This document shows, in pieces, positions 1-64,000 of a DNA stretch of 64,000 bases (the first letter of the stretch is position 1; every line of letters starts with the position of its first letter). The translations under genes were made by a program, and so were the position numbers. The notes beneath the pieces are model-generated. The model saw only the letters and a program-made list of their open reading frames with translations. It ran no database searches and had not been told where the DNA came from. The stretch spans positions 470,462-534,461 of the forward strand of contig CAWINE010000028.1 in assembly GCA_963837315.1 (NCBI GenBank). Direction: 5' to 3'. Origin of the DNA: an uncultured Chloroflexia bacterium (GTDB lineage: Bacteria > Chloroflexota > Chloroflexia > QHBQ01 > JADMIH01).

Positions 1-615
1 AGGACCGCGAGCAGGCATCTCGCCATGAGCCGCCGCTGTCAGGGCGTTCAGGACCGCCTGCCGAGCTCGGTCCAGCTCCAGGTTCAGTCCTTCGTCTTCC
101 GGTTCGGCCCCTTTGGTTCGTTCCAGCTTCCATGCGACTTGCGAGAGGTAGCTTGCGTCGGCTCCCAGCACGTGGCGGGTGATCCCGTCCAGGTCTCTGC
201 CACCTCCGCGCGGCCCTTTGCGAAGCTCCTTGCCTGCAGCGGCCCCGGCAGCCCCGTCGAAGGCCCGCCAGCAAGCCTCCAGCAGGGCCTGGAAGCGCTG
301 AAGGTCTCCCTCATCGACCGGCTTCGTGTCGGCGGACGGGGCGACATCTGGCACGCCGAAATCGGTGCTGGTGGTGCCCTCAAGCCGCTCTACCACTGTG
401 AAACCGGATAGATCAGCAGGCACCTGGAACCCGAGCTGTGTGGGACTAAGGCGAAGCACCTCGGCGTAACGAGGCCCACAATCAAGGAGAGCTTGCAGCG
501 CTGATACCTCGTCGCGGCCGCCCCGGCACCAGCCCGGCCAGTCGATGGCACCCGCGAACGTGCGCTTTTCCCCTACGACAAGATACACCTCTAGCTGGCT
601 CGAAATTTGCGTCAT
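1..615 (-). CDS. hypothetical protein (N-terminal 205 codons; ORF runs off the window start)
   Basis: ATG at 615-613 on the minus strand follows an SD-like GGAGGAAGG. The frame is open through all 205 codons to position 1, so it has no stop in the window and is absent from the ORF track. The product begins MTQISSQLEVYLVVGEKRTFAGAIDWPGW and has a GC3-rich coding look. I recognise no family with confidence. Confidence 0.6.
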   Translation of the reverse strand, partial: MTQISSQLEVYLVVGEKRTFAGAIDWPGWCRGGRDEVSALQALLDCGPRYAEVLRLSPTQLGFQVPADLSGFTVVERLEGTTSTDFGVPDVAPSADTKPVDEGDLQRFQALLEACWRAFDGAAGAAAGKELRKGPRGGGRDLDGITRHVLGADASYLSQVAWKLERTKGAEPEDEGLNLELDRARQAVLNALTAAAHGEMPARGP

Positions 616-821
616 AGATCCTTCCTCCACCCGGCTTGACAGAACAAATATGCTATAAGCAAGCATGAATGTCAAGTGCCGGTGCGCATATTCTCTCAAC
701 TCTAAATCTGAACTCTTACCCCTGATACGGCATTTGCCACGGCACTAACCACAAGGCTATACTGGTAGACTACAGGTGTCTGCACGACGAGCTACAAAAT
801 GAAGGCGGCTAGCCGGTAAGT

Positions 822-1973
822 ATGAATGCTGACGTGGTGATAGTGGGCGCGGGAATTATCGGCTCTTCTTGCGCGTATTTTCTTGCGCGCTCGGGCCTCA
901 AGGTGTGCGTGGTAGAGCGGGCGGGCCTGGCCGGCGGCACTTCAGGTTCGGGCGAGGGGAATATCCTCGTCTCCGATAAGGACCCTGGCCCTGAGCTGGA
1001 TCTCGCCAGGATGGGCTGCACGCTCTGGAAGCAATTGGCCGAGGAGCTATCCTACGACTTCGAGTTCGAGGAAAAGGGCGGCCTGGTTGTCGCTGAGACC
1101 GAAAGTCACCTTCAATCTCTCCATCGGAGGGTCTCAGAGCTGCAAGCCGAAGGCGTAGAAGCGTCGATGCTGGATGATGCGGGTATGCGTGAAGCTGAGC
1201 CAAACATGGCTCGCGACCTGGCGGGCGCAGCCTGGTTCCCCCAGGACTGCCAGGTGCAGCCGATGTTGGCCTGCGCCGCGTTGATGAAAGCAGCTATATC
1301 GGCAGGCGCGACCCTGCTCGACCACACCGAGGTAGTCGCTATCGAGCGCGACCACACAGGCGCTATCTGTGTCGTGAGCACCACACAAGGCAACAACATA
1401 AGCAACATAAGCACCCCGCGGGTAGTGAACGCAGCAGGTCCGTGGAGCCGGATGGTGGCGGCCATGGTAGACTATGATCTGCCTGTGCTGCCGCGTAAAG
1501 GGCATATCGTTGTAACCGAGCCACTCCCCAAACTTGTGCACCACAAAGTATGGGAGGCCAGCTACACGGATGCGGTGAACAGCAACGAGGCCGCCACCCA
1601 GGTCGCATCGGTAGTAGAGGGCACGCAAAGCGGCACAATCCTGCTTGGTAGCAGCCGCCAGCTTGTGGGCTTCGATCCCACCATAGAGGTAGAAGTCGTG
1701 CGAGCCATCGCCGCGAGAGCCGTGCGCTACTTCCCTTTCCTGGCCTCCGTACACGCCCTGAGGGCCTATGTCGGCTTCCGTCCGTTCTCTCCCGACCATC
1801 TTCCCATCATAGGCGAAGTAGAAGAGGTGCCCGGCTTCTTCGTAAATACGGGCCATGAAGGAGCCGGCATAGGCACCGGTCCAATCTGCAGCCAATTGCT
1901 GGCCCAAACGATTCTTGGTGAAACACCTGCCCTCGATATGACGCCGTTTCGAGCGGGTAGGTGGGAAGATTAA
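822..1973 (+). CDS. FAD-dependent oxidoreductase, DAO family (candidate D-hydroxyproline dehydrogenase beta subunit, LhpB-like)
   Basis: 383-aa ORF with an N-terminal dinucleotide-binding motif VVIVGAGIIGSSCAYFLARSG. It is the first gene of a same-strand cluster with proline-racemase-family, DapA-family, 2Fe-2S and FAD subunit genes. Confidence 0.8.
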   Translation: MNADVVIVGAGIIGSSCAYFLARSGLKVCVVERAGLAGGTSGSGEGNILVSDKDPGPELDLARMGCTLWKQLAEELSYDFEFEEKGGLVVAETESHLQSLHRRVSELQAEGVEASMLDDAGMREAEPNMARDLAGAAWFPQDCQVQPMLACAALMKAAISAGATLLDHTEVVAIERDHTGAICVVSTTQGNNISNISTPRVVNAAGPWSRMVAAMVDYDLPVLPRKGHIVVTEPLPKLVHHKVWEASYTDAVNSNEAATQVASVVEGTQSGTILLGSSRQLVGFDPTIEVEVVRAIAARAVRYFPFLASVHALRAYVGFRPFSPDHLPIIGEVEEVPGFFVNTGHEGAGIGTGPICSQLLAQTILGETPALDMTPFRAGRWED

Positions 1974-1982
1974 GGAGCAGCT

Positions 1983-2990
1983 ATGCGCTTCGATAAACTA
2001 ATCACAGCGGTGGATTCGCACACGGAAGGGATGCCCACGCGGGTCGTGACGAGCGGGTTCGGGGTGATACCGGGCGCGACTATGTTCGACAAGAAGGTGT
2101 TCGTGGAAACCCACCTGGACCACCTGCGAACGCTCCTTATGTTTGAGCCTCGCGGGCACGGTTCGATGTCGGGCTCGATTTTGCTGCCCCCTACCGACCC
2201 CGATGCCGACCTGGGTGTGGTCTTTATCGAGGTCAGCGGTTGCCTCCCTATGTGCGGGCATGGCACCATCGGCACGGTGACGGTTGCCATCGAAACCGGG
2301 CTTATTCCTGCCGTTGAGCCTATTACGACTGTCAAGCTTGACACGCCCGCAGGCCGCGTGGTCGCGGAGGCGACTGTGCAGGATGGGCGCGTGAAGAAGG
2401 TGAAGATTCGCAACGTGCCGGCGTTCCTCTACAAGAAGGACGCTGTCGTTGATGTGCCGGGGCTGGGCGAGGTGCAGCTTGATATCGCTTACGGGGGCAA
2501 CTTCTACGGCATCCTGCCCGTGGAGGAGGCGGGCCTCACCCTGGAGAAGCGCCACGTGCCTGAGCTAATCTCCACGGGCATGAAGATTATGCATGCCGTG
2601 GAAGAGCAGGTGCCGCTGCAGCACCCGCTGGAAGCACGTATCTCGGAGATAAAGCACACCCTCTTTACCGGACCCGCCGACGTGCCTGGTGCGGACGCCA
2701 AGAACGCTGTGATGATCTACCCCGGCACCCTCGACCGCTCGCCCTGCGGCACCGGCACGAGCGCCAGGATGGCTCAGATGTACGCACGAGGTCTGCTCGA
2801 CCTCAACCAGGACTTCGTTCACGAAAGCATCGCAGGGACGTGCTTCACGGGTAGGCTGGTAGAGAAGGTGCAGTTAACGCCGGAAGTGGAGGCAGTTGTG
2901 CCCACTATCGAAGGTCGAGCCTGGATTACCGGCTTCCAGCAGTTCGTACTGGACCCGGACGACCCGTTTCCAGCGGGGTTTCTGCTTTGA
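1983..2990 (+). CDS. proline racemase family protein, candidate 4-hydroxyproline 2-epimerase
   Basis: 335 aa with family hallmarks DSHTEGMPTRVV. A catalytic Cys pair sits in PMCGHGTIG and DRSPCGTGTSARMA. The start is 10 nt after the upstream stop. Confidence 0.85.
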   Translation: MRFDKLITAVDSHTEGMPTRVVTSGFGVIPGATMFDKKVFVETHLDHLRTLLMFEPRGHGSMSGSILLPPTDPDADLGVVFIEVSGCLPMCGHGTIGTVTVAIETGLIPAVEPITTVKLDTPAGRVVAEATVQDGRVKKVKIRNVPAFLYKKDAVVDVPGLGEVQLDIAYGGNFYGILPVEEAGLTLEKRHVPELISTGMKIMHAVEEQVPLQHPLEARISEIKHTLFTGPADVPGADAKNAVMIYPGTLDRSPCGTGTSARMAQMYARGLLDLNQDFVHESIAGTCFTGRLVEKVQLTPEVEAVVPTIEGRAWITGFQQFVLDPDDPFPAGFLL

Positions 2991-3106
2991 CCGTCGGCCA
3001 CCAGCCCACGATAGTCCCGGGCATCAATGGTAAAGTATATCGTAACATCTGAGATGGGAACGCCTTTCGTCTACCCGATCATCACTGTCTAAAGGAGCAC
3101 CACGCA

Positions 3107-3482
3107 ATGTCTTCGACAGAACAGGAGCTAATCCCTTTATATCACCGGTGGATGGAAGCCGTTCAGCAAAAGGATATGGTTGCGCTTGCGCAGAATTCTC
3201 GGTGAGGAGTATACCTACACGGCAAGCAACCAGGGACATTGGTCCCGGCAAGAGTGGCTGGACCAGGTCGCCATCTACAACATACAATCGCTCGAGTTTC
3301 CAAGCATTGAGGTGCGGACCTATGGCGAGGCGGCAGTGGCTCTGGTCGAGTGCAGGCAAGTGGCGACCTATGCAGGAGCCCAGCGCAGCGGAGACTTTTT
3401 GATCACGGATGCGTGGGTGCACAGGGACGGCCCCTGGCAGGTGGTGGCTCGCAGCTCAATTCTGGCCGCAGCCCGGACCTAA
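3107..3482 (+). pseudogene. SnoaL-like/DUF4440 (NTF2-fold) protein, frameshifted
   Basis: SD AAAGGAG precedes ATG 3107, giving MSSTEQELIPLYHRWMEAVQQKDMVALAQ. A stop follows at 3203-3205. The natural continuation (ILGEEYTYTASNQGHWSRQEWLDQV...DAWVHRDGPWQVVARS) lies in the frame of ORF 3180-3482. One frameshift lies near 3180-3200. Confidence 0.55.
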
Positions 3483-3593
3483 AGCCTGCAGATGTGCGAT
3501 CTTTGTAGTAATTCGGCAGAATCCGAAGCAAGATATCCATCCTATGTGCCAATTACCCAACGTTACTTTGTAGCTCTAACAGGAGAGAAGATA

Positions 3594-4466
3594 ATGGCTC
3601 AATTTCCCGGCATCTATGTGGCACTGATTACTCCGTTCACCCAGTCAGGCGAAGTGGACTACCCACGATTGCGCGAGCACGTTGAGTGGATGATCAGCGA
3701 GGGCATACATGGCCTTGTGCCGACAGGCTCGTGCGGTGAGTATGCGGCGCTTAGCGACCAGGAGCGCGCCCAGGTGGTCGAGACGATCATCAAAACGGCG
3801 GCAGGCCGCGTGCCTGTGGTGGTCGGCACGGCCGCGCCTTCGACAGCAAAGGCGGTAGGGTGGGCGAACCACGCCAAAGAGGCCGGGGCAGCCGGTCTGA
3901 TGCTCCTCCCGCCCATCAACTATCGCCCGTCGCGCCGTGAAGTGGTGGCATGGTACGGCGCGCTTTCGCAGGTGGGTCTTCCTATTATCGCCTACAACAA
4001 CCCGTACGATACCTCCACCGACCTCACCCCCGACCTGCTGGCCGAGATAGCGCAGTTCGAGCAGGTCGTGGCGGTCAAGGAGTTTTCGGGAGACGTGCGC
4101 CGCATACCCCAGATACTGGCCGAGACGCGCCTTGAGGTGCTGGCCGGTGCCGATGACGTTGTGCTGGAAAGCCTCCTCGCAGGCGCGACCGGTTGGATAG
4201 CGGGCCTCACCAACATCCTCCCCAGGGAGAGCGTGCAACTATTCGAGCTAGGTCAAGCGGGCAAGGTGGCCGAAGCCAACGAGCTATACAGGCGGCTGCT
4301 CCCCCTCTTCCGCTTCGATGCCCAGCCGATTTTCGTCCAGGCCATCAAATATTGCTTCGAGCTGATAGGCAAACCGGTAGGCCACACCCGCGCCCCACGC
4401 CTGCCCCTCGACGAGGTCACCCGCAAGAAGGTCGAAGCAGCGTACGCGCTGGCGAGTGCAGGATGA
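3594..4466 (+). CDS. DapA (dihydrodipicolinate synthase) family lyase; candidate pyrroline-4-hydroxy-2-carboxylate deaminase (LhpC-like)
   Basis: ATG 3594 (MAQFPGIYVALITPF) follows AGGAGAG. The product has DapA-family features (GLVPTGSCGEYAALS, VAVKEFSGD). The longer ORF from 3492 lacks an SD. The functional call rests on context with the epimerase and dehydrogenase genes. Confidence 0.8.
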   Translation: MAQFPGIYVALITPFTQSGEVDYPRLREHVEWMISEGIHGLVPTGSCGEYAALSDQERAQVVETIIKTAAGRVPVVVGTAAPSTAKAVGWANHAKEAGAAGLMLLPPINYRPSRREVVAWYGALSQVGLPIIAYNNPYDTSTDLTPDLLAEIAQFEQVVAVKEFSGDVRRIPQILAETRLEVLAGADDVVLESLLAGATGWIAGLTNILPRESVQLFELGQAGKVAEANELYRRLLPLFRFDAQPIFVQAIKYCFELIGKPVGHTRAPRLPLDEVTRKKVEAAYALASAG

Positions 4467-4572
4467 TTGCGGATTGCGGATTGCATTCTTTACCGCCAAG
4501 ACGCAAAGAACGCTAAGGTTCGCCAAGGTTTTTATGGGTATAAGCAGTAAGCAGTAAGCAATAAGCGGTAGG
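4466..4572. repeat. composite short-tandem-repeat block (ATTGCGG x3; CCAAG/GCG 8-9-mers; TTTTTATGGG; AGTAAGC x3)
   Basis: The block reads gattgcggattgcggattgc, then ccgccaagacgcaaagaacgctaaggttcgccaagg, then tttttatggg, then taagcagtaagcagtaagcaataagc. Read in reverse complement, it contains the same CATAAAAACC+CTTGGCG module seen at 10060-10270 and 36255-36520. Confidence 0.8.
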
Positions 4573-4579
4573 AGCTAAC

Positions 4580-4912
4580 TTGACAGACTTGCGTGTACCC
4601 GCCGATCGTGACATTGCGGGTGTAACCCGTGGTGTTCCCTTCGAGTTCTTTTTTGAGGGGAAGCCTGTGAAAGCCTACCCTGGCGAGACTGTGGGCGCGG
4701 CTTTGATGGCGGCCTGGATCATGACTTTCCGCACTACGCGACGGGGCGGGAGGCCGCGAGGGATCTTCTGCGGCATCGGGGTATGCTTCGATTGCCTGGT
4801 GGTTGCGGACGGGAGGCCGAACTTGCGCGCCTGTGTCACTCCGGTTGTTCCAGGGATGGAGGTGCGGGTGCAAAACGGCAGCGCCGGGGATGCGTATGGC
4901 GCCGGAGACTGA
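4580..4912 (+). CDS. (2Fe-2S)-binding small subunit of heteromeric amino-acid/opine-type dehydrogenase (LhpF-like)
   Basis: 110 aa from a TTG start 5 nt after TAGGAG. A Cys cluster (CGIGVCFDCLV...LRAC) is typical of the small Fer2_4 subunits that accompany DAO-family beta subunits. Confidence 0.7.
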   Translation: MTDLRVPADRDIAGVTRGVPFEFFFEGKPVKAYPGETVGAALMAAWIMTFRTTRRGGRPRGIFCGIGVCFDCLVVADGRPNLRACVTPVVPGMEVRVQNGSAGDAYGAGD

Positions 4913-6326
4913 AGTCGCTATAGTCGGGGCTGGGCCGGCAGGCTTATCCGCCGCCTATGCCGCTTCGCGGGCGGGCTGCAGAGTTACACTGGTGGATAGC
5001 TATGCGCGGGCGGGCGGGCAATACTACAAGCAGATGCCCGCTCAGTTTCGCGCCAAATCGCCCGGCTCGCTGCATCACGAGTTTGCCCGAGCGGAGAGGC
5101 TCTTCTCGGCTTTGCAGAGAGATAGCAACGTTACTACCCTCACAGGCACTACTGTCTGGTCGGCTCGGGCGTCCACCTCTGACGATGCTGTAACCCTTTA
5201 TCTGGATAGCGGTGATAAGAGCAGCGAACTGGCTGCGCGGAAGGTGGTGCTTGCGCCCGGTGCGTACGATCGCGCTCTGCCTTTCCCCGGCTGGGACCTG
5301 CCCGGCGTGATGACGGCGGGCGCGATGCAGACGCTGGTAAAGAGCCAGCGAGTGCTGCCGGGACGCCGGATCGTGCTGTCAGGGTCGGGTCCATTCCTGA
5401 TGCCGGTGGCTGCGGCGCTGGCCCAGGCGGGGGCCCAGGTGCTTGGCGTCTATGAGGCCACGCGCCCGCGCCAATGGGTGCGCCACGCCTTGCAAGCGTG
5501 GGGCCACTGGGACAAGCTGCGCGAGGCACAGGGCTATCTGGGCATTTTGAGGAAGCACCGGGTGCCAGTGGAGTTCGGGCGTGCCGTAATCCGTGCCGAA
5601 GGCGAAGGGCAGGTAAGGAGCGCGGTGGTAGCGCGTCTCAAAGCCGATTGGTCGCCTATCGCCGGGAGCGAGCAATTCATCGACGTGGACTCCGTGGGCG
5701 TCGGCTACGGCTTTGTTCCTTCGACCGAGCTGGCAAACCTGCTCGGTTGCGCCCACCAATATGACACGTTGCAGGCTGGCTTCTTCGTAAAGCACGATGA
5801 CGCCATGGAGAGCAGCCGCAAGGGCATCTTCGTGGCCGGCGAGATAACCGGTATCGGTGGATCGGCGGTAGCGCGCCTGCAGGGAGCAATCGCAGGCCTG
5901 GCAGCGGCTCACCGGCTAGGGCATTTGAGCGCCGAGCGAGCGCGAGCAGCTATAGCTCCGCGCCGGAAAGAGCTACAGCACCAGCAGTCGTTTGCCAGGC
6001 TGCTGCATCGACTGTACGCAGTGCAACCTGGTTGGAGGGAATGGCTGACGCCGGAAACCACCGTCTGCCGCTGTGAAGAAGTGATCTACGCCAAAGTGGA
6101 AGAAGCGATCAACCAATTCGGTGCAAGCGACGTCAAGACCGTGAAGAGTCTCACGCGCTGCGGTATGGGTCTCTGCCAGGGCCGCATCTGCGGCCCCAAC
6201 GTCGCCGCTATCACCACCGCTCTGAGTGGTCGACCTCCTGAAGAGGTTGGCACGCTCTCAACCCGTCCGATCGTCAAGCCCATAAGCCTCGCCGCCCTGG
6301 CGAGCACCAACCAACCTGATATGTAA
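4890..6326 (+). CDS. FAD/NAD(P)-binding oxidoreductase alpha subunit with BFD-like [2Fe-2S] domain (LhpE / opine oxidase A-like)
   Basis: ATG 4890 overlaps the upstream stop. It carries the Rossmann motif VAIVGAGPAGLSAAYAASRAG, a second nucleotide site VLSGSGPF, and a C-terminal CRCEEV...TRCGMGLCQGRIC motif. Confidence 0.8.
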   Translation: MRMAPETEVAIVGAGPAGLSAAYAASRAGCRVTLVDSYARAGGQYYKQMPAQFRAKSPGSLHHEFARAERLFSALQRDSNVTTLTGTTVWSARASTSDDAVTLYLDSGDKSSELAARKVVLAPGAYDRALPFPGWDLPGVMTAGAMQTLVKSQRVLPGRRIVLSGSGPFLMPVAAALAQAGAQVLGVYEATRPRQWVRHALQAWGHWDKLREAQGYLGILRKHRVPVEFGRAVIRAEGEGQVRSAVVARLKADWSPIAGSEQFIDVDSVGVGYGFVPSTELANLLGCAHQYDTLQAGFFVKHDDAMESSRKGIFVAGEITGIGGSAVARLQGAIAGLAAAHRLGHLSAERARAAIAPRRKELQHQQSFARLLHRLYAVQPGWREWLTPETTVCRCEEVIYAKVEEAINQFGASDVKTVKSLTRCGMGLCQGRICGPNVAAITTALSGRPPEEVGTLSTRPIVKPISLAALASTNQPDM

Positions 6327-6338
6327 TAAGAGTAATCT

Positions 6339-6530
6339 TTGGGGGACACCCCCAAACCCCCGGCAGGGGAGCGCCCCTGCACCCCCTCTTTATGGGGAGC
6401 GAGACTTATGCAGGACACCCCACCCCCGGCAGGGGCGCTCCCTTGCACCCCTTTTCCAACTTCGAGAATGGAGAGATTTTGGGGACACCCCAAACCCCCG
6501 GCAGGGGAGTACCCCTGCGCCTCCCTTTAC
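6339..6530. repeat. array of three ~45-bp GGGGACACCCC-AA-CCCCGG-CAGGGG-N4-CCCCTG-CACCCC elements (period ~70 bp)
   Basis: Copies lie at about 6341-6386, 6412-6452 and 6481-6527. Each holds two short hairpins (GGGG-ACA-CCCC and CAGGGG-AGCG-CCCCTG). The same family recurs four times at 48975-49255. Confidence 0.85.
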
Positions 6531-6644
6531 CCGCCTGCATTCCGCATATCCGCAATTCGTCTGTCCTGTACTACTGCTGTGCGGTACAAAAGTACGCGTG
6601 GACAATCTATGCACGGGCAGTCATACTCCTGTATAATAGCGGCG

Positions 6645-7754
6645 ATGAAGAGTGGTAACGCAGGCATGGCGGACGCTGTGGAGGCTAAAGAGAGTATAGA
6701 GGTAAGCGCATACAGTCAGGCCGGGGTGGATATCGATGCGGGTGCGCGAGCGGTCGAGCTTATGCGAAGGCACGTGCGCTCCACGTTCGGACCTCGTGTG
6801 CTGGCCGACCTGGGACACTTCGGTGGCCTATACGCATTGAGCGACGATCCGAACGGACAGGTGTTGGTCGCGAGCGCTGATGGGGTCGGTACCAAGCTCA
6901 AGCTGGCCTACGCGCTCGGAACGCACCGCAACGCCGGGATGGATATCGTCAATCATTGCATCAACGACATCCTGACCTGCGGAGCCAGACCCATCTTCTT
7001 CCTCGATTACATAGCATCGGGGAAGGTTGTACCTGAACAAATAGCCGAAGTGGTAACGGGCATGGCTGAGGCGTGCCGCCAGGCGGGCTGCGCTCTGCTG
7101 GGCGGCGAGACCGCCGAGATGCCCGGCATATACCACGATGGCGAATATGACGTGGCGGGATTCATCGTCGGTACTGTGGCGCGAGACAGGCTTCTGCTGG
7201 GCGAGAGCATAACGTCGGGAGACATAGTGCTCGCTCTGCCGTCGAACGGATTGCACACCAACGGCTACTCGCTGGCGCGCAAGGTGTTCGGCCTTGAAGG
7301 CAACCACGAGCAGATGCGAGAGCGCCTGAACAGATACGAGCCGGCGTTGGGCCGCACCCTGGGAGAGACCCTGACCGAGCCTCACCGCTCTTATCTGCCC
7401 GAGGTAGCTCCTCTGCTCGATCTACCGGAGCGCCCGATCAAGGGGATGGCCCACATAACGGGTGGAGGTCTGGTTGATAACATTCCGCGCATTCTGCCTG
7501 AAGGCTGCGCCATAGAGCTTGACGCAAGCGCCTGGCAAGTACCGCCGGTATTCCGCCTGATCGAGAAGCAAGGGCGCATATCGCCGGACGAGATGGCGCG
7601 AGTATTCAATATGGGCATCGGCATGGTGCTGGTGACGGCCCCTGAAAATGTGCAGATGGTTATCGAGAAGACGCCGGGCATCATGAGCATAGGCAAGGTC
7701 GTTAAGCATGAGAGTGGCGGCCGAGTGCAATGGGCGGCGGACGGTGAGCAGTGA
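6645..7754 (+). CDS. purM: phosphoribosylformylglycinamidine cyclo-ligase (AIR synthetase)
   Basis: PurM signature regions are present: [36 protein letters not shown] and HITGGGL. ATG 6645 lies 7 nt after TATAAT (6632-6637); ATG 6666 is an alternative. The ORF-track start at 6339 reads through the repeat array. Confidence 0.9.
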
Positions 7755-7787
7755 GAAGTAAACGGTGGGCGGTTGGCAGTAGCCGGC

Positions 7788-8492
7788 ATGGTTAATCCGC
7801 AATCCGCAATTGGACCGTCCGCAATCGGCAATCCGCAATACGGGGTCCCCTCCGGGGCGGACCGTCCGCAATCCGCAATCCGTCTAGGGGTGCTGGTATC
7901 GGGCGGAGGCACCAATTTCCAGGCTATCCTGGACGCCATCGGGCGGAGAGAGCTTGACGCCGAAGTTGCGCTGGTGATCTGTAACCATAAAGAGGCATTT
8001 GCCGTCACGAGAGCCGAGCAGGCAGGAGTGCCGGTAGAGGTCCATACGCAAAAGGAGTACGGTTCGAGAGAGGCGCACCAGAAAGCCATCGCGGACAGCC
8101 TCGACAGGGCGCAAATTGACCTGGTGGTGTGTGCGGGTTGGGATAGGGTCTTTACTCACGAATTTGTGGAGAGGTTCCTGGGGCGTAACATCAACGTCCA
8201 CCCCGCTTTGCTTCCCTCCTTCGCAGGTGGCCTTCACGCGATCAGGGACGCGCTGGAATATGGTGTGAAGGTGACGGGCTGCACGGTCCATTTCGTCACG
8301 CACGACCTGGACGCAGGCCCTATAATATTGCAGGCGGCAGTGCCGGTCCTGCAGGATGATATAGAAGAGACGCTCGCTGCGCGAATACATCTAGAGGAAC
8401 ACCGGCTGCTGGTGGAGGCAATCAGGCTCTACGGCGGCCAACAGTTGCGAATAGAAGGGCGTAGGGTAAGAATAACGAGTTATGAGTTATAA
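7788..8492 (+). CDS. purN: phosphoribosylglycinamide formyltransferase
   Basis: The conserved core starts at RLGVLVSGGGTNFQAIL and includes VCAGWDRV and NVHPALLP. The start is uncertain, because the only canonical in-frame starts (7773 TTG, 7788 ATG) read through CCGCAAT repeats. Confidence 0.85.
   Translation: MVNPQSAIGPSAIGNPQYGVPSGADRPQSAIRLGVLVSGGGTNFQAILDAIGRRELDAEVALVICNHKEAFAVTRAEQAGVPVEVHTQKEYGSREAHQKAIADSLDRAQIDLVVCAGWDRVFTHEFVERFLGRNINVHPALLPSFAGGLHAIRDALEYGVKVTGCTVHFVTHDLDAGPIILQAAVPVLQDDIEETLAARIHLEEHRLLVEAIRLYGGQQLRIEGRRVRITSYEL
7795..7881. repeat. CCGCAAT heptamer-derived repeats at the purN 5' end
   Basis: The region reads aatccgcaatccgcaattggaccgtccgcaatcggcaatccgcaata ... 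gaccgtccgcaatccgcaatccg. The same heptamer occurs at 4466-4484 (reverse complement), 36962-36999 and 37855-37900. Confidence 0.8.
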
Positions 8493-8518
8493 GTTACCCA
8501 GAACCAACTCATAACTCG
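8476..8518. repeat. heptamer-arm hairpin (GAGTTAT units) overlapping the purN stop
   Basis: cgagttatgagtt (8476-8488) pairs with aactcataactcg (8506-8518). The purN stop codon (8490-8492) lies in the loop. Confidence 0.7.
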
Positions 8519-8532
8519 GAACTAAGGTACCA

Positions 8533-9084
8533 ATGCTAGCCGAAAACGGAAAGAACGCAGCAAACCTGGCAGGTGACAATAGCGAGAGGATAGAGCCGCG
8601 CCCTAACCTTAGCCTCATCGTGAGCGAAGACGACGGCAGGCGAATTCGCCGCCAGCTTGACCGCATGATCATGGAGGCCGGGGCCAGCACCACCATGCTG
8701 CTCGACAAGAGCGGCGAGGTTATCTCGGCGCGTGGCGACCAGTTGCCGAAAGACCTGGACGTGATGGGTGCCTTGCTGGCGGGCACATTCGCGACCTCAC
8801 GAGAGATTGCGCGCATGAGGGAGGAAAGCGAATTTCATACGTTGCTCCAGCAGGGCTCGTTGGAGAATACGCTGACCGAGCTTGTGGGGGAGTCGTGGCT
8901 GATATCGGTCATTTTCGGCAAGAGCACCCATGTGGGCCTGGTGCGCGACCTCACCCGGCAGATAACGCCGGAGCTAGAGGCTGTGCTGCTGCAAGTGCAG
9001 CGCCGCAGCCGCAATATGTCGGGTCTGAACCCGTCGTTCCGCACCTCCGTAGAGGATACGATTGACCTATTGTTTAAAGACTGA
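8533..9084 (+). CDS. mglB: Roadblock/LC7 domain protein, MglB-like GTPase-activating partner
   Basis: 183 aa with a Roadblock-like core (STTMLLDKSGEVISARGD...LLAGTFATSREIA...WLISVIF). It lies directly upstream of mglA on the same strand. Confidence 0.65.
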   Translation: MLAENGKNAANLAGDNSERIEPRPNLSLIVSEDDGRRIRRQLDRMIMEAGASTTMLLDKSGEVISARGDQLPKDLDVMGALLAGTFATSREIARMREESEFHTLLQQGSLENTLTELVGESWLISVIFGKSTHVGLVRDLTRQITPELEAVLLQVQRRSRNMSGLNPSFRTSVEDTIDLLFKD

Positions 9085-9089
9085 GGAGA

Positions 9090-9236
9090 CCAAGTTGTCA
9101 GTTGTCAGTTGTCAGTAGACGGACGACCGACAACCGACTAAGGCTGATAGCTGAACGCTACGGTCTACTGACAATAGTTCGCTTCGCTCATCAACTGACA
9201 ACTGACAACTGACAACTTGGTCACAAACTGACAACT
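9090..9236. repeat. nested heptamer-arm hairpins (GTTGTCA / TGACAAC runs) between mglB and mglA
   Basis: ccaagttgtcagttgtcagttgtcagtagac (9090-9120) pairs with gtctactgacaa (9163-9174) and with caactgacaactgacaactgacaacttgg (9192-9220). The element fills the mglB-mglA spacer. Confidence 0.85.
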
Positions 9237-9246
9237 AGGGGAAACT

Positions 9247-9822
9247 ATGGCACTGATAAACGTTGCAACCAAAGAGATCCATTGTAAGCTCGTCTACTAC
9301 GGCCCGGGCCTCTCTGGTAAGACCACCAATTTGAAATACATCTATGCGACCGTGCCGGGGCAGGCGCGAGGCGACCTCCTTTCCATCGATACGGAAACCG
9401 AGCGCACGCTCTTCTTCGACTTCTTGCCCCTCGACCTGGGCAAGGTGCACGGCTACCAGGTGCGCTTCCATCTCTACACGGTACCTGGACAGGTACTCTA
9501 CGAGCGGACCAGGGTTGCGGTGCTGAACGGCTCGGACGGGGTGGTCTTCACTGCGAACTCGCAGCGATCCAAGCTGGGCGAAGACGTCCGCTCCCTTCAG
9601 GAGTTGGCCCGCAACCTCACCCAGCAGGGCAAGCGCTTCCTTGAGTTCCCGATGGTGATGCAATACAACAAGCGCGACATGCCCGACGCCTTGCCTCTCC
9701 CCGTGCTCGAAAAATACCTCAACTCGATGCACGTGCCCGCCTACGAGTCCGTAGCCTCCAAAGGCGTCGGCGTCTTCGACACTCTGCGAACGATAAGCAA
9801 GATGATCGTGAGTAAGTTGTAA
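9247..9822 (+). CDS. mglA: Ras-like small GTPase MglA
   Basis: 191 aa beginning INVATKEIHCKLVYYGPGLSGKTTNL (P-loop). Also present are switch II TVPGQV, NKRD, and an MglA-type C-terminus. Confidence 0.85.
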   Translation: MALINVATKEIHCKLVYYGPGLSGKTTNLKYIYATVPGQARGDLLSIDTETERTLFFDFLPLDLGKVHGYQVRFHLYTVPGQVLYERTRVAVLNGSDGVVFTANSQRSKLGEDVRSLQELARNLTQQGKRFLEFPMVMQYNKRDMPDALPLPVLEKYLNSMHVPAYESVASKGVGVFDTLRTISKMIVSKL

Positions 9823-9843
9823 GATTGTCATAGGTGGTTTACA

Positions 9844-9873
9844 AGGGCGGGCCGGTGTGTCCGCCCTGTTTCA
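9844..9873 (+). terminator. intrinsic terminator after mglA
   Basis: Stem AGGGCGG / CCGCCCT with loop gccggtgtgt, followed by gttt. It lies 22 nt after the mglA stop. Confidence 0.55.
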
Positions 9874-10059
9874 TTGCTTGCCGCAGATGGAGTTCGCGGT
9901 CAGTTCGCGCCCATAGGGTACCTTCTCATGAGCGCAGACTTACCCAGAGATTATCGTAGCGCTGCGAACTGAGCAGAAGGATCAACCGGGAAATAAGAAC
10001 AGCACGGACAAGGTCACGGACCCAACCTGGATAAAACGTAATAACTCCCAATAAACTCT

Positions 10060-10270
10060 GTGCTCTCCATGATCTCTGAGCTCTCTCCAATTCAAACCCA
10101 TTAAAAACTTCGTGACCTTCGTCGGTCAAACCCATAAAAACCTTCGTGATCTTCGTGTCCTTCGTGCTCTTCGTGATTCAAACAATAAAGACCTTCGTGA
10201 TCTTTGTGCCTTTGTGGTTCAAACCGTAAAATCCTTGGCGTCTTGGCGTTGAAAAACGGTCGCTTCCCAG
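10060..10270. repeat. modular repeat array: TTCAAACC-N-ATAAAAAC-type separators alternating with runs of CTTCGTG / CTTTGTG / CTTGGCG / CTCTGTG 7-9-mers
   Basis: Four separators are caattcaaacccattaaaaa, ggtcaaacccataaaaac, gattcaaacaataaagac and ggttcaaaccgtaaaatc. Each is followed by 2-5 tandem short units. The array is homologous in reverse complement to 36255-36520. Confidence 0.85.
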
Positions 10271-10338
10271 CGCGAATTGCCCACCCCTCGCATCTAATGT
10301 ACAATGCAACCTGACACTACGACCGAGGAGACATACGG

Positions 10339-11997
10339 ATGCAGGAGAAACAGGCAAACAGAGCTATCAACGCGATTATCAGCGTATCAGACCCCACGAA
10401 CCTCGAGATTCTGGGCAAAGCCCTCAGTGAGATGGGCGCGAATATCTACGCAACGGGCGGCACCAAAGCGCGCCTGCAGTCGGTTGGGGTGGACGCCCAT
10501 TCCATCAGCGACCTTACCGGCTTTCCGGAAATCCTGGGCGGGCGCGTCAAGACCCTGCACCCGGGCGTCCATTCGGGCATCCTGGTCAAGCGCAACGACC
10601 CGGACCAGATGGCCCAGCTTGCGGAGCACGGCCTCAGCACAATTGAGCTTGTAGCATGCAACCTCTATCCCTTCGCAAAGACGATCGCGAAGGAGGGTGT
10701 CACGTTGGAGGAGGCGGTCGAGCAGATAGACATCGGCGGGCCCACTATGATACGCGCAGCCGCCAAGAACTTCACCTCTGTGGTAGTGCTCTCGGACCCC
10801 GCCGACTACGCAGCCGTAATGGCCGAGTGGCGCGACCGGGGCGATCTGAGCCAGGAGACACGACAAGCCCTGGCAGCCAAAGCCTTCCGCCACGTGTCGG
10901 AGTATGATGCGCTGATCGCGGAATACCTGGGCGGAATGCGGAATGGGGAATTCGGAATTCGGAATAAAGACCAACCGGGCAGCATTCCGAATTCCGAATT
11001 CCCCATTCCGCATTCAGAGGAGTTGCCGAATAGGATTACGCTCGATTTGAATAGGGTGCAAGCCCTCAGGTATGGCGAGAACCCTCACCAATCGGGGGCC
11101 CTTTACAGCGACAACTTGCCGGTGACGGGTGCAACCCTGGTGGGATCGCTCAAGCAGTTGCAGGGGCCCGAGCTGTCGTACAACAATCTGATGGACGCGG
11201 ACGCTGCGCTGGCCCTTGTACGCGACTATACAATGCCCGCTGTGGCAATTATCAAGCACGCGGGACCTTGCGGTGTGGCTTGCGGGAGCGACGGCGACGA
11301 CCTGGCGGATGTGTTCGGTATGGCGCTGGCTTCCGATCCTGTATCGGCGTTCGGAGGGATCGTGGGCATCAACAGGCCCGTGGATGGTAGGCTGGCCGAG
11401 CAGATAGGCAAAACCCGCTTCGATCTGCTAATAGCTCCCTCCTTCGATGAAGAAGCCATCGACAGGCTCGCCCGCAAGAAAAACCTCCGCTTGCTGGCCG
11501 TGCCTGACGACAATGTCAGCCGCCGCGATGACGATTTCGCGAGCAAGCTGAGTTTCCGGCAGGTGAGCGGCGGCTTCCTCGTGCAGACACGAGACGCTGT
11601 GAATTACGAAATCCTCCTGGAGCCGGCCACTCTGCGCCATCCCACACTCGAAGAGATAGCCGACCTCGTCTTCGCCTGGAGGGCCGTGCGGCACGTCCGT
11701 TCCAATGCTATCGTGTTCGCCCGTAAGCTGGCCACCGTAGGCATCGGCGGCGGCCAGACCAGCCGCGTCAATTCGGTAAAGATTGCAGCCGAAAAGGCAG
11801 GCGACCGCGCCAGGGGCGCAGTAATGGCCTCAGACGCCTTTTTCCCTTTCCCCGACGGAGTTGAGGTGGCGGCAGCAGCAGGCGTCACCGCCGTGATACA
11901 GCCGGGAGGCTCGGTCAACGACGACGCCGTCATAGAGGCCGCCGACACGGCCGGCATTGCGATGGTCTTTACGAAGAGAAGGCATTTCAGGCATTAG
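10339..11997 (+). CDS. purH: bifunctional AICAR formyltransferase / IMP cyclohydrolase
   Basis: 552 aa with an MGS-like N-domain (ISVSDPTNL...GGRVKTLHPGVHSGIL, IDIGGPTMIRAAAKN) and an AICARFT domain (LRYGENPHQ, ELSYNNLMDADAA, VIQPGGSVNDD...FTKRRHFRH). SD GAGGAG precedes the ATG. Confidence 0.95.
   Translation: MQEKQANRAINAIISVSDPTNLEILGKALSEMGANIYATGGTKARLQSVGVDAHSISDLTGFPEILGGRVKTLHPGVHSGILVKRNDPDQMAQLAEHGLSTIELVACNLYPFAKTIAKEGVTLEEAVEQIDIGGPTMIRAAAKNFTSVVVLSDPADYAAVMAEWRDRGDLSQETRQALAAKAFRHVSEYDALIAEYLGGMRNGEFGIRNKDQPGSIPNSEFPIPHSEELPNRITLDLNRVQALRYGENPHQSGALYSDNLPVTGATLVGSLKQLQGPELSYNNLMDADAALALVRDYTMPAVAIIKHAGPCGVACGSDGDDLADVFGMALASDPVSAFGGIVGINRPVDGRLAEQIGKTRFDLLIAPSFDEEAIDRLARKKNLRLLAVPDDNVSRRDDDFASKLSFRQVSGGFLVQTRDAVNYEILLEPATLRHPTLEEIADLVFAWRAVRHVRSNAIVFARKLATVGIGGGQTSRVNSVKIAAEKAGDRARGAVMASDAFFPFPDGVEVAAAAGVTAVIQPGGSVNDDAVIEAADTAGIAMVFTKRRHFRH
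10934..11015. repeat. perfect 32-bp-stem / 18-nt-loop heptamer-arm hairpin lying in frame inside purH
   Basis: Arm 10934-10965 is gaatgcggaatggggaattcggaattcggaat. Arm 10984-11015 is its exact reverse complement. The element translates as MRNGEFGIRNKDQPGSIPNSEFPIPHS in the inter-domain linker. Confidence 0.9.
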
Positions 11998-12805
11998 ATA
12001 CCGGAGGACCCTGGCTGATCCGCTCGCGCACCTGCTGCATCCCGCCCGGCGCCTCCCACATGCTTTCTATCCACCAGGTGGCCCCCGCCTCGGCGAAGGG
12101 TGCTACTTTTGCTATGGCTTCTTCTGGGTCTCCCGGCGATACTCCCTCAACGACAATGTCAAAAGGCCTATCCGCCTTCCTGTAACGGGCAACGAGCGCG
12201 GCTATTTCGCGCACATCGTCGGGCGTTAGCTCGCCAAAGCCTTCGGGCCCCATCTTGGCGGGCAGAATACCATCCCATCGCAGGGCGCGCTCCAGTGACT
12301 TCGGGCGGGTCCATGCTGCCACTACCCATATTGGCACGCGTGGCTTCTGCAGAGGAGTGTACGACCAGGAGTTGTCCCAATCTACCTGGTAGTGCTTCCC
12401 CTCGTACTTGAATGGCGTTCCTTGCCACAGCCGCTCTATCACTTCCAACCCCTCGTCCATCAGCTCGGCCCGCACCATGCGATCCGTTGCTTCGCCCACC
12501 TGTGGAAAGCCCGTGTCGAGCGCCCCAAGGCCCACCGACAGCACGGCCCGCCCGCCGGACAACCTATCAAGGGTCGCCACCTCACTCGCCAGCTTCCAGG
12601 GTCGTCTACGCGAAGGAGGGGTGAGGAGCGTGCCCAGTCGCACCCGCTTTGTGCGCTCGGCTATAGCGCCCAACGTTACCCATGCGTCCGTGCCGTACAG
12701 CGTTTCGGCCACGAACACGCCATCCCAACCCGCATCCTCGATTTCCTGGCCTATATCCACTATTTCAGGCACGTCGCCACCAGGGATCACGAAACCATAT
12801 TGCAT
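11987..12805 (-). CDS. LLM-class (luciferase-like) flavin/F420-dependent oxidoreductase
   Basis: Start ATG 12805 (MQYGFVIPGG) follows AAAGGCAGG. LLM features are present (AGWDGVFVAE, RVRLGTLLTPPSRRRPW, ATLDRLSGGRAVLSVGLG). It is a paralog of 26850-27686. Its 3' end overlaps the purH stop by 11 nt, convergently. Confidence 0.8.
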   Translation of the reverse strand: MQYGFVIPGGDVPEIVDIGQEIEDAGWDGVFVAETLYGTDAWVTLGAIAERTKRVRLGTLLTPPSRRRPWKLASEVATLDRLSGGRAVLSVGLGALDTGFPQVGEATDRMVRAELMDEGLEVIERLWQGTPFKYEGKHYQVDWDNSWSYTPLQKPRVPIWVVAAWTRPKSLERALRWDGILPAKMGPEGFGELTPDDVREIAALVARYRKADRPFDIVVEGVSPGDPEEAIAKVAPFAEAGATWWIESMWEAPGGMQQVRERISQGPPVSNA

Positions 12806-12985
12806 AACCGCCTGCCTTTCTGCATTAGAGTAGATAAGTGAGGTGTAGGCATACTGCTCTACCCCAACTTTTCTACAGTCTAACACTTTATTCCTGCCAC
12901 CCCTTGTCAGCTTTTCTTGCGGCTCTCTTGCAAAGATGAACGGTTCATCCTGGTCCTGTGGCACTTAACCGCCCACGAAATGCGG

Positions 12986-13014
12986 CTGACCCCTGACCCC
13001 TGACCCCGACCCCT
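12986..13014. repeat. CTGACCC heptamer run
   Basis: ctgacccctgacccctgaccccgacccc. Confidence 0.6.
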
Positions 13015-13137
13015 ATTTCATTTGTAGACTCTCTTTTCTCCACCACTAATCTGAACACTTACGTATGGCATGTCCGTCGCCTGGGCAACACAGAGTGATA
13101 TAATTCTCTGGAGCAGGCATCGGGATGGTAAAAGCTT

Positions 13138-14542
13138 ATGGTCAAAGGCGATGGCGGCGCGATCATTGAGACCGGTGCAACAGAGGCCATGCTCGATCGC
13201 CTGTCGGACGCAGGCATTCGTAGCGTCCTTGCGGAGCGTATCGGTGGCCTGGGCGACAGCGCCGGCCTCGTGGTCGGCGTGCTGGGGCCGCATTACCGGA
13301 GCGTCATCGCATTCGGCCATAGGAGCGAGCGCGACCTACGACCGTTAGATGGCGACACCGCTTTCGAGATCGGTTCAATCACCAAGGTCTTCACGGCGCT
13401 GCTGCTTGCCGATATGGTTCAGCGGGGAGAGGTCGCCCTTGCGGACCCGGTGGCGAAATATCTCCCCACAGGCATGGAGCTCCCTGAACCGAGCGGCCGC
13501 TCGATTACCCTTCTGGACCTTGTCACCCATACCGCCGGTTTGCCGTTCATGACCGGCGAGCCGGCAACGTTTACCGATCCTGATGCCGTTAAAACCTGGG
13601 CGGCCTCGCTTCATGAGGTCCTCGCCCGTATAGAGATCCCACGACGCATCGGTGTTGACTGGGAGTACTCGAACATCGGTTACTGGCTACTGGGGGAGGC
13701 TCTCTCGTTTCGAGCCGGAATAAGTTATGAAAAACTCTTGCGCGCTCAAGTCCTCAATCCACTGAGGCTGAAGAGCACAGCCCTTACTCTCTCCCCATGG
13801 CTGGAGGCAAAGCTCGCCGTCGGCCACGATGCGAGCCTGCGGCCGGCTGTGGCCATCTCCGACGTTCCCATGTTCGCCGTGATGCCTGCTGCCGGTTCCC
13901 TCGTTTCGACGGCCAATGACCTGTTGATGTTCCTGGCCTTAGCGATGGGCTTCAAACGTTCGCCCCTCGCGCCCACGATGGCTGCGATGCTGGGCTCGCG
14001 CCGTCCTACGCAGGAGCCGAGTGTCGAGCAAGCATTGGGTTGGCTGGTGATGAGCAAGGGCGATGACAGGCTGATTTACCACGACGGTGGCACGTTCGGA
14101 TTTGCCAGCTCCGTAGCATGGGACCCAAAGAAGCAGGTCGGCGTCGTCGCGCTCTCGAACCTGGTGGGAGACGTGAGCGATATTACCCGGCATCTATTGC
14201 GGCCGGAAACCCCGTTGGCACGACCGATTACGACCATGCACGTGGAGATCGAGCTTGATTTCGTCCGTGCTCGCTGCCTATGCCGGCCGGTATGAAGCGC
14301 AGGGCGAGGGGGTCTTCGCGGTCGCTCTTGAGGGCAATTTCCTGACAATTCAAATGCCCCCGGACTGGGGCCTTCCCAGGTTGCGCCTTCGCCCGGAGGG
14401 GCAATACGATTTTTTCACAGCGGAGCTTCCACTTCGGGCCACATTCGAAACCGGCAGCGACGGGCGAGCCAACGGACTGCTCATATACCCTCCACGAGGA
14501 CAATCTGCGGTCCACGCGGACCGGCTACCTTCGGCTATGTGA
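13138..14542 (+). pseudogene. serine hydrolase, S12 family (class C beta-lactamase / R61 DD-peptidase-like), frameshifted near the C-terminal domain
   Basis: Motifs are SxxK in FEIGSITKVF, YxN in YSNIGY, and HDGG in place of the K/HTG box. The body ORF 13138-14295 ends in out-of-frame residues. The expected C-terminal beta-sandwich (LAAYAGRYEAQGEGVFAVALEGNFLTIQ...) continues in ORF 14255-14542. The frameshift is at about 14260. Confidence 0.75.
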
Positions 14543-14637
14543 GAAGCGCCGGCGTCGTGAGAAAGCTGGAATCCCCTGCCATATTGCATATCTGGGGCTC
14601 ATTTCAACATTGGTGCTAACCGGTGAGAGATGCAGTG

Positions 14638-15057
14638 CTACTCTGCGTAGGCCTGATCCTCACCTGCTGCGCTGTAGCCAATATTCCAGATGTAGCCGTC
14701 AGGGTCCGCGAAGGACCCGCCGTACCCGCCCCACTGGAGCTTAGCCGCGGGCTTGAGGATCTTCCCGCCTGCCTTCCTGGCCTCGTCCAGGATCTCCTCG
14801 ACGCGTGCTTCGCTGCGCACGACGTAATTGAAGACGACGCCACTGAAACCGCTGCCGTCGCCCTCGGGGCTGGCCCCCACCATGTCGGCCAAGCCCTCGC
14901 GGCCATAGAAGCCGACGAGCGAGCCGCCGTGGGGAACGAAGAAGACCGAGATCTTGTAGTCGCTCTGGACCTTCCAGCCGAGACCGTCCACGTAGAAGCG
15001 CTTCGATCGCTCCATGTCCTTGACGCCAAGCAGGATTGCGCTAACGTGCGAGTTCAT
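14638..15057 (-). CDS. VOC (glyoxalase/bleomycin-resistance/dioxygenase) family protein
   Basis: 139 aa with a typical VOC pattern (ILLGVKDMERSKRFYVDGLGW ... FADPDGYIWNI). Confidence 0.8.
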   Translation of the reverse strand: MNSHVSAILLGVKDMERSKRFYVDGLGWKVQSDYKISVFFVPHGGSLVGFYGREGLADMVGASPEGDGSGFSGVVFNYVVRSEARVEEILDEARKAGGKILKPAAKLQWGGYGGSFADPDGYIWNIGYSAAGEDQAYAE

Positions 15058-15074
15058 GATTGGTTCCTCCTACT

Positions 15075-15572
15075 TCATCGAATTGGGTGGAGCTCGAAGA
15101 CACGTCGGCCTTTGGCAGCTGCCACAGGATGGTTGAGATCGACCCCATCGACAAGGCGAATGAACAAGGCACCGCCCGGTATGCTTCGCGCCGCAGGGCC
15201 AAGAAAGTCGCGAAAGAACTCAACTCGCTGTGCCGGGTCCAGCTCGGTCGCGCGCACTTCTTCTGTCCGGTGGCGCGTGGTGATGGTCGCGCTGCCGGCT
15301 GCACGTAGATTGCGCACCCATTGGACCTCGCCCCATGGTGCCCAGACCCAACGCCTGCCTGAGGCCCTGATGACCGCCAGAGGCGTGGTGCGAGGCAGAC
15401 CGCTTTTCCGCCCGCGAATGGTTACGAGCCGATTGGGGCCAAGGGGGACGCCATGCACCAACAGGAACTTGAGGATCGAACCGAAGAACAAGACACGCCG
15501 CGGCGCGACGGCGGCGTTGGTGGCGTCGGCGGAACTGGCATGGCTACCTGAGCTGCCAATTCGATCAGTCAT
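15075..15572 (-). CDS. nitroreductase/quinone-reductase family (DUF385) deazaflavin-dependent oxidoreductase
   Basis: 165 aa containing LVTIRGRKSGLPRTTPLAV...WVRNLRAAGSATI, characteristic of the DUF385 / F420H2-dependent reductase family. SD AAGGAG precedes the ATG. Confidence 0.7.
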   Translation of the reverse strand: MTDRIGSSGSHASSADATNAAVAPRRVLFFGSILKFLLVHGVPLGPNRLVTIRGRKSGLPRTTPLAVIRASGRRWVWAPWGEVQWVRNLRAAGSATITTRHRTEEVRATELDPAQRVEFFRDFLGPAARSIPGGALFIRLVDGVDLNHPVAAAKGRRVFELHPIR

Positions 15573-16116
15573 TCTGTAGCTCCTTTTTCTGTTGATATTC
15601 CATTTGAATCATGGTATCAGAACTACCCAACGGAGAGGGCCCGCAAGACCTGTGCCACATCGATACGACAACCCGCTAGTTTGCTCGGGGGTTGAGTAGA
15701 TCTCTGCGATACAACGACCTAGTTTCTCGACAGGTGTTGCGAGCATCTGCGCCTCAGGGCAAAAAGCGCTCGGCTCCTGATCACGTCTTATGCATCCTCC
15801 TTGGCGATGGGCCATGAGGTGAGGTGTCCCCCTTTGTCGCCCAATTCGGGAACTTCAATACCCTGTAGGCCGAGCAGCAATGCAATTGGTTGCTGCCCCC
15901 TCTAACTTTGAGTTGCACAGGTTGATATCTGAACCAACCTGCACCTATTTACACCGGCACACATGCGGGTTGATGATATACCTGGCCCGAGCGCTGATGG
16001 GAGCAGGGCTAGCCGCTGCGCGCGGAGTGCCGAATTGGGTGGTTAATGGGACTGCTTGCAGGTGGTGTTACAACTCCTTCTGCTCTGTTGATAGGGGAAA
16101 GTGTCAGGATCACCTG

Positions 16117-17172
16117 TTAGCCACTGCATCTCAGCTTTGCCGACTTCCTCATGCTCGCAGGTGCCTTGCTGCTCGCCGCCGTATCAAATTTCAGGCAATT
16201 GATAATACTATTTTCAACAGTATCGCTCAGGGCGTGTTCTGTGTAATAGGCGGTGTGCGGAGTAATAAGCACATTCGGGTATTTTGCTAACTGCAACAAC
16301 GATTTGTTTTCAATGGGTTTGTTTCTGCAGTCCGCGTAGAATATTCCCTCCTCTCCTTCGAGGACATCCAACGCCGCGCCGCCTAGTTTGCCGCTTTCCA
16401 ACGCCAAAATAAGCGCCGCGGTATCAAGAAGTGAACCGCGTCCAGTATTGATAATAAACGCGCCGCGCTTCAGTTGCTCGATACGTTGACGATTTAAGAG
16501 ATGGTGTGTCTCCGCGTTAAGTGGTGTATGGAGCGTTACAATATCGCTCTGCTGTAACAATTCATCAAGAGGAACGTAATCGGAGTTCGCTTCGCTCATG
16601 GTTTTGGGACGATGGTCACAGGCTAATATACGGCAGCCAAAACCCCGCAGCCTGTCTATAACTGCTGCGCCAATGCGTCCTGTTCCAATTACCCCAATGG
16701 TCATATCGCGTAATTCTTTCCCGCGTACATCATTCAATCTGAAGTCATGCACATCTACACGGCTGATAATGGATTTTGCATTGCGCACCGCCATCAGCAT
16801 CAGCATTAGTGTGTAATCAGCCACGCTATCGGGTGAATATGCGATATTTTCAACGGAAATGCCAACGCTCTCTGCGTATTTCACATTGATATGGTTATAT
16901 CCAATGCTTCTTGTGGAGATATACATGACGCCGGCCTGGCTAAGGGCGAGAAGAATGCAATCTGTGACTTGAGTTTTATGACTGACGCTGATGCATCGAT
17001 TTCCAAATGCCAGTCCAATATTAGCTTCAGATACCGCTGCATCAGTGATAGTTGGCGTAACGCCAAAGCGAGGCGCCACCTCTCGGAACAGAACGGCCTC
17101 GTCCTGTCCGCATCCATAAATTGTAATTCCCATTTTGCGGGCCGCTGTTCGTGCTGGTTCGCTGTAGGTCAT
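16117..17172 (-). CDS. vanH: D-specific alpha-keto acid (pyruvate) reductase VanH; the likely true start is the internal ATG at 17133
   Basis: The product is collinear with VanH: GITIYGCGQDEA, YISTRSIGYNHI, AYSPDSVADYTLMLMLMAVRN, GVIGTGRIGAAVIDRLRGFGC, GKLGGAALDVLEGEE and ITPHTAYYTE. The first 13 codons are homologous to the non-coding leader of the ligase gene. The last ~14 codons are antisense to a vanS-like fragment. Confidence 0.9.
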   Translation of the reverse strand: MTYSEPARTAARKMGITIYGCGQDEAVLFREVAPRFGVTPTITDAAVSEANIGLAFGNRCISVSHKTQVTDCILLALSQAGVMYISTRSIGYNHINVKYAESVGISVENIAYSPDSVADYTLMLMLMAVRNAKSIISRVDVHDFRLNDVRGKELRDMTIGVIGTGRIGAAVIDRLRGFGCRILACDHRPKTMSEANSDYVPLDELLQQSDIVTLHTPLNAETHHLLNRQRIEQLKRGAFIINTGRGSLLDTAALILALESGKLGGAALDVLEGEEGIFYADCRNKPIENKSLLQLAKYPNVLITPHTAYYTEHALSDTVENSIINCLKFDTAASSKAPASMRKSAKLRCSG

Positions 17173-17255
17173 GCCTCCAGTCTAGGCAGCATGGTGTTGC
17201 CGGCACGTATGTGGTTTTCGATATCTTGACGATATGCGCCAGCTCGTATCATGTC
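17145..17255. promoter_or_regulatory. copy 1 of the duplicated bidirectional van control region (between vanH and murF)
   Basis: About 100 bp are near-identical to 20612-20715. The shared core is cctccagtct.gg..gc.tggtgttgccggcacgtatgtggttttcgatat...gacgatatgc. It includes CGATATCT / CGATATGC direct repeats 11 bp apart (17219-17237) and a TATCAT -10-like box. Confidence 0.7.
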
Positions 17256-17448
17256 GGTGGCAAGACCGGTACGACGCTCATCTCAATCCCAACCGGTTAT
17301 GCGCTCGACTCGACCATCGCCTCGCCCGGATCATAGTCGGGCTTTGCGCCGGTCGAGGATCCCGCCTTCATCATGCTGGTGAAAATCGGATCAGCCAATA
17401 GATGAGCGAAGCGAACTACTTCGCTCATCGACCCGCTGGGAGGACGAT

Positions 17449-18960
17449 GTGTTCACAATCGACGACGTACGCAATGCGCTGAGCGACTGCCTGAAAGGGG
17501 AGCGTCCCGGCGCCGCCGGCGAGTTCACCGGTGTAACCAACAACTCCCGCGTGGCGAAGCCGGGCGAACTCTTCGTCGCACTCACCACCCCAACCGGTTA
17601 TGCGCTCGAGGTGCGAGACGGCCACGACTTCATCAGCGATGCTGTGGCACACGGCGCGACGGGCGTCATCGTCCACAATGAGGAAGTCCTGCTGCCGGAC
17701 CACGTCTGGGCCTTCCTGGTTGACGATACGAAGCACGCCATCGGCGAGCTAGCCCGCGCCTGGCGATCGCGCTTCGACGTTCGTGCTATCGCCATCGCCG
17801 GCAACGTCGGCAAGACGACGACGAAGGATCTGACGGCGGCCGTGCTGCAGGGCTGCGGCCACACTGTGCTCAAGAGCCCCATGAACTTCAACGATGAGAT
17901 CGGTCTGGCCATGACCCTGCTCCAGTTGGACCCAACCTATGCGGGCGCAACTCTCTCGGAAGATCACAGCTCATTGAGCGGACGGCGAGCTCGCGGCCCA
18001 GAGCGCACCACCGCTCCGTCCTTCGTCCTCCGGCCAACCGGAAGATCACGAGCATATGACCGGGCCGTGGTGGAGGTCGGCATGTTCGAGCTAGGTGAAA
18101 TCCGCCGCCTCTGCCAAATTGCGCAGCCGCAGATCGGCGTCGTGCTCAACGTCGGCCCGACGCACCTCGAACGCCTCGGCAGCATGCAGGCGATCGCGGA
18201 GGCAAAGTCAGAGGCCGTGCAGGATCTCCCCGCCACGGGCTGCGCCATCCTCAACGCGGACGACCCCATGGTGGCAGCCATGTCGCCGAAGACGCGAGCG
18301 CGGGTGCTGACCTTCGGAGTCGGGACGCACTCGCAGGCGGACTTTCGCGCGTCCGAGATCCAGAGCCACGGTCTGGCCGGCGTGGAGTTCACGCTTGGCT
18401 GCCTCGACCGCAGCCTTCGGGTAAGGAGTCCGCTGCCCGGTGCCGACCTCGTGCCCAACGCGCTCGCCGCGCTCGCCGTCGCGGTGGCGGACGGCGCCAG
18501 CGTCGAGGAGGCGGCCCAAGCGCTGACCTGTGCTCAGGTTAAGCCTCGGCTCCAGGCGAAGATGGCAGCCGGCGGCGCCACGATCCTGGACGATTCCTAC
18601 AATGCCAACCCGGCCTCGATGATGGCGGCACTGGACGTGTTGCGCGAGATGACGGGCCACCGCTACGCCCTGCTCGGCGACATGCTGGAGCTGGGCTCGG
18701 CGGAGACGGACGGGCATCGCTCCGTCGGCGAGCACGCCGCCCGCATCGTCGATGCGCTGTTCACGGTCGGGCCGCGCGGCGTGCAGATCGCAGCGGCGGC
18801 CAGGGCGGCGGGCGCCCGCACCGTTTGCCACTTCGATACGAAGGAAGAGGCTGTCGAGGTACTACGCGCCAACCTGGGCCCAGGCGACGTGCTGCTGGTC
18901 AAGGCCTCGCACGGCCTGGCCCTCGGCACCATAGTGGCGGAGCTCACCAGTTATATGTGA
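17449..18960 (+). CDS. murF: UDP-N-acetylmuramoyl-tripeptide--D-alanyl-D-alanine (or D-Ala-D-Lac) ligase MurF
   Basis: 503 aa from a GTG start 4 nt after GGGAGGA. MurF motifs are present: NSRVAKPGELFVAL, DGHDFI, IAIAGNVGKTTTKD, VVEVGMFELGEI, NVGPTHLERLGS, ILDDSYNANPASM and LLVKASHG. It is GC3-rich, unlike the flanking vanH and vanX. It carries two apparent in-frame insertions. Confidence 0.9.
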   Translation: MFTIDDVRNALSDCLKGERPGAAGEFTGVTNNSRVAKPGELFVALTTPTGYALEVRDGHDFISDAVAHGATGVIVHNEEVLLPDHVWAFLVDDTKHAIGELARAWRSRFDVRAIAIAGNVGKTTTKDLTAAVLQGCGHTVLKSPMNFNDEIGLAMTLLQLDPTYAGATLSEDHSSLSGRRARGPERTTAPSFVLRPTGRSRAYDRAVVEVGMFELGEIRRLCQIAQPQIGVVLNVGPTHLERLGSMQAIAEAKSEAVQDLPATGCAILNADDPMVAAMSPKTRARVLTFGVGTHSQADFRASEIQSHGLAGVEFTLGCLDRSLRVRSPLPGADLVPNALAALAVAVADGASVEEAAQALTCAQVKPRLQAKMAAGGATILDDSYNANPASMMAALDVLREMTGHRYALLGDMLELGSAETDGHRSVGEHAARIVDALFTVGPRGVQIAAAARAAGARTVCHFDTKEEAVEVLRANLGPGDVLLVKASHGLALGTIVAELTSYM

Positions 18961-19561
18961 TGGGTAAGTCAAAATATGTGTCCGGATAAGGTTCGTGTTT
19001 CAGTGTGTAATGCCACCACTCGCAATCGTATGAATTAAAACCGCAGTCCTCCATGATAGAACAAAGGTATTGACGGTTTCTCGCTTCGACTTGCGTGATT
19101 CCTTTTGCTCCATGATGTGAGATTGGATCCATCAAATCAAAGTCACCGCCCATTGGAGCAAGTTCACCGGTAGCCAGATGATAAAGCGTCAAGTCAACTG
19201 TGCTGCCCCGACTGTGGCCCGACTTAGCGGCCACATATCCTTTTTCAAACATCTCGGATCTGTCAATATTCGGATAGTGTCTTAGTTTCGTCCGGCCATC
19301 CTCCGGCTGTTTTGACCAGCGCAGAAAGCAATCTACGGCGCGTTGAGGGCGATAACCATCCCAAAGAAGCAAGCCAAAGCCAAGGGATGCGGCCTTTTCT
19401 CGCGCTCTTTCCAGGGCTGCGCACAAAGCCCTCGTACCGACAATTCGATTTGCCACATATCCGTCCACCGGTTTGCCGGTAAAGTTATCCCATGTGGCGT
19501 ACTTAGCATCCCAACGTATTCCGGATACAAACTCGTCTACAAAGACAAAATCATCTTTCAT
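18944..19561 (-). CDS. vanX: D-Ala-D-Ala dipeptidase VanX
   Basis: 205 aa with IRWDAKYATWDNFTGKPVDGY, LLLWDGYRP, SGHSRGSTVDLTL and DCEWWHYTL (zinc ligands and catalytic residues of the VanX family). Its start overlaps the ligase stop (ATGA). Confidence 0.92.
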   Translation of the reverse strand: MKDDFVFVDEFVSGIRWDAKYATWDNFTGKPVDGYVANRIVGTRALCAALERAREKAASLGFGLLLWDGYRPQRAVDCFLRWSKQPEDGRTKLRHYPNIDRSEMFEKGYVAAKSGHSRGSTVDLTLYHLATGELAPMGGDFDLMDPISHHGAKGITQVEARNRQYLCSIMEDCGFNSYDCEWWHYTLKHEPYPDTYFDLPITYNW

Positions 19562-20598
19562 CGCCGGTTTCCTGTCAATGTCAACGACACAATCCGGTCG
19601 ATCACTTCGGCCAACGGCAACCCTGCGGCTGCCATCATTCTCGGATAACGGCTGTATGAGGTCATACCAGGCAAAGTATTAACCTCGTTAAGGATCACTT
19701 TTCCATCTTCCTTCAGGAACATATCAACCCGCGAAAGTCCCCTGCATCCCAGGGCGCGATATAGGGCCTTTGCTGTCTCCTGAACGAGCAAGCGCGCCTC
19801 TGCCGAAATGTCAGCGGGAACGATTGCTGTTGAGTTTTCGGAACCGCTTTCAGGCTCACTCTCCTGATGGATTCTGAAAAAACCATGAGATAGAGAGATT
19901 CGATCTACCTCGCCTGCAATCAAATCCCTATCGTTCCCCAATATCGCACACCCCACCTCGCTGCCGACGACAGCCTCTTCAATCAACACCTTCGAGTCAT
20001 ACTGTCTTGCGGTTTCCACCGCACTGAGCAATTCTTCTTTTCGAGATACTTTACTGACGCCGAAAGATGAACCCGAACGGGCCGGCTTCACAAAGACGGG
20101 ATAAGTAAGCCGGTCGGGATCAATATTCTCGTTCGCCGCGACAGTCCAGAAATTCGGCGTAGCAATTCCCGCGCTTCTAGCGACGATGTAAGCAAGGGAT
20201 TTGTCCATACACAGAGCAGAACTTTGGACATCGCAGCCCACATAGGGGATGCCGGAAAGCTCCAACAAACCTTGCATCGCGCCATCCTCGCCAAGTTTGC
20301 CATGCAGAACGGGAAACACCATATCCAAACGGATCGTTTCGTATTGTCCCTGCTCCAGAACAAGCAATCCGTGGACGCTTCTGTCCGGTGACAGCGCAGC
20401 CGGACGGCAACTGCCGTTTTCCCAATTTGCATCAGGGCCGTCACAAAGCTTCCAAGCGCCGCTCTTCGTAATCCCGATATAGAACGGTTCATACTTTTCG
20501 ATATCCAGGTTTTTTGCGACCTCTTGCGCAGATTTAACGGAGATGGGATGTTCTTCGGAACAGCCACCGAATATAATTCCGATCTTCAACCTATCCAT
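19558..20598 (-). CDS. vanA: D-alanine--(R)-lactate ligase, VanA/VanB type (allele not assignable by eye)
   Basis: 346 aa, near-collinear with VanA/VanB: IIFGGCSEEHPISVKSA, EKYEPFYIGITKSGAWKLC, FPVLHGKLGEDGAMQGLLELSGIPYVGCDVQSSALCMDKSLAY, YPVFVKPARSGSSFGV, GSENSTAIVPADIS and NEVNTLPGMTSYSRYPRMMAAAG. SD GGAAG lies upstream. Confidence 0.92.
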   Translation of the reverse strand: MDRLKIGIIFGGCSEEHPISVKSAQEVAKNLDIEKYEPFYIGITKSGAWKLCDGPDANWENGSCRPAALSPDRSVHGLLVLEQGQYETIRLDMVFPVLHGKLGEDGAMQGLLELSGIPYVGCDVQSSALCMDKSLAYIVARSAGIATPNFWTVAANENIDPDRLTYPVFVKPARSGSSFGVSKVSRKEELLSAVETARQYDSKVLIEEAVVGSEVGCAILGNDRDLIAGEVDRISLSHGFFRIHQESEPESGSENSTAIVPADISAEARLLVQETAKALYRALGCRGLSRVDMFLKEDGKVILNEVNTLPGMTSYSRYPRMMAAAGLPLAEVIDRIVSLTLTGNRR

Positions 20599-20611
20599 GC
20601 TGCTTTCTTCC

Positions 20612-20724
20612 TTTCAAACTGGTTCGCTCATGTCCTGCCTCCAGTCTGGGCCGCGTGGTGTTGCCGGCACGTATGTGGTTTTCGATATGCCGACGATATG
20701 CTACCCGCTGGTATAATCGAGAGT
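20612..20724. promoter_or_regulatory. copy 2 of the van control region: divergent ligase/vanR promoters with a candidate response-regulator site
   Basis: CGATATGC direct repeats at 20683-20690 and 20694-20701 are spaced 11 bp and overlap the -35 position. TATAAT lies at 20712-20717, 7 nt before the vanR ATG (leaderless geometry). The palindrome TGCCGGCA lies at 20661-20668. Confidence 0.6.
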
Positions 20725-21420
20725 ATGCGTGTGTTGATCGTCGAGGACGAACCCTATATGGCAGAAGCCATCCGCGATGGCCTACGCCTGGCAGCGATCG
20801 CCGCCGACATCGCCGGTGACGGCGACACCGCTCTGGAGCTGCTGAGCATCAACGCCTACGACATCGCCGTCCTCGACCGCGATATCCCCGGCCCCTCCGG
20901 CGACGAGATCGCCAAACGCATCGTCGCCTCCGGCAGCGGCATGCCTATCCTCATGCTCACCGCTGCCAACCGGCTCGATGACAAGGCCACCGGGTTCGAG
21001 CTCGGCGCCGACGACTACCTCACGAAGCCGTTCGCACTCCAGGAACTCGTGCTCCGTCTCAGAGCACTCGACCGCAGGCGGGCCCACAACAGGCCGCCCG
21101 TGCGAGAGATCGCAGGCCTGCGTCTGGATCCGTTCCGCCGCGAGGTCTACCGCGACGGCCGCTACGTCGCGCTCACCCGGAAGCAGTTCGCAGTGCTCGA
21201 AGTCCTCGGCGCTGCCGAAGGCGGAGTCGTCAGCGCCGAGGAGCTACTGGAACGGGCATGGGATGAGAACGCAGACCCGTTCACCAACGCCGTGCGCATC
21301 ACGGTCTCGGGACTGCGCAAACGGCTCGGCGAACCCTGGATCATCGCCACCGTGGCCGGCGTCGGGTACCGCATCGACACTCAACCAGACACCGGGCGTG
21401 AGGAAGGAGACCGTGGATAG
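20725..21420 (+). CDS. vanR: OmpR-family response regulator VanR
   Basis: 231 aa with a receiver domain (MRVLIVEDEP...VLDRDIPGPSGDEI...ILMLTA) and a winged-helix domain (LTRKQFAVLEVL...VRITVSGLRKRLG...GVGYRI). It lies divergent from the ligase and is followed by a sensor kinase. Confidence 0.85.
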   Translation: MRVLIVEDEPYMAEAIRDGLRLAAIAADIAGDGDTALELLSINAYDIAVLDRDIPGPSGDEIAKRIVASGSGMPILMLTAANRLDDKATGFELGADDYLTKPFALQELVLRLRALDRRRAHNRPPVREIAGLRLDPFRREVYRDGRYVALTRKQFAVLEVLGAAEGGVVSAEELLERAWDENADPFTNAVRITVSGLRKRLGEPWIIATVAGVGYRIDTQPDTGREEGDRG

Positions 21421-22516
21421 AGCCCCTGGTTTGAGTGTTCGCCTCAAACTCACCCTCAGCTACGCCGGCTTCCTCATGCTCGCAGGTGCCTTGCTACTCG
21501 CCGTCGTGTGGGTGTTCCTGCTGCGTTACGTACCCGACCGTCCGATCATCGCACTCGGGTTCGTTCCCAACCGTTCCGACCTCCTGGACGCTTTCGCTCC
21601 GAGGGCAGCCGCAATGGTGGCGTTCTTGCTGGTGTTCGGTCTCCTGGGAGGGTGGCTTCTCGCCGGCCGCATGCTCGCCCCCTGACTCGCATCACAGACG
21701 CCACACGCATGGCCGCGAACGGATCGCTTTCCCACCGGATCGAGTTGGAAGGCCGTCAGGACGAGTTCCGCGAACTCGCCGACAGCTTTGATGCCATGCT
21801 CGCACGGCTCGAAGCCCATGTCGCCGAACAGCAGAGATTCGCAGCCAACGCCTCCCACGAGCTGCGCACCCCGCTGGCGATCACGCAGACACTTCTTGAC
21901 GTGGCCCGCAACGATCCGAACCGTGACACCGGCGAACTCGTCGAGCGCCTCCACGCCGTCAACACCCGAGCGATCGACCTCACTGAAGCATTGCTCCTGC
22001 TCAGCCGCGCCGACCAACGGTCCTTCACCCGAGAACACGTCGACCTGTCCCTCATAGCGGAAGAAGCCACTGAAACGCTCCTCCCTCTCGCAGAAAAACG
22101 CGGCCTCACCATCGAGACCTCCGGCGACATAACCCCCACCATCGGCTCGCACGCGCTACTGCTGCAGATGACCACGAACCTCGTGCAGAACGCGATCGTC
22201 CACAATCTGCCTACATGGCACCGTGTGGGTCACGACCAGCATTCACCCCAAGCGTGTGGTGCTCACTGTCGAGAACACCGGTGAGAAGCTCACCCCACAT
22301 TTAGTTTCCACGCTTGTCGAGCCGTTTCAACGCGGCACCAAGCGAATACGCACCACACCCGCAAGCGGGTACCCGGCAGGTGTCGGCCTCGGCCTGGCAA
22401 TCGTCAAAAGCATCACCCAGGCACACGACGGGACCCTCACTCTCACCCCACGGGCCGCTGGGGGGCTCCGCGTCACGGTGCAGCTACCCGCAGCGCCACC
22501 GCACGCTGGCAGATGA
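21413..22516 (+). pseudogene. vanS: sensor histidine kinase VanS-type, two frameshifts
   Basis: A GTG start overlaps the vanR stop. The TM1-loop-TM2 region ends at a stop at 21685, in a C5 run. HAMP, the H-box (ANASHELRTPL) and the N-box (NLVQNAIVHN) continue in the frame of ORF 21508-22284. The G-boxes (VENTGEKL..GLGLAIVKSI) lie in the frame of ORF 22223-22516. Confidence 0.8.
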
Positions 22517-22678
22517 CGATCAAGGGAAGGCATCTGATGAGCTCGAAGCGGCCAGGCAGTGCCGCCGCCAACAGATTTGTGCTACGATGAGGTGAAAACT
22601 CTCACTTTCTTAGCACGACTTTGCACATTTCCAACCGAATAGGCTATGGCTAGAACCCAACAACAGACGGAGTAGGCG

Positions 22679-23287
22679 ATGCGCGATGCGCAATCCATTG
22701 CGTTGTTCATTCCAACAGCGGCGCACCCGCTCGGACCCTTCCTGGTCTGGCGGGCTACACAAGATTTTATAGAACTGCCCTGGAAAGAGTTCGGAGTGCT
22801 TGAGCTTACTGCCCTGCCCACTATCCGGCAAGAAGACTGGCTGCCGAAACTCCAAGCCGCTGACGCCCTGCTGGTGGGAGGTGGCGATCCCCTGTATCTA
22901 TGCTACTGGATGCAGCAGTCCGGCCTTGCGGACCTCTTGACTGGGCCGTCGCTGCGCGAGATGGTCTATGTGGGACTGAGCGCCGGGAGCCTGGTGATGG
23001 CCCCCAACATCGGGGAGGACTTCGTCCGCTGGAAGCCGCCAACCAGTACCGGTACCGGTGGCGACAGCGACAGCGACAGTGATAGAACGCTGGGACTGGT
23101 TGATTTTGCTATCTATCCGCACCTGGATCACGAGGCTTTGCCGGAAAATACCATGGCTAACGCAGAAAAATGGGCCGCCGGTATGCGGGTGCCGGGGTAC
23201 GCGATTGATGATCAGACCGCCCTCAAAGTGACCAACGGGACCGCCGAAGTGGTCTCCGAAGGCCATTGGAAATTATTTACGCCCTGA
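22679..23287 (+). CDS. peptidase S51 (dipeptidase E-like) / type 1 glutamine amidotransferase-like protein
   Basis: 202 aa with FIPTAA, LLVGGGDPLYL, a nucleophile elbow VGLSAGSLV, and FAIYPHLDH. The N-terminus looks short for the family. It carries an internal repeat-derived TSTGTGGDSDSDSD segment. Confidence 0.7.
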   Translation: MRDAQSIALFIPTAAHPLGPFLVWRATQDFIELPWKEFGVLELTALPTIRQEDWLPKLQAADALLVGGGDPLYLCYWMQQSGLADLLTGPSLREMVYVGLSAGSLVMAPNIGEDFVRWKPPTSTGTGGDSDSDSDRTLGLVDFAIYPHLDHEALPENTMANAEKWAAGMRVPGYAIDDQTALKVTNGTAEVVSEGHWKLFTP

Positions 23288-23428
23288 ACTCGACTGGCCC
23301 TGAACTCGACTGGTCTGAAAGCAGGGCCAACGGTGGCCGGAAAGTTCCCAGAAGATGAGTGAGGGTACATTGCGGGCGCTGCGGCCTCGCGCCCGCAGCA
23401 GCCACTGCAGGCACAAGGAGCATGAACG

Positions 23429-25314
23429 ATGGCCGAAAACGATAATCCGATTTTACTCCCCTATCCGCGCTCGCTCACTCGCTCGGCTGGGCAGCATGTC
23501 TTACGGCCTCGCCGGCGCGTTATACTGGAAGGCGCTATGGCGCAGGAGCTAATGCCCGCCGGACGGCGACTGCAAGCCCAACTGGGCAAGTTGGCCGGTC
23601 TGGATTGGGAGATAGCCGCAACGCCGCTGGGCCCGGCCGAAGAGATCGGCGCGGTGTTGCGTCTGGCGCCGGGCACCGCCGACCACGAGCAGGGCTACAG
23701 GCTGACCATTTCGCCCGAGCAGATACTGATCGAGGCGCCGGAGCCGTCCGGAATTTTCTACGGTACCTGCACGCTGGTACAGCTTGTGGCACAATATGGC
23801 CGGACGCTGCCTGCCGTGCAGATAGCGGACCGGCCCGATTTTCCGGCCCGTGGGGTCATGCTAGACATCAGCCGCGACAAAGTGCCGCAGATGGACACGC
23901 TTTACAGCCTGGTCGATATGCTGGCCGGCTGGAAAATCAACCAGCTGCAGCTCTACACCGAGCACACCTTCGCCTATCGCCGGCACCCCGACGTCTGGGC
24001 CGAGGCTTCGCCGGTGACCGGCGACGAGATCCTGGCACTCGACGCCTTCTGCCGCGAGCGCTATATCGAGCTGGTGCCCAATCAGAACACCTTCGGCCAT
24101 ATGGAGCGCTGGCTGAACCATGCCCCGCTATGCGGTCGCTGGCCGAAACCCACGAAGAGTTTCGGTGCCATGGGGAGGTAAGATGCACGGGCCGTTCAGC
24201 CTCTGCCCGCTGCGATCCCGGCAGCCTGCAGCTCGTGCGCAGCCTGTTCGACGAGTTGCTGCCGCATTTCAGCAGCAAGCAGTTCAACGTCGGCTGCGAC
24301 GAAACCTTCGACCTGGGGCAGGGCCGCAGCAAGGACGAGTGCGAGCGTCGCGGCACCGAGCGCGTCTACCTCGACTATCTGCTACAGGTCCACAACGAAG
24401 TCGCGGAGCGCGGCTACACCATGCAGTTCTGGGGCGACATCATCGTGCAGCACCCCGACCTGGTCCCCGAGCTGCCCAGGGAAGCATCGCGCTGGAGTGG
24501 GGCTACGAGGCCGACCACCCGTTCGAGGAGCACGGCGAGCAGTTCGCCGCGCTCGGGCATCGCCTTCTACGTCTGCCCCGGCACCTCGTCCTGGTGCTCT
24601 ATCGCCGGGCGCACCGACAACGCCATCGGCAACCTGCGCAACGCCGCCGAGAGCGGGCTGAAGAACGGCGCCGTCGGCTATCTGAACACCGACTGGGGCG
24701 ACATGGGCCACTGGCAGGTGCTCCCGATCAGCTTCCTGGGCTTTGCTGCCGGTGCCGCCTACTCGTGGGCGCTCGAGGCAAACCGGACGATGGACGTGCC
24801 GGCTGTCGTTAGCCTGCATGCCTTCCGCGACCCGACCGGCGCCATGGGCCGCGTCGCCTACGACCTGGGCAACGTCTACAAGTCGGCAGGCGTCCTGATG
24901 CCCAACTCGTCCCTACTTTTCTGGACGTTGCAACGCGATTTCGCCCAGGAGATGGCGACGCGAACGGGCGGGACGGTCGATTACGCTTCCCCGCTCGCTG
25001 CCATAGACAAGGCCATGGCGCCCATCGCCACGGCGCGCATGCAGCGCCCCGACGCGGCCCTGATCCTTGCCGAGTTCGAGAACACCGCCCGTATGCTGCG
25101 CCACGCCTGCCGCCGCGGCCAGCTTATCTACGACGATAGGGAGCGCGCCGATCCGGCCGCCACCAAACAGGCGCTGGACGACGACCTCCGCGACATAATC
25201 TGCGAGTACGAGCGGATCTGGTTAGCGCGCAACCGGCCCGGTGGCCTGCGCGAGAGCGTCGGGCGTCTCCAGTCTGCTCGGCTCGACTACAGACCAGTGA
25301 CCGGTGACCAGTGA
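23429..25314 (+). pseudogene. GH20 beta-N-acetylhexosaminidase-like glycoside hydrolase, multiply frameshifted
   Basis: The N-terminal and catalytic barrel start is in ORF 23429-24181 (RPDFPARGVMLDISRDKVP...INQLQLYTEHTF...NQNTFGHMERW). The sequence then alternates between three frames (LAETHEEF; PWGGKMHGPFSLCP; CDPGSLQLVRSLFDELLPHFSSKQFNVGCDETFDLG; IALEWGYEADHPFEEHGEQFAA; GIAFYVCPGTSSW...). There are at least five frame changes between about 24125 and 24560. Confidence 0.75.
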
Positions 25315-25380
25315 CTAGGGACTAGGGGCTAGTGACCAGGCATGCGCGGTCACTAGCCCCTAGCCCCTAGTCACTGGTCA
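25305..25380. repeat. heptamer-arm hairpin (CCCCTAG / GTGACCA units) overlapping the GH20 stop
   Basis: tgaccagtgactagggactaggggctagtgacc (25305-25337) pairs with gtcactagcccctagcccctagtcactggtca (25349-25380). Confidence 0.85.
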
Positions 25381-25421
25381 GCATCACCGAGCAAACGACT
25401 AATTCGAAGGGAGAGGCGAAG

Positions 25422-26594
25422 TTGGAAACGAGAACCGAACCACAGATTGAGGCGATCCGACAGGAACTACCTGTGCTAGAGCGGCTGGTATATCTGAATA
25501 CAGGCACGGCGGGACCGCTGCCGCGCCGGACCGCCGCAGCGATCACCGCCGCGAACGAACGCCAGCTATTGGACGGCAGGGCCAGCTACAGCGTCTATAT
25601 GGAGGATTACTTTCCCCTGCTCGACGATGTGCGGGCACGCTTTGCTCGTCTATTGGGTGCCGATGTGGGCGAAGTGGCGATCACTCATCACACCACCGAG
25701 GGTATGAACATCGCTATCTGGGGTCTGAATTGGCAGCCCGGCGATGAAATCGTGGTAACCACTCATGAGCACGATGCGGGTCTATTGCCGGCCTACGCGG
25801 TGGCGCGCCGGTTTGGGTTGGGCTTACGCATAGTTGATACGAGTGGCGATGATGCCGACACGGTCGCGGCGGAGATCATTGGCGCGCTCTCACCACGCAC
25901 GCGTCTGGTCGTGATATCGCACGTTACCTTCACCACGGGAGCGGTGCTGCCCATACAGGCCATCGCCGCGGCGGCCCACCGGCAAGGAGCGCTGGTCGCC
26001 GTGGACGGCGCGCAGTCGGCGGGCGCGATACCGGTAGATGTGCATGCGCTGGACATCGACTTCTACGCCGTGCCAGGGCAGAAGTGGCTGTGTGGGCCTG
26101 AAGGCGTGGGGGCCCTGTATGTCCGCAAGGCCTGCCTCAGCGCGTTAGCCCCAACCTATATCGGCGGTTTCGCGCTACGCGACTTTGAAGCAGTGGACCT
26201 GACGGGTAACTTTCTGCCCGCGCCCGACGCCCGGCGCTATGAGCAGAGCAGCCTGTACTGGCCTGCGCTGTATGGGATGCGGGAGAGTTTACGCTGGCTG
26301 GAAGAGGATATCGGCTGGTCGTGGATGTTTGCAAGAACGGCTGACATGACTGCGCGTTGCCGGGCGCTGCTGAGCGAGCTGCCCGGTGTCACCTTGCACA
26401 CGCCGGCCCAGCAGGGATCGCTTACGGCCTTCAGTGTGGCGGGGCTGGAGGCGCAGGCCACGGCCACAAAGCTAAGCGAACAAGGTATTATTATCCGCTC
26501 GATCCCGCACTACAACTGGCTTCGGGTGGCGACGGGCTTTTTCACAACTGAGGCCGATTTGGAGCGCCTACGGGATGGGCTGCTCGGCCTGTAA
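25422..26594 (+). CDS. aminotransferase class V-fold PLP-dependent enzyme (cysteine desulfurase / epimerase-like)
   Basis: 390 aa from a TTG start after AGGGAGAGG. Class V features include YLNTGTAGPLP, HHTTEGMN, SHVTFTTG and DFYAVPGQKWLCGPEGVG (PLP lysine region). Confidence 0.8.
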   Translation: METRTEPQIEAIRQELPVLERLVYLNTGTAGPLPRRTAAAITAANERQLLDGRASYSVYMEDYFPLLDDVRARFARLLGADVGEVAITHHTTEGMNIAIWGLNWQPGDEIVVTTHEHDAGLLPAYAVARRFGLGLRIVDTSGDDADTVAAEIIGALSPRTRLVVISHVTFTTGAVLPIQAIAAAAHRQGALVAVDGAQSAGAIPVDVHALDIDFYAVPGQKWLCGPEGVGALYVRKACLSALAPTYIGGFALRDFEAVDLTGNFLPAPDARRYEQSSLYWPALYGMRESLRWLEEDIGWSWMFARTADMTARCRALLSELPGVTLHTPAQQGSLTAFSVAGLEAQATATKLSEQGIIIRSIPHYNWLRVATGFFTTEADLERLRDGLLGL

Positions 26595-26849
26595 TGACAC
26601 CGCTGGCGAACTCCTATTCAGCGGTATTGTTTTGCGAGGTCAGTGATCTTTGTCATAATTCGCGTAAACGCGGCTGTGCTGGCGCTGCACTTGGACATTT
26701 TCCGCTAACACGCCTTGCTCAAATGTTCGGCTGGCAAACACCGTTTTTGCCACCTGGCCCGACCGGCTCTACAGCGCTTTACAGAGCCAATACCCTCGGG
26801 CGCCAACAATCCGAGCGCTTTATGCCCGGAGCGTGGCTTATCCTTAACA

Positions 26850-27686
26850 CTAGCTGCCTGGCGGCCCCTGCCGTATACGTTGGCGCATCTGCGCCAGCAA
26901 GTCGCGCCCGCCGTTGATCCATTCCAGCCACCAGGTAACGCCAGCCTCGGCATAGGCCGCTACTTTAGCGGCGGAAGCCGGATCGTTCCCGCTTGTTTCG
27001 CCAACCGCACTCACATCGAACGGCTTATCGGCGTCGCGCAGTTTCGAGATATAAGGCAAAATCTCGCGGTAGTCCTGCGGGGTGAGATATTTCACGCCAC
27101 CCTCAGCTGCGACCCCATCCCAGCCTGCGCTGCGGCGAAACGGCTTTTTGTGCGGCCAGACCCCACCGACCCAGATTGGGATGCGTGGCTGCTGAACTGG
27201 GCGCGGCAAAAACTGGGCGTTCTTCACTTGATAGTGCGCGCCGTCAAAGCTGAACGGCTCGCCGCGCCAAAGTCCAGCGATGATAGCTAGCGCTTCGTCC
27301 AGCAATTCGCCGTGGGTTTTATCGTCGGCTGGTTCGCCAAACGCGCTGAAGTCGCCATGCCAGTCGCCGCCGATGCCTACGCTCAGGATCAGTCGCCCGT
27401 TAGAAAGATGGTCGATCGTGGTCGCCTGCCGCGCCACGGTCCACGGTCGGCGGCGCGGCAGCGGTGTGATCATTGTGCCGAGCCTGACACGGCTGGTAGC
27501 CAACGCAATCGCCGCTAGCATAACCCACGGGTCACCAACCGGCTGGTTTTGCGGATCTGTCCAGAGAATGTTGTCCGACAGGAAAAAACCATCCCACCCT
27601 GCTTCCTCAGCCTCGCGCGCCAAATCAGCTACCAATTTCGGGTCAGAGGATGTGCCAAAATTAGGCATATACAAGGCATATTTCAT
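26850..27686 (-). CDS. LLM-class flavin/F420-dependent oxidoreductase (paralog of 11987-12805)
   Basis: 278 aa with AGWDGFFLSD, RVRLGTMITPLPRRRPW, TIDHLSNGRLILSVGIG and IPIWVGG. Confidence 0.8.
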   Translation of the reverse strand: MKYALYMPNFGTSSDPKLVADLAREAEEAGWDGFFLSDNILWTDPQNQPVGDPWVMLAAIALATSRVRLGTMITPLPRRRPWTVARQATTIDHLSNGRLILSVGIGGDWHGDFSAFGEPADDKTHGELLDEALAIIAGLWRGEPFSFDGAHYQVKNAQFLPRPVQQPRIPIWVGGVWPHKKPFRRSAGWDGVAAEGGVKYLTPQDYREILPYISKLRDADKPFDVSAVGETSGNDPASAAKVAAYAEAGVTWWLEWINGGRDLLAQMRQRIRQGPPGS

Positions 27687-27911
27687 TTCATATTCCTTCT
27701 GAGCTTAGCCCGACAGGGATGGCATACGGATCATATCATAAATTAACCTGTACAGATACCGCTGGCAATTAAGCCAGTCCACGCCGAAGCGGGTAACTGA
27801 GCGAGGGTTCGCCAGCGCCGTGCCCCTACGACATTCTCTCTACCTCATGTCTGAACCGTTGCTCAAAATCTAATGTACTACAATAAATTACTGATGAGGG
27901 AGAAATCTTAA

Positions 27912-28520
27912 ATGAGGAAAATCATCACTACTACATTCATTACCCTTGACGGCGTTATGCAAGCTCCAGGTGGTTACCGGAGGAAGATACCTTCAAATGG
28001 ATTTAAATACGGAGGTTGGCAGGTTGGCTGGGATGAAGATAAGTAGCGGACAATATAATGGACAGATTTATGGCTGCTCCTTTTGAGCTGCTCTTAGGAA
28101 GACGCACATATGATATTTTTGCTGCTTACTGGCCGAATCACAAAGAAGTACCGAGTGTGGCAAAGCCATTCAATAGTGCGAAAAAGTATGTTGTCTCACA
28201 TAAACCTTTTGAACTCTCTTGGAACAATTCTGTGCTTATTACAGGAGACGTTGTGGCAGAAATAAAAAAGCTTAAAAATTCAGACGGTCCTGACCTGTGG
28301 GTGTATGGTAGTGGCAATCTTATACAAACGCTTCTTAAACACAATCTAATAGATCGAATGCACATCTGGACATTTCCCGTTACTATCGGCACCGGCAAAA
28401 AATTATTCGCCGAAGGCACACAACCGGAACGCTTTAAACCGGTAGACTGCAAAAATTACAACGACAGGCGTAATATTTGCAACCTACGAACCCTCAAACC
28501 CGCTCAAACCAACATCATAA
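27912..28520 (+). pseudogene. dihydrofolate reductase family (RibD C-terminal domain, YwjB/YyaP-like) protein, three frameshifts, low GC
   Basis: MRKIITTTFITLDGVMQAPGG follows GAGGGAG. FKYGGWQVGWDEDK is in another frame. LLLGRRTYDIFAAYWP...YVVSH...LWVYGSGNLIQTLLKHNLIDRMHIWTFPVTIGTGKKLF lies in ORF 28058-28579. The expected C-terminus KITTTGVIFATYEPSNPLKPTS is again out of frame. The gene is visibly AT-rich compared with its neighbours. Confidence 0.7.
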
Positions 28521-28715
28521 TAAAATTAAGAGTACCTTCACTAATAAGCAGAATTATTTATCAAAATAATCCCATGTAGTCAACCAGTGCCAGCAATGAG
28601 CCTCGATTGCGAGTTGCTGTGAATTCGCCAACGGTATCAGCAGCGGATCGGTTATGGACGTTAGCGGGCTGGGTAATATGCTGTGCGCTACGCCTGGTGT
28701 AGTCTCCGGTGATTT

Positions 28716-29504
28716 ATGAGACTCGAAAATTGGAGTGCGAAAACTGTTTGCCTATTCGCCGGGCACAACGATTATGTCGCGGCTGAACGTGCTGATGCTT
28801 TCCGCCCCCTCGCCGAAGCTCTGAAACGCCCAGGCGGTGCGGTGGGCCGCGGTCCCAAGCGGCACTATGTGGAGATCCACCCCGAGGACATCAGCGGTTT
28901 CGTAGACATGGCGATGCACCCATGGGTAATTGCTGTAAACGAGGCGATTCTCGGCCCAAGCTACAAGATCGTGGAGATAGGCTTCGACGTGCCGAACCCG
29001 GGGGCGGTCCATCAGCCGTGGCACCGCGACTTCCCGTCCCCCAAAGAGACTGTGCTCGGGAGGCGATTGAACTCGCTCGCTTTCAACATAACGGGAGTGG
29101 ACGTTACAGAGGATATGGGCCCGTTTGAGATTGCGCCAGGCACCCAGTGGGACGAGTCGCCGGAATTTGAACACGGCATGTTCCCGCCGAAGTCCTTCTA
29201 TCCGCGCTACGAGGAACGCGCCCAGCAGAAGATGCCCAGGATGGGCGACATCTCCGTACGCTCTGCCCTTACCATCCACCGGGGCACAGCCAACCGCTCT
29301 GATAAATCGCGCCCTGTTCTCGTGCTCGGCGCTGACGCGCCGGACGCTCGCAACTCCGAACGTCATGACCTGCAGATCACAAGGCGCTTTTATGAGACAC
29401 TGCCCGAGTATTTACTCCAGCATCTCACTTACAGGCTTGTCGACGAGTTGGAACCTATCCATCAGGGCCACACCATCGAAGGGTTGATGATGGGCGAGGC
29501 ATAG
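28716..29504 (+). CDS. phytanoyl-CoA dioxygenase (PhyH) family Fe(II)/2-oxoglutarate oxygenase; N-terminus possibly disrupted
   Basis: 262 aa with HQPWHRDFP (HxD iron site), FEIAPGTQ and LTIHRGTANRS (distal His/Arg). The first ~40 residues are atypical for the family, so an upstream frameshift or truncation is possible. Confidence 0.65.
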   Translation: MRLENWSAKTVCLFAGHNDYVAAERADAFRPLAEALKRPGGAVGRGPKRHYVEIHPEDISGFVDMAMHPWVIAVNEAILGPSYKIVEIGFDVPNPGAVHQPWHRDFPSPKETVLGRRLNSLAFNITGVDVTEDMGPFEIAPGTQWDESPEFEHGMFPPKSFYPRYEERAQQKMPRMGDISVRSALTIHRGTANRSDKSRPVLVLGADAPDARNSERHDLQITRRFYETLPEYLLQHLTYRLVDELEPIHQGHTIEGLMMGEA

Positions 29505-29513
29505 CATATAGCG

Positions 29514-30083
29514 CTATTTGCTGTAGGTGCCCACCAACTCGCCGTACGCAAGTACGTGCTTGCCCATCGCACTTTCGACCTGGCTTTTGTCAGCTCCGGG
29601 AGCCAGGCCAGGGTCGGTATCGAGAGCGTAGATCTTGATGTGGTAGTGGTGCGTGCCGTTGGGAGGGCAGGGGCCGGTGTAGCCGATCTTGCCGGAGCCG
29701 TTGCGACCCTGCTTGCTGCCGTCGGGCAAAGTGGCATCTGTGGACACGTTTTCGGGCAGCGACAGCGTGGTGGGCGGCAGGTTATAGAGCACCCAGTGAA
29801 CGAAGGTGCCTCCGGGCGCGTCGGGGTCGTCCATTATGAGGGCGAAGCTCCTGGTGCCGACTGGCGGCGCGCTCCATTGCAGAGGAGGCGAGAGGCTTTG
29901 CCCATCACAGCTGTACTTCTTCGGTATGGGCTGCTGGGCAGCGAAGGCAGGGCTGGTGAGCGCTAGGCTCTGTGCGGGCCCGCCTGCCGGCAAAGGCGTG
30001 CTTGAGCCTGTGTCGCATGCCGACATGACAAGCACGGCCAGCGCGCAGAGGCCGGCGAAGCAGGCCAACCCTGGTCCTGTCAT
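29514..30083 (-). CDS. YbhB/YbcL (PEBP, Raf-kinase-inhibitor-like) family lipoprotein
   Basis: 189 aa with a lipobox-like signal peptide (LAVLVMSAC) and a PEBP core (SFALIMDDPDAPGGTFVHWVLYN, GYTGPCPPNGTHHYHIKIYALD). Confidence 0.8.
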   Translation of the reverse strand: MTGPGLACFAGLCALAVLVMSACDTGSSTPLPAGGPAQSLALTSPAFAAQQPIPKKYSCDGQSLSPPLQWSAPPVGTRSFALIMDDPDAPGGTFVHWVLYNLPPTTLSLPENVSTDATLPDGSKQGRNGSGKIGYTGPCPPNGTHHYHIKIYALDTDPGLAPGADKSQVESAMGKHVLAYGELVGTYSK

Positions 30084-30084
30084 C

Positions 30085-31764
30085 CTATTCGCGGAATATA
30101 CTCCCCGCCACTTCCTCTGAACTCGCAGCTTCTTCGTACTGTATAGCTTCCTGATGGTTGTTACTGTAAGCTTTCACCGCTTTGACGAAATCGCGGAAGA
30201 GGGGGTGGGGGCGCGTGGGGCGGCTCTTCAGCTCGGGGTGGAACTGCGAGGCCACGAACCAGGGGTGGTTGCGTAGCTCGATGATCTCGACAAGCCTGCC
30301 GTCGGGCGAGAGGCCGGAGACGATCAGGCCCGCTTCGTGCATGCGCTCGCGGTAAGCGTTATTGAACTCGAAGCGATGGCGGTGGCGCTCGTAGACGACC
30401 GATTCGCCATAGGCCCTGGCGGCTTTGGTGCCCGGCACCAGGTTGCAAGGATAGAGGCCCAGGCGCATCGTGCCGCCCATGTCGGCGATGTCGCGCTGGT
30501 CGGGCATGATGTCGATCACGGGGTCCGAGCAGCGCTGGTCGATCTCGGTGGAGATGGCGTCCGGCAGGCCGAGCACGCTGCGGGCGAACTCGATCACCGC
30601 CATCTGCATCCCATAGCAGAGGCCCAGGTAGGGGATGTTGATGCTCGCGGGCGTATTGCGCGGCCAGGATCTTGCCGTGCACGCCCCGGTCGCCGAAGCC
30701 GCCCGGCACGAGGATGCCGTCCGACGCCCGTCAGCATCTCTTCGGGGTCGCCTTGCTCCAATGCCTCGGTGTTGACCCAGCGGATCTCGACTCTGGAGTT
30801 GTTGTACGCGCCGGCGTGCTGCAACGCCTCGGCCACGCTCAGATAGGCGTCGTGCAGCTCGGTATATTTGCCGCAGAGGGCGACTGTGACGGTCTCGCGA
30901 GCCTGGTCCATGCGCGCCACGGTCTGCTCGCCAGCCTGAGCAGGTCGGGCGCGTGGCCGCCCAGGTTCAGCTTCTCGACGATATATTCGCCCAGCCCGCG
31001 CGTCTTCGAGCAAGCAGCGGCACTTGGTAGATATTGGGCACGGTGGGCAAGGGGATCACCGCGCGCGGCTCCACGTCGCAGAAGATGGCGATCTTGGCGA
31101 TGATGTCTTCCTCTACCGGCGAATCGGAGCGGCAGAGGATAACGTCGGGGTTGATGCCGATAGAGCGCAGCTCTTTGACGCAGTGCTGGGTCGGCTTGGT
31201 CTTCAGCTCGCTGGTGGCGGCGATTTACGGCAGGAGGGTCAGGTGGATATAGAGGACGTTTTCGCGCCCGGCGTCGCGGCGCATCTGGCGGATGGCTTCG
31301 AGGAACGGCAGGCCCTCGATGTCGCCCACCGTGCCGCCGACTTCGACTATCACCACGTCGGGAGCGCCTGTGCGGGCCACGGCGGCGATGCGCGACTTGA
31401 TCTCGTTGGTGATATGGGGGATGACCTGGATGGTGCCGCCCAGGAAATCGCCGCGCCGCTCGCGCTCGATCACCGACCGGTAGATGCGGCCGGTGGTGAC
31501 GTTTGATGCCTGGGTGAGGTTTTCGTCAATGAAGCGCTCGTAGTGGCCCAGGTCGAGGTCGGTCTCCGCGCCATCGTCGGTCACGAATACCTCGCCGTGC
31601 TGGTAGGGCGACATGGTGCCGGGGTCGACATTGATATAGGGGTCAAGCTTCTGGAGAGAGACGGTGATGCCCCGGCTCTTCAGCACGCGCCCGATGGAGG
31701 CAACGGTGATACCCTTGCCCACGCTCGAGGCCACGCCGCCCGTCACGAATATGTACTTCGCCAT
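30085..31764 (-). pseudogene. pyrG: CTP synthase, one in-frame TAA plus about five frame changes
   Basis: The N-terminal synthetase domain is intact ([19 protein letters not shown] ... IHLTLLP). A TAA at 31225-31227 replaces the conserved Tyr of LVPY. Recognisable segments then fall in alternating frames: [27 protein letters not shown]..., [60 protein letters not shown], and [17 protein letters not shown]...[10 protein letters not shown]...FHPE. Confidence 0.85.
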
Positions 31765-31789
31765 CATTTCTCTCCCTCCTTTTGTCAAA

Positions 31790-31856
31790 ACACAAAACGT
31801 AAAACGTAAGGCATCAATGAAACCTTACGCTTTACGTCCTCCGTTTTACGTTTTCC
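31790..31856. repeat. heptamer-arm hairpin (AAACGTA units) upstream of pyrG
   Basis: acaaaacgtaaaacgtaaggc ... gccttacgctttacgtcctccgttttacgtttt. Confidence 0.75.
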
Positions 31857-32214
31857 CTTACGCTGCCGCCGCTCTCGCCTTTTTCTTCGGGAACGATAAT
31901 GATATTCACGCCCGCCGCAACATGCAGGTTACCGAACTTGTCATCCAGGATATCGAGGAGACCCTTGAATTCCTGCGTACCGTATATACCTCTGTATAAA
32001 TGCCCAGCGGGTTGGTGCCTATATAGCTCACGAACTCGGCGTCCGGATATTCGGCCTTGACCGCTCTTATTATACGATTTAATACGTCCTGGATGCGCTC
32101 ATCCTGAAGGTCAATATGCACTAATTGCTCGGTGATAACCGGCCGTGTGCCGATGGACGTTGGGATGCTCCAAAACCACACCCGAAAACTCTGCCTCTAC
32201 TCCTGCTGGTTCCA
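31832..32214 (-). pseudogene. small hypothetical protein, apparently frameshifted
   Basis: The central part is ORF 31906-32181 (PVITEQLVHIDLQDERIQDVLNRIIRAVKAEYPDAEFVSYIGTNPLGIYTEVYT). A plausible continuation (QEFKGLLDILDDKFGNLHVAAGVNIIIVPEEK) is in another frame. The only SD-linked ATG (32214) is in a third frame. No family recognised. Confidence 0.3.
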
Positions 32215-32332
32215 TGCCTGCCTCCTGGGAACGGACTGAAGTTCAAGAATTGAGAACTGAGAATTAATTGGTCTTCGAGCTGCCAACGGTTGCTCTATAT
32301 TAAGAATCTCAGACCTCGACTTCAGTCATCTT

Positions 32333-32975
32333 TCACGTTCTCGCCTCCAACACAATTACCTGGGTGGTCTCGTCCAGGTCTGACGACTTGATGGTCAGTT
32401 TGTCCTGGGGCGTCAAATCTTTCAGGCCCATCTCTTTTGTGAACTTGTCGAGCGTGTCGAGGTCGAGCGATTCGCGGCCTGTGGAGTAGTGCATCGGTAT
32501 GACGATTTTCGGCTCCAGCTGGCTGATGACCTCGCTCGCTTTGTTCGCCGTGAGAGCGGTATGCCCGCCGACCGGCACCATTACCACGTCAACGTCGCCC
32601 AGCGCCTCGAGTTGGTGCGAGTTGAGCGTGTTGCCCAGCGCGCCGAGGTGGCACACAACAAGATCGTCAAGGTGGAAGAGGAAGATATTGTTGCGTCCCA
32701 GTTTCTTGCCGCCTTCGCTCGTCGGCGAAAGACCATACGCCGGTAACGAAGATGCCTTTGACCTCGTACTCGCCCGGGCCCTGGATAACGAACGGCTCGC
32801 CCTTGATGCCTGTAAGGGTGTTATGGTGGGGGTGTTCGTGGCTGATCGTAACGATATCGGCTTTCTGGTTGAGTGTTCCCAAACCCAGGCTTCTATCGTA
32901 CGGATCGGTGATGATCGTGGCGTCTTTGCTCTTGATGCGGAAGCAGGCGTGTCCCAGCCATGTGATTTCTGCCAA
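32333..32975 (-). pseudogene. metallo-beta-lactamase fold hydrolase (UPF0173-like), one frameshift
   Basis: The N-terminal half is ORF 32667-32975 (MAEITWLGHACFRIKSKDATIITDPY...ADIVTISHEHPHHN). The C-terminal half is ORF 32333-32656 (HLGALGN...VDVVMVPVGGHTALTA...IVIPMHY). The frames differ, with the junction at about 32700. Confidence 0.75.
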
Positions 32976-33101
32976 TTGTTTCTATCTCTCTTTCATAGGC
33001 AGAAGGCGCATAACTCTTTTTCTGCTAACTCGCACATTTTCCAAAACGCCTTCCGCAAAAATACCATGTAATTGTACCAATCCAGGGGTTTTGCACGCAA
33101 C

Positions 33102-33181
33102 TGTGGATAAGTGGAAAACAGCCCCTTTCTCCTTCCAATCATACCACAAAGTGGAAAATCTGTTCTAAAATATGTGGAAAA
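33102..33181. promoter_or_regulatory. cluster of four same-orientation DnaA-box-like 9-mers
   Basis: The 9-mers are TGTGGATAA (33102-33110, perfect reverse complement of TTATCCACA), AGTGGAAAA (33110-33118), AGTGGAAAA (33150-33158) and TGTGGAAAA (33173-33181, fits TTWTNCACA). An AT-rich run ataatatatatta follows at about 33210-33222. The cluster lies in a 320-bp divergent intergenic region. Confidence 0.45.
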
Positions 33182-33294
33182 CCATATTGACACATGCCTG
33201 TACGTGACATAATATATATTACAGAACCGATGTTCTAAACAAGTGCCCGAGAGTGATGAGCGTTTTAGAGCGTAGAAGTCAGGAGCGAGAGAGA

Positions 33295-34253
33295 ATGAAA
33301 GAGACTAAAAGGACCAAATTGAGCAAGATACTGCTTGTCTGCTGGGGCATTGCGCTCGCGCTGGCAAGCTTCCAGTCCGTTGCCAACGCTGCCGGTGCAC
33401 AGGCCGGAAACCCCTACCCGTACGGACAATCAACCTACTGGGCCTGGCAGAACAGGCCCGACTTGCCTGCCGATCTGGGCGTGGCTGCGAGCTGGGCTAA
33501 AAACGCTATCGCGGCGGGCTTCCCTGTGACCGAGTACCCACGACGCGGTGATATCGCCGTCTTCCAGCCGGGCGTGCTGGGAGCTGATGCACAGGTGGGC
33601 CGCGTGGCAATGGTCGAGCAGGTGCTCGAGGATGGCACCTACCGGGCCAGCGAGATGGACGACAGTGACTGCACGGGCAACATGGCCAACTGCGGGCACA
33701 TCAACAACAGCAGCTATTCGATAGCGCCGGGTACAAGCTTCATACATTATAAGGTGGATAGTCGTACCACCTGGGGCTTCGCCAGCGGGCAGGCGGGTTG
33801 GACCCGAACAGACCTGGCAGCCGGCAATTCAGGCGGGCCGGGCTGGTATTACCCTCTCGCGGGCAACAACCCTCATCTGGACAGCCCGCAGCTTGATGTG
33901 CCGCTCGATTACAGCTATAACGCCATCGAAGTGGAGATGGTGACCGGGCTTCCCGTGGCCGACCCCACTATAAAGGTCTACTTCGCAACCGAGCAATCAC
34001 CCAACTTCAGCGACGACAAGTCGGTGACGATAAAAGGCGAGGCGACAGGCGAATTGAAGACGTACCAGTTCTACTTCGGCGATAACCCGGCCTGGAAAGG
34101 CACGTTGACCGGCCTGCGCCTCAACCCGGCGGGACCGCGGCACGACAGGCGGCGTAAGGGTAGACCGCGTGCGCCTGGTGCAAATTGACCCACCCGCCCC
34201 GCAGGTCACCGTCTTCTCAAACAGCGCGAACGACCATGGTGGACGCCAGCGCT
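33295..34253 (+). pseudogene. secreted CHAP-domain-like protein with substituted catalytic residues; C-terminal frameshift
   Basis: ATG 33295 follows AGGAG. The signal peptide is KILLVCWGIALALASFQSVANA. The CHAP-like core is NPYPYGQSTYWAWQNR ... GDIAVFQPG...VGRVAMVEQV. The expected C-terminus (GVRVDRVRLVQIDPPAPQV...) is out of frame after about 34135. Confidence 0.6.
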
Positions 34254-34298
34254 GAGTGGTGGATGGGACGAGTTCGTGTCGCAAAACCCTTTCCCCTT

Positions 34299-34397
34299 GT
34301 CATTCCTCGCTTCGCTCGGAATCACTATGGGCAGCAGTATGCCTGGAATTCCAAGCGAATATCTCGCATAGTGATTCCGAGCGAAGCGAGGAATGAC
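34299..34397. repeat. perfect 31-bp inverted repeat with a 37-nt loop (MITE/REP-like)
   Basis: gtcattcctcgcttcgctcggaatcactatg (34299-34329) pairs with catagtgattccgagcgaagcgaggaatgac (34367-34397). The termini TTGTCATTCC resemble those at 59326-59466. Confidence 0.85.
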
Positions 34398-34473
34398 ACT
34401 TCTTATCTTGGTTGCTGTGCTTGCAACGATTTATAGGATGCACCACTAAGCGTGGCCGACTCCATCGACGAGT

Positions 34474-36247
34474 TCACCCCTCAAACGCCACCCGTACCAC
34501 TTTCGCCCGAATCTCTTCCTCCATCTCCGCAATCTCTCTTTTCAAGCGCTGAATCACCTCTTCGATCGCCACTATTGCTGTTTGAGTTGAATCTCGCCGC
34601 TTTAGCTCGGCCCCGCCCTGCGCCAGCGAGCGGTCGCCAAGTGTCAGCCGCAAAGGTATACCTATGAGGTCGGCGTCATTGAACTTGACGCCCGCCGAGC
34701 CTTCGCGGTCGTCGTAAAGCACCTCGATCCCGACCGCCTGCATATCGCTGTAGAGTTTCTCGGCTGCCATGCGCGCAGGCCCGTCATCCTTTGCTAGCGA
34801 AACGAGATGCACCTGGTAGGGCGCAATGGTGATAGGCCACACCAGCCCCCGCTCGTCGTTGTGCGCCTCGGCGACACAGGCCAGCAGCCGTCCAACCCCG
34901 ATTCCATAGGAGCCCATTATTATGCTCTTCTGCTTGCCATCGTTGTCCAGGTAGACGGCACCCAGTGCATCGCTGTATCGAGTGCCAAGCTTGAAGATGT
35001 TGCCTGCTTCTACTCCGCCCGAAAGGTGCAGAGGCGCAGCCGCAGCTCGGGCAAGCATCGCCCTCTTTGGCCGCGGCGATGTCCGCCACCAGGTCAGCTT
35101 TGTAGTCTCGCCCGTAATTCACGTTGATGTAGTGGTACCCGACCTCGTTGGCCCCGGCCACCAGGTTGGGCGACTGAGCCACGGCGTCGTCAACCACAAC
35201 CAGCGCATCTTTCACGCCGATGGGCGAGCCGTAGCCTGGCTGGGCACCTCTCGAAGTTATCTCCTCCTCCTGGGCAGGGCGCAGCTCCATGGCTTTCACG
35301 ACGTTCGCCAGCTTGGTCTCGTTCACGTCCATATCGCCGCGCACCACGGCGAACACGAATTGTTCCCTCTCGGTCTCGCCTTCTCGTAACTTCGCCACCA
35401 TGAACACCGCCTTGGCAGTCTTCGAGGCCGGGATATCGAGGAACCGGGCCAGGGCGTCAATGGTGGTCGACGCCAGGCGTGGCGACCTTCTCCATAGGCT
35501 TCGGCTCCTCTGTGCGGCGCGACCGGCTTGCGAAATAGTGCCACCTGCCTGTTGGCCGAATATCCGCAGTTGTCGCACAGCACCAGCGTATCTTCGCCGA
35601 TCGGGGTCAGGTACATGAACTCGTGCGCCAGGCTCCCGCCCATCATCCCGACATCCGACTTCACGGCGATCACCGGCAGGGCGCAGCGGTTGAAGATATT
35701 GAAATACGCCTGGTAATGCGCCCGGTACTGCTTATCGAGCCCTTCCAGATCGGCGTCCAGGCTGTAGCTATCGAGCATAGTGAACTCGCGGGCGCGTATC
35801 AGCCCGGCGCGCGGCCTGGGGTCGTCGCGCCACTTGGTCTGGATGTGGTAGATAAGCTGGGGCAATTGCCTGTACGATCTTATCTCTTTGCGGGCCAGGT
35901 CGGTCACGACCTCTTCGTGGGTCATCGCCAGCGCCATATCGCGCCCCGTTTTCTCCACAAAGCGCCCAAGCTCCGGCCCAATCGAGTACCAGCGTCCCGT
36001 CTCCTTCCAGAGATCGGCAGGGTGCACGACAGGCATAGTCATCTCCTGCCCGCCCAGCGCGTTGATCTCCTCGCGCATAATATTCTCGATCTTGGTCATC
36101 GAGCGCCTGGCCAAGGGGCAAATAGCTGAAAATGCCCGCCGCCAATTGCCTGACAAATCCCGCCCTCAACAGCAGCCTGTGGCTCGCCACCTCCGCCTCC
36201 GACGGCGCCTCGCGCAAGGTCTGGCTGAATAACTGGCTCATTCTCAT
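34474..36247 (-). pseudogene. proS: proline--tRNA ligase (bacterial type with INS editing domain), at least four frameshifts
   Basis: [46 protein letters not shown] runs from 36247. The sequence then passes through the frame of ORF 35323-36156 (motifs 1-2: ...[23 protein letters not shown]...), a short EEPKPMEKVATPGVD segment, the frame of ORF 34784-35578 (editing domain), and the frame of ORF 34474-35058 (GNIFKLGTRYS...MGSYGIGVGRLL...anticodon-binding domain). Confidence 0.85.
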
Positions 36248-36254
36248 TGGTTAC

Positions 36255-36520
36255 GTTTCTACTTCTTACTTCTTACTTCTTCAACGCCAAGACGCCAAGA
36301 CGCCAAGGTTTTTAACGGTTTGAACCACAAAGACACGAAGAGCACAAAGTTCACGAAGGGTATTATGGGTTTGAATTGCAGCGATCACGGAGTACTCAGA
36401 GATCACAGAGGATATTATGGTTCAACCCCCATAAATAATCTTGGCGAGCCTTGGCGTTCTTGGCGTCTTCGAAAAACCGTCGTCCGTCTACCGACAACTG
36501 ACAACTGACAACTGACAACT
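36255..36520. repeat. modular repeat array, reverse-complement homolog of 10060-10270, lying between the T-box terminator and the proS start
   Basis: On the minus strand it reads cagttgtcag x4, cgccaag units, ggttgaaccataata, CTCTGTGATCTCTGAG..., caattcaaacccataatac, CTTCGTG/CTTTGTG units, ggttcaaaccgttaaaaac, CTTGGCGT x3, and agtaaga x3. Confidence 0.85.
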
Positions 36521-36522
36521 GG

Positions 36523-36795
36523 CACAAAAAACGCCCCCGCCCCGGTCAAGGGACGAGAGCATGAATCACTCCCGCGGTACCACCCTGATTGTCACATTTG
36601 TGGCCTGTGACCGCTCCTGGTTATTGCTTGCGTGGGAACCGCCCACTCCATCCTACTTGCTCGACCTTGAGCTTTCTTCGGCGGACCGCTCGGTGGCGGG
36701 TTCGTCGCGGCAGGTGTTGCCGGGCTTGCACTCTCTCCGGTTCGCTGTAACCCTTGCTGCGCTTACTATTCCACTTCAACGCGGGCATATTCGAT
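36523..36795 (-). promoter_or_regulatory. T-box leader (tRNA-sensing riboswitch) with a CCC (Pro) specifier, upstream of proS
   Basis: Minus-strand elements, given in plus-strand coordinates:
- GTTGAAG..AATAGTA (stem I base)
- AGAGAG bulge (36731-36736)
- specifier GAA-CCC-G (codon at 36698-36700)
- AAGTAGG, and the T-box sequence AATCAGGGTGGTACCGCGGG (36571-36590)
- terminator CTCTCGTCCC-TTGACC-GGGGCGGGGG followed by CGTTTTTTGT (36525-36560). Confidence 0.8.
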
Positions 36796-36953
36796 TGTGA
36801 CCATGCTACCAGAGTTTCGAGATCCAGGTACAGACGTCCAGATCCCTTGCCTTATGCAGATATAGAGTGGACTATGCGACGCTTACTGCCCTCTGCGGTG
36901 AATTACGGTCGCCCTACTTTGAGTTGTGACCAAGCGCCGATGTATAATATCCC

Positions 36954-37659
36954 ATGCTCTCCGACCAATCCGCAATCCGCAATCCGCAATCCGCAATCCA
37001 TATCGTTCCTTCAATCCTCTCAGCCGACTTCGCCCGGCTGGGCGAGCAGGTGCAGGAGGCTGTGAAGGCCGGGGCGGGGCGTATCCAGGTGGACGTCATG
37101 GACGGCCATTACGTGCCCAACATCACGGTCGGTCCGGTTGTGCTCGCTGCAATCCGCCCTTATTGCTCCGTGCCCATAGAGTGCCACTTGATGATCGAGC
37201 ACCCTGAGGCTTTTATCCATGATTTCGCCGAAGCGGGAGCCGACATCATCATCGTCCACGTCGAAACGGCTCCGCACCTGCACCGCGTTGTCCAGCAAAT
37301 CCGCGCCGAGGGCAAAGGCGTGGGGGTGGCTCTCGAATCCATCCACGCCGCTGGTGGACCTCGAAGAAATCCTGGAATATATCGATATGGCCCTCGTCAT
37401 GACCGTCAACCCCGGCTTCGGCGGGCAGGAATTCATCTATTCGATGCTGCCCAAAATCAGCCGCCTTCGCGCAACTATCCAGGAGCGCGGCCTCCACTGC
37501 GACATCGAAGTGGATGGCGGCATCCATGAAGGCACAATCCGCCAGGCAGTCCAGGCGGGCGCGAACCTGCTGGTCGCGGGGTCCGCCGTCTATGATGCGC
37601 CCGACGGTGTAGAAGCCGCGATGCAGCGGCTCCGCTCCGCTATAGAGGAACCCAAATGA
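36954..37659 (+). pseudogene. rpe: ribulose-phosphate 3-epimerase, one frameshift
   Basis: [40 protein letters not shown] and IIIVHVE are in ORF 36954-37529. [32 protein letters not shown]...DIEVDGGI...LVAGSAVY are in ORF 37219-37659. The junction is at about 37335. The N-terminus reads through (CCGCAAT)x4. Confidence 0.85.
36962..36999. repeat. (CCGCAAT)x4 run inside the annotated rpe 5' end
   Basis: ccgaccaatccgcaatccgcaatccgcaatccgcaatcc. Confidence 0.85.
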
Positions 37660-39514
37660 CCACACTCAAGCATGCCGTCAGCACGGCGGCTGAAACGCTA
37701 GCCACCACACTTCCCCACTGGGACATGGACACCATCTTCCCCGGCCTACAATCGCCCGAATTCGAGGCAGGCTTCCGCCATGTCACCGAATCCATAGACG
37801 GCCTCACCGAGACTATTCGATCGCCATAACGTGCGCTTGCTAACTGCCGAAGAACAATCCGCAATCCGCCATCGTCCTTCGTCCTCGGAATCCGCAATTG
37901 ATGAGGTAATAACGCGGTTCAACACCGTCCTTGAAGAGTACCGCACTATCAGCGCCTATATCCAGTGCATACTCAGTACCGACACCCGCGACAGCGTGGC
38001 CCTTCACCGCGCAAGCGAGATGCAGGCTCTAGGGCGTGCGCATCTCCCAGCTTGGCACGCGGTGGACGGCCTGGATAGGCTCGCTTGACGTTGAAGTCCT
38101 CATCGAGCGCTCTCAATTGGCCCGTGACCATGCCTTCAACCTGCGCAAAACCCACCGGCGCGCACGACACCTCATGTCCCCTGCCGAGGAGAACCTGGCC
38201 TCCGAGCTCTACCTTAGCGGCGGCAGCGGCTGGGAAAAGCTGCACATGAGCGTGTCGTCACAGCTTGCTGTTACCGTCGAAATGCCCGGCGGAGAGAAGC
38301 GCGAGCTGCCCATGAGCGCCGTACGCAATCTCGCTTTCGACACCGACCGCGAGGTACGCCGGCGCGCCTACGAAGCCGAATTGGAAGGCTGGAAGAGGGC
38401 CGCCGTGCCTCTTGCCGCCGCCCTCAACGGTGTGAAAGGCGAGGTCAACACCCTCTCGCGCCACCGCCAGTGGGACTCGGCCCTCGATGAAGCCATCTTC
38501 GACAGCAATATCGACCGCCAGACCCTCGACGCCATGATGGAGGCCGCACGCGAATCGTTCCCCGACTTTCGCCGCTATATGCACACTCGCGCCCGCATGA
38601 TGGGCATCGAGCGCCTCGCCTGGTACGATATCTTCGCGCCTGTAGAAGGCAGCACCAGCGCCTGGAACTATTCGGACGCCAGGGCCTTCATCGTCGAGCA
38701 GTTCGGCAGTTATTCAAGCAAGCTGGCGGGCCTTGCCGATCGCGCCTTCCGCGATAACTGGGTTGACGCCGAGCCGCGTGTCGGCAAGCGCGACGGTGCA
38801 TACTGCACGCCCATCCGCAACGACGAATCTCGCGTCTTCACCAACTACAAGTCGAGCTACGGAGGCGTCAGCACTCTCGCCCACGAACTGGGGCATGCCT
38901 ACCATAATATGGTCAAGGCCGGCCGCACCACCCTCCAGAAGAGCACCCCCATGACGCTGGCCGAGACCGCCAGCATCTTCTGCGAGACCATCATCCGCCA
39001 CGCCGCCATGAAGGATGCTCCGCGCGAAGAGCAGGTCGCGATACTGGCCCAATCGATCCAGAATAGCTGCCAGGTAGTCGTTGACATAACCAGCCGCTTC
39101 CTCTTCGAGAGCCGCCTCTTCGAGAAGCGCCGCGAGCGCGAGCTGACCGTGGACGAGCTTTGCGACCTCATGCTCGACGCCCAGAAAGAGACCTACGGCG
39201 ACGGCCTGGACCAGACCAAGCTCCACCCATATATGTGGGCCGTCAAGCCCCACTATTACCGGACCGGCCTCTCCTTCTACAATTTCCCCTACATGTTCGG
39301 TCTCCTCTTCGGCCTCGGCCTCTACGCCCAGTACCGCCAGGACCCCGACACCTTCCGCCGCAGCTACGACGACCTCCTCTCCTCCACAGGCATGGACGAC
39401 GCTGCCACCCTGGCCGCCCGCTTCGGCATCGACGTCCGCACCCCCGCCTTCTGGCGCTCCAGCCTCGACATCATTAGAGCTGATATAGAGGAGTTCGAGC
39501 GATTGGTGGGGTAG
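37656..39514 (+). pseudogene. pepF: M3B oligoendopeptidase F family metallopeptidase, at least two frameshifts
   Basis: ATG 37656 overlaps the rpe stop (ATGA), giving [40 protein letters not shown]... up to a stop at about 37828. The continuation is in ORF 37831-38088 and then in ORF 38036-39514, which carries the zinc site TLAHELGHAYH and the rest of the M3 fold. Confidence 0.8.
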
Positions 39515-39527
39515 GGATCATAGGGCA

Positions 39528-40034
39528 ATGACCCAACCGCAGGACAAGTACCTCAAGCTGAAGCCACTGTCGCCAACTCCGGGAGAGGAGATATGCTCTT
39601 GCCCTGAATTCTCCGCCCATCAAGTTGATGTGTGCACTCGGGTACAACCCCATACATTGCATGAACTGCAACCTAGAGGTAGACCCGGCATCTCTTGATT
39701 TGCCCACCGAGCTGGTTCGAAGAAATCGCTTACTGGCGATGGGTTCATAATTCTATTGACAATTTGTGGTTAGCTTCTGGCGAATATGAGGAATGGGCAC
39801 GAACCCAACTATCTGACATATCCAATCCGCTCAATCAAAGTGGCCGAGATATTCAGGCTTCTCTGAGTCCAGATACGACTCTGCTATTTTTGGTACTTTC
39901 AGGACCAATCCGCCGACGACTATGAGCCACTAGAAATATGTCCCTCTTGCGGTGCACGATTGAAGCTATATTCTGAAGGCATCTTCGAGCAGCGTATTTG
40001 CGATGTTTGTAACATAGTTGTGCCGGGAGCGTGA
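39528..40034 (+). pseudogene. zinc-ribbon protein (DUF2310-like?), at least three frameshifts
   Basis: The segments MTQPQDKYLKLKPLSPTPGEEICSCPEFSAHQVDVC, ALGYNPIHCMNCNLEVDPASLDLPTELV, EEIAYWRWVHNSIDNLWLASGEYEEWARTQLSD... and YYFWYFQDQSADDYEPLEICPSCGARLKLY...CDVCNIVVPGA lie in different frames. The family name is tentative. Confidence 0.4.
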
Positions 40035-40062
40035 CTCCTCGTTTTCAGGACCATAATCTCTA

Positions 40063-41172
40063 ATGCAGACACCCATGATCAGTTTCCTACCAGGTGCACC
40101 GAGCTAAGCCGCCTCTTCTACTACGAAGCGGTCCTGCCCATCCTCGAAACGCACTTCCCCACCTTACCACACGCTGCCGCCCACATGGGTGATGGCAGCG
40201 ACGTACTCGGTTTCGACACGCCCATGTCTACCGACCACGGCTGGGGTCCGTCCGTTACTCTTTTCCTTCGGGACGAGGATATCCACCTTGGCCCCAGGAT
40301 CCTGGAGGTTATGAGCGAGAACCTGCCCTACACCTTCCACGGCTACTCAACCCATTTCGGCGACTCGCCAGCCGAGCCGGGCACGCCCGTCCTGGAAACC
40401 ATCGCAACGGGCCTTATCAACCACAAGGTGTTCGTAACCACGGTCGCTATCTTCGTGCAGCGTCACCTCGGCTTCGATCTCGACCGGCCCATTGAACCCG
40501 CCGACTGGCTTACCTTCCCTTCCCAAAGTCTCCGGGCCATCAAAGCGGGCACGGTCCACCACGACGGTGTGGGCGAGCTAACCGAAGTGCGCGAGCGCTT
40601 CGCTTACTACCCGCACGACGTCTGGCTCTACCTGCTGGCGTCCGGCTGGCAGCGCATCTCCCAGGAGGAGCACCTCATGCCCCGCGCCGGCTACGTAGGC
40701 GACGAATTAGGCTCATCGATCATCGGCTCCCGCCTGGTCCGCGATATCATGACCCTCTGCTTCTATGTAGAGCACCAATACGCGCCTTACCCCAAGTGGT
40801 TCGGCACCGCCTTCAAACAACTCTCCTGCGCCCCCGACCTCACGCCCATCCTCACACGCGCCCAGCTAGCCGCAACCTGGCAGGAGCGCGAAGCTGCCCT
40901 GGTAGATGCCTACGAATACGTGGCTCGCGCTCACAACGCCCTCGGCATCACCGAGCCGCTCTCCGAGAGCGTCACGCCGTTCTTCGGTCGCCCTTTCAAG
41001 GTGCTGTTTCGCCGAGCGCTTCGCCAAAGCCATAGTCGCCCGCATCACCGACCCTGCCGTGCAACGTATCGCCTCCCGCCGCCTTATAGGCAGCATCGAC
41101 CAGTTCAGCGACAGCACCGACCTACGCTCCTCCATAGAGTGGCGCGAGGCCCTGCGTAAGTTGTATACTTAG
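40063..41172 (+). pseudogene. DUF4037 domain protein, two frameshifts
   Basis: ATG 40063 (MQTPMISFLPG) is out of frame with CTELSRLFYYEAVLPILETHFP...HMGDGSDVLGFDTPMSTDHGWGP (ORF 40185-41159). The C-terminus FAERFAKAIVARITDPAVQRIASRRLIGSIDQFSDS...LRKLYT is in ORF 40906-41172. Confidence 0.65.
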
Positions 41173-41248
41173 GTGGTTGACAGGCTCGCCCTGTCCGGGG
41201 TCTGGGGTGTCGCCAGTTTCCCTTCAAAATTACAGGGGAGAAGTAATT

Positions 41249-41476
41249 ATGCCCATCTACGAATATTGGTGCCCCGAATGCCGAGCGGCCTTCGAGAAGC
41301 TGCGCCCCATGCAGTCCAACGACAGCGAAGTGACTTGCCCGCGCTGCGGCTCCAAAGTGAAGAAGATGCTGTCGGTGGTGGCAGCAATCGGACGCTCCTC
41401 CGGCGACGAAAGCTACGCCTCGGGCGGAGGTGGCTGCGGCTGCGGGGGCAATTGCAGTTGCCGAAGTAACAACTGA
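41249..41476 (+). CDS. FmdB-family zinc-ribbon protein (putative regulatory CxxC protein)
   Basis: MPIYEYWCPECRAAFE...VTCPRCGS follows GGGGAG. A Gly/Cys-rich tail GGGGCGCGGNCSC follows. Confidence 0.8.
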   Translation: MPIYEYWCPECRAAFEKLRPMQSNDSEVTCPRCGSKVKKMLSVVAAIGRSSGDESYASGGGGCGCGGNCSCRSNN

Positions 41477-41479
41477 GAT

Positions 41480-41531
41480 CCATAAATGAAAAAGGCGATG
41501 AGAGGCCTCTCATCGCCTTTTTCATTTATGG
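41480..41531. terminator. perfect 26-bp-arm palindrome acting as a bidirectional terminator
   Basis: ccataaatgaaaaaggcgatgagagg pairs with cctctcatcgcctttttcatttatgg. It sits between the convergent FmdB-like and methyltransferase genes. Confidence 0.7.
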
Positions 41532-41536
41532 ACCAT

Positions 41537-42340
41537 CTATATCCGAGTGCCCCGCACGGCCCACGCCCGCGCAATCAAGTCAATCGAGCCATCTTTATTA
41601 ATAGGCAATCTGGCGTGTGTGCGCTCTCGCAGCTCTTCTCGCTTCTCTTCACTTAGCGACATCGCGTAGCGCGGCGCGGGAGCCTGTCCGCCTAGAAATG
41701 GCGACCAGAAGTCGTTGAAGTCGCGGAAGTGAGTGGGTGCGTCGATGGCCCGCACTTCTACATCTGCAAGTCCAGCATTCCGAAATAGCTCTTCAAGCGC
41801 TTCCGGCTTGCACAGTGGAAATCGCGCCCCCTCGTCCAGTTCAGTCGCATCCGGATTGAGCGCCACCGCCGCGTCCCAGAAATAGCGCATCATCTCCATT
41901 TTGCCTGCGTAGTCCCACACATAGAGTGCCACTGTACTGCTCGACCGTGTCACCCGCGCCATTTCAGCGACCATCGTTGCCGGCTGCGGCACGAAATTGA
42001 GCACGAGCCCCGATACTGTAACGTCGTAACGCCCATCCTCGTCAGGCAGCGCTTGTGCATCGCCCACTCCAAATGTGACCCTCTTATCCTGGATATGATC
42101 GCGAGCGAATTGCACAAACCCTTCCGATGGGTCAATGCCTCTAACTTCGCCGGGCGAAGCCATCTCCAAAATAGTCTGGCTCAGCGCACCCGTGCCGCAG
42201 CCAGCGTCGAGCCACTTCTGCCCCTTCGGCTCGTCGAGCCATGCCAGGAACTCCCTGGCAACAACCCTGCTCCACCGCCCCACGTAAGGCTCGTACAGCG
42301 CACCACTGGCCCACCTTTCTTTATCCTTTTTCCCTTCCAA
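41537..42340 (-). CDS. class I SAM-dependent methyltransferase
   Basis: 267 aa with motif I WLDAGCGTGALS and post-I GIDPSEGFV. Confidence 0.8.
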   Translation of the reverse strand: MEGKKDKERWASGALYEPYVGRWSRVVAREFLAWLDEPKGQKWLDAGCGTGALSQTILEMASPGEVRGIDPSEGFVQFARDHIQDKRVTFGVGDAQALPDEDGRYDVTVSGLVLNFVPQPATMVAEMARVTRSSSTVALYVWDYAGKMEMMRYFWDAAVALNPDATELDEGARFPLCKPEALEELFRNAGLADVEVRAIDAPTHFRDFNDFWSPFLGGQAPAPRYAMSLSEEKREELRERTHARLPINKDGSIDLIARAWAVRGTRI

Positions 42341-42671
42341 TTTTCAATCTCCTCATAGGCGATCTTTACACAGAGCCACAATATCCTGGCGCTATGATAC
42401 CAGAATAGCCAATCATGTCGATCCCCGTATCCATCTAGATAATTCACCAATAATTCACCAACAACCACCGATATTTGCGCCCTCTAGTGGTATGGTTTCG
42501 AATTGGAGGTGTTCAGGTCTCGTGGCAGTTGCGCGCTCGCACGCATGATGCTATAATGAATATTGGCCTTCATAAGGAGTGTTTTCTAGCATGGTCGGTA
42601 TAAGAGAGGCTGGCGATAATTTCTCAATGGCTTCCCATAACTTGACGCAAGAGGTCTCAACACAGCCTTTT

Positions 42672-44135
42672 ATGACTGAATACCTGACCACCATCGGCCT
42701 GGAAGTACACGCACAACTCCTTACCGAGAGTAAGATGTTCTGCGGCTGTGACGCTAACATCGCCTACGCCGCCCCCAACACCCACGTCTGCCCTATCTGC
42801 CTCGGTATGCCCGGCACCCTGCCCGTCATCAACGCCGAAGCTCTCCGCAAGACCCTCCTTACCGGCCTGGCCCTCAACTGCACCATCCCTACGCTCTCCA
42901 AGTTCGACCGCAAGAACTACCCTTACCCTGACCTCATGAAGGGCTACCAGATCTCGCAGTACGACCTCCCTCTTTGCATACACGGCCATCTTGAAGCCGA
43001 AGAGACCGACGCCCGCGGCAATCCCATTCGCACCTTTCGCGTCGGCATCATCCGCGTCCACCTGGAAGAGGATACCGCCCGTCTGCTGCACCGCACAGGC
43101 CCAGACGGCGTCCCGTACAGCCTTATGGACGTGAACCGCGCGGGGCTGCCTCTCATGGAGATCGTCTCCGCGCCCGACATCACATCGCCCGACGAAGCCC
43201 AGCTCTACCTGGTACAGCTTCGCCACCTTTTGCGCTGGATCGGCGTATCCACAGGCAACATGGAGGAAGGGGCCTTCCGCGTCGACGCCAACGTATCTGT
43301 GCGCCGCGCCGACCAGACGGAATACGGCACCAAGGTCGAAGTGAAGAACATGAACTCCTTCAAGTCGGTGCGCGACGCCCTCAAGTACGAAGTCGAAAGA
43401 CAAATAGGCGTGCTTGAGAGTGGAGGCCGCATCGTGCAGGAGACGCGCGGCTGGGACGACGCTCGCAACGTCACCCTGTCGCAACGCACCAAAGAGCAGG
43501 CCCACGACTACCGCTACTTCCCTGAGCCCGACCTGCCGCCCCTCACCTACGGAGCCACCGACGAGCAGCGAGAAGCCCTCCGAGCCTCCCTACCGGAGCT
43601 TCCCGAAGCCCGCCGCGACCGCTTTATCTCTCAATTCGGCCTATCACGCCACGATGCCACCCAGCTTGTAAACTCCCGCGCCATCGCTGATTACTTCGAA
43701 CAGACAGTCCGAGGCGGGGACACCGAGCATGCACGCATCGCTGCGGGCTTCGTGATGAACAACCTGCCCAATCTGCTCGGAGAAGCCAACGTCTCGATCG
43801 AGCAGAGCAAGCTGACTCCCGGACGCCTGCGTGAGCTTGTCGACCTGGTGGCCGGCGGCACTATCAACCTTAATATAGCCCGCACTATTATCCCCGAGCT
43901 TTTCGCATCGGGCGAATCGGCCACGGACCTCGTGAAGGCACGCGGTCTCGGCGTGGTAAAAGACGAATTGGCCCTCGAAAAGGCGGTGGACGAAGCCCTG
44001 TCCGCCAACCCCAAAGCGGTGGCCGACTACCTGGGCGGCAAAGAGAGCGCGTTGGCCGCTTTCTTGGGTCCCATCATGAAAGCAACTCGCGGCCAGGCCG
44101 ATGCCAACTGTGGTCCGAGAGTTGCTTCGCCGTAA
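42672..44135 (+). CDS. gatB: Asp-tRNA(Asn)/Glu-tRNA(Gln) amidotransferase subunit B; last ~10 codons frameshifted
   Basis: ATG 42672 gives MTEYLTTIGLEVHAQL. The motifs CPICLGMPGTLP, KNYPYPDLMKGYQISQ, VNRAGLPLMEIV and RCDANVSV-like (RVDANVSV) are present. The consensus C-terminus ANVVRELLRRKLEGLRASG is in the +1 frame from about 44107, which would move the true stop to 44161-44163. Confidence 0.88.
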   Translation: MTEYLTTIGLEVHAQLLTESKMFCGCDANIAYAAPNTHVCPICLGMPGTLPVINAEALRKTLLTGLALNCTIPTLSKFDRKNYPYPDLMKGYQISQYDLPLCIHGHLEAEETDARGNPIRTFRVGIIRVHLEEDTARLLHRTGPDGVPYSLMDVNRAGLPLMEIVSAPDITSPDEAQLYLVQLRHLLRWIGVSTGNMEEGAFRVDANVSVRRADQTEYGTKVEVKNMNSFKSVRDALKYEVERQIGVLESGGRIVQETRGWDDARNVTLSQRTKEQAHDYRYFPEPDLPPLTYGATDEQREALRASLPELPEARRDRFISQFGLSRHDATQLVNSRAIADYFEQTVRGGDTEHARIAAGFVMNNLPNLLGEANVSIEQSKLTPGRLRELVDLVAGGTINLNIARTIIPELFASGESATDLVKARGLGVVKDELALEKAVDEALSANPKAVADYLGGKESALAAFLGPIMKATRGQADANCGPRVASP

Positions 44136-44147
44136 ATTGGAAGGATT

Positions 44148-44220
44148 GCGGGCGAGTGGTTAGTGGCCAGTGGCCAGTGGCTAGTCGTTCTAACCACTAA
44201 CCACTAACCACTCGTCCCGC
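44148..44220. repeat. heptamer-arm hairpin (GTGGCCA / GTGGTTA units) after gatB
   Basis: gcgggcgagtggttagtggccagtggccagtggctag pairs with ctaaccactaaccactaaccactcgtcccgc. Confidence 0.85.
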
Positions 44221-44265
44221 CCTTGTATACCAGACACCAAATAAACTCAATGAGGAGAACTACCA

Positions 44266-45525
44266 ATGCCGGAAACAATCGTCAAGCCTAATCCCTATCA
44301 CGTCGCGGTCGAGCAGTTTATGATCGCCGCCGACAAGCTGAACCTCGATGAGGGGATGAAGCAAATATTATCCAAGCCCAAGCGCGAGCTGACCGTGAAC
44401 TTCCCCGTCCGCATGGACGACGGTAGCTACAGGGTCTTCACGGGCTATCGCGTGCAGCACTCGCTCACCCGCGGCCCTGCAAAGGGCGGCATCCGCTATC
44501 ATCAGGACGTTTCTCTGGACGAAGTGCGCGCCCTCGCCATGTGGATGACATGGAAGTGCGCTACAGTGGGCATCCCCTATGGCGGAGCCAAGGGCGGCAT
44601 TATCGTTGACCCCAAGAAGCTCAGCCTCGCGGAGACCGAGCGGATGACCCGCCGCTTCGCCGCCGAAATCGCCCCGATCATCGGCCCCGAGGTCGACATC
44701 CCCGCTCCCGACGTGAACACCAACTCTCAGACGATGGCCTGGATCATGGACACTATCTCCATGATGCGCGGCTACCCGATCCCCGGCCTTATCACCGGCA
44801 AGCCAATCGCCCTCGAAGGCTCGCTCGGACGCAACGAAGCGACCGCACGCGGCCTCCAGTACGTTGTGCGCGAAGCCGCCAAGACCAAGAATATGAGCCT
44901 CCAGGGCGCTCGCGTGGTCGTGCAGGGTTATGGCAACGCAGGCGCGATCGCGGCCCGCCTCCTCGCAGAGGATGGCGCCATCATCATCGCGGTGTCTGAT
45001 AGCCGCGGCGGTATCTACAACTCCAAGGGCATTGATCCCAACGGCGCGCTCCGCTACAAGCAAGAGCACGGCACCCTCTCCGGTTTCGCCGGCTCGGACG
45101 ACATCAGCAACGAAGCCATCCTTGAGGTCGAGTGCGACATTCTTGTGCCCGCCGCCCTCGAAAGCGTTATCACAGGCCGCAACGCCGACCGTATCAAGAC
45201 CAAGATGATCGCTGAGGCCGCCAACGGCCCCACAGGCCCCGAAGCCGACCGCATCCTGCACGATAAGGGCATCATGGTCCTCCCCGACATCCTGGCCAAC
45301 GCCGGTGGTGTTACCGTCTCCTACTTCGAGTGGGCGCAGAACATCCAGGGCTATTACTGGGCCGAGGATGAGGTCAATGTGAAGCTTGAGCGCGTAATGA
45401 AGCGCTCCTTCCAGGACGTTTACGAGACGGCAACCAATAGCTCGGTCGACATGCGCACCGGTGCTTATATGCTGGCAATCTCCCGCGTCGCGGAAGTCAC
45501 CCGCTTGCGCGGCATCTTCCCGTAG
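44266..45525 (+). CDS. gdhA: Glu/Leu/Phe/Val dehydrogenase family, glutamate dehydrogenase
   Basis: 419 aa with GPAKGGIRYH, the catalytic Lys region IPYGGAKGGI, and the NAD(P) site VVQGYGNAGA. SD GAGGAG lies upstream. Confidence 0.88.
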   Translation: MPETIVKPNPYHVAVEQFMIAADKLNLDEGMKQILSKPKRELTVNFPVRMDDGSYRVFTGYRVQHSLTRGPAKGGIRYHQDVSLDEVRALAMWMTWKCATVGIPYGGAKGGIIVDPKKLSLAETERMTRRFAAEIAPIIGPEVDIPAPDVNTNSQTMAWIMDTISMMRGYPIPGLITGKPIALEGSLGRNEATARGLQYVVREAAKTKNMSLQGARVVVQGYGNAGAIAARLLAEDGAIIIAVSDSRGGIYNSKGIDPNGALRYKQEHGTLSGFAGSDDISNEAILEVECDILVPAALESVITGRNADRIKTKMIAEAANGPTGPEADRILHDKGIMVLPDILANAGGVTVSYFEWAQNIQGYYWAEDEVNVKLERVMKRSFQDVYETATNSSVDMRTGAYMLAISRVAEVTRLRGIFP

Positions 45526-45540
45526 TCCGGCTTTCGTTGA

Positions 45541-45583
45541 AGCATAAAAAATGGGACCGCTCAGCGGTCCCATTTTTTATGCT
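45541..45583. terminator. bidirectional hairpin terminator between gdh and the desaturase
   Basis: agcataaaaaatgggaccgc-tca-gcggtcccattttttatgct, with A and T runs on both sides. Confidence 0.75.
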
Positions 45584-46651
45584 TTAGCCTTCATGGGCAG
45601 CGACGAATTTGCGCCGCCGCAGAGGCGCTGAAGTTTCGTGCAGGCATTGCAATATCTCTACAAACGACTGGCGAACGCCTGTTACATGGTAGGAAACGTC
45701 ATGTTCGGCGCAGAAACGCCGGGTCATTTCGGCGGCGTCCCGAAGCTTGTTGCGGGGCATGCCTGGAAAGAGATGGTGGGCGGCCTGGTGGTTCAATCCA
45801 CCATAAAGGAAATCAATTAGGGGTGTGGAGCGGACGCTGCGGGCGGTGAGCACCTGCTTGCGCAAGAAGTCCATCTGCTCGTCATCTTCGCCCACCACGA
45901 GCATACCTTTGTGGTTGGGAGCGAATACTGCCCCTATGAACAGCCCCAGCAGCCCTCGGTGCACCAAAATGAAGGTCAATCCGAGCCACGGCCCGAGCAG
46001 CAAAGGTAAACCCACGTAATAGAGGACGAAGTGCGCCCAGAGCATAGCAGTATCGGGTAGGTGCCACCTGTAGCGCTTGCGGATCATAAAGATGACCGAT
46101 GAAATCTGCATGCTGTAGGTGGTGAAGGTGAGCGCCGGGAAGAAGAGGTAAGCCTGGTAAGCGGTGAAAATACGCGCCAACCCGGTCTTGCGCAAAGCCT
46201 GCTCTTCAGAGAATGCCATAAAAGGGATCGTTATGTCGGGGTCCATCCCATCGTGGTTGGGGTTGGCGTGGTGGGCGTTATGCTTGTCGTTCCACCAGCC
46301 AAGACTCATCCCCACCAGCAGATTGGCCATCAGCATGCCCACCCAGTTGTTCACGCGGCTTGAGCTGAACACCTGCTTATGGCCGAAATCGTGTGCCAGA
46401 AAGCCCAACTGAGCGCACACAAAGGCCAGGTACGGCGCAACCAGCAAGCGCAGCCAGCCGTCCAGCAGGAAGAGCACAACCACCCCGGCAGCGAACAGGC
46501 CCAATGTATAGGCCATCTTGATTCCGTAATATCTGCCCTGTGGGTTGAGCAGCCCGGCATCTCTGACGCGGGCTTTCAACGCCCCGTAAAGATTCTTGTT
46601 TATCGACGTGGAATCTTGCGCGCGCCTACCTTGTAATTCGATTGCAGCCAT
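45584..46651 (-). CDS. membrane fatty-acid (acyl-lipid/acyl-CoA) desaturase
   Basis: 355 aa with three His boxes (HDFGH, HNAHHANPN, QAAHHLFP) and predicted TM segments between them. Confidence 0.85.
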   Translation of the reverse strand: MAAIELQGRRAQDSTSINKNLYGALKARVRDAGLLNPQGRYYGIKMAYTLGLFAAGVVVLFLLDGWLRLLVAPYLAFVCAQLGFLAHDFGHKQVFSSSRVNNWVGMLMANLLVGMSLGWWNDKHNAHHANPNHDGMDPDITIPFMAFSEEQALRKTGLARIFTAYQAYLFFPALTFTTYSMQISSVIFMIRKRYRWHLPDTAMLWAHFVLYYVGLPLLLGPWLGLTFILVHRGLLGLFIGAVFAPNHKGMLVVGEDDEQMDFLRKQVLTARSVRSTPLIDFLYGGLNHQAAHHLFPGMPRNKLRDAAEMTRRFCAEHDVSYHVTGVRQSFVEILQCLHETSAPLRRRKFVAAHEG

Positions 46652-46856
46652 TACTTACTCCTATTTGCAGTCCCCAGGGCGACTGTTGATGCTTCTCTGA
46701 AGAGCGCGCCAGGAACACCATGTCACTCTTCAGCCTGAGTGGTAATACCTTCCCGCAAAAGGAGAGCCCGGATCAGGGGAAACAAAAAGAGCCTGAAGAT
46801 AATCAGGCTCTCAAAAGCTTCAATAAGAGGGGCGGTTAGATATTATCTACCTCTTG

Positions 46857-46885
46857 ACTATAACACCGCCAACTAGCAATGTCAA
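46857..46885 (-). promoter_or_regulatory. sigma-70-type promoter for the desaturase (TTGACA-17-TATAGT)
   Basis: The minus strand reads gTTGACAttgctagttggcggtgtTATAGTcaag. This implies a ~200-nt 5' UTR containing the hairpin gagcctga-agataa-tcaggctc (46789-46812). Confidence 0.5.
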
Positions 46886-46933
46886 ACAAAGTGAACGACG
46901 TGAGAGTTCAGATTTGGGGTGGAGAAAGTCTTG

Positions 46934-47015
46934 TAGGGGCAGACCCACGTGTCTGCCCTGCTCGGATAGAGAATTCTGCAACCCCGCCAGGGCAGACACG
47001 TGGGTCTGCCCCTAG
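46934..47015. repeat. inverted repeat of a 27-bp GC-rich element (TAGGGGCAGACCCACGTGTCTGCCCTG)
   Basis: The arm 46934-46960 has its exact reverse complement at 46988-47015. Each arm is itself a near-palindrome around CACGTG. Confidence 0.85.
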
Positions 47016-47232
47016 ACCTTTAATCTGAACGCATACTGGAACGACACAACAGGGCGGATGCAACGTCGAGAACCTGCTCAGAATGACAAGGGCGTAGGAC
47101 GAAGGACGGAGATGGCGCTCCAGGCACCGACTTTGCATCACCCTGCAAGTGACAGGGGCAGGGCAGATCTATCCGGCGTGCGGCGCTATGATATAATCTC
47201 CTTTACCACCTACAACGATGAGGAGGCCACCC

Positions 47233-48496
47233 GTGGCAGCAGAGCAGGCAGAGAAACCTAATCCTTATCAGGTCGCGGTCGAGCAGTTTATGATCGCCGC
47301 CGACAAGCTCCACCTCGATGAGGGGATGAAGCAGATATTGTCAAAGCCCAAGCGCGAGCTGACCGTGAACTTCCCCGTCCGCATGGACGACGGAAGCTAT
47401 AAGGTCTACACAGGCTATCGCGTGCAGCACTCGCTCACCCGCGGCCCCGCAAAGGGCGGCATCCGCTATCATCAGGACGTTTCTCTGGACGAGGTGCGCG
47501 CCCTCGCCATGTGGATGACATGGAAGTGCGCCACGGTTGGTATTCCCTATGGCGGGGGCAAAGGCGGCGTCATCGTAGACCCGCGTCAGCTAAGCCAGAA
47601 CGAGCTGGAGCGCCTCACCCGCCGCTTTGCCACCGAAATCTCTCCTATCATCGGCCCTGAGATAGACATCCCGGCTCCCGACGTGAACACCAATGCCCAG
47701 ACGATGGCCTGGATCATGGACACTATCTCCATGATCCGCGGCTACCCGATCCCCGGCCTCATCACCGGCAAGCCCATCCCGATCAAAGGCTCTCTTGGCC
47801 GTACCGAGGCCACCGCTCGCGGTCTGCAATATGTCGTGCGCGAGGCAGTCAAGGCGAAAGGCATGAGCCTGCAAGGCGCTCGCGTGGTCGTGCAGGGCTT
47901 CGGCAACGTCGGCGGCAACTCGGCCCGCCTCCTCGCTGAAGACGGAGCTGTCATCATCGGCGTCTCCGATGTATACGGTGCTCTCTACTCTTCCAAAGGC
48001 ATCGACCCTGACGCCGCCACCGACTACGCCCTCAAGAACGGTCGCCTGACCGATTTCCCGGGCACCGAGCCTATCACCAACGCCGAGCTACTCGAGCTTG
48101 AATGCGATATCCTTGTGCCCGCCGCGCTGGAAAGCCAGATTACCGGCCAGAACGCAGGCCGTATCAAGGCCAAAATGATAGCCGAAGGCGCGAACGGCCC
48201 CACAACGCCCGAAGCCGACCTTGTGCTTTACGACAAAGGCGATCATGGTCGTCCCCGACATCCTCGCCAACGCAGGCGGTGTTACCGTCTCCTACTTCGA
48301 GTGGGCGCAGAACATCCAGGGCTATTACTGGGCTGAGGATGAGGTCAACGACAAGCTGGAGCGCGTAATGAAGCAGTCCTTCAACGACGTTTACGACATA
48401 GCCACCAGCCGCAAGGTGGACATGCGCATAGGCGCTTACATGCTTGCGATCTCCCGCGTCGCCGAGGTCACGCGGTTGCGCGGCATTTTCCCGTAA
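47233..48496 (+). pseudogene. glutamate dehydrogenase paralog, one frameshift
   Basis: GTG 47233 lies 6 nt after GAGGAGG. The product is about 90% identical by eye to 44266-45525 in the first ~300 nt. The body is ORF 47218-48336. The C-terminus ([23 protein letters not shown]...RLRGIFP) is in ORF 48221-48496. The junction is at about 48240. Confidence 0.8.
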
Positions 48497-48508
48497 GTAT
48501 TCAGAATT

Positions 48509-48572
48509 CCGGTGCCCAACAAAAGAAAGATGGAGCGCATCAGCGCTCCATCTTTCTTTTGTTGGGCACCGG
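48509..48572. terminator. perfect 30-bp-stem hairpin, bidirectional terminator
   Basis: ccggtgcccaacaaaagaaagatggagcgc-atca-gcgctccatctttcttttgttgggcaccgg. Confidence 0.7.
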
Positions 48573-48575
48573 GTC

Positions 48576-48902
48576 TTAGCTGTCGTTCTTGCGCTCCGGG
48601 TGCGAATCGTCGCTGACCCAGTCGCCGGCGCCCGGCCCGGCTGCATTGCTGCTGAGGCCGGTCGTGTCGCCCCAGCTACCGCCGCTGGGCGTGTGGCTGT
48701 CGGGGTCCATGCCCCCACCCGTGTCCACGCCGGAGTCGTCCCAATCCGAGCGGTCTTCCCCCGACGGCCCACCCTTGACTTGCTTTGTAACATCCATGGT
48801 GGGTAGCTCTTCGGCGTTAGGATCTCCAGTGCCCGTTCCCCGGCTTTCAGCTACCTGTGTATAGTCTTCGAGATTATCCTTGTCACTGTTCTGGTGGGTC
48901 AT
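48576..48902 (-). CDS. small acidic Gly/Ser/Asp-rich, predicted disordered protein
   Basis: 108 aa from an ATG 6 nt after AGGAGG. There is no hydrophobic segment. It shares the motif G-S/N-WGD with the next gene. Confidence 0.6.
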   Translation of the reverse strand: MTHQNSDKDNLEDYTQVAESRGTGTGDPNAEELPTMDVTKQVKGGPSGEDRSDWDDSGVDTGGGMDPDSHTPSGGSWGDTTGLSSNAAGPGAGDWVSDDSHPERKNDS

Positions 48903-48974
48903 ATCGTGCCTCCTGATCTAGTGATTTACCTTCCAGGTCGCTGTGCAACTTCTACTAACCAATTAAAGATTGGA

Positions 48975-49255
48975 TGGTTTTGGGGACACCCCAAGCCCCG
49001 GCAGGGAGATCCCTGCACCCCCTTTTGTCGCCAACTTGTTAGTAATGGAGGTATTTTGGGGACACCCCAAGCCCCGGCAGGGAGCCCCTGCACCCCCTCT
49101 CCACGATAGCCTGTTAGAGAATAGAGGGAGTATTGGGGACACCCCAAGCCCCGGCAGGGGAGCGCCCCTGCACTGCTTCTTCACCATGGCCTGTTAGAGA
49201 ACAAGAGATACTGGGGACGCCCAAGCCCTGGCAGGGACCTCCAGGCACCCCTTCC
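48975..49255. repeat. array of four GGGGACACCCC...CAGGG-N-CCCTG...CACCCC elements (period ~75-78 bp)
   Basis: Copies lie at about 48982-49022, 49056-49096, 49134-49177 and 49213-49250 (the last degenerate). The family and orientation match 6339-6530. Confidence 0.85.
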
Positions 49256-49308
49256 CCAACTTAGAGTGACCATACGCAGGCCTCTGCTCTTCCGATGTGG
49301 GGGTTTAT

Positions 49309-49968
49309 TCAGTTTTGGCCACTGGTGGTGGTGTTCTCACTCAGACCTCCGCCCAGGCTGGCTCCCGGGTCGCCCCAATTGCCTCCTGTCCCCGTAGAGG
49401 AGCCCATATCGAGCGCGCTGCTGCCTCCGGTGCTCGTGCCCATGCCGACGCCCGATGTACCGCTGTCAGCGCCTGCTCGGCTGTCGCCCATCATCTCTCC
49501 ACTGTTGCCCATGTCCGTGGCTCGCCCGCTATGCCCGCTACCACGCGCATCGCCTCTTTCGCTGCTCTTTCCATAACCGGTATTCGGCTCGTTTTCACCC
49601 ATGTCGCTAACGTCCGGGCCCCCGCTATCCGGCAGCGGCTCGCCCATACTGTACCTGTTGCCGCCGTCTATGCCAGACCTGGCTTCACGGCCGGTGTTAC
49701 GGTCATTTTCGCCGGTGCTGCCCATATTGCTGTTATCTCCGGCGTCAGCGCCGCCCCCGGTCCGACCGCTGCCGGCCATCTGGCCGCCGCTGCTGTAACC
49801 GGTGCCCATGCCTGTATCCTGATCACCATAACCTTCTGTGCCACTCGTGCCTACCGGCACGCTGGTGCCGCTGGTCAGTGTTTCCAAATCGCCACCATTG
49901 CCCCGGTCGCCCGAGCTGGCGTCCCGGTCTCGCATCTTTCTGTTGTCAAGCTCTCGAAAAGTCCCCAT
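49309..49968 (-). CDS. Gly/Ser/Asp/Met-rich, predicted disordered protein
   Basis: ATG 49968 (MGTFRELDN) lies 7 nt after AGGAGG. The product has 219 aa of low-complexity D/G/S/T/N/M sequence with repeated DMG/GMG motifs. Confidence 0.6.
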   Translation of the reverse strand: MGTFRELDNRKMRDRDASSGDRGNGGDLETLTSGTSVPVGTSGTEGYGDQDTGMGTGYSSGGQMAGSGRTGGGADAGDNSNMGSTGENDRNTGREARSGIDGGNRYSMGEPLPDSGGPDVSDMGENEPNTGYGKSSERGDARGSGHSGRATDMGNSGEMMGDSRAGADSGTSGVGMGTSTGGSSALDMGSSTGTGGNWGDPGASLGGGLSENTTTSGQN

Positions 49969-49997
49969 ATCCGCGCCTCCTTTTTGCATAAGGCATC

Positions 49998-50300
49998 TCA
50001 GTGATGGCTGTGGTCAGGTGCGCCGTCCTTGCTGTCTATACGCCTGACACCGCCCGACTGCTCTTCAGGTGTGAGGGTCAAACTTTGATCCTCCTCCACG
50101 TCCGGGTCGAGGTTGCGTCCGATATCAACGCTTTTGCCGTGCAGCCGGTCGCCCGTGCTCAGATCGTCCCTTTGCCTGTTAATCTCCATCCCCTCAACGC
50201 TGTCCATCACATAATCTTGCCCAGACCTCTCCTGGTCAATGCCTCTGTTGCTTATACCTACGCCTTCTTCTTCCTTTTGCTCGCCCTGGTTACTATCCAT
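49998..50300 (-). CDS. small acidic, predicted disordered protein
   Basis: ATG 50300 (MDSNQGEQKEEEG) lies 8 nt after AGGAGG. The product is 100 aa, highly charged, and ends in HSHH. It lies 29 nt upstream of the next gene on the same strand. Confidence 0.55.
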   Translation of the reverse strand: MDSNQGEQKEEEGVGISNRGIDQERSGQDYVMDSVEGMEINRQRDDLSTGDRLHGKSVDIGRNLDPDVEEDQSLTLTPEEQSGGVRRIDSKDGAPDHSHH

Positions 50301-50396
50301 TTTCCATGCCTCCTTGTGGCGATTTTTACTCTCTGCTTCCGTACGCATTCTTATCCACCCCAACGCTTCGGCACAAGTCATGCCAACGCACAAATG

Positions 50397-50469
50397 GTAC
50401 CGTTAGCAACAATAAGAGCAAAGGGGCCGCGCAGACGACCCCTTTGCTCTTATTGTTGCTAACGGTACG
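50397..50469. terminator. perfect 30-bp-stem hairpin (12-nt loop)
   Basis: ggtaccgttagcaacaataagagcaaagggg-ccgcgcagacga-cccctttgctcttattgttgctaacggtac. It lies downstream of the propeller gene and upstream of the disordered-protein genes. Confidence 0.65.
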
Positions 50470-50525
50470 CTCCTCGCTACAACTGCGAAATCGCAAGTTA
50501 GACAAGCGACAGACACCGATCCACT

Positions 50526-51978
50526 TTACTGCCCCAAAGAAAGCTCGAGTATTCTGTTGCGTCCGGCCTCAGCGATGTACAATTCGTTGCCCAGGACTCC
50601 CAGGCCGTGGGGCAGATTCAGACCCGATGTCAGTGAGGTTAGCTTGCCGCTTGCCGGGTCTATGCGAGCGATCTCGCCGCCCAGAGAGTTTACATATATG
50701 CTGCCGTCGGCACCCACCACCACGTCGTCGGGCTGGAATATGGTTGCCAGTCGCGTGTGAGAGCCGTCCTTGTTCACTTTGTCCACGACATTGCCGAACT
50801 CTTCGGCCACTATTATCGTCCCATCCGGCTCAACTGCTGCCCCCGTAGGGCGCACGAACCCGCTCGCGATCGTTTGGAGGCTGCTGCCGTCGCGGCTCAT
50901 TCTCAATAGCCGGCCGTAGGGGCTGTCGGGGATGCAGTATGTCGCCGGTTGCCGGGTCAAGCCCCAGGCCGTCCACGCCATCCTGGCCTGTGTCGTTCAC
51001 CAGTTGGCGCAGCACTTTCTTCGCACCTGTTTGCGGGTCGACCTCGATAATTCGGTTGGTCTTCTGCTCTGCCACGATTAGAGCGCCATCCTTTGCCACG
51101 ATAATACCTTCGGGCTCGTTGAAGCCGGTCGCCAGCACGCGCGGTGTGCCGCCGGGCGTCAGGATGTTGAGGGCGTTGTTGCCGAAATCCCCGAAGATAA
51201 TATCGCCTGACGGGGTGACCGTGAGATCGTCCGGACTGCCGAAGCCGCTCGCAAGGGTTTGCAAGCCGGTTTTGGGAGGCGCCAGGTTCTTGGCCTGCTC
51301 GGCACCCAGCCTGCCCAGGAGCACCTCGTACTGGGTGCCCTGGTTTTCCGGGTGGTACTCAAAGCGCTGGCGCTCGAAATATTGCACCAGGTAGCTCTTG
51401 CCGTCGTCCTTACTCACTTCCATGAAAGGCTGCGAAAGAGGGTAGCCGAACTGCCTGAGGCCGCCCATGCTATTCCAGGCGGCGGCTATGGCCTGCCCAC
51501 CGGGGCTGCTGTCGCCCAGCGTGTGCCCGGTCTCGGAGAACCAGGCCACCGAGCCGCCAGGGTTGCTCACGGTCTGGAATGGAGCCTGGTTTTGCTCGCT
51601 TTTCGCCGCCAATGTGCCGAGAAGCCCTAACAGCACGTTGTTGGGCGCTGTATATTCCGGGTGATATTCAAAGCGTGCCCGCTCGAACCATTGTGTCATG
51701 TACGTTTTGCCGTCGGTGGGAGATATTTCATTGCGCTCGGTAGTAATCGGAAGGCCATTGATATACAGGCTATCGGCGAACGAGCGTCCTCCCTGCCAGG
51801 CGGTCCAGAAATCCCCGGTGACGGTGATGCCGGTCTGCCCGAAGGTATAGCTGTCGCCGGCTGCGAGCGCCGATAAGGACGCCCCATGCGGCGCAGCCGC
51901 CGTTGCAAGCGTTGTGGCCAGCAAGAGCGCAACGCTAAAGGCAACGCGCTTTGTATGGGCCAATTTTGATCTGTTCAT
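50526..51978 (-). pseudogene. secreted protein with QxFERxRFEYHPE repeats and a C-terminal SMP-30/NHL-like beta-propeller, one frameshift
   Basis: The signal peptide is MNRSKLAHTKRVAFSVALLLATTLATAAA. There are two WFERARFEYHPE / YFERQRFEYHPE modules. Propeller blades (GDIIFGDFGNN, GALIVAEQKTNRI, GTIIVAEEFGN, GSIYVNSLGG, LYIAEAGRNRI) are split between ORF 50830-51978 and ORF 50526-50981. The junction is at about 50940. Confidence 0.7.
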
Positions 51979-52444
51979 TATTCCTTTGCTCCAGTTCTAT
52001 GACGTGTGATTGGCATTTTTATCACGTACCCCAAAAACTATATCCTTAACATCATATTATGTGCCCCTAACGTTGGGAAATGATTGGAGGGAATCCGTCC
52101 AGGCTTGCCGCCTGCCTGATAACGTTTTGAGCCAGGGGCAGGCGTTGTGCATAGAAAAGTTGGCCCTGTTCATCGTAATCTTCTCCTCCGGTGCCTTAGC
52201 GCCGTATCAAAAGTGCTGGAGACATGGCGAGCGCCTGTCTACCCGCTCATTATAGTGGAGCCTCGGGCCGGTTCGGAATGGACAACGCCCGGTTCAGGTG
52301 GGACAAGAAAAAGCATGACAAGATACCATTTCAGAGTAGCTTATGCAAATTCAAAGTGTAAGCCCCAGAAAATGGGCCCGTCTGGCGGAAAGCATTTGGC
52401 TGCGGACGACCCTCGCAAAGCTCAGAAACGTGGGGACGAACGGA

Positions 52445-52481
52445 CCCGGCCCGCCAAACACATTGTGTTTGGCGGGCCGGG
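52445..52481. terminator. GC-rich hairpin downstream of the spondin_N-like gene
   Basis: cccggcccgccaaacac-att-gtgtttggcgggccggg. Confidence 0.55.
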
Positions 52482-52506
52482 CAGATACCAAATTGTCCGG
52501 TGAGTG

Positions 52507-53985
52507 CTAGCGCCTGCGTGTCGCGGCGCGGCGCAGGGTGAGGCCGGCGAAGACGAGAACCACAGACAATAGCATTGCTAAGGATGCTACAAGCCACATG
52601 GTCGTGTCGGCTGCGCCTGTCGTGGGCATACCAGGCACAGGGTTACCGGCAGCACAGGGTTAGTAGTGCCTGGCGTGCTGGAGCCAGGTGCGCTTGGGCT
52701 GGTGGAGCTGACATCCTTTATCGTGAAGCGGGCGACGGGGCCTGTCCATTTGAAGTCGGGAGTAACGTCAGCTTTGCCGGTGATGCCGGGGTGCAAGCTG
52801 ATCGGCTGCGGGGGAGTGGTGTTCGGTCCATGGAACTTGCCCCCGAATGGCGGTCCAGGCACGTCGACGGCCAGCTCGGTGTTGTCTTCGGCACCCGCAT
52901 CATAGGCCACAGTCTCTGTGGTGCCGTCCGTAAGTGGCACGCTATCGAGGCCCGTGAAACCGTCGTTGGTCTCGATCAGCATGGTGGCTGCCGAGAGTGT
53001 ATCGCCGTCTTTAGCGGTTATTCTGACCGTGATGCCATCCCCCGGCAAAAGGTGTGCGCCTGTGGTCATAACGGCAGTAGCCTGGCTTTGCAGCTCAGCG
53101 GCAAGCATGTCAGGCATCCCTTCTCTGGCCAGCAGTGCCGTGCCGGGTGAGGCCACCTGGCCAAGCTGCCAGGCGTGAGCCGATGCGGGGTGAGTGGCTA
53201 TCACAAGCGGAGACAACCCTTGCTTCCCCGAGTTGATGTTCATGACGGTCACATCGTACGTCTTCACGCCCGCCGGCGCGGGGATACTATTGCCAGGGCT
53301 AACCGAGCCCGGCGCGGCAGGAGCTGGATGCGTCCACTGCCTTGATGGTGAAGCGGGCGACGGGGCCTGTCCACTTGAAGTCGGGAGTAACGTCAGCTTT
53401 GCCGGTGATGCCGGGGTGCAAGCTGATCGGCTGCGGGGGAGTGGTGTTCGGTCCATGGAACTTGCCCCCGAATGGCGGTCCAGGAACGTCGACGGCCAGC
53501 TCGGTGTTATCTTCGGCACCCGCATCGTAGGCCACAGTCTCTGTAGTGCCGTCCGCAAGGGGTACACTGTCGAGGCCCGTGAAGCCGTCGTTGGTCTCGA
53601 TCAGCATGGTGGCTGCCGAGAGTGTATCACCGTCTTTGGCCGTTATTCTGACCGTGATACTGTCGCCGGGTAGAAGGTGTGCGCCTGTGGTCATAACGGC
53701 AGTTGCATTGCTTTGCAGCTCAGCGGCAAGCATGTCAGGCATCCCTTCTCTGGCCAGCAGTGCCGTGCCGGGTGAAGCAAGTTGGCCAAGCTGCCAGGCA
53801 TGCACCGAAGCGGGATGAGTGGCTATCACAAGCGGGGAGAGGCCTTGCTTGCCCGAGTTGATGTTCATCACAGTTACATCATACATCTTCATACCCGCCT
53901 GGGCGGCAGCGCGATAAGGGGCCACCAGCAGTGCCAGTAGAGTGAGGGCCAGTAATCCGGTAAGCAGACGTTTCTGATTCGACAT
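52507..53985 (-). pseudogene. secreted protein with two tandem spondin_N-like domains and a C-terminal PTTG-TM-RRR sorting-type anchor; at least two frameshifts
   Basis: ATG 53985 (MSNQKRLLTGLLALTLLALLV) follows AGGAGG. Two ~200-aa units (YDVTVMNINSGKQGLSPLVIATHP...MLIETNDGFTGLD...PDFKWTGPVARFTIK) are encoded by a ~626-bp tandem duplication. The inter-unit junction (about 53330) and the C-terminal segment GMPTTGAADTTMWLVASLAMLLSVVLVFAGLTLRRAATRRR (about 52620 to 52507) are out of frame. Confidence 0.7.
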
Positions 53986-54340
53986 TCTTTGCCTCCTGTT
54001 TGTGTGTACCGGCGTCATCACCGGTCGAATAATGTGCCACTATCAGTAGCACGAAGGAGGCCATTCAGCGCTGATTTTATTACGGCAGTATTACAGTTTG
54101 GTTACATTTTGGTCGAACGGAATCTGCTAGTAGCTCCGGGCTGTTAAGTTCAGAAGTGCCGAAGGAGAGAAAAATTAGCGCCCGTCCTAAAACACCAATT
54201 GCGGGCCGGTCGCCTGAGCATCAGCCGATTTACGGCAACATAACAGTAGCGGGCGATTGCCGTGGCCTGGGATGCCGGCTTGCCAATCTAGTATCAGGTT
54301 GGGTTATGAAATGCGTCAGGAAGGCTTCTATTTGCCCCAT

Positions 54341-54379
54341 GGAGATAGGGGATGGGGGAGATAGGGGAGATACGGGGAG
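54341..54379. repeat. GGAGATAGG-type short tandem run
   Basis: ggagataggggatgggggagataggggagatacggggag. Confidence 0.6.
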
Positions 54380-54609
54380 CAAGAGGCATTCCCTGGCTTC
54401 CCTCGCCCTCCAGAAAGGCGCCCATAAAGTTGACGGCATCTAGATAACAGATTATGCTGTTTGTTGCCAGGTTGGCCGCAAGAAGTCAGCTCTTGAGCCA
54501 AAGGGCCACTGAGTTATTCATCCGCGATATGGTTTGCATAACACTTACTATGATATGTCGTTATGATTAATATTATGGCTATCTGCTCGCGCAGAAAGAA
54601 AACATCTTA

Positions 54610-56631
54610 ATGGACCAGCATCCTGACGGCTCGACGCCCGTGAACGGCATGGAGCGCCTCCTCGCGGGCCGCTACCTCCTCCGCGACAAAATCGGAGAGG
54701 GTGGGGCTGCCGTGGTCTACCGCGCCCTCGACCAGCGTCTCGACCGCGTGGTCGCCATCAAGCTCCTTCGTCCCCAGTTCACCACTGACGAAGCTTCGCG
54801 CAAACGCTTCCTCAACGAGGCGCGCACAGCGGCGGGCCTCAACCACCCCAATGTGGTTGACATCTACGATTTTGGAGAGAACCCCGACGGCTCGATGTTC
54901 ATTGCCATGCAATACATCGAAGGCCAGAACCTGAAGGACTTCCTCCACCGCCGGGGCCGCCTGTCGCCCGCTGACGTGGTCGCAATTATCCCGCAAGTGT
55001 GCCAGGCCCTTACTGCCGCCCACTCACGCGGTCTCATCCATCGTGACGTGAAGCCCCAGAATATCATGATCGATAACAAGGGCAATGTTCACCTCACCGA
55101 TTTCGGCATCGTCAAAGCCCTTTCCGGACCTGAGCTTACCCAAACAGGCATGACCTTCGGCACAGCCGCCTATCTTTCCCCGGAGCAGGCAACCGGGGAG
55201 CCCATCGGCCCGGCATCCGACGTGTACGCTCTCGGCTGCGTGATGTACGAAATGCTTACCGGCTCGCCCCCTTTCACGGGCGACAACCCCGCAGTAGTAG
55301 CATATAAGCAGGTGTGGGACCAACCGCGCCCTCTCCACGAGTGGGCGCCGGAAGCGCCGCCCGCTCTCGAAAGCATTATCATGCGGTGTCTGAACAAAGA
55401 CCCCGCGCGCCGGTACCCAAGCGCGGCCGCACTCGGCACGGATCTGACCAACCTGGGCTCTGCCTTCAACCAGCCTACCCAGGCCGTCAGTCTTGGCTCT
55501 CTCGCTGCCCAGGGCAAGGGAGCTACCCCGCCCCGCGACGCCAGGCCCAGCGCCGAGATGTCCCGGCCCATACCGATGCCGGCTTCACCCTCGTCTACCA
55601 CCGTCCCGCCCGTCAGGGTCCAGACCACCAATCTGACCGGCGGCCAGGTGACGCGCCGGGTCGATCCGCCGCGCTCAGGCACACCTCTCCCGCCCCGCGT
55701 TCAGGTGGTCAATCCTGGCAGCCGGGTCAGCAATGCGTGGCTCCCTGTGGCTCTGGTGGCAGTAATCCTGGGGGTGCTGGTTTGCGCCCTCGCTGCATCG
55801 CAAGGCAATCTCCTCAGTATCCTCGGCAGCAGCTCCACACCCACCCCGCCCCCTGGCGTCACAACCGCCACGCCGGTCCCACCAACTCCAACCCTTGCAC
55901 CTATCGTAGTGGTTACGGCCACGAACACTCTTATCCCTGCTGCTACGGATACGCCCGTGCCCGAAACCACTGCGACTGACACTGATACACCGGTGCCTCC
56001 TACCGACACGCCGCTACCCACTATACCCACCCCTCCCACAGTAACACCCGAGGTATCTCCAACCGACACCCTTGGAGCCGGGGAGGCCACTTTTATCCCA
56101 TCTCAGCCAACCATCGCTCCGCCGCTCACCTTCCAGCCTTTCAACACTCCTACGCTGCCTCCGATAATCCTTTTCACACCGGTTCCTTCGGGATCTAACT
56201 CGGTAACCATAAGTGCGCTCTCTTTCCAGGGGGGGTTCACGAACCCGGGAGGCTACCACCTGCGCAATCCTCAGTGGGTATATGGCCAGGGCACCCAGTA
56301 CCACACCATGAGCGCCTCATTCGCTATCAGCGACAAGCCCAAAGGCCCTGCTGATCTTGCGGTTGTGGGCGTCAACTCCGAAGATGCTCCCAAATGCCAC
56401 CTGCGCGTGCTCGTCAACGACCAGGTAGTTTTCGACGGCTCCGATCCTCTCCCCAATGACAATACGGATGGCCCGCAAGCCCCAGGCAACTGGGGCACGG
56501 CCCACTTCCGCATAGGTCCCAATATTCTTCAGCAAGGGAACAATACGGTCACTTTCATCAACCTCGACCCCAGCGACAAAATCAATTATCCCATCTTCAT
56601 AATGATCAACTCCGTCACTCTTACATGGTAA
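54610..56631 (+). CDS. Ser/Thr protein kinase with a TM helix, Pro/Thr-rich linker and an extracellular C-terminal domain
   Basis: 673 aa with Hanks motifs GEGGAAVVY, VAIK, HRDVKPQNIM, DFG and SPEQ. The TM segment is WLPVALVAVILGVLVCALA, followed by a PT-rich region and a ~170-aa C-terminal domain. Confidence 0.88.
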   Translation: MDQHPDGSTPVNGMERLLAGRYLLRDKIGEGGAAVVYRALDQRLDRVVAIKLLRPQFTTDEASRKRFLNEARTAAGLNHPNVVDIYDFGENPDGSMFIAMQYIEGQNLKDFLHRRGRLSPADVVAIIPQVCQALTAAHSRGLIHRDVKPQNIMIDNKGNVHLTDFGIVKALSGPELTQTGMTFGTAAYLSPEQATGEPIGPASDVYALGCVMYEMLTGSPPFTGDNPAVVAYKQVWDQPRPLHEWAPEAPPALESIIMRCLNKDPARRYPSAAALGTDLTNLGSAFNQPTQAVSLGSLAAQGKGATPPRDARPSAEMSRPIPMPASPSSTTVPPVRVQTTNLTGGQVTRRVDPPRSGTPLPPRVQVVNPGSRVSNAWLPVALVAVILGVLVCALAASQGNLLSILGSSSTPTPPPGVTTATPVPPTPTLAPIVVVTATNTLIPAATDTPVPETTATDTDTPVPPTDTPLPTIPTPPTVTPEVSPTDTLGAGEATFIPSQPTIAPPLTFQPFNTPTLPPIILFTPVPSGSNSVTISALSFQGGFTNPGGYHLRNPQWVYGQGTQYHTMSASFAISDKPKGPADLAVVGVNSEDAPKCHLRVLVNDQVVFDGSDPLPNDNTDGPQAPGNWGTAHFRIGPNILQQGNNTVTFINLDPSDKINYPIFIMINSVTLTW

Positions 56632-56666
56632 AAAGAAATCCCCGCCGCGGCGGGGATTTCTTTTTA
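56630..56666. terminator. bidirectional terminator between the kinase and trkA
   Basis: aaaaagaaatccccgcc-gc-ggcggggatttcttttt. Confidence 0.75.
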
Positions 56667-56687
56667 TTCACTTTACCTGGTCCGGTC

Positions 56688-57347
56688 CTAGCTGCCGGTC
56701 ATCATCTGCCGGAACTTGTCCTCGCTCTCTTTGTTCGCGAGGGCTATCACTTCGTCCTCCGGTTTGAGGAGCGTATCGCCCTTGGGCAGGATCATGCTCC
56801 CGTCGCGTATCACTGCCGAAATAATTACGGTGCTCGGGAAGTTGATCTCAGCCAGCGTCTTGTTCGCTACAGGCGCGCCCTCTTCCACGGTGGCTTCCAC
56901 GATAGCGATCTGAGCGTGCTTTAGTGTCATCAAATGCACCAGCCCGCGCTCCGGTATCTCCTGCTCGATAACACTCAGAATAATATTGGTGGCCGACACG
57001 GTCACATCGATGCCAAGCTTCCTGAATATCTCTTCATTCTTGGGATTATTCACGCGGGCAATCGTGCGCGGCACGTTGAATAGCCTTTTGGCAGTCTGGC
57101 ACACCACCAGGTTATCCTCGTCGTCACCTGTCACAGCCACCACCACGTCGGCCCGCGCCGCACCTGCCGCCTCCAGGGTTGCAAGCTCCGCTCCATCTCC
57201 TTCTACCACTACAGAACCGAAGCGCTCGCCGTAAGTAGCAACCTTCCTGGGGTTCTTCTCGATAAGCAATATCTCGAACCCCTCGTTCACCAGTGTCTTG
57301 GTGAGGTAATACCCCACCTTCCCGCCGCCCACGACCAGTATGTACAT
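56688..57347 (-). CDS. trkA: Trk/Ktr potassium-uptake system NAD-binding component (TrkA-N plus TrkA-C)
   Basis: 219 aa with MYILVVGGGKVGYYL (Rossmann) and a C-terminal RCK_C region (HAQIAIVEATVEEGAPVANKTL). Confidence 0.8.
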   Translation of the reverse strand: MYILVVGGGKVGYYLTKTLVNEGFEILLIEKNPRKVATYGERFGSVVVEGDGAELATLEAAGAARADVVVAVTGDDEDNLVVCQTAKRLFNVPRTIARVNNPKNEEIFRKLGIDVTVSATNIILSVIEQEIPERGLVHLMTLKHAQIAIVEATVEEGAPVANKTLAEINFPSTVIISAVIRDGSMILPKGDTLLKPEDEVIALANKESEDKFRQMMTGS

Positions 57348-57356
57348 TGATGTCTC

Positions 57357-57413
57357 CTAGGGGCTAGGGGCTGGGGGCTAGTAGGTTTCTAGCCCCCAGC
57401 CCCTAGCCCCTAG
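57357..57413. repeat. heptamer-arm hairpin (GGGGCTA / TAGCCCC units) between the two trkA-type genes
   Basis: ctaggggctaggggctgggggctag-taggttt-ctagcccccagcccctagcccctag. Confidence 0.85.
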
Positions 57414-57423
57414 CCACTTCGTC

Positions 57424-57999
57424 TCAACTATTCCTGTTGAACAATCCCCTTATGCCCTTACCGTTTTGCTCGGTCCTATGCTCGGGGTGGCCCGGCACGT
57501 CTATATGGTTGGGGTGGCTTGCAAGGGGTCCTGTCGGGTTGCGACCCTCGCTTATCTGCGTGCCTATAGGCACCGTGTTGGTGGGCCTGGGCTGCTCGGC
57601 CAGAGAGTTCAGTATATCGCGGGCCGTGGTTGACACCAGCGTAGTAGGGCATATCGTCTCCAGCCCGAGCTCGTGGTAGAGGCTTTCGCGCCCAGGGTCA
57701 TAAATACGCGCCAGCACGTGCGGCACGCCGAATATCTCTTTAGCTATCTGGGAGGCCATGATGTTGGTATTGTCATAGTTGGTGACAGCCGCGAACGAGT
57801 CGGCCCCTTCTATACCCGCAGCCTTCAGCACATCGGCGTCTATGCCTGTGCCGAGCACTGTGTTCCCTTTGAAGGTCTCAGGAAGCCGGTCGAATGCCTC
57901 TTGATTCGAATCGATTATGCTGATCTCGTTCCCCTCTGCTTCCATAAGCTGTGCCAGCCGCGCACCTACGCGCCCACAGCCAAGAATTACTACTTTCAT
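57424..57999 (-). CDS. TrkA-N (RCK N-terminal) domain protein
   Basis: 191 aa with MKVVILGCGRVGARLAQ and an RCK_N fold. There is a Pro/His-rich tail and no RCK_C. Confidence 0.75.
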   Translation of the reverse strand: MKVVILGCGRVGARLAQLMEAEGNEISIIDSNQEAFDRLPETFKGNTVLGTGIDADVLKAAGIEGADSFAAVTNYDNTNIMASQIAKEIFGVPHVLARIYDPGRESLYHELGLETICPTTLVSTTARDILNSLAEQPRPTNTVPIGTQISEGRNPTGPLASHPNHIDVPGHPEHRTEQNGKGIRGLFNRNS

Positions 58000-58011
58000 T
58001 GATTTGCTCCT

Positions 58012-58095
58012 AAGTTGTCAGTTGTCAGTAGACGCTTATGCTCGGTCGTCGGTCGTCCTTCGTCTACTGACAACTGACAACTGACAACTGACAAC
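58012..58095. repeat. heptamer-arm hairpin (GTTGTCA / TGACAAC units)
   Basis: agttgtcagttgtcagtagacg ... cgtctactgacaactgacaactgacaactgacaact. The heptamer is the same as at 9090-9236 and 36491-36520. Confidence 0.85.
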
Positions 58096-58100
58096 TCCGT

Positions 58101-58589
58101 CTAACACGTCTCCGGCATTGGAGCGCGGCAGATATAGACGCGGCAGGCGGCGTGCTTCATGACGTATGGTATCGTGCGGCCCAGGTCAAGCTCACCGAGC
58201 TTCTTCTGGTAGTCGGTTGCCATCACTATGAGCTCGGTGCCGCTTTCCCGCGCCATGTCCACAATAGCAGCGCCCGCGCTGCGGGCCTGCAAAATGGAAG
58301 CGTCAACGTCAAGCCCCATGTCTCGGGCCACCGCTTCGGCGTGGTCGAGGGCCTTTTCACCCTTCTCTACCTGCTCGGTAAGCTCGGCATCCAGGGGCAG
58401 GGCGTGCGGCACCTGTACCACATAAACCACGTCTATCGTGACAATGCGCCCCTTGTGCTTCTTGGCAGCTGCGTAAGTATATGCGAGACGAATCGCTTCA
58501 TCGTCAATTTCCGCGCCTTTCACTGCTACCAGGATCTTCTTTGCTTTGTTTTCATCTCCGTTTGCACGGTTGAATATGTTGTTAGCCAA
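58101..58589 (-). CDS. universal stress protein (UspA family)
   Basis: 162 aa with KILVAVKGAEIDDEAIRLA and a C-terminal ATP-binding-type GTELIVMAT...GRTIPYVMKHAACRVYI. Confidence 0.8.
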   Translation of the reverse strand: MANNIFNRANGDENKAKKILVAVKGAEIDDEAIRLAYTYAAAKKHKGRIVTIDVVYVVQVPHALPLDAELTEQVEKGEKALDHAEAVARDMGLDVDASILQARSAGAAIVDMARESGTELIVMATDYQKKLGELDLGRTIPYVMKHAACRVYICRAPMPETC

Positions 58590-58871
58590 TTTTCCTTCCC
58601 TTGCAATTCAGGTATCGCGTGCGACTTTGCTTTTGCGGCAAGGTGCATCGCTTTAAACTCTATACAAATATATACGTAATAAGGTTGCCGATGTGACGGC
58701 GAGCCGCACCCTCAGCCCCCAGGCGGGCTACCTCCCGATCCTGGAGAGCGCGCGCCAGGTGTTTGCGCCCTGCGTGCTGCCAGGTTGGTCGGTGCTAAGA
58801 GGAATGGGCGGGTGAAGTGGTCATGCTCGCGCGTTCGCAAAGAGACAGAAGCTGCATTGACCGTGAAAGGG

Positions 58872-58925
58872 TGGAATGCCCCGCGGCTGTTATTCCGCAT
58901 TCCGCATTCCGCATTCCGCAATTCG
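58872..58925. repeat. (CATTCCG)x4 heptamer run with a short complementary arm
   Basis: ggaatgccccgcggctgttattccgcattccgcattccgcattccgcaattcg. The unit is the same as in the purH hairpin arms. Confidence 0.75.
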
Positions 58926-59551
58926 ATGCCGGTGCCGGTGGAATAAGCGTATATAAGCTCCGCTCCCGCCGAGTGAAGGTGAGAGCCATGCTTCGCCATC
59001 ATGGAGTATAGAACTCCAACCGGCAGGTTGATGCTAATCTTCATACACTATGGGGCATAAAAGCCTGAGCCAGGCAATTATCTTTCAAAACTACCCTTCA
59101 TGCCGTGCCGAGCGATGCCCCGGTAACTCGGCCTTCTTTCCCCAGGCATGTCTTGTGCAACCGCCGAACCATGCCTGAATACCTTTCCTGATCCCTCTCG
59201 AACATTTATATCACAAGTTTATATTATAGCACTCGAATGTGGAAATCGCAACCGACTTACACACAATCCACAGGGCCAACTCATCCAAAATGAGCATGAT
59301 GCTGGGGCAAAGGGATGCTCTCTCCTTTGTCATTCCGAGTAATCATGACCCTGCGGGCCATCATCGCCAATGAAAATGAAGGAGTATTGGGGACAGCACT
59401 ATGCTCGGCATTGTTAGCCATTCTTGCACCCGGTATTCCTCAGCTGCACTAGCGAGGAATGACAAACTAGGCTTCGTGCCTCCTTCACATCTTTCCCAAT
59501 TTAGATGACTTTGCCCTGGCACCATCCAGGCTCTCCAAAGCTGTTGCAACG

Positions 59552-62500
59552 CTACCGCCCGGCATTATCCTTGGCTGCAGGAATAGCGCAGTCAGGGAAG
59601 AAGGTATTGCCTTCTATCTTCGAAGTCTGCCCCCTTGTGGCGTTGTTATTGGGCCTGAAGTACGGCAGATTGGCCGGAGGTATGCATGGCTCACCCGGTT
59701 CACCGCATCGGTAGCCTGCCATGATAGAGCGGGTGACCAGTCTATACGTGTACGTGTAGTAGGTGCTGCCTATGGGCACATCCTGGAATTGTCGCCCGGT
59801 GGGCGCATCGCCGAACTCGGCTGCGTTAGCGTCTATCTTGGTGATCTGCCCCCTTGTGGCGTTGTTGTTGGGTCTGAAGTATGGCAGATTACGGGGCTGC
59901 ACGCATGGCTCGTTAGGTCCGCCGCATGCATAGCCGCTGATATATCCCCTCGACGCAAGTCTACCAATGTATAGCTGGAAGGTAGAGCCTACAGGTACAT
60001 CCTGGAACATCTGGGCGGGCTGTGGGTCAGAGAAGCCGGCGGCGTTAGTCACTATCTTGGAAAGCTGCCCCCTGGTCACATTGTTATTAGGCTTGAAGGT
60101 ACCGTCAGAGTAACCGTTGATAATGCCCAGGCAAGCCAGGCAGTGGATGTAGGGATAGAATGTGCTGCCCACAGGCACATCTATGAAGGTGAGCGTGCAG
60201 GCTCGGGGCTGGCCAAAAATGAGCTTAACGCCATCTTCTATGATCCAGCCGTCAGGACGGGCCAGCTTGGACTGCTCGGGCGAGCCTGCGAGCACGCACA
60301 GCACATTGGTGAACAGGCCATTTGCGCCCTGCTGCACGCCTACGGTCTCGCTCGACTCAGGGTCGATCTGGCCGTAGATGAGGTCGAATTGGTCACTTCC
60401 CTCGTACAACCTTATCTCGAAATTCACCCCTGAACCCATGAGTCGCGCGGCTCGCCATTCGATATTGAATATACGATTAGGAGTAGTGCCGCTCACAGAG
60501 GTGAAGATGCCGCAGCCTGTGCAATCGGTTACAAGGTCGTCCCAGTAACCGAAGATAGCGAAGTCGGCGGCACCGGTCGGCAGGCAGGTGTTGGCAGAGG
60601 GATTCGAGTTCGAGATGAAGCCGAGGGTGCCGTTGGAGCCGAGCGTGGCCGACGAGAATTGCTGCCCGTAAAGGGTGGCCGGGAAGGGCAGCACTATAGT
60701 GTTCTCACAATTGTCACAGTGGTTACCTGTGTCGGTTGTGCCGGGCACAATAGTACCGGTTGCCGCTACGAATACGTAATCGGTGGCCGCCGGCCCGGGA
60801 GTGCTTGTCGCCGTGGCGGTGAAATTGGGGTCTGGAGTGTATGTGGCGGTGGCGGTTGCCGAGGGTGGAGGGCAGATGGTGCTGTAGTGCTCGATAAGTG
60901 TGCCGTCGAAACTCCCTCCGGCGTCGGTATGTGCCTTTCCCACTGCCCACACGTCGGTGGCGGATACCTTGCCCAGGCCCTGCAGGAAATACTTGGTGGA
61001 AGGCGGCTCGCCGGCCCCGCTGACTAAGGTCCAGGTCGTGCCATCCCAGTGCACAAAGGCGTTCTCACTGACCGCCCATACGTTGTTGGACGATATCGCC
61101 GCTACGTCGGTCAGCTCGCGATTGCAGCATGGCAGAGGCATAGTCACCACCGACCATGACGTGCCGTTATAATGCATGGCCAGGGGCAACCCGCTCCCAT
61201 CGGTCGTATAGCCCACCGCCCAGATGTCGGTGGCCGATACCGCTGCTACCCTGTACAGCACGCCTGATACCGCAGCCGGATTGTTAAACCGGGTCCAGGA
61301 GGTGCCGTTCCAGTGCATGAAGAGTGGCCTGTTGGCGTCTACCTCTCCTACCGCCCAGATATCGTTTGCGGACACAGCCGCCAGACCCTGCAGGCTATCC
61401 CGGTTTGGTAGGATAGGCATTGCAACTTGCGCCCATACCGAGCCATTCCAATGCAGTGCGAGCGCCTGTGTTCCTGCGCCTTGTACGTAGCTTCCAACAA
61501 CCCATACGTTGCTTGATGACACCATGCGTACGTCCCGAATGCCTCCCACGGGAACGGTGATAGCAGGGGAAGCCGCCAGGCTCCAAGTGCTGCCGTCCCA
61601 ATGTTCGAGGAGTGGCTGGTGACCTGTCGCGGTCGGTGAGTCGTAATCGCCCACCGCCCACGCATCGCCCGGTAAGGCCGCAACACCACCCATAGAAACG
61701 TTGTTGGCCGGTGGGCTTGACAGGATGCTCCACTTGGCGCCATCCCAGTGCTCCATAAGGGCAACGGCTGTGGGATTGGGTGATGTGTAATCGGCGCTTG
61801 TGCCCACCGCCCACACGTCGTTTGCCGCTGCGGCTGCCACGTCAACAAGAGCGTTACCGTTCATGCCGCTTGGATTAGGGCTATCCACCGAATTCCAGGC
61901 AACACTGCAGGTAGGTATAGGTGTAGCTGTGGCAACAGGAGCCGATCCGTCAATCGAGGAGACGAAAGCTTCGACGCCGCCGCTGGAACTCGGCTGGTAC
62001 GGGCTTTGGATTGGGAAATCGGTCGAGAGAGTGCTTCCCGTTACGTAAGACTTATTCGCGCCGTCGGTGGCTCCGCCAATGCCCACATCGTTCGCAGTCC
62101 CCCCCAGGAAGGTGGAAAAGACCAGGTTGTTGCCGGCAGCACCCAGAATGAGGGCGAACGCATCACCGCCGCCCTGGTAGGTCTGTAGCGAATTCATCTG
62201 CGGGAAGGTGCTTGAGCTCGTGCTGCCGACGACGTGCGCTCTGCCGGTGTTGTCTACAGATATATCGGCTCCTTCGCCTGCTCCCCCGGCACCAAAGCAT
62301 GTAGAGTAAATCAGACCATTGCCTGCGGCGTTGAACTTGGTGACGAATGGGCCGGCCACGCAGCTTTGATATGGGTTCAGGGTTGGAAAGTCGGTGGAGT
62401 TGGTCTGGCCGGTCACATAAGCGCTGCCGCTGGCATCAATATCAATGTCGCGCCCATAGTCGCAACAGCCACTGCCACCCAGGTAGGTAGAATAGATGAG

Positions 62501-64000
62501 CGAAGGGCCACCGACCAGATTTGTGTTCACTTTAGCGACCCAAGCATCGGTGCCTACAGTGAGGGTGGGGTCGTAAGCATTGACAGTGGGGAAGTTGGCG
62601 GAGGAGGTCTCACCTGTAATGTAGGCATTGCCCGAACCGTCGGCTGCCACGCCGTGGCCGGGGCTTGAGGCTGCGCTGGTGCCACCATAATCCGAGCTGC
62701 TCCCACCCAGGTAAGTCGAGTAGATTAGCGAGGCGGCACCGGCCCGAGTAGTATTCACCCTGGCCAGGAAGGCGTCAGTGGTGCCGCCCCCGTACGTCGC
62801 CTGGTAAGCGTTCACCAGGGGGAAGCCGGTCCCGTTTTGTCCTGTGTTGCCGGTTATGTAGGCGTTGCCTGACCCGTCTACCGCAACACCGTAGGCGTAG
62901 TCGTTGACGGTGCCACCGAAGTACGTGGAATAGAGCAGTGTTGAGCCGGTGGCATTGAGCTTAGTCAAGAAGGCATCTAAACCATTGCTCGTAGGTTGGT
63001 AAGCATTCTGGGTAATTGGGAAGTCAGTGGAGCTGGTGTAGCCTGTTATGTAGGCGTTGCCCGCGCTATCCACCGCAATGCCGTAAGCGCTATCAGTGAC
63101 TGTGCCGCCCACATACGTGGAATAGGCAACCGTTCCGTTGGCGTTGAACTTGGTAACAAAGGCGTCCGGGGTGCCGTGATTGGTTGGTTGGTAAGGGTTC
63201 ACAGTGGGGAAGTTGGTTGAGCCGGTGAAGCCTGTTATGTAAACGTTGCCCGACGGGTCCGCGGCGACGCCGTATGCTTCATCCCGGCCGGTGCCACCCA
63301 GGTAGGTGGAGAAGATAAGGCTTGGATCGATGGTCAACGGCTCAGCGCGATCATATGCCCCCAGGGCGAAGCCGACGGTGCCGTCAGATCCCAGCACAAA
63401 GTGGACTTCGACGGGCAACCTGCCGGCGCTACCGCTACCGCCCGTCTGCCACGCTAATGGTGCTTGCTCGGTCAGGAGAGGCTCCGAACCGGTGCCATCT
63501 ACGAGGAGATCTCCTGATTGGTCCAACTCAAGCCTGGCAGCGCCTGTATATCGCCACCTGATTACGCTGGGATCGGCCCCTGCCGCCAGCGTATATGTGC
63601 CTTTGAGAACGCCCTGCGTACCCCCGAAGTTTAGGGTTATGCCATCGTAGAGGCCGTTGTAGCTGATACCTGCATATGTGGGCAAGTTGTTGTGCCAGCT
63701 CGCCGGATTATTGCCTATAAAGTAGCTCACTCTGGAGGGTAGCTCCGAGCCTGCGCTGACCACCGCTGCCGGGCTCGCGCCGACAAAGTCGAGGCGCACT
63801 GCATTCGTGTCGGACGCGCCCATATCGGTGCCCAAGGACGAGCCGGGCGATTTGAGCGCAAACGTCGCCCCTGCCTGAGTGAAGAAGAGCACGCCCCCCG
63901 GCGCATGCGCGACGAAACGAACTGACGGATCGGTCTGACCTCCGTTCGGCTCGAAGGAAAGCGACTGCCTGCCTGCAAGCTCCTGCGCGGATGAGAGTGA
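59552..64000 (-). CDS. giant cell-surface protein with SBBP beta-propeller repeats, a 7-fold HW(D/N)G..W / WAVG repeat region and three C-terminal SLH domains (5' end beyond the window)
   Basis: The frame is open from position 64000 (SLSSAQELAGRQSLSFEPNGGQTDPSVRF...), which is upstream of the ORF-track start at 63892. Multiple AYITGxTxSxDFP..., DAF(V/L)(T/A)K(L/V)N units are SBBP-like. About seven repeats have the form xxHWDGxxWxxV...DVWAVG. Three SLH modules are present (FxDVPxGSTF..Y(I/T)..L...GxxxGY). No frame disruption occurs across 4.4 kb. Confidence 0.85.
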   Translation of the reverse strand, partial: SLSSAQELAGRQSLSFEPNGGQTDPSVRFVAHAPGGVLFFTQAGATFALKSPGSSLGTDMGASDTNAVRLDFVGASPAAVVSAGSELPSRVSYFIGNNPASWHNNLPTYAGISYNGLYDGITLNFGGTQGVLKGTYTLAAGADPSVIRWRYTGAARLELDQSGDLLVDGTGSEPLLTEQAPLAWQTGGSGSAGRLPVEVHFVLGSDGTVGFALGAYDRAEPLTIDPSLIFSTYLGGTGRDEAYGVAADPSGNVYITGFTGSTNFPTVNPYQPTNHGTPDAFVTKFNANGTVAYSTYVGGTVTDSAYGIAVDSAGNAYITGYTSSTDFPITQNAYQPTSNGLDAFLTKLNATGSTLLYSTYFGGTVNDYAYGVAVDGSGNAYITGNTGQNGTGFPLVNAYQATYGGGTTDAFLARVNTTRAGAASLIYSTYLGGSSSDYGGTSAASSPGHGVAADGSGNAYITGETSSANFPTVNAYDPTLTVGTDAWVAKVNTNLVGGPSLIYSTYLGGSGCCDYGRDIDIDASGSAYVTGQTNSTDFPTLNPYQSCVAGPFVTKFNAAGNGLIYSTCFGAGGAGEGADISVDNTGRAHVVGSTSSSTFPQMNSLQTYQGGGDAFALILGAAGNNLVFSTFLGGTANDVGIGGATDGANKSYVTGSTLSTDFPIQSPYQPSSSGGVEAFVSSIDGSAPVATATPIPTCSVAWNSVDSPNPSGMNGNALVDVAAAAANDVWAVGTSADYTSPNPTAVALMEHWDGAKWSILSSPPANNVSMGGVAALPGDAWAVGDYDSPTATGHQPLLEHWDGSTWSLAASPAITVPVGGIRDVRMVSSSNVWVVGSYVQGAGTQALALHWNGSVWAQVAMPILPNRDSLQGLAAVSANDIWAVGEVDANRPLFMHWNGTSWTRFNNPAAVSGVLYRVAAVSATDIWAVGYTTDGSGLPLAMHYNGTSWSVVTMPLPCCNRELTDVAAISSNNVWAVSENAFVHWDGTTWTLVSGAGEPPSTKYFLQGLGKVSATDVWAVGKAHTDAGGSFDGTLIEHYSTICPPPSATATATYTPDPNFTATATSTPGPAATDYVFVAATGTIVPGTTDTGNHCDNCENTIVLPFPATLYGQQFSSATLGSNGTLGFISNSNPSANTCLPTGAADFAIFGYWDDLVTDCTGCGIFTSVSGTTPNRIFNIEWRAARLMGSGVNFEIRLYEGSDQFDLIYGQIDPESSETVGVQQGANGLFTNVLCVLAGSPEQSKLARPDGWIIEDGVKLIFGQPRACTLTFIDVPVGSTFYPYIHCLACLGIINGYSDGTFKPNNNVTRGQLSKIVTNAAGFSDPQPAQMFQDVPVGSTFQLYIGRLASRGYISGYACGGPNEPCVQPRNLPYFRPNNNATRGQITKIDANAAEFGDAPTGRQFQDVPIGSTYYTYTYRLVTRSIMAGYRCGEPGEPCIPPANLPYFRPNNNATRGQTSKIEGNTFFPDCAIPAAKDNAGR

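Follow-up and report, generated by a model that had tools for sequence, protein, structure and literature searches.

A short-repeat array upstream of purH is probably a decayed copy of a gene-less mosaic element with the ends of a GxxExxY cassette

Introduction

Short conserved segments that alternate with blocks of tandem repeats lie immediately upstream of purH in the stretch of DNA analysed here (64,000 nucleotides from an uncultured Chloroflexia bacterium, hereafter the window), and an array of similar build lies in reverse orientation in front of proS. The question raised by this locus is what these arrays are and whether they serve the genes beside which they stand. An earlier note on the same DNA had described a separator of about 18 bp alternating with variable blocks, in inverted copies at the two genes, and had called the layout superficially similar to a small CRISPR array. 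The genome is a 5.44-Mb metagenome-type assembly of a soil bacterium (58% G+C, 84% complete) with apparent frameshifts, so small differences in unit count may include sequencing error.

Layout of the arrays in the window

Unit-by-unit annotation bears out the modular description, with a conserved separator of ~17-18 nt alternating with blocks of tandem 7-9-mers. Copy 1 (10056-10262, + strand) opens with a C block of CTCTGTG and CTCTGAG units (10056-10088). Separator 1, AATTCAAACCCATTAAAAA (10089-10107), which is the gene-proximal inner flank of a cassette right arm as described below, leads into two CTTCGTG units (B2, 10108-10123). The separator GGTCAAACCCATAAAAAC (10124-10141) then introduces four CTTCGTG units (B4, 10142-10175), ATTCAAACAATAAAGAC (10176-10192) introduces one CTTCGTG and two CTTTGTG units (B1b2, 10193-10216), and GTTCAAACCGTAAAATC (10217-10233) introduces two CTTGGCG units (A2, 10234-10248), followed by TTGAAAAACGGTCG. 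Tandem Repeats Finder reported periods of 8 and 9 nt in the flagged arrays and also two longer ones, 34 and 51, which reflect whole modules. In copy 1 one module has been doubled by a whole-module tandem duplication of period 34, the left CGCCAAG arm is deleted, and no hairpin is formed (DNA fold z=+0.37). The family profile described below matches this copy in two pieces by nhmmer, at 10049-10122 (hmm 58-133) and 10126-10257 (hmm 103-235, E=2.5e-41).

Copy 2 (36285-36465, - strand) is a near full-length mosaic (hmm 8-234, E=8e-43). Read on its own strand, it consists of three CGCCAAG units (a3, 36465-36440), the inner flank ATTATTTATGGGGGTTGAACC (36439-36419), a C block (36410-36377) with a separator next to it, a fused B/b block of mixed CTTCGTG and CTTTGTG units (36358-36326), a further separator (36325-36308) and three CTTGGCG units (A3, 36307-36285). 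Its a arm pairs with its A arm in the predicted RNA fold (-81.7 kcal/mol). On its 5' side stands an outer heptamer shell of four CAGTTGT units and GGTAGACGGACGACGGTTTTTCGAAG (36467-36521, - strand), the mirror image of the family's usual right flank. The reverse strand of copy 2 thus carries ordered modules that match those of copy 1, as the earlier note had stated. The order is indeed the same, and the difference in counts extends to whole modules, copy 2 lying one below the family consensus and copy 1 one above it.

The third fragment of the earlier note is also present. It is a lone left arm (CGCCAAG, CGCAAAG, CGCTAAG, CGCCAAG) with its inner flank GTTTTTATGGGT at 4494-4539 (+ strand; hmm 2-57, E=1e-9), framed by the heptamer arrays GATTGCG x3 (4465-4484) and TAAGCAG x4 (4541-4570). 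The flanks of copies 1 and 2 are unrelated to each other.

Two further repeats occur in the window. At 9093-9217 there is a gene-less hairpin of H type, with AGTTGTC x3 and GTAGACGGACGACCG on one side and CGGTCTAC and TGACAAC x4 on the other; its right arm is broken by a small palindromic insert, ATAGTTCGCTTCGCTCATC, that recurs in several mosaics in other parts of the genome. At 48981-49236 lies a separate repeat, made of 3.3 copies of a 77-bp unit based on GGGGACACCCCAAGCCCCGGCAGGG...CCCTGCACCCCC, and a similar motif is found in the relative G004.

A family of mosaic elements across the genome

The separator is present elsewhere in the genome; its absence there was part of what, by the earlier note, would have refuted the claim. 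The pattern TTCAAACC(N1-2)TAAAA occurs 62 times in 5.44 Mb, against ~0.09 occurrences expected from base composition, and the recurrence of the module is therefore far beyond chance. Matches to CTTCGTGNNCTTCGTGNNCTTCGTG number 227, and the same pattern reversed, used as a control, has none. An iterated nhmmer search started from one full copy returned 486 matches, which merged into 290 loci totalling 46 kb, or ~0.85% of the genome; the surrounding heptamer shells add more. The inverted copies at purH and proS are real as sequences, but they are not a private pair, being two of ~290 copies. A single segmental duplication joining the purH and proS regions, for which the similarity of copies 1 and 2 speaks and nothing more, is refuted by this copy number and also conflicts with the unrelated flanks.

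Near full-length mosaics number 93 and measure 173-293 bp (median 225), for a family element of ~240 bp. When the loci were tokenised, all 93 showed the module order a4-C-[M]-B-b/d-A: four CGCCAAG units, one to four CTCTGNG units, an optional 33-nt unit M, three to seven CTTCGTG units, a b3 or d3 block (CTTTGTG or CTTGGTG) and one to four CTTGGCG units. An A-rich separator precedes every right-hand block. The terminal inverted repeats are the arms CGCCAAG x3-4 and CTTGGCG x2-4, and in 85 of the 93 full copies the two pair with each other (mean z against shuffles -6.6). Block lengths differ between copies, as had been noted for the two arrays: across the 93, CTTCGTG is present in 0-7 units (mode 4), CTCTGNG in 0-5 and CTTGGCG in 0-4, and copy 1 has its duplicated module. 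This is the pattern expected of slippage and unequal exchange.

The insert M, CATGAGCGGGGTGCCCTCTGGGCCGCGAACT, occurs 53 times genome-wide. Its position within CTCTGCG/CTCTGTG arrays is almost constant, including the right arm of the intact GxxExxY cassette on contig C17, and 12 full mosaics carry it at one identical place. An inverted and diverged copy of M lies at 9900-9935.

Most mosaics sit within further heptamer arrays, with ACGTAAA units directly to the left and often an outer shell of GTTGTCA...GTAGACG / CGTCTAC...TGACAAC. Alignment of the flanks of the 93 copies at both ends showed other heptamer arrays and no consistent target-site duplication, and no clean insertion boundary could be defined from them, which counts against a mobile reading. 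The same is true of pairwise identity among the 93 copies (mean 81%, range 62-93%): no pair exceeds 93%, and nothing therefore points to very recent copying.

In sequencing run X2, depth over the repeat is ~100 times the depth of the flanks, which fits a multi-copy repeat but is uninformative as to length polymorphism. The public runs yielded only fragmentary soil-metagenome contigs, none spanning the element, and a search of metagenome contigs for close strains with PurH as query gave a best match of 57% identity. An exact look-up of the PurH sequence found no record. An exact scan of 596 Gb of genome contigs with the 15-mer GTGGTTCAAMCCGTA, a pattern too short for the purpose, gave chance single matches in unrelated taxa.

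A miniature CRISPR-like or small-RNA array, in which the separators are the repeats and the blocks are the spacers, would account for the alternation of conserved and variable segments, and that visual resemblance is its sole support. CRISPR arrays consist of identical direct repeats of 23-50 bp and unique spacers of similar length. Here, in contrast, the conserved segment is ~17 nt, the blocks are tandem 8-9-mers common to hundreds of loci, and no locus has more than about five separators. The 84% complete assembly contains no match to Cas1 (PF01867), no cas-like ORFs stand beside copies 1 and 2, and no Rfam family other than the T-box was matched. The CRISPR comparison is thus effectively refuted beyond its appearance.

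Modules resemble the arms of GxxExxY cassettes

The point missed by the earlier note is that each module corresponds to the inverted-repeat arm of a gene cassette. The genome contains three PF13366/TIGR04256 GxxExxY loci (two intact, one broken) and three PF05635 four-helix-bundle loci, two of which are partial matches. Complementary arrays of tandem 7-9-mers flank all six, and in the PF05635 loci (3/3) these are heptamer arrays on both sides. The intact cassette C26:21823-22170 has CGCCAAG/CTTGGCG arms (A type), the broken C22 cassette CACGAAG/CTTCGTG arms (B type), and the C17 cassette CGCAGAG/CTCTGCG arms (C type). An arm is built from an A-rich inner flank, that is the separator, three to four tandem 8-9-mers and a GGTGAA/GGTTAA end.

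In all three GxxExxY cassettes the stop codon of the gene is followed first by the separator motif and then by the array, so that one module equals one right-hand cassette arm. Every module of copies 1 and 2 has this flank-plus-array build, and neither copy contains a gene. Each separator with its repeat block is thus one complete right-hand arm of the GxxExxY inverted repeats. The mosaic as a whole is an A-type cassette shell, its ends sharing almost the same 55 nt with the intact C26 cassette, and the place of the nuclease gene is taken by three orphan right arms, of the CTCTGTG, CTTCGTG and CTTTGTG types.

The association of gene and arms extends to other genera of the order. Complementary flanking arms of tandem 8-9-mers are present at 36 of 36 GxxExxY loci, comprising the three of this genome and 33 further loci from five genera of the same bacterial order, with inverted-repeat scores of 38-124 against a shuffled maximum of at most 31. 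At least nine arm unit sequences are represented (CTCTGCG, CTCCGTG, CTCTGTG, CTTTGTG, CTTCGTG, CTTGGCG, CTTTGCG, TTTCGTG and ATCCGCT). The left and right arms of a cassette mirror one another down to irregular details, and protein clade and arm type go together. The nearest GxxExxY homologues bear the name "Chloroflexia bacterium". Outside the order results are mixed: a homologue named Blastocatellia by NCBI has CGCCAAG/CTTGGCG arms, and a Gloeocapsa-type homologue has a degenerate right arm only.

The function of PF13366 is listed as "Unknown" (PMC3424549). A PDB sequence search with the GxxExxY protein of C26, a PD-(D/E)XK nuclease, found no solved relative. No description of the mosaic family or of the GxxExxY arms could be found in the literature. 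To our knowledge, the GxxExxY nuclease has never been demonstrated to move anything, which counts against a mobile reading.

Proposed copying through the A-type ends

The flagged array is a decayed member of the ~240-bp gene-less mosaic family, which has multiplied to ~290 loci, and the combination of terminal arms, fixed module order and copy number points to non-autonomous selfish DNA with A-type cassette ends; a probability of roughly 60% is assigned to this reading. The mosaic may be copied as one unit by way of its A-type ends, probably by the same agent that moves the cassettes, for which the GxxExxY nuclease is a candidate. Unit and module numbers would then drift through replication slippage and unequal exchange between the common separators. 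Long palindromes, being unstable, may shed arms, which would account for a copy 1 with neither left arm nor hairpin.

The distribution of arrays in this genome bears on this proposal. A complementary partner within 700 bp was found for only 2 of 174 CTTCGTG arrays, against 154 of 289 CTTGGCG arrays and 319 of 494 ACTGACA arrays. The CTTCGTG arrays are almost partnerless, which argues that the inner modules are orphans travelling inside an A-type shell. There are 227 triple arrays of CTTCGTG in this genome and 0-1 in each of 18 congeners. Three of those congeners have intact cassettes of CTTCGTG type and still carry only 0-1 such arrays, which removes the idea that a cognate nuclease drives its own arm type as an explanation for the CTTCGTG module. 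Two genomes from other genera of the order, G028 and G029, have 37 and 20 CTTCGTG triple arrays, which indicates independent expansions of that unit.

The seven congeneric genomes with an A-type cassette contain 12-176 triple arrays of CTTGGCG, and the 12 without one contain 0-31, a difference with a Mann-Whitney p=3e-4 that ignores phylogeny and is confounded by shared ancestry. The relatives G004 and G005 count against the association, with 29-31 A-type arrays and no A-type cassette detected in assemblies that are 91-93% complete. No relative has a mosaic match longer than ~85 nt. Simpler forms are found there instead, namely plain hairpins, lone arms and two arms in series.

Gain, loss and replacement among relatives

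The proS locus of the closest relative, G004, has the T-box, the terminator and the CAGTTGT array, and lacks the mosaic. From the CAGTTGT array to the proS ATG the distance is ~95 nt in G004 and ~275 nt here, where the mosaic is included. A heptamer array stands at the same position before the proS start in both genomes, as GCAGTAC x3 in G004 and GAAGTAA x3 here, so all of its units have changed together. The upstream boundary of purH carries heptamer arrays in G004 and nothing in four other congeners. The contigs G004:C29, G012:C91 and G001:C8 stop 195-593 bp upstream of purH; the G004:C29 end falls inside heptamer arrays, an instance of these repeats fragmenting short-read assemblies.

Cassettes also change at a fixed place. 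One syntenic site in two sister genomes is occupied by GxxExxY cassettes at G007:C9:37811-38158 and G009:C79:3081-3431, whose proteins are 52% identical and whose arm units are CTTTGCG and CTCTGCG, whereas another cassette common to the two genomes is 95% identical. The difference at the site is cassette replacement and not drift. Evolution of the arms in situ as the sole source of diversity is excluded for this site, downstream of the ...GAGAAGGACAAGTAA gene, since the sisters have unrelated cassettes there.

These comparisons also bear on a reading in which nothing moves. Microsatellite-like slippage at many intergenic sites, with gene conversion between loci, could generate the arrays locally, the cassette arms being one such place. 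The concerted change of units before proS agrees with it, as do the wide variation of unit counts and the absence of target-site duplications and of near-identical copies among the mosaics. It does not readily explain how 93 or more unlinked loci came by five modules in a fixed order, idiosyncratic spacers and a common 33-nt insert, which would be hard to achieve without copying of the whole unit. Moreover, the CTTCGTG arrays occur only inside the mosaic, in fixed orientation, and are absent from 18 congeners. Purely local slippage is accordingly considered improbable.

With these results taken together, a broader proposal can be put forward tentatively, at lower confidence than the mosaic reading itself. 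GxxExxY genes with their tandem-repeat arms may form an undescribed kind of mobile cassette that swaps at fixed sites and whose arms diversify yet stay complementary. Such cassettes may shed gene-less shells that multiply in the manner of MITEs through the arms of one cassette type, carrying orphan arms of other types with them.

The purH and proS contexts

Copy 1 ends ~15 bp upstream of a purH promoter-like site, TTGCCC-17-TACAAT (10277-10305, + strand), a motif conserved upstream of purH in relatives. The coding sequence of purH itself contains, at 10931-11015, a perfect hairpin of heptamers (GCGGAATGCGGAATGGGGAATTCGGAATTCGGAAT ... ATTCCGAATTCCGAATTCCCCATTCCGCATTC) that keeps the frame and adds ~30 residues (GGMRNGEFGIRNKDQPGSIPNSEFPIPHSEE) to the AICARFT domain, which has 346 residues over 311 profile positions.

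The proS gene is preceded by a T-box leader (36546-36788, - strand; RF00230, full model 1-219) with a terminator at 36531-36562 that consists of a stem of 13 pairs and a T run. The T-box match (69 bits, E=8.4e-15) was obtained at a relaxed threshold and lies below the gathering score of 93; at gathering thresholds the window contains no Rfam match, and at the relaxed threshold the T-box alone. This leader is conserved in G004. The T-box and its terminator precede copy 2, which places the copy inside the 5' untranslated leader of proS. The GAAGTAA x3 array (36260-36281, - strand) lies between copy 2 and the proS ATG (36247). The outer shell of copy 2 contains, at 36479-36498 (- strand), a weak terminator-like hairpin with a T run behind it (GTTGTCGGTAGACGGACGAC GGTTTTTCGA); this hairpin lies between the T-box terminator and the proS start.

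Two reading frames of this region are broken. The proS gene (35323-36247, - strand) falls into two frames that overlap near 36126-36156, and the ORF of the ribulose-phosphate 3-epimerase gene rpe (36954-37529) covers 113 of 198 profile positions. These breaks are either indel errors of the assembly or signs of pseudogenes.

The positions of the copies invite a reading in which the element serves the host, as a REP/BIME-like mRNA stabiliser, a terminator or attenuator, an RNase III site or a protein-binding array that tunes purH and proS. Almost all copies are intergenic, with ~78% of the 166 substantial ones clear of crude ORFs, and full copies form long stems. Copy 2 is necessarily transcribed within the proS leader, with the weak terminator-like hairpin in its shell, and copy 1 adjoins the -35 site of purH. 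Against this, the substantial mosaics show no bias relative to the downstream gene (90 co-oriented, 76 opposite) and no excess at convergent gene pairs (16%, with 19% at divergent pairs). A strand-specific function finds no support in this orientation test. The proS leader of G004 is the same without the element, relatives have different repeats before purH or none, copy 1 is without its hairpin, and a single phased binding protein is hard to reconcile with periods of 7, 8 and 9 bp. A host-serving element is therefore unlikely. Random orientation, a copy 1 without structure and a copy 2 that keeps its a/A stem lead to both copies being read as passengers, most likely tolerated ones and not regulators, although they may have side effects on the expression of purH and proS.

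Relation to known repeat systems

The mosaic family recalls the BIME/REP elements (REPIN) of Proteobacteria, which are likewise mosaic, extragenic and hairpin-forming, occur hundreds of times, and connect short repeat units in fixed order through a few conserved linkers. The usual view of BIME/REP elements is that they are non-autonomous relatives of a gene with these repeats on either side. The units differ, however, since those of BIME/REP are alternating ~35-bp palindromes, whereas the mosaic consists of one-orientation tandem arrays of 8-9-mers inside an outer inverted pair. The associated genes also differ, being a RAYT Y1 transposase in one case and a PD-(D/E)XK GxxExxY protein in the other. 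No RAYT gene flanked by repeats was found in this genome; a lone partial match to PF01797 (Y1_Tnp) at C11:81778-81999, an IS200/IS605-like fragment, has no repeats of the family within 500 bp.

The mosaic also resembles MITEs in being small (~240 bp), gene-less and multi-copy, and in having terminal inverted repeats that recur at the ends of an element of this genome that does carry a gene. Unlike MITEs, it has no definable target-site duplication, its gene-bearing parent encodes a PD-(D/E)XK nuclease and no recognised transposase, and its interior consists of orphan arms of sister cassettes in place of a deleted transposase.

The heptamer arrays on either side of the mosaic (ACTGACA, ACGTAAA, AATCCGC and others) are short tandem 7-mers at many intergenic sites, as are the STRR heptanucleotide repeats of heterocystous cyanobacteria, which have been used for fingerprinting (PMC5088731). 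They differ in phylum and in unit sequence. Here the arrays form complementary arms or nested shells that surround, or derive from, small genes, an arrangement that was not found described for STRR.

Intervening sequences of 23S rRNA with an S23p, or four-helix-bundle, ORF, for instance in Coxiella (PMC4990558), likewise place a small ORF within stem-forming inverted repeats. The three PF05635 loci of this genome resemble them in their complementary heptamer arrays, and the H-type array (GTTGTCA/TGACAAC) is also the outer shell of many mosaics. The elements described here, in contrast, lie outside rRNA, the flagged copies have no ORF, and the inner modules of the mosaic come from arms of GxxExxY and not of S23p type.

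Implications

For annotation, there is no need to treat the purH and proS arrays as regulatory, and repeats of the mosaic type break short-read assemblies. If the mobile-cassette proposal is true, the module of separator and short repeats would be the cis-acting end of the system. Should the link to the nuclease hold, it would provide the first biological context for a very large protein family (~8000 candidates in one search) and a Chloroflexota counterpart to REP-RAYT, as well as a natural system in which complementary tandem-repeat arms undergo concerted evolution.

Follow-up and report, generated by a model that had tools for sequence, protein, structure and literature searches.

The window examined here, a 64-kb stretch of DNA from a lineage that probably belongs to the Chloroflexota, carries an intact purH gene at positions 10339 to 11997 of the plus strand. 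The gene comprises 552 codons plus a stop codon and encodes a bifunctional enzyme, whose best matches among PurH structures in the PDB reach E = 7e-122. Pfam assigns an MGS domain to residues 25-136 and an AICARFT_IMPCHas domain to residues 141-486. The IMP cyclohydrolase half spans residues 1-197 (10339-10929, plus strand); its residues 12-197 align with residues 7-193 of human ATIC (1p4r_A), and in the AF2 model it is closed by a helix at residues 172-202. The AICAR transformylase half, delimited by Pfam, PDB and AF2 evidence, spans residues 231-552 (11029-11994, plus strand). Between them lies an interdomain linker of residues 198-230 (10930-11028, plus strand; columns ~204-250 of our alignment, A1), which is variable within the clade and was delimited by alignment, comparison with the relative L001 and AF2. 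Alignments to PDB structures are interrupted at residues ~197-240, which is the interdomain boundary. The AF2 confidence score falls below pLDDT 50 at residues 201-227, between the closing helix and a strand at residues 237-244, and the insert described below is predicted to sit in a disordered loop or tether between the two catalytic halves.

Within this linker is a hairpin of 82 nucleotides built from GGAATNN heptamers, all parts of which lie on the plus strand. Its left arm (10934-10965; GAATGCGGAATGGGGAATTCGGAATTCGGAAT) reads as the units GAATGCG, GAATGGG, GAATTCG and GAATTCG followed by GAAT, as found by repeat search, TRF and pattern counting. The loop (10966-10983; AAAGACCAACCGGGCAGC) is 18 nucleotides long and is translated as KDQPGS. 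The right arm (10984-11015) is the exact reverse complement of the left, with 32 of 32 positions paired (100%). TRF also reports arrays of period 7, with 5.0 copies at 10931-10965 and 4.6 copies at 10984-11015, and the pattern GGAATNNGGAATNNGGAAT occurs eight times in the window, compared with an expectation of 0.02. The 552-residue reading frame passes through the entire structure without interruption, and its translation across the hairpin is YLGGMRNGEFGIRNKDQPGSIPNSEFPIPHSEELPNR. Thus, the perfect, in-frame heptamer hairpin at the boundary of the two domains that a preliminary description had reported is present as claimed. When folded as RNA, the hairpin has a free energy of -63.9 kcal/mol (z = -9.6), and none of 200 shuffled sequences is equally stable; as DNA, the corresponding values are -42.2 kcal/mol and z = -10.2.

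Several established explanations for such a structure were considered and dropped. A terminator scan found no terminator-like site at 10934-11015, where there is no G+C-rich stem with a T run and the stem is followed by AGAGGAG, and the hairpin was therefore not retained as an intrinsic terminator. ZTP riboswitches often occur at purH. Rfam covariance models applied at the gathering score yielded zero matches across the whole window, and known structured RNAs, including the ZTP riboswitch, were set aside on this basis. Similarly, neither an intein nor translational bypassing was retained, since the linker segment comprises only ~30 codons and lacks an in-frame stop, such that no excision or hopping is needed. 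Finally, the length of 82 nucleotides is not divisible by three, and so an in-frame insertion cannot have had the hairpin ends as its borders.

The preliminary description had also proposed that the segment represents extra residues, added by a recent insertion. Relative to distant homologs, the residues are indeed extra. The spacing between the YD motif and the GENPHQ motif is 55 amino acids in the window PurH versus 29-30 in 42 of 46 distant PurH homologs, and canonical PurH proteins lack ~25 of the residues present in the window linker. Closer to home, however, the idea that a single insertion entered a linker that is otherwise constant fails. All 68 clade relatives measured, which are ~68-91% identical to the window PurH, carry an insert at the same site, with spacings of 36-66 amino acids. 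In the seven relatives whose loci were read as DNA, the insert consists of short tandem repeats, and in six of the seven these are heptamers. Specifically, the repeat units are GGAGGAC and GGATCAG in L001; GGACGAC, GAAGGCA and CAAAATC, at ~4 units each, in L084; CACCTAA and CACCCAT in L083; GGTACT (three copies) in L085; GGACGAA (four copies) in L114; and GGGGTCA (three copies) in L115. Both copy number and sequence differ among these six, which is the variability characteristic of long simple sequence repeats, and linker length differs even inside clusters of 90% identity.

The hairpin itself is not shared in this way. The complete linkers of five relatives give RNA folding z scores of +0.8, -0.2, -2.2, +2.6 and -1.6, compared with -9.6 in the window, and no comparable hairpin was found in any of the five, including that of L001 at 91% identity. 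The hairpin is therefore specific to a lineage and is not a conserved property of the PurH linker, which bears on the strong effect on translation, mRNA stability or replication conjectured in the preliminary description. Other searches provided little additional material. A search of genome contigs with the whole PurH protein returned only genes of 43-51% identity and no close relatives, the generic peptide pattern DAFFPFPD dominating the matches; a scan of metagenome contigs with the right-flank pattern AGGATTNCGCTNGATTTGAA returned 26 loci, none of which encodes PurH by tblastn; and a 107-residue linker fragment used as a protein query matched only short, distant fragments. The window PurH has an exact public counterpart, hairpin peptide included, in P0253, a protein encoded on a 557,579-bp contig deposited at NCBI and ENA.

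The one lineage besides the window that was found to carry the hairpin is represented by L086, an independent metagenome contig from a different JGI sample, 3300035169. Its PurH is 97% identical to that of the window, and the orthologous hairpin is likewise in frame. Because this contig begins within the left arm, only 26 pairs of the stem are visible, and four of these are mismatched (one being a G-U wobble in RNA), with none compensated. The L086 loop is 15 nucleotides longer, although its first 13 nucleotides are the same as in the window. Since L086 carries the ortholog, the hairpin is neither an artefact nor brand new, and it predates the split between the two lineages, whose divergence at fourfold-degenerate sites is 0.27. 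Thus, the term "recent insertion" was too strong, even though L001, the outgroup, lacks the hairpin. Homology between the window and L001 stops between TACCTGGG and TGCCG, and residual homology between the two linkers was dropped as a candidate, there being no convincing similarity past the flanks.

The proposal that the perfect arms are actively maintained fares only somewhat better. Comparison of 58 arm sites in the window and L086 shows 5 differences (8.6%), significantly less than the 27% divergence at fourfold sites (P = 4e-4), and some maintenance is therefore possible. The uncompensated mismatches in L086 weigh against it. Moreover, the ordinary coding divergence between the two is 9.0%, equal to that of the arms, and so any constraint on the arms is modest.

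Heptamer arrays are distributed through the window. Exact arrays of period 7 that reach 18 nucleotides or more number 17, whereas each of the periods 4-6 and 8-12 yields at most five (range 0-5), and on a crude ORF map nearly all of the period-7 arrays lie between genes or at gene ends. Many form hairpins. One, with arms of GAGTTAT and ATAACTC, lies between purN and mglB (8476-8518; TRF and L001 comparison), and a second, with AGTTGTC and GACAACT, lies between mglB and mglA (9088-9222), where the arms are kept in L001 and the loop is different. Others were located by TRF and repeat search at the 3' end of the ORF at 23605-25314 (25292-25380; GACCAGT, with CTAGGGG and CTAGCCC); between gatB and a gene of the glutamate dehydrogenase family (ELFV; 44150-44217; GGCCAGT and CTAACCA); between two genes for TrkA-domain proteins (57357-57415; CTAGGGG and CTAGCCC, 25 of 25 paired); and in an intergenic region at 58013-58096 (AGTTGTC and ACTGACA). 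The preliminary description had likened the purH element to the intergenic heptamer hairpins of the window. Such hairpins are real, being found by repeat search at 9088-9222, 25305-25380, 44150-44217, 57357-57413 and 58013-58082, and the purH element shares their architecture. The preliminary description had also placed the purH unit at 58872-58925. TRF resolves this array into a single GGAATGC (58873-58879), a 12-nucleotide spacer and 4.1 copies of ATTCCGC (58892-58920), and no convincing ORF overlaps it. In the L001 ortholog of the purN-mglB hairpin the arms read GAGTTCT and AGAACTC, a paired change from A:T to C:G on both arms, which argues that at least some of the heptamer hairpins are retained as structures.

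Some further observations concern the quality and gene content of the window. The pyrG gene is interrupted by an in-frame stop and changes frame at least four times, and other genes are also split or truncated. Heptamer arrays were considered as the cause of these frameshifts and dropped, given that the pyrG frame changes and the split of a HisRS-like gene coincide with no array. Heptamer arrays are likewise found at the junction of purM and purN, which in L115, an error-prone assembly, is called as one fused gene; this is noted only as a lead for the fusion-fission idea taken up below.

Heptamer repeats of this general kind, termed long simple sequence repeats (LSSRs), include the STRR sequences of heterocystous cyanobacteria, GGGAATC in Xanthomonas, GGGGA(T/C)T in Nostoc and TAACTGA in Beggiatoaceae (PMC4692102, PMC4679880). 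The arrays in the window share with them tandem 7-nucleotide units that are over-represented relative to other unit lengths, a mostly intergenic location near gene ends, high variability in length and sequence between close relatives, and inverted arrangements able to form stem-loops, which are occasional among LSSRs (PMC4692102, PMC4679880). Furthermore, the Xanthomonas unit GGGAATC resembles the GGGGAAT of the window. The purH arms display the head-to-tail units in three or more copies that define such repeats; their intragenic position is unlike the predominantly intergenic one of LSSRs and STRR-like sequences, which is a typical property and not a requirement for membership. Unlike described LSSRs, many different units coexist in the window with no single dominant one, paired inverted arrays are the common form, and one hairpin is part of the reading frame of a housekeeping enzyme, in a hotspot shared by a whole clade. 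The host lineage, which the best genome matches and the gene content suggest is Chloroflexota, is probably also outside the phyla described in the LSSR papers.

We propose that the purH element is probably a translated hairpin of heptamer simple sequence repeats, generated as a by-product of genome-wide turnover of heptamer arrays and tolerated in a permissive tether. It consists of ~4.5 GGAATNN heptamers and, beyond an 18-nucleotide spacer, the same array in exact inverted form, and would be one member of a genome-wide and otherwise intergenic population of arrays and hairpins. In this clade the PurH tether is probably a hotspot where arrays emerge, lengthen, shorten and are superseded by others. 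Replication slippage could build and resize the arrays, and strand-switch (fold-back) copying could produce the second arm. The variants within the arm (GC, GG, TC and TC) are exactly mirrored on the other side, which suggests that the whole arm was copied at once. The tether would tolerate nearly any stop-free peptide, the hairpin being translated as ~25-30 extra disordered residues, and the units GGAATTC, GGAATGC and GGAATGG are free of stops in all six frames. The persistence of the hairpin could also be explained if each PurH domain folds and works without the other, such that an out-of-frame change in unit number splits the gene at the domain boundary and destroys neither fold. Most likely, the hairpin confers no specific benefit on its host, and if the 32-bp stem causes pausing or RNA processing, this would be a side effect. 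The slow divergence of the arms and the absence of mismatches among the 32 pairs in the window hint, on the other hand, at selection or homogenisation, as would not be anticipated for a purely neutral by-product.

If the latter hint is taken seriously, then the hairpin might be a selected RNA or DNA structure, to which we assign an appreciable though minor chance. Present in the mRNA as a 32-bp stem at the domain boundary, it could make ribosomes pause, which would let the cyclohydrolase half fold first. Another possibility is that RNase III cuts the stem, or that the stem blocks exonucleases, so that the two parts of the message become uncoupled in expression or stability; double-stranded RNA stems longer than ~20 bp are typical RNase III substrates. 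The perfection and high predicted stability of the stem, arm divergence three times slower than that of fourfold sites, the compensatory change in an intergenic hairpin of the same operon, and the many other perfect intergenic hairpins in the window all favor this idea. Weighing against it are the missing hairpin in all five complete linkers of relatives that were folded, the four uncompensated mismatches and the longer loop in L086, the match between arm and coding divergence, and the lack of any Rfam match in the window or of a terminator-like tail.

A different perspective is provided by two relatives, L113 (ENA ERZ27286117) and L114 (JGI 3300018910), whose sequences match throughout 5.65 kb apart from a single GGACGAA unit in the purH linker. 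In the shorter allele, that of L113, purH is split into two domain ORFs of 216 and 324 amino acids, the latter with an in-frame ATG right after a purine-rich stretch. This difference suggests that whole-unit slippage happens at the linker. It could instead reflect the choice made by an assembler in a mixed population, or an assembly error, in which case there would not be two fixed alleles. Frame-switching alleles of whole units were seen this once, in the linker of a relative. If the difference is genuine, then one-unit slippage may toggle between a fused bifunctional PurH and two separately translated domain ORFs. In its broader form, this idea holds that heptamer arrays at domain and gene junctions are reversible fusion-fission switches, and that a lineage-specific process generates or homogenises repeats so as to keep inverted arrays complementary. 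We regard the combination as speculative and unlikely. A homogenising process, if real, would account for the perfect purH arms as well as for the two-sided change in the purN-mglB hairpin.

More doubtful still is the notion that the linker is a contingency locus, in which gain or loss of a single heptamer toggles between fused and split or partly inactive purH. If so, purine or ZMP (AICAR monophosphate) metabolism would be altered in subpopulations. As at phase-variable simple sequence repeats, there is a non-triplet repeat inside an ORF and a frame-shifting difference of one unit, and adding or removing one unit of the window array in silico produces a stop at residue 211 or 234. The downstream ORF with its ATG is also in keeping with such a role. 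Unlike known contingency loci, however, each arm in the window has only 2.7 identical consecutive GGAATTC units, making it a poor substrate for slippage, and purH is a housekeeping gene and an atypical target of phase variation. The frameshift would occur at a domain boundary, such that the enzyme may be split rather than silenced. Likewise, all other full-length relatives in alignment A1 keep purH in frame, leaving a single polymorphic pair that is possibly an assembly effect.

Fast-evolving tandem repeats inside ORFs can add intrinsically disordered regions, as described for Borgs (PMC9879509). The purH repeats resemble the amino-acid tandem repeats of Borgs in adding a disordered segment inside an ORF. 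The in-ORF repeat units of Borgs are reportedly multiples of three, unlike the purH unit of 7 nucleotides, each copy of which shifts the frame, and consequently only stop-free units and compensated lengths survive.

Mobile palindromes offer another point of comparison. Rickettsia palindromic elements (RPEs) also lie in frame in metabolic genes, are translated and occupy positions compatible with the protein fold (PMC10969869), features that the purH hairpin displays. RPEs are ~150 bp long, belong to dispersed families that share a conserved peptide, and are presumed mobile, whereas the purH element is 82 nucleotides of simple heptamers. The intergenic hairpins of the window resemble REP and BIME sequences in being stable hairpins between the genes of operons. 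REPs are conserved sequence families, often accompanied by a dedicated Y1 transposase (RAYT). In contrast, the arms in the window are simple repeats of varying unit, and none of the ~50 window ORFs scanned encodes a transposase, a reverse transcriptase or a Y1 transposase of the RAYT type. That a small mobile palindrome (of the MITE, REP or RPE type) transposed in frame into purH is accordingly a decidedly improbable origin. The recurrence of the unit GCGGAAT at 58892-58920 could be taken in its favor, but a blastn-short search over 883 kb found only the element itself, its L086 ortholog and the same-unit array, with no dispersed copies, and the element has no evident unique termini and a length that is not a multiple of three. 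Unrelated heptamer arrays occupy the exact same site in relatives, which local repeat turnover fits better than repeated independent insertions. Lastly, an artefact of an error-prone assembly is barely credible: although the frameshifted or truncated pyrG and other genes reveal imperfections, purH itself is intact, random errors destroy rather than make a 32/32 match, and L086, from another sample, has an orthologous in-frame hairpin with 53 of 58 arm positions identical, so that the assembly chimera envisaged in the preliminary description is not what is found.

Non-triplet simple repeats are expected to be absent from essential coding sequence. Why, then, does a whole clade keep 7-nucleotide arrays inside purH, with one lineage carrying even a perfect 32-bp hairpin? 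Under the turnover hypothesis that we favor, what seems to permit this is the location of the arrays, a disordered tether that joins independently folding domains. Such arrays have practical consequences, since they break short-read contigs: L086 begins inside the hairpin, and the protein fragment P0134 ends within its own repeat on a contig of 967 bp. They also produce split-gene calls that annotators may misread. The locus also provides a natural view of how repeat turnover may create and remodel interdomain linkers, and of how selfish or mutational DNA features would be filtered by the need for stop-free units and compensated lengths. Furthermore, it indicates that a single slippage event could split a bifunctional gene at the boundary of its domains.

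The purH gene of the window (10339-11997) carries a perfect hairpin whose arms, located by repeat search at 10934-10965 and 10984-11015, are complementary at 32 of 32 positions and flank an 18-nt loop. Each arm is called as a tandem repeat of period 7, with about 4.5-5 copies of a GGAATNN unit (GAATGCG, GAATGGG, GAATTCG, GAATTCG, GAAT), and the triple-unit pattern occurs eight times in the window versus 0.02 expected. The 552-codon ORF remains uninterrupted across the hairpin, where it reads ...YLGGMRNGEFGIRNKDQPGSIPNSEFPIPHSEELPNR..., and a PDB search matches it to M. tuberculosis PurH (3zzm) at E = 7e-122. Pfam places the MGS domain at residues 25-136 and AICARFT_IMPCHas at residues 141-486. 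PDB alignments carry the N-terminal block up to query residue ~197 (human ATIC residue 193) and pick up the C-terminal block at ~240, which locates the insert where the IMP cyclohydrolase domain gives way to the AICAR transformylase domain. Thus the perfect, in-frame linker hairpin of the preliminary description is borne out. The RNA folds at -63.9 kcal/mol (z = -9.6; as stable in 0 of 200 shuffles) and the DNA at -42.2 kcal/mol (z = -10.2).

Linker length was measured in PurH homologs as the spacing between the conserved YD and GENPHQ motifs. Of 46 distant homologs (50-59% identity), 42 have a spacing of 29-30 residues; the 68 clade members (~68-91% identity) all fall at 36-66 residues, and the window protein has 55. 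The earlier estimate of about 30 extra residues therefore holds approximately against canonical PurH (~25 extra) but not as a peculiarity of this gene, since every close relative measured in alignment A1 has some insert. When the linker DNA is read in seven relatives' loci, the inserts prove to be short tandem repeats in all seven and heptamers in six, with units that differ among loci: GGAGGAC, GAAGGAC and two copies of GGATCAG in L001; GGACGAC, GAAGGCA and CAAAATC, about four copies each, in L084; CACCTAA and CACCCAT in L083; three copies of GGTACT plus G+C-rich sequence in L085; GGACGAA x4 in L114; GGGGTCA x3 in L115; and the same GGAATNN hairpin as in the window in L086. Linker peptides that recur in the protein set (DDGRRTTDD, EGRRTKDE, TQNSKLKTQNF, QPTTDNRQPTTDN) are the translations expected of such arrays, and sequences clustered at 90% identity still differ in linker length (for instance, 534 versus 542 aa, or 542, 558 and 562 aa). 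From these comparisons the PurH linker is judged to be a clade-wide heptamer hotspot. Position 1 of L086 falls within the purH hairpin, where this short-read contig is broken at the array, and the protein fragment P0134 (from a 967-bp contig) stops inside the QPTTDNRQPTTDN repeat, probably at the contig end. Because short-read contigs break at arrays, these repeats are likely under-represented or mis-called in metagenome assemblies.

We consider it reasonably probable that the element is a translated heptamer-repeat hairpin that arose by local repeat turnover and is tolerated in a permissive tether. Turnover of heptamer repeats would generate the hairpin in the linker, and the PurH tether would tolerate its translation. 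An AlphaFold2 model of the window protein (31-sequence alignment; mean pLDDT 80) assigns residues 201-227 a pLDDT below 50 and no secondary structure; helix 172-202, the last of the N-terminal half, and strand 237-244, the first of the C-terminal half, flank this stretch. Residues 201-227 correspond to 10939-11019, nearly coincident with the hairpin. Tandem heptamers cycle through three frames every 21 nt and so are translatable only if the unit lacks a stop triplet, and a hairpin, which contains both strands of the unit, needs both to be stop-free. GGAATTC, GGAATGC and GGAATGG satisfy this, in common with roughly 50% of all heptamers; several of the window's intergenic units fail it.

In its hairpin form the insert is specific to one lineage and moderately old. 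L086, a contig of 1,190 bp from an unrelated JGI sample, encodes a C-terminal PurH portion 97% identical to that of the window and starts within the orthologous hairpin (GGAATGGGGACTGGGGAATTCGGAAT - AAAGACCAACCGGCCCCAGAGGGGACCCCGTAC - ATTCCGAATTCCGGATTCCCCGTTCCGCATTC), which is in frame and yields the peptide NGDWGIRNKDQPAPEGTPYIPNSGFPVPHSEGLP. The linker of L001, whose PurH is 91% identical, lacks any GGAATNN unit as well as the hairpin; its homology to the window ends at TACCTGGG and restarts at TGCCG. At fourfold-degenerate sites the window and L086 diverge by 0.27 and each diverges from L001 by 0.42-0.43, which makes L001 the outgroup. The hairpin therefore originated after the L001 split and before the window and L086 diverged, and the proposed recent insertion is too strong a reading.

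That the hairpin is a selected RNA or DNA structure, as the suggestion of active maintenance would have it, is unlikely but is the best of the alternatives. A comparison of its arms in the window and in L086 shows 5 differences over 58 positions (8.6%), equal to ordinary coding divergence (9.0%) and well under the fourfold-site rate of 27% (binomial P = 4e-4). In addition, the succession of unit variants in one arm (GC, GG, TC, TC) has its exact mirror in the other, which implies either that an arm was copied whole or that pairing was kept. Against maintenance, 4 of the 26 visible L086 pairs are mismatched (one is a G-U wobble in RNA) and none of the changes is compensated. The signs of constraint on the purH arms come from one pairwise comparison and would fit selection or homogenisation alike. 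The L086 loop is 15 nt longer, and RNA-fold z-scores are +0.8, -0.2, -2.2, +2.6 and -1.6 for relatives' linkers and -3.2 for the truncated L086 copy; the hairpin form is not conserved in the linker across relatives. Nor is a 32/32 stem exceptional in this genome, because the window holds many non-heptamer perfect hairpins of 22-33 nt. Some heptamer hairpins nevertheless appear to be maintained as structures, given that the purN-mglB hairpin of the same operon shows a paired change in both arms (GAGTTAT / ATAACTC in the window, GAGTTCT / AGAACTC in L001) and the mglB-mglA hairpin conserves its AGTTGTC / GACAACT arms while its loop has changed. In L001 (5996-6037), the latter loop contains a further array, TGACGAA x6, absent from the window, so arrays can arise within loops of existing hairpins.

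Array length at the purH linker appears to change by whole units, as seen in one pair. L113 (ENA, megahit k141 contig) and L114 (JGI, intact 534-aa PurH) are identical over 3,113 + 2,538 nt except for three versus four copies of GGACGAA. The 7-nt loss splits L113 purH into predicted ORFs of 216 aa, made up of the cyclohydrolase half and 12 residues read out of frame, and 324 aa, beginning at the in-frame ATG of ...MPERMALGL... directly after the purine-rich GGATGAAGAG. When one GGAATTC unit is added to or removed from the window sequence in silico, stops appear at residues 211 or 234. The halves of PurH/ATIC keep separate activities when expressed apart. If so here, a frameshift in the linker would be less damaging than elsewhere in purH, which would explain why a non-triplet repeat persists at this site. 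That the linker serves as a phase-variable fusion-fission switch, as this single pair might suggest, is doubtful.

The 64 kb contain 17 exact period-7 arrays 18 nt or longer, and no other period between 4 and 12 exceeds five. A crude ORF map with Pfam support places nearly all period-7 arrays in intergenic positions or at gene ends, as at purN-mglB, mglB-mglA, after the ORF at 23605-25314, at gatB/glutamate-dehydrogenase-family gene, and between two TrkA-domain genes. At the purM-purN junction, an AATCCGC array (7794-7882; GCAGTGG at 4657-4737 of L001) precedes the Formyl_trans_N match, which begins at residue 37 of the purN ORF; gene 1 of L115 is called as one 569-aa purM + purN product, a putative fusion in an assembly with frameshifts. 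CAATCCG x4.9 (36966-36999) occupies codons 5-16 of the rpe ORF, whose Pfam domain begins at residue 17, and may be translated as an N-terminal extension or belong to the 5' UTR; ~850 nt further downstream there is another CAATCCG array (37855-37873). The mglA-purH gap (10045-10250) holds 34- and 51-nt repeats that contain CTTCGTGAN 9-mers and have TCAAACC(C/A)ATAAAAA spacers, and two copies of the 8-mer CTTGGCGT, which recurs as ACGCCAAG x3 at 36284-36307 and in L001 (positions for these families, 553-618 and 1542-1557). A promoter-like site lies upstream of purH at 10277-10305. No terminator-like site occurs at the hairpin. ZTP riboswitches are common at purH; no Rfam family, including this one, matches anywhere in the window. 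Many intergenic non-heptamer inverted repeats (34298-34398, 41479-41532, 45540-45584, 46934-47014, 48509-48572, 50397-50468, 56629-56666) have perfect or near-perfect 22-33 nt arms and short loops, several with A/T-rich outer ends resembling bidirectional terminators. A G+C-rich 77-nt unit with internal GGGG/CCCC runs, tandem x3.3 with 81% matches (48981-49236), is not CRISPR-like and has no assigned gene.

A mobile palindromic element is improbable. Rickettsia palindromic elements are likewise in-frame palindromic insertions (PMC10969869), but they form dispersed sequence families of ~150 bp, whereas a search of 883 kb turns up no other copy of the purH hairpin. No transposase, reverse transcriptase or Y1-transposase gene is found among ~50 window ORFs scanned.

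An artefact is very improbable: the window assembly is not clean, with several other genes frameshifted, but random errors should degrade a perfect stem rather than produce one, and L086 carries the orthologous hairpin in an unrelated sample. The window PurH also has an identical public counterpart, protein P0253, from a 557,579-bp contig present in NCBI and ENA. In pyrG (CTP synthase; 30118-31764, minus strand), an in-frame stop at 31225-31227 replaces a relative's Gln, and at least four frame changes, none coinciding with heptamer arrays, fall between ~31010 and ~30620, although relatives match both ends at ~90% identity; a pseudogene or poor local assembly quality would account for this. 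Several other genes look split or truncated relative to Pfam models (34477-36156, 47218-48333, 26853-27686, 36954-37526, 13138-14539, 21508-22595). They are a class II tRNA synthetase divided over two ORFs, a second glutamate-dehydrogenase-family gene (stopping at profile position 160/241), a luciferase-like gene (18-175/314), rpe (stopping at 113/198), a beta-lactamase separate from DUF3471, and a histidine-kinase fragment (HAMP + HisKA only, then a separate small ORF), which suggests an error-prone assembly or many pseudogenes.

Heptamer repeats are over-represented in many bacteria, mostly intergenic and variable among relatives, and include Calothrix and Nostoc STRR and GGGGA(T/C)T, Beggiatoaceae TAACTGA, and Xanthomonas GGGAATC with occasional inverted arrangements (PMC4692102; PMC4679880). 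The published picture comes close to that of the window. The purH element does not represent a new type of system; it is best classed with heptamer simple-sequence-repeat arrays, among which it is unusual in being hairpin-shaped, translated, and placed in the interdomain tether of a housekeeping gene at a clade-wide hotspot. The L113/L114 pair offers a testable lead on slippage-driven gene fission, and the purH hairpin is a clean, somewhat surprising example of a translated heptamer repeat.

Follow-up and report, generated by a model that had tools for sequence, protein, structure and literature searches.

We analyzed a 64-kb stretch of DNA (64,000 nucleotides, hereafter the window) and examined six van-associated genes that occupy approximately 6.4 kb of it. 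The minus strand carries vanH, which encodes a D-lactate dehydrogenase (16117-17172); vanX, which encodes a D-Ala-D-Ala dipeptidase (18944-19561); and a gene for a D-Ala-D-Lac ligase of the VanI / VanA-Sc class (19558-20598). On the plus strand lie a murF paralogue encoding a 503-aa UDP-MurNAc-tripeptide:D-Ala-D-X ligase (17449-18960), the response regulator gene vanR (20725-21420), and the sensor kinase gene vanS (21413-22516). Checking of the ORF positions upheld the coordinates given in a first-pass annotation, with two corrections: vanR had been read from an ORF start at 20524, whereas its true start is 20725, and vanS had been taken as intact, whereas its frame is broken twice in the window sequence. 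The ligase gene and vanX share an ATGA overlap (plus-strand TCAT at 19558-19561 is the coding-strand ATGA), and murF and vanX meet tail to tail in an overlap of 17 nt (18944-18960), both as originally described. vanH is relocated and monocistronic; it lies 1.8 kb beyond vanX, with the opposite-strand murF between them. The layout therefore differs, as first noted, from canonical vanHAX, in which the three genes adjoin on one strand behind one promoter upstream of vanH; both features are absent here.

The profile comparisons revealed that the three core enzymes, VanH, the ligase, and VanX, are intact, with models scoring over their cut-offs across the full length. VanH scored 547.8 bits with the generic VanH model NF000492 (cut-off 540), and VanX scored 414 with the VanX equivalog NF033115 (cut-off 320). 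The ligase exceeded the equivalog NF000206 (640 vs 550), the VanI model (707.6 bits, cut-off 700), and the VanA-Sc model (677.9 bits, cut-off 650), whereas the best D-Ala-D-Ala ligase model reached 343 bits and the D-Ala-D-Ser model 311. Its matches in the PDB agreed: VanA structures scored 614 (3SE7) and 510 bits (1E4E), and D-Ala-D-Ala ligases at most 314. The earlier assignment of this gene to the D-Ala-D-Lac class rather than to the D-Ala-D-Ala Ddl enzymes was thus borne out by profile scores and PDB matches. By family score the enzyme is a VanA-type D-alanine-(R)-lactate ligase, and its preference for D-lactate is predicted. MurF matched TIGR01143 (354 vs 288.6) over its full length, including the P-loop and the C-terminal domain, in two stretches because a 39-codon insertion separates them. 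VanR, with Asp51 and Ser69 present in the translation, scored 461 with the VanR-O model, under the cut-off of 505, and the VanS-O profile matched vanS in three frames.

In comparison with four intact orthologues, vanS lacks 1 nt after 21681 and 2 nt after 22212, and it carries an in-frame insertion of 15 nt (22356-22370). Restoring 3 nt yielded the full 368-aa VanS, in which amino-acid change was not in excess. Clustered indels also occur in essential genes of the window; pyrG, rpe, and a gene for a class II tRNA synthetase are among those disrupted, and GH20 contains six indels within 430 nt, none in homopolymers. Because several housekeeping genes are broken as well, the vanS deletions may be assembly errors. 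The partner gene vanR is intact. In the Streptomyces coelicolor model, VanS acts as a phosphatase and acetyl phosphate phosphorylates VanR (PMC5036315); by analogy, the van genes would probably be expressed constitutively if the vanS frameshift is real.

Two copies of one promoter cassette were identified on the minus strand. Copy 1 (17168-17252) comprises the vanH start and RBS and a candidate VanR box (17215-17236), and its far side carries TATCAT (17247-17252) facing murF. Copy 2 (20632-20717) contains a second box (20679-20700) and, on the plus strand, TATAAT (20712-20717) ahead of vanR. The copies were delimited by repeat D1, a direct repeat of 70 nt (17168-17237 and 20632-20701, 90% identical), and by alignment with the ligase-vanR intergenic region, in which homology extends past the VanR box up to the vanR-side -10-like element. 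The candidate box, a tandem CATATCG repeat with 11-nt spacing, precedes vanH as well as the ligase, and CATATCG-N4-CATATCGAAAA is present at exactly two places in the 64 kb, where 0.04 occurrences were expected. The VanR motif has been reported as undetermined (PMC5036315). The -10 elements were assigned by eye; scanning both control regions with a consensus returned no sigma-70-like promoter, and the promoter and terminator signals of these regions did not rise over the shuffled expectation.

Three relics accompany these copies. A vanH 5' end (ATG AGC GAA CCA GTT TGA; 20614-20631, minus strand) separates the ligase RBS from the promoter. Upstream regions were compared across split and canonical loci, and in each of the five split loci covered, the vanH promoter, start codon, and first codons stand ahead of the ligase. 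This fusion of the vanH promoter and leader to the ligase RBS would mark the site at which a canonical vanHAX operon lost its vanH. A vanS 5' end covering the first transmembrane segment (16130-16182, plus strand; repeat D3, 91% identical to 21455-21507) is fused to the 3' end of the opposite-strand vanH and supplies the last approximately 20 codons of the vanH ORF. The same junction is found in two further loci, L001 and L093, and in L093 the relic is longer and is preceded by another promoter copy. An internal fragment of murF (codons ~45-54) occurs in the vanH-murF intergenic region (17281-17308, plus strand; repeat D7, 89% identical to 17582-17609).

The per-gene composition was far from uniform, in agreement with the mosaic first perceived by eye. 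GC3 was 0.49 in vanH, 0.47 in vanX, and 0.55 in the ligase gene, compared with 0.82 in murF, 0.81 in vanR, and 0.70-0.76 in the vanS pieces; the neighboring genes ranged from 0.65 to 0.73. Where at least two sources or ages had been proposed, at least three sources are visible, since murF, vanR-vanS, and VanH each have different kin. murF resembles a Chloroflexota murF of the dcw (cell-division and cell-wall) cluster. vanR and vanS share 92-94% identity with the actinomycete type, and the fetched Firmicute loci contained no VanR-O-type regulator and no comparable homologue of either gene. The nearest VanH alleles are from Firmicutes and Ktedonobacteria (83-86%).

A dcw-located copy was 76-77% identical to the window murF by BLAST and tblastn, and approximately 84% identical over the aligned columns of a trimmed alignment. 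The named relatives belong to Thermomicrobiales and Dehalococcoidia, and in the murF tree the sister of the van-linked clade is P0139, a murF within an mraZ...murB-ddl dcw cluster. We compared alignment columns between 36 sequences of the van-associated clade and 26 others, with genomic context confirmed for some of these sequences, and a single column was diagnostic (E313 vs D). Its sequence kinship marks murF as a copy made recently from a dcw murF of Chloroflexota, rather than as a specialized enzyme family. Its in-frame insertion (117 nt, 39 codons; 17938-18054, plus strand) is flanked by a TATG direct repeat, stands just before the conserved VVEVGM strand, and falls between chain residues 161 and 160 in the alignment with Pseudomonas aeruginosa MurF. 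The insertion is absent in L001, L082-L084, and L086.

The module lies in an island of 10.46 kb (12917-23377) that also contains genes for an S12 hydrolase, a VOC protein, a DUF385 protein, and an S51 peptidase. The island is missing from a close relative, L173 (purH 91% identical in amino acids), whose alignment with the window breaks off at 12916 and resumes at 23378, with 155 nt between these points in L173. Pfam confirmed the S12 (PF00144), VOC, and DUF385 (PF04075) neighbors named in the first-pass annotation, as well as its statement that transposases and integrases are lacking: none matched among the 52 window ORFs scanned (all ≥100 aa), 12 of which had no Pfam match of any kind. We found no att-like repeats or recombinase genes at the ends of the island or the module, no Rfam or tRNA matches, and no vanW or vanK in the window. 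The heptamer CAGCTAC occurs at both module ends and is too short to carry meaning. A RibD_C gene in a nearby low-GC islet was compared with the RibD_C genes of L082 and L091 and was not shared.

The split order had been regarded as unrecognized, a view that no longer holds: it recurs in at least nine distinct public loci of soil-bacterial sequences, including L001, L082, L083, L084/85, L091, L093, L097, and L099. Two of nine are labelled Thermomicrobiales. Among the 80 species representatives whose ligases are closest, the order did not occur, and we did not find it described in the literature searched. L001, an independent assembly, exhibits the same order and GC3 mosaic, with 87-95% nucleotide identity over the whole 6.4-kb module, in another genomic context with unrelated flanks. 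L001 and L002, whose contigs are almost equally long (3,042,314 and 3,042,612), were considered as one genome with two van clusters and rejected as such because their flanks differ in GC (0.59-0.63 vs 0.66-0.70). The canonical order, with the same type of murF convergent on vanX, was found in L090, L092, and L095/96; L092 is flanked by recombinase genes. L068 has the canonical order and this murF type, and no vanX was detected in it.

The scars are observed, and from them we infer a pathway. The ancestral order would have been murF> vanX< lig< vanH< P vanR> vanS>, as retained in L090, L092, and L095. The bidirectional control region and vanH would then have been duplicated as a block to the far side of murF, and the original vanH then deleted, leaving its promoter and approximately 6-7 codons fused to the ligase RBS. 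With respect to the copied control region, murF would thereby have taken the place of vanR, preceded by a TATCAT that aligns with the TATAAT of vanR. Two scars are at odds with one duplication plus one deletion, namely the piece of murF in the vanH-murF gap and the remnant of the vanS 5' end that lies behind vanH. Neither one inversion nor one tandem duplication accounts for the observed orientations and for where the vanS relic lies. The failure of the one-step models points to multiple duplication and deletion steps. Canonical and split loci are interleaved in the murF tree, so the case for one origin of the split depends on the scar that the split loci share, and the order may instead reflect recombination or repeated events.

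The working of the module can be proposed from the gene families. Phosphorylated VanR would bind the tandem CATATCG repeat in the two copies of the cassette, one of which would drive ligase-vanX and the other vanH, and the extra MurF would load the depsipeptide onto UDP-MurNAc-tripeptide. The underlying D-Ala-D-Lac mechanism is known, the function is classical, and the gene order is a variant of a well-known system. Taken together, we consider it likely that the locus is a VanA-type module of a Thermomicrobiales-like Chloroflexota soil lineage, with this mechanism, this split history, and a murF derived from the dcw cluster.

The main competing interpretation is that the locus is a decaying, non-functional remnant, with vanS inactivated, murF crippled by its insertion, and the genes heading for loss. 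The two frame-breaking vanS deletions, which the four orthologues lack, the insertion unique to the window murF directly before a conserved central-domain strand, and the disruption of further window genes are consistent with decay. However, vanH, the ligase gene, vanX, and vanR are intact, and dN/dS against L001 is 0.12-0.28 in all genes, including vanS after repair. The restored VanS is full-length without surplus amino-acid change, a cell would be unlikely to survive without pyrG, rpe, and a class II tRNA synthetase, and the tight cluster of GH20 indels outside homopolymers suggests a locally poor consensus. Moreover, on our reading of the S. coelicolor model (PMC5036315), loss of VanS alone should lead to constitutive expression rather than silence. 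Decay is therefore unlikely in our estimation, although it retains appreciable weight.

The sharp GC shifts at gene boundaries and the imperfect window consensus might instead indicate an assembly or binning chimera, in which low-GC Firmicute vanH and ligase-vanX were joined to high-GC DNA of another organism. This reading is effectively refuted: L001, L093, and L099, assembled independently from different samples, share these junctions, this gene order, and the GC3 pattern; the low-GC genes are bracketed by repeat scars that they have in common with the high-GC parts; and the 4-nt ligase/vanX and 17-nt murF/vanX overlaps are continuous sequence. It is also very improbable that murF is a host housekeeping gene in its native place, with vanH and ligase-vanX inserted separately on either side. 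Its GC3 is host-like or higher and it has diverged by approximately 16% from the dcw-located murF, as such a gene might; yet it lies inside the island missing from the near relative, and in L001 it travels with the van genes to a different context. Related genomes retain a murF in the dcw cluster, and canonical loci, including the one flanked by recombinase genes, already have murF convergent on vanX.

The locus resembles several known systems. In the vanI cluster of Desulfitobacterium hafniense and Desulfosporosinus (Kalan 2009; Kruse 2014, PMC4229326), vanH is located elsewhere on the chromosome. The precedent of a murF in this cluster, named earlier, was confirmed, with the order vanX-murF-vanK-vanW-vanI-vanR-vanS and no vanH (PMC4229326). 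The present ligase passes the VanI model, and the window likewise has a murF within the cluster, a vanH that would be transcribed apart from the ligase, and an adjoining VanRS two-component system; in contrast, the window keeps vanH within the cluster under its own promoter copy, lacks vanW and vanK, and has a different order. The actinomycete vanRS, murF, and vanHAX loci (S. coelicolor VanA-Sc type) share the closely similar VanR and VanS and a ligase that passes the VanA-Sc model. They also share the same VanR box and vanH leader upstream of vanH (L002, L009, L043, and L066), and murF is often beside vanH there (survey PMC8698665; tei cluster PMC4790382); the precedent named earlier, murF2 of the teicoplanin cluster of Actinoplanes teichomyceticus, was confirmed (PMC4790382). 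However, vanH-ligase-vanX forms one operon in those loci, with a vanHAX GC3 of 0.57-0.92. Loci of Ktedonobacteria and Anaerolineae (PMC9689679) belong to the same phylum, Chloroflexota, have murF and GNAT genes co-localized with van, and exhibit low vanHA GC3 (0.47-0.56 in L016 and L055). They differ in that vanH-vanA stay adjacent and vanX tends to be lost (PMC9689679), and in that their murF is approximately 32-33% identical to the window murF.

Of the NCBIfam models, VanR-O scored best for the regulator and VanS-O for the kinase. In the vanO operon of Rhodococcus equi, vanHOX is reportedly transcribed divergently from vanS-vanR. The window genes nevertheless scored under the vanO cut-offs (VanR-O as above; VanO ligase 643.5/750; VanS-O pieces summed ~475/720), and the vanO operon has neither the vanH split nor a murF between its genes.

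The known resistance mechanism is unchanged, and the locus has no direct clinical weight. It points to a soil reservoir, apparently in Thermomicrobiales-like Chloroflexota, not covered by two large van surveys (PMC8698665 and PMC9689679); the latter excluded metagenome-assembled genomes and listed no Thermomicrobia or Chloroflexia. The vanHAX core, usually one evolutionary unit, can evidently be split and yet stay under purifying selection, and the pieces may have been retained because each has its own predicted VanR-dependent promoter copy. The murF genes in actinomycete van clusters are only 36-38% identical to the window murF, which suggests independent recruitment, and those beside the fetched Firmicute loci, which did not include Desulfitobacterium itself, are approximately 32% identical. 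Because the van-linked copies are so divergent, murF was likely recruited independently in Actinomycetota, in Firmicutes/Ktedonobacteria, and in this lineage, and the captured dcw murF looks like the third such recruitment into a van cluster. If this is true, MurF supply might be a general bottleneck for depsipeptide cell walls. The captured gene raises the question of whether depsipeptide resistance needs more MurF or a different MurF.

We tentatively propose that the bidirectional VanR control region of ~90 nt forms, with the first codons of vanH, a portable regulatory cassette that was copied before two to three transcription units per cluster, and that such a copy may place the captured dcw murF behind a vanR-side promoter. 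In that case, a resistance island acquired by horizontal transfer would have brought a housekeeping gene of cell-wall synthesis under the control of the vancomycin regulon. The cassette-bearing units named for the lineage are vanH, ligase-vanX, and vanY/femAB, and in L001 also a PG-binding/MacB transporter operon.

We compared the van genes of the window with curated profile models and solved structures. The ligase (19558-20598, minus strand) scored 640 bits against the D-Ala-D-Lac equivalog (cut-off, 550), 707.6 bits against the VanI model (cut-off, 700), and 677.9 bits against the VanA-Sc model (cut-off, 650), versus 343 bits for the best D-Ala-D-Ala ligase model; it matched the VanA structures 3SE7 and 1E4E at 614 and 510 bits, far above the D-Ala-D-Ala ligase structures (at most 314 bits). 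VanH (16117-17172, minus strand) exceeded the generic VanH model (547.8 bits; cut-off, 540), VanX (18944-19561, minus strand) the VanX equivalog (414 bits; cut-off, 320), and MurF (17449-18960, plus strand) TIGR01143 (354 bits; cut-off, 288.6). VanR-O was the top-scoring model for the regulator at 461 bits, under its cut-off of 505, and the translated VanR retained Asp51 and Ser69. We infer the probable enzymology of the cluster from the well-established functions of these families.

These findings agreed with the first-pass annotation, whose interpretation of a rearranged, mosaic resistance locus with a D-Ala-D-Lac ligase was correct in outline. The ORF list placed vanH, murF, vanX, and the ligase at identical positions. 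The proposed ATGA spans the ligase stop and the vanX start (TCAT on the plus strand at 19558-19561), and the 3' ends of murF and vanX overlap by 17 nt, as had been described. This convergent overlap leaves no space for terminators. We assigned it no functional meaning because it is not conserved, the spacer being 390 nt in L001, the closest relative. The compositional mosaic was also reproduced, with GC3 values of 0.47 to 0.55 in vanH (0.49), vanX (0.47), and the ligase (0.55) versus 0.70 to 0.82 in murF (0.82), vanR (0.81), and the vanS pieces (0.70-0.76); neighbouring genes ranged from 0.65 to 0.73. The GC3 contrast between vanH and murF was also present in two further loci, L093 and L099. 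Because L001, an independent contig, gave the same values (0.48/0.54/0.48 for the low set and 0.81/0.72/0.78 for the high set), the mosaic is real, and an assembly artefact as its source was ruled out.

Among 80 species representatives with the closest ligases (82-93% identity), vanH lay directly upstream of the ligase in 75 and an adjacent vanH was absent in five; none of the 80 exhibited the split order, in which an opposite-strand murF sets vanH apart from ligase-vanX. L001, found through its 95%-identical ligase, has exactly the gene order of the window, and a murF-based search added L082, L083, L084/85 (two Thermomicrobiales-labelled assemblies), L091, L093, L097, and L099, giving nine distinct split-order loci with the window included. 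The arrangement that the first-pass annotation did not recognise is therefore not unique. Between murF and vanX, the split loci carry nothing, or murG-like, GNAT, or RibD_C genes, and the genes following vanH vary (vanY, femAB). The same type of murF occurs in the order murF> vanX< lig< vanH< vanR> vanS> in L090, L092, and L095/96; L068 is similar, but vanX was not detected there. This order is likely the ancestral form.

According to two surveys, murF, murG, and GNAT genes accompany the van loci of Actinobacteria and Ktedonobacteria (PMC8698665, PMC9689679); in the passages searched, neither survey describes a murF lying between vanH and the ligase. By its own statement, the second survey left out metagenome-assembled genomes, and in those passages it lists no Thermomicrobia or Chloroflexia (PMC9689679). 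The vanI cluster differs from the window in lacking a vanH of its own and in its gene order (PMC4229326). A literature search for vanHAX with Thermomicrobia or Chloroflexota, subscription journals being outside its scope, returned nothing relevant. The resistance system of the cluster is known; its arrangement recurs among loci and was not found described in the papers searched.

Scars in its sequence record the history of the cluster. The control region, duplicated according to the first-pass annotation, forms a 70-nt repeat (17168-17237 and 20632-20701) that is 90% identical. In five canonical clusters with the same regulator type (L002, L009, L043, L066, and L068), the sequence upstream of vanH reads CATATCG-N4-CATATCGAAAACCACATACGTGCCGGCAACACC...GACTGGAGGC ATG ACC TAC AGC GAA CCA G. 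In all five split loci examined, this sequence, together with the vanH start and approximately 6-7 vanH codons, precedes the ligase and runs straight into the ligase ribosome-binding site; the relic in the window is ATG AGC GAA CCA GTT TGA (20614-20631). This relic marks the former place of vanH, lost by deletion from a canonical operon, and the second copy of the control region stands ahead of the relocated vanH. A putative VanR box with an 11-nt periodicity was found at these two sites only in 64 kb (expected, 0.04). The homology of the two intergenic regions extends beyond the box as far as the -10-like element on the vanR side (TATAAT before vanR at 20712-20717; TATCAT facing murF at 17247-17252), and therefore the entire bidirectional control region was copied. 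Relative to this copy, murF now holds the position of vanR, and it may be transcribed from the copied region.

Further relics were identified around these genes. At 16130-16182, a vanS 5'-end relic of 53 nt, which shares 91% identity with 21455-21507, is joined on the opposite strand to the 3' end of vanH and provides the final approximately 20 codons of the vanH ORF; the junction is also present in L001 and L093. In L093 (1-232), a longer vanS relic follows a further promoter copy from which vanR is deleted, and this extra copy is fused to another ORF. The vanH-murF spacer of the window contains a 28-nt fragment of murF coding sequence (repeat D7). Each split locus carries two or three copies of the promoter cassette; additional copies precede vanY and, in L001 (18561-18658), an operon encoding a 214-aa protein, a PG_binding_1 protein, and a MacB-type ABC transporter. 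Together, the relics show that duplication and deletion occurred more than once, and they could not be reduced to one single pathway. L001 also carries a fragment resembling the Ddl N-terminus between vanX and murF (11703-12026).

We further analyzed the origin of murF. Its close relatives are all approximately 460 aa long, those named being from Thermomicrobiales (74% identity) and Dehalococcoidia (55-61%). P0139, a homologue from a related genome, is 77% identical by BLAST and approximately 84% identical over the aligned columns of the trimmed alignment. It lies in a standard cell-division and cell-wall (dcw) cluster (mraZ-rsmH-ftsL-PBP-murF-mraY-murD-ftsW-murG-murC-murB-ddl), as does a second homologue, P0157. 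In a neighbour-joining tree, P0139 was sister to the clade containing every van-linked murF. Only one column separated this clade from the remaining sequences, and therefore we found no sign of a specialised active site in van-linked MurF. The window murF is 36-38% identical to murF beside actinomycete van clusters and approximately 32% identical to that in Firmicute and Ktedonobacteria van loci. Identities this low suggest a separate recruitment of murF into the van clusters of each group. The window murF also contains an in-frame 117-nt insertion (17938-18054) with a TATG repeat on both sides, immediately ahead of the conserved VVEVGM strand; the insertion was absent from every relative compared and had no other occurrence in the window.

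The other van genes differed in their nearest relatives. VanR and VanS share 92-94% identity with actinomycete-type proteins, with no comparable homologue in Firmicute loci, and VanX is nearest to actinomycete-type alleles (91-93%). Outside its own subgroup, VanH is nearest to Firmicute (86%) and Ktedonobacteria (83%) proteins and only approximately 75% identical to those of other split loci. The low GC3 of vanHAX is limited to the subgroup of the window, L001, L093, and L099 (other split loci, 0.53-0.73), and dS between the window and L001 differs between genes, from 0.11 (murF) to 0.30 (vanR). These two findings suggest that alleles were swapped within a conserved scaffold.

The host of the window is probably a member of the Chloroflexota. 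L173, from a close relative (purH, 91% aa identity), follows the window collinearly as far as 12916 and resumes at 23378, the intervening 10.46 kb being missing from it (counterpart site, 12563-12719). The island (12917-23377) comprises the S12 hydrolase, VOC, and DUF385 genes, the van module, and an S51 peptidase gene, and short tandem repeats occur at its borders ((CTGACCC)x4 at 12986-13014; a 16-nt unit x2 at 23281-23313). L001 shares a 6.4-kb module alone, from the vanS relic to approximately 20 nt before the vanS stop, and its flanks are unrelated. In line with the earlier report of no transposase or integrase, the window yielded neither a recombinase gene nor an att-like repeat. The canonical-form L092 is flanked by tyrosine-recombinase genes (6990-7889 and 14328-14801), and in L099 an apparent IS630-type transposase C-terminus, judged by eye (approximately 1100-1303), abuts a truncated vanH. 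These features, with those of L093, point to mobility in relatives of the cluster. Two loci have an S51 (PepE-like) peptidase gene immediately next to the van cluster: the window, where it follows vanS (22679-23287), and L091, where it converges on vanH (6154-6819), with 52-54% aa identity; this adjacency may be a coincidence or a leftover of an older common context.

The first-pass annotation had taken vanS as whole. The VanS-O profile matched it in three reading frames, and alignment with four intact orthologues revealed two frame-breaking deletions, of 1 nt after 21681 (GCCCCGCTG -> GCCCCCTG) and of 2 nt after 22212. Putting 3 nt back restored a complete 368-aa kinase whose amino-acid change was not in excess. 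Other genes were also broken: pyrG (30085-31788, minus strand) is interrupted by an in-frame stop and by four or more frameshifts, the gene of a class II tRNA synthetase (34474-36156, minus strand) is split into two ORFs, rpe (36954-37529, plus strand) is truncated, and a GH20 gene (23429-25340, plus strand) carries six frame-breaking indels inside 430 nt relative to its intact L173 orthologue, none of them in a homopolymer. The disruptions are not uniform, because the gene of a 1446-aa protein (59552-63892, minus strand) is intact across 4.3 kb; this protein carries SBBP beta-propeller repeats, DUF7948, and an S-layer homology domain. The disruptions suggest either an unusual pseudogene load or patches of poor consensus, and the clustered breaks in essential genes look more like the latter. 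On the basis of this clustering, we consider an artefact somewhat more probable than true breaks in vanS. The phosphate donor for VanR in S. coelicolor is acetyl phosphate, with VanS serving as the phosphatase in the absence of the drug (summarised in PMC5036315); by analogy, a truly broken vanS would be expected to give constitutive expression, not silence.

Several other segments of the window were atypical. A second low-GC islet (27500-28750, GC 0.42-0.48) contains a RibD_C-domain ORF (28058-28579, GC3 0.38) that shares no homology with the RibD_C genes of the L082 and L091 van clusters. Upstream of a purM-like gene is a GC-rich segment of 306 nt (6339-6644) that contains internal GGGGACACCCC...CCCGGCAGGGG-type repeats; L173 has nothing equivalent at the aligned position. 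L173 3350-3469 matches the window twice, overlapping, near 49.0-49.2 kb (48982-49173) and also at 6340-6386; these matches may represent a dispersed repeat family. A run of ORFs without a Pfam match and with lower GC3 (0.49-0.63) at 48400-53600 may be a further acquired segment.

Follow-up and report, generated by a model that had tools for sequence, protein, structure and literature searches.

Two copies of a candidate VanR-dependent two-way promoter cassette in a van gene cluster of a probable Chloroflexota bacterium

The van cluster of the window (the whole 64-kb stretch of DNA that was analysed) contains two similar regions between divergent genes, one between vanH and murF and the other between the gene for a D-Ala-D-Lac ligase and vanR (Table 1). 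To judge from comparison with related loci, the pair are copies of a conserved two-way promoter cassette of soil-bacterial van clusters, that is, a matter of ordinary cluster design and not a duplication specific to the window. Each copy is probably a VanR-dependent two-way promoter of the actinobacterial (Streptomyces coelicolor) type. The basis for this assignment is sequence conservation, geometry, homology to promoters with mapped starts, and recurrence of the layout.

Table 1. Genes and candidate regulatory features of the van cluster (positions in the window)
Feature	Position	Strand	Details
vanH	16117-17172	-	NCBIfam
vanS 5'-end relic (first transmembrane segment)	16130-16182	+	53 nt, 91% identical to 21455-21507; abuts vanH 3' end
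Conserved first 26 nt of leftward frame, ATGACCTACAGCGAACCAGCACGAAC (MTYSEPART)	17147-17172	-	here vanH start; NCBIfam VanH alignment and copy survey
Cassette copy 1	17151-17252	.	between leftward vanH and rightward murF; nhmmer 92 bits, profile positions 2-103; one member of 70-nt repeat
Leftward -10-like hexamer TAGACT, copy 1	17179-17184	-	read from sequence; 6 nt before vanH ATG (17172), leaderless geometry
Second conserved block GTGTTGCC-N4-CGTATG, copy 1	17194-17211	.	about -22 to -39 of leftward vanH start
Candidate VanR operator CGATAT-CTTGA-CGATAT, copy 1	17219-17235	+	exact pattern match; about -40 to -24 from predicted murF-side start
Rightward -10 box TATCAT, copy 1 (candidate murF promoter)	17247-17252	+	read from sequence
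murF 5' leader	17253-17448	+	about 190 nt; ends in Shine-Dalgarno GGGAGGA (17438-17444), GTG start at 17449
murF	17449-18960	+	NCBIfam
vanX	18944-19561	-	NCBIfam
D-Ala-D-Lac ligase	19558-20598	-	NCBIfam, best model VanI
vanH-start vestige ATGAGCGAACCAGTTTGA, copy 2	20614-20631	-	5-codon mini-ORF, read from sequence; then AAGGAAGAAAGCAGC, ligase ATG at 20598
Cassette copy 2	20621-20722	.	nhmmer 79 bits, profile positions 7-108; other member of 70-nt repeat
Leftward -10-like hexamer CAGACT, copy 2 (candidate ligase-vanX operon promoter)	20643-20648	-	read from sequence
Second conserved block GTGTTGCC-N4-CGTATG, copy 2	20658-20675	.	family alignment
Candidate VanR operator CGATAT-GCCGA-CGATAT, copy 2	20683-20699	+	exact pattern match; -42 to -26 from vanR ATG (20725)
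Rightward extended -10 box TGgTATAAT, copy 2	20709-20717	+	read from sequence; ends 7 nt ahead of vanR ATG
vanR	20725-21420	+	NCBIfam; vanS follows

The gene identities were assigned with NCBIfam models; the ligase scores 707.6 bits on the VanI model, above the cut-off of 700. The VanR protein is about 90% identical to that of S. coelicolor (PDB 7LZ9/7LZA), the DNA-binding domain included, and has only 94-112 bits with the models of enterococcal VanR. The vanS gene contains two frameshifts (at about 21680 and about 22213), and thus signal control may be lost, or these may be assembly errors; this is a point against the VanR-dependent reading. MurF is of the Chloroflexota type, shares just about 35% identity with its actinobacterial van-linked counterpart, and has relatives named as Thermomicrobiales and Dehalococcoidia. 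The probable assignment of the host to Chloroflexota is based on these names and on the cassette signatures, which the window shares with Chloroflexia MAGs.

A repeat search of the window revealed a single 70-nt ungapped direct repeat with 90% identity (17168-17237 and 20632-20701). Gapped similarity continues leftward to CTGGTTCGCT (17155-17164 and 20620-20629) and is interrupted by a small indel, copy 2 having lost 6 nt and gained 5 nt. At the right end only the -10 boxes are common to both copies, TATCAT versus TATAAT (20712-20717) with a 1-nt offset. The initial annotation aligned 17145-17255 with 20612-20715 almost base for base; this holds for the 70 nt, but the outermost 10 nt or so do not align. 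An nhmmer profile compiled from 79 upstream regions of foreign vanR genes matches both copies over about 100 nt, and gave no third match anywhere in the 64 kb. Of the string TTCGATATNNNGACGATATGC the window has exactly two occurrences, compared with 0.02 expected by chance.

A cassette of about 105 bp was found upstream of vanR in some 78 of the 80 loci recovered with VanR, which come from Actinomycetota, Thermoleophilia, Chloroflexota, Limnocylindria and Dormibacterota. Additional copies are situated at the vanH start in every locus with vanHAX nearby, with at most four copies per locus; most van clusters have more than one copy, and the genes headed by the cassette include vanH, vanY, vanK, murF and others. 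The cassette is also present on mobilizable megaplasmids of Streptomyces and Embleya. Among related loci of the Chloroflexota type, the combination of a vanH-murF and a ligase-vanR copy recurs in locus L081, and the vanH-murF arrangement also in L082, L085 and L091.

One could suppose that a recent duplication or rearrangement within the locus left the second copy as a mere scar, the vanR side alone being functional and the vanH/murF copy, or its murF side, being idle. The locus is indeed rich in scars. Firstly, there is the relic of the vanS 5' end, through which the last 20 or so codons of vanH run on the opposite strand; in L085 a third cassette copy, without vanR, stands ahead of this relic. 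Secondly, 13 nt of a vanH start remain before the ligase gene. Finally, a 21-nt murF duplicate lies in the murF leader, and MurF itself has a 39-aa insert (17938-18054). However, the two copies are 90.8% identical to each other and each is 89-92% identical to the copies in an unrelated Actinomycetes MAG. Copies within the window are no more alike than copies from different phyla, which points to selection rather than recency, and recent duplication was rejected on this ground. Moreover, the repeats and the murF-side -10 box are retained in ten related loci, two of them without the rest of the cassette, and for vanH there is no alternative upstream region that could drive its expression. We thus consider the scar explanation very improbable. 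For the suggestion that vanH and murF each acquired a copy, this means that the two copies are real, but a local or recent acquisition is not.

The conserved cassette contains, in both copies, the CGATAT direct repeats 11 bp apart that had been pointed out in the initial annotation (starts 17219 and 17230 in copy 1, 20683 and 20694 in copy 2). They cover the -35 region of the rightward promoter, and their geometry is, as claimed there, that of the OmpR/PhoB family. The arrangement resembles a pho box: two direct repeats at the helical period over the -35 region, and no consensus -35 hexamer. A sigma-70 scan detected no consensus promoter at either copy, which fits dependence on an activator. 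The murF promoter has no consensus -35, as TTGACG is just 15 nt upstream of TATCAT, and a consensus sigma-70 promoter was rejected for both copies. The TTGACG is created by the repeat spacer of copy 1 and could add some VanR-independent activity. An ECF-sigma reading of GCAAC was rejected by eye, as this motif occupies -28 to -24 instead of -35.

The CGATAT repeats are among the best-conserved columns when 110 copies are aligned. Promoters serving only vanR (L051, L052, L061) or only murF (L086, L093) have retained just TTTCGATAT-N5-CGATAT and the -10 box. Leftward-only copies are complete between the ATG and the proximal CGATAT, where they end. CGATAT-N5-CGATAT is the best operator candidate, as it is the sole upstream part left in the stripped-down promoters, and the natural deletion series formed by about 120 cassette copies likely narrows the site of the actinobacterial-type VanR to it. 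A weight matrix made from 220 CGATAT 11-mers found no further half-sites in the cassette on either strand.

The second conserved block, GTGTTGCC-N4-CGTATG, has the highest information content of the alignment of 110 copies and is absent from rightward-only promoters. We considered GTGTTGCC and CGTATG as degenerate CGATAT half-sites, and dropped this as they do not match the CGATAT matrix. The block appears to serve the leftward promoter only. In leftward promoters the CGATAT repeats are situated further upstream and are inverted, an arrangement uncommon in PhoB-type activation; both this and the equally conserved second block count against our preferred explanation. It is conceivable that the cassette is a genuine promoter module in which VanR binds GTGTTGCC...CGTATG, or in which another factor binds the CGATAT repeats. 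The former elements are at least as conserved as the repeats. The DNA site of the S. coelicolor-type VanR was stated to be unknown in 2021 despite crystal structures (PMC8329863), and EMSA attempts with a VanR of this family failed (PMC5036315). However, rightward-only promoters of vanR and van-linked murF genes keep the repeats and lack GTGTTGCC and CGTATG. In addition, a direct repeat of 11 bp centred around -32 is what activators of the OmpR/PhoB family normally use. An alternative binding site or binding factor is thus unlikely, and CGATAT-N5-CGATAT is retained as the candidate VanR operator.

The geometry of the starts is that of leaderless genes at vanR (TATAAT, 7 nt, ATG) and vanH (TAGACT, 6 nt, ATG). 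Given the distance between the extended -10 box and the vanR ATG, a leaderless vanR mRNA is predicted, and the spacing of hexamer, 6-7 nt and ATG is the same as in S. coelicolor vanR, CGACTCGTAATCTCGACACCATG. The counterparts of the TAGACT of copy 1 are TTGACT/TTGAAT-N6-ATG in S. coelicolor vanK and vanH and the block AGTCAAGG in the family consensus; L038 and L081-L083 have the CAGACT/TAGACT variant in their Chloroflexota-type copies as well. The murF gene, with its leader of about 190 nt, and the ligase gene, with a leader of about 38 nt carrying a vestigial ORF, depart from this geometry. These are derived states, common to the relatives of the window.

On the minus strand, the ligase-side sequence ATGAGCGAACCAG (20619-20631) matches the vanH start ATGACCTACAGCGAACCAG (17154-17172). 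This homology, noted initially, stands, but the matching segments are not leaders: they are a leaderless start codon and the first nine or so codons. The 26 nt at the vanH start also head vanY, vanK and other genes, vanH genes included, in 67 of 114 copies. Mismatches in them are equally distributed over codon positions 1, 2 and 3. The part homologous to VanH starts only at about residue 10-16, from where the NCBIfam VanH models align, and a second ATG is present at 17133. The ATG common to both copies is the cassette's own start codon, and the first nine or so codons travel with the promoter. The junction of ligase and vestige is also seen in L082 (MTY-stop) and in L081, where an in-frame fusion yields a 360-aa ligase; it is thus ancestral to a clade. 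A better account of the history is this: vanH seems to have retained the full cassette, to the vanR-type side of which murF was joined, and the ligase gene seems to have lost the vanH that preceded it, with 13 nt of the vanH start left behind.

The -10 box on the murF side was surveyed in those murF loci in which both the cassette and the murF 5' flank were read. It is in place as TATCAT, TACCAT, TATCCT, TATCGT or TATGAT in L081-L083, L085-L088, L091 and L093, and at the same position in L084, a short contig duplicating L083. In L089 this position is occupied by TACCGT and most of the leader is deleted. The murF leader can be aligned with eight related loci (L081-L083, L085-L087, L091, L093), and by inspection the same leader is present in L088 and L084. 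The 21-nt duplicate in it is derived from the murF coding sequence. No supporting covariation was found in nine leader sequences (RNAalifold term +2.37, one compensatory pair). A riboswitch-like function of the leader was rejected on account of this, of its large indels, and of its deletion in L089.

About 100 nt of non-coding sequence, in several copies and conserved across phyla, may also look like a structured RNA (a leader, a riboswitch or a small RNA) or like one end of a mobile element, and the megaplasmid copies would suit the latter. Neither the cassette nor the murF leader has an Rfam match at the gathering score or at E<=1, and folding of either strand of each copy gave z-scores of just -1.0 to -2.4; a structured RNA was rejected for these reasons. 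Furthermore, most of the cassette lies upstream of both the mapped or predicted starts and hence would not be transcribed. A mobile element is contradicted by the absence of terminal inverted repeats and by the invariable position at gene starts, with fixed spacing to the ATG. Both variants of this explanation are extremely unlikely.

We therefore return to the two-way promoter, which could operate as follows. Phosphorylated VanR would bind CGATAT-N5-CGATAT as a head-to-tail dimer, overlapping the rightward -35 region as in a pho box and substituting for the missing -35 hexamer. From copy 2 this would yield a leaderless vanR(-vanS) mRNA and thus autoregulation, and from copy 1 a murF mRNA with the leader described above. 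The same repeats, placed between about -47 and -63 relative to the leftward start, would drive the leftward promoter together with GTGTTGCC...CGTATG (-22 to -39). The predicted products are a leaderless vanH mRNA from copy 1 and, from copy 2, a short-leadered ligase-vanX mRNA with the vestigial 5-codon ORF. The starts predicted by this scheme are 17172 for vanH, about 17259 for murF, about 20636 for the ligase gene and 20725 for vanR. Four directed transcripts from two VanR-dependent cassettes would place four transcription units under one regulator. The homology and the comparative evidence support the initial proposal of a VanR-type bidirectional promoter that is present twice and unites four units in one regulon. 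Such a scheme would explain possible co-regulation of a cluster in which vanH is split from the ligase and vanX and a murF has been recruited.

A broader reading, which as a whole we hold only tentatively and regard as somewhat less than an even chance, is that the operator, the two promoters and the first nine or so codons of a leaderless gene form a portable unit into which genes can be plugged. Near-identical copies would be substrates of recombination, capturing and shuffling genes in the VanR regulon: here the host-type murF and the vanH-less ligase, elsewhere vanY, vanK, carboxypeptidases and transporters. The leftward promoter would depend on GTGTTGCC-N4-CGTATG as a second recognition element, distinct from CGATAT-type half-sites, and selection on the 26 nt that follow the start would act on the nucleic acid (an initial transcribed sequence or a signal for leaderless translation) rather than on the peptide. 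The candidate site CGATAT-N5-CGATAT and the second conserved element are flagged here for the actinobacterial-type VanR. Both VanR and the cassette are about 90% conserved across phyla, and this, together with the megaplasmid copies, shows that the regulator and its promoters move with the resistance genes, which bears on the inducibility of environmental van clusters after transfer.

Among known systems, the closest is the van regulon of S. coelicolor, whose promoters (vanR-vanJ, vanKp, vanHp) were reportedly described by Hong et al. in 2004 and Hutchings et al. in 2006. As in the window, it has the geometry hexamer-6 nt-ATG, several copies per cluster under one VanR, and a divergent arrangement on the vanR side. 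Its divergent vanR-vanJ promoter is vancomycin-inducible (PMC6001138). In Table 1 of PMC3160421, which cites Hong et al. 2004, vanK, vanH and vanR are documented as leaderless genes with experimentally determined starts, and the ends of the cassette match the strings given there for vanK CCTTGACTGGGGGCATG, vanH CCTTGAATAGAGGCATG and vanR CTCGTAATCTCGACACCATG. These strings can be aligned, through the consensus of 110 copies, with GCCTAGACTGGAGGCATG at the left end and CTGGTATAATCGAGAGTATG at the right. The window copies thus combine homology to mapped promoters with placement at van genes beside a VanR of the same subfamily. Unlike in S. coelicolor, a Chloroflexota-type murF with a long leader occupies the vanR-type side, the ligase would be driven directly with no vanH ahead of it, the -10 variants are TATAAT/TATCAT and TAGACT/CAGACT instead of TAGCAT/TAATCT and TTGACT, and the host is probably a member of Chloroflexota.

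The vanI cluster of Desulfitobacterium hafniense (vanX-murF-vanK-vanW-vanI-vanR-vanS; PMC4229326) also has a VanI-type ligase without a preceding vanH and a murF gene within the cluster. In contrast, the window still has a vanH, at a distance of 3.4 kb within the cluster and equipped with a cassette copy of its own, and the gene order and orientations differ.

In enterococcal Tn1546, VanR, an OmpR/PhoB-family regulator phosphorylated by VanS, activates its own promoter PvanR and the resistance promoter PvanH. The logic is the same as that proposed for the window, but the operator sequences are unrelated and VanR is distant, enterococcal VanRs being less than 20% identical to that of S. coelicolor (PMC8329863). 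The two Tn1546 promoters are not known to be copies of a single cassette, and their genes use Shine-Dalgarno boxes instead of the leaderless starts predicted in the window. In the E. coli pho box two 11-bp direct repeats bound by PhoB, some 10 bp upstream of the -10 box, take the place of the -35 hexamer, and at ompC-micF one set of OmpR sites serves two divergent promoters. The window differs from both in its half-site, CGATAT, and in having a second, unrelated conserved block on one side only.

Two look-alike stretches flanking the window's murF-vanX-ligase segment, described in the initial annotation as nearly identical base for base, were confirmed by a repeat search of the window. They form a 70-nt ungapped direct repeat (17168-17237 and 20632-20701, 90% identity), the sole such pair in the van region; the whole window contains ten long repeat families. 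In a MAFFT alignment the similarity reaches left over a small indel to CTGGTTCGCT; past its right end the two stretches have just the -10 box in common. The word TTCGATATNNNGACGATATGC has exactly two occurrences in the 64 kb, compared with 0.02 expected by chance. As had also been claimed, each copy contains two direct repeats, CGATAT, with starts 11 bp apart. The copies are 90.8% identical in a 65-nt core, and each is 89-92% identical to a copy from an Actinomycetes MAG (L001). Thus they are as close to this foreign copy as to each other, which argues for purifying selection on an element family rather than recent local duplication.

The gene map gives the layout vanH <- copy 1 -> murF and vanX <- ligase <- copy 2 -> vanR-vanS, and the same split layout is seen in the foreign locus L081. 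All van genes of the window are intact except vanS, which is spread over three reading frames. One frameshift, near 21680, falls within five consecutive C, and the second, near 22213, is outside any homopolymer. The two readings are a vanS pseudogene and errors in the assembly. In S. coelicolor lacking vanS, expression is constitutive.

Coordinates of the van genes, cassette copies and vanH starts converted to Shine-Dalgarno type
Feature	Locus	Position	Strand	Basis
vanH	window	16117-17172	minus	NCBIfam
Cassette copy 1	window	17151-17252
murF	window	17449-18960	plus	NCBIfam
vanX	window	18944-19561	minus	NCBIfam
D-Ala-D-Lac ligase	window	19558-20598	minus	NCBIfam, best model VanI, 707.6 bits, over cut-off
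Cassette copy 2	window	20621-20722
vanR	window	20725-21420	plus	NCBIfam, best model VanR-O
vanS	window	21417-22516, downstream of vanR		NCBIfam
Converted vanH start	L081	7787-7884
Converted vanH start	L082	7744-7841
Converted vanH start	L083	14746-14850
Converted vanH start	L085	~1215-1260

A search with VanR against one genome per species yielded 80 loci (VanR at 85-96% identity) in Streptomyces, Nocardia, Amycolatopsis, Thermoleophilia, Acidimicrobiia, Chloroflexota, Limnocylindria and Dormibacterota MAGs. About 105 nt 5' of vanR are conserved as DNA in approximately 78 of them, with the consensus CTGGTTCGCTGTAGGTCATGCCTCCAGTCAAGGCAGCGTGGTGTTGCCAGCACGTATGTGGTTTTCGATATGCCGACGATATGCGCCGGCTCGTAGCATCGGAGCATG. 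An nhmmer profile of this region found 114 copies, spread over 84 loci and the window with up to four per locus, and in every locus having vanHAX in range a copy overlaps the vanH start. Megaplasmids of Streptomyces and Embleya also bear copies. The left-side gene most commonly encodes a VanY-type carboxypeptidase, which together with vanRS forms the known vanY-vanRS triad (PMC8698665). Other left-side genes encode an S11-like carboxypeptidase, VanJ-like proteins, VanK/FemAB, VanH, the ligase, actinobacterial MurF and an ABC ATPase. The proposal of a VanR-type two-way promoter present twice is supported, but its local acquisition is not, since these comparisons support an ancient multi-copy cassette. 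A non-functional scar of duplication is unlikely, as the cassette is conserved across phyla and the murF-side promoter is kept in relatives. An RNA element or the end of a mobile element is not supported.

The three copies of L081 (6617-6708, 7787-7884, 12615-12717) have one unusual variant, ATATCCTGACGATAGGC, in common between and beyond the repeats, which suggests that gene conversion has homogenised the locus or that the copies arose recently in this lineage. No such uniform variant is seen in the window's two copies.

Conservation over 110 aligned copies peaks at GTGTTGCC, CGTAT, TTTTCGATA and CGACGATAT. In the family consensus, counted from the A of the vanR ATG as the predicted start, the CGATAT repeats occupy -40 to -35 and -29 to -24, and the -10 box -12 to -7; the repeats of copy 2 lie 2 nt farther out (-42 to -26). 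A consensus -35 is absent from both window copies. Where vanR has no divergent partner (L051, L052, L061), or murF no divergent vanH (L086, L093), just TTTCGATAT-N5-CGATAT and the -10 box are left. Taken as a natural deletion series, these promoters favour the repeats as the candidate VanR operator. Relative to the leftward start, the repeats are inverted at -47 to -63, and GTGTTGCC...CGTATG lies at -22 to -39. In leftward-only copies conservation runs from the ATG to the end of the proximal CGATAT and is lost beyond it, so the leftward promoter would need both the repeats and this block. A weight matrix of the CGATAT unit has no additional match inside the cassette, which marks the block as an element in its own right. 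A less likely possibility is that VanR binds this block rather than the repeats. However, this fits the deletion series poorly, and the repeats remain the preferred candidate.

The leftward gene opens with ATGACCTACAGCGAACCAGCACGAAC in 67 of the 114 copies, irrespective of the encoded protein. Mismatches to it are even over codon positions 1, 2 and 3 (roughly 10-11 each, in copies chosen for similarity to the reference), and A-ending GAA, CCA, GCA and CGA codons are retained even in high-GC hosts. Such a pattern is suggestive of nucleotide-level constraint over the 26 bases transcribed first. The minus-strand homology reported initially is real, but the ATG common to both copies represents a start codon of the leaderless type, not part of a leader.

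In copy 2 the rightward -10 box is TGgTATAAT, an AT-rich variant also present in other Chloroflexota-type loci, ending 7 nt 5' of the vanR ATG. On the left the cassette start codon is reduced to ATGAGCGAACCAGTTTGA, and purine-rich sequence leads from there to the ligase ATG. L082 has this junction too, as does L081 in the form of an in-frame fusion. Hence vanH did not gain a promoter copy, as had been suggested; rather, the ligase lost vanH, and this loss appears to be ancestral to the clade.

Copy 1 retains an intact, complete vanH start of the leaderless type. In L081, L082, L083, L085 and L091, a GGAGGA Shine-Dalgarno box and a new ATG have been inserted at vanH, with 4-5 nt between them in the Chloroflexota-type relatives; in L085 and L091 it arose when the first 19 nt were duplicated in tandem. 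The change resembles an actinobacterial leaderless promoter adapting to a new host. Next to the vanH 3' end lie 53 nt (16130-16182) left over from the 5' end of vanS, which supply the last ~20 vanH codons from the opposite strand. In L085 (63-260) this relic follows a third cassette copy with vanR deleted, pointing to an older vanRS unit destroyed here.

On its murF side, copy 1 is followed, straight after the -10 box, by a ~190-nt leader. It can be aligned, with indels, to eight related loci, an alignment without covariation, and by inspection L088 and L084 have the same leader. Its positions 17288-17308 are an exact 21-nt copy of murF 17589-17609 (encoding PTGYAL). A window-specific hairpin insertion (17400-17430, GATGAGCGAAG...CTTCGCTCATC) contains a 17-mer found again inside vanH (16584-16600) and at 9176-9192, beside a heptamer array. 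The window murF is of the Chloroflexota type (up to 85% identity with metagenomic relatives, 74% between MurF and a Thermomicrobiales MAG protein), compared with just ~35% for actinobacterial van-linked MurF. MurF carries an in-frame insertion of 39 aa (117 nt, 17938-18054), flanked close to its two ends by the direct repeat CGGAAGATCAC (17957, 18039); L085, whose MurF is the nearest relative at 85% identity, does not have it.

Elsewhere in the window, the heptamer CTGACAA and its complement form dispersed arrays (9087-9217, 36464-36534, 58040-58102), some being inverted pairs tens of kb apart. In each of two clusters (6323-6518, 48962-49171), a ~58-nt repeat (core GGGGACACCCCAAACCCCCGGCAGGGG) occurs three times in tandem at a spacing of 66-76 nt, in the manner of REP-like intergenic repeats. 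Direct repeats of 260-300 nt (86-93%; 44284-44583/47254-47553, 45265-45524/48236-48495, 52698-52997/53323-53622) suggest duplicated genes ~3 kb and 0.6 kb apart. A 1446-aa ORF (59552-63892, minus) has internal repeats of ~190 nt (families D6-D8).

The window VanR is ~90% identical over its full length to that of S. coelicolor (PDB 7LZ9/7LZA), whose recognition sequences are "not yet known" according to the structure paper (PMC8329863); gel shifts with an Amycolatopsis homologue failed (PMC5036315). What the present comparison adds is a delimited candidate operator for VanR and, besides it, a second conserved element. The spacing of the repeats and the -10 box is that of a pho box. In S. coelicolor, vancomycin induces the divergent vanR-vanJ promoter (PMC6001138). 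The vanH, vanK and vanR genes of that species are documented as leaderless in Table 1 of PMC3160421 (citing Hong et al. 2004), which prints the sequences 5' of their start codons. In these printed sequences, the left end of the cassette is matched by TTGACT or TTGAAT, 6 nt and ATG, and the right end by TAATCT or TAGCAT, 6 nt and ATG.
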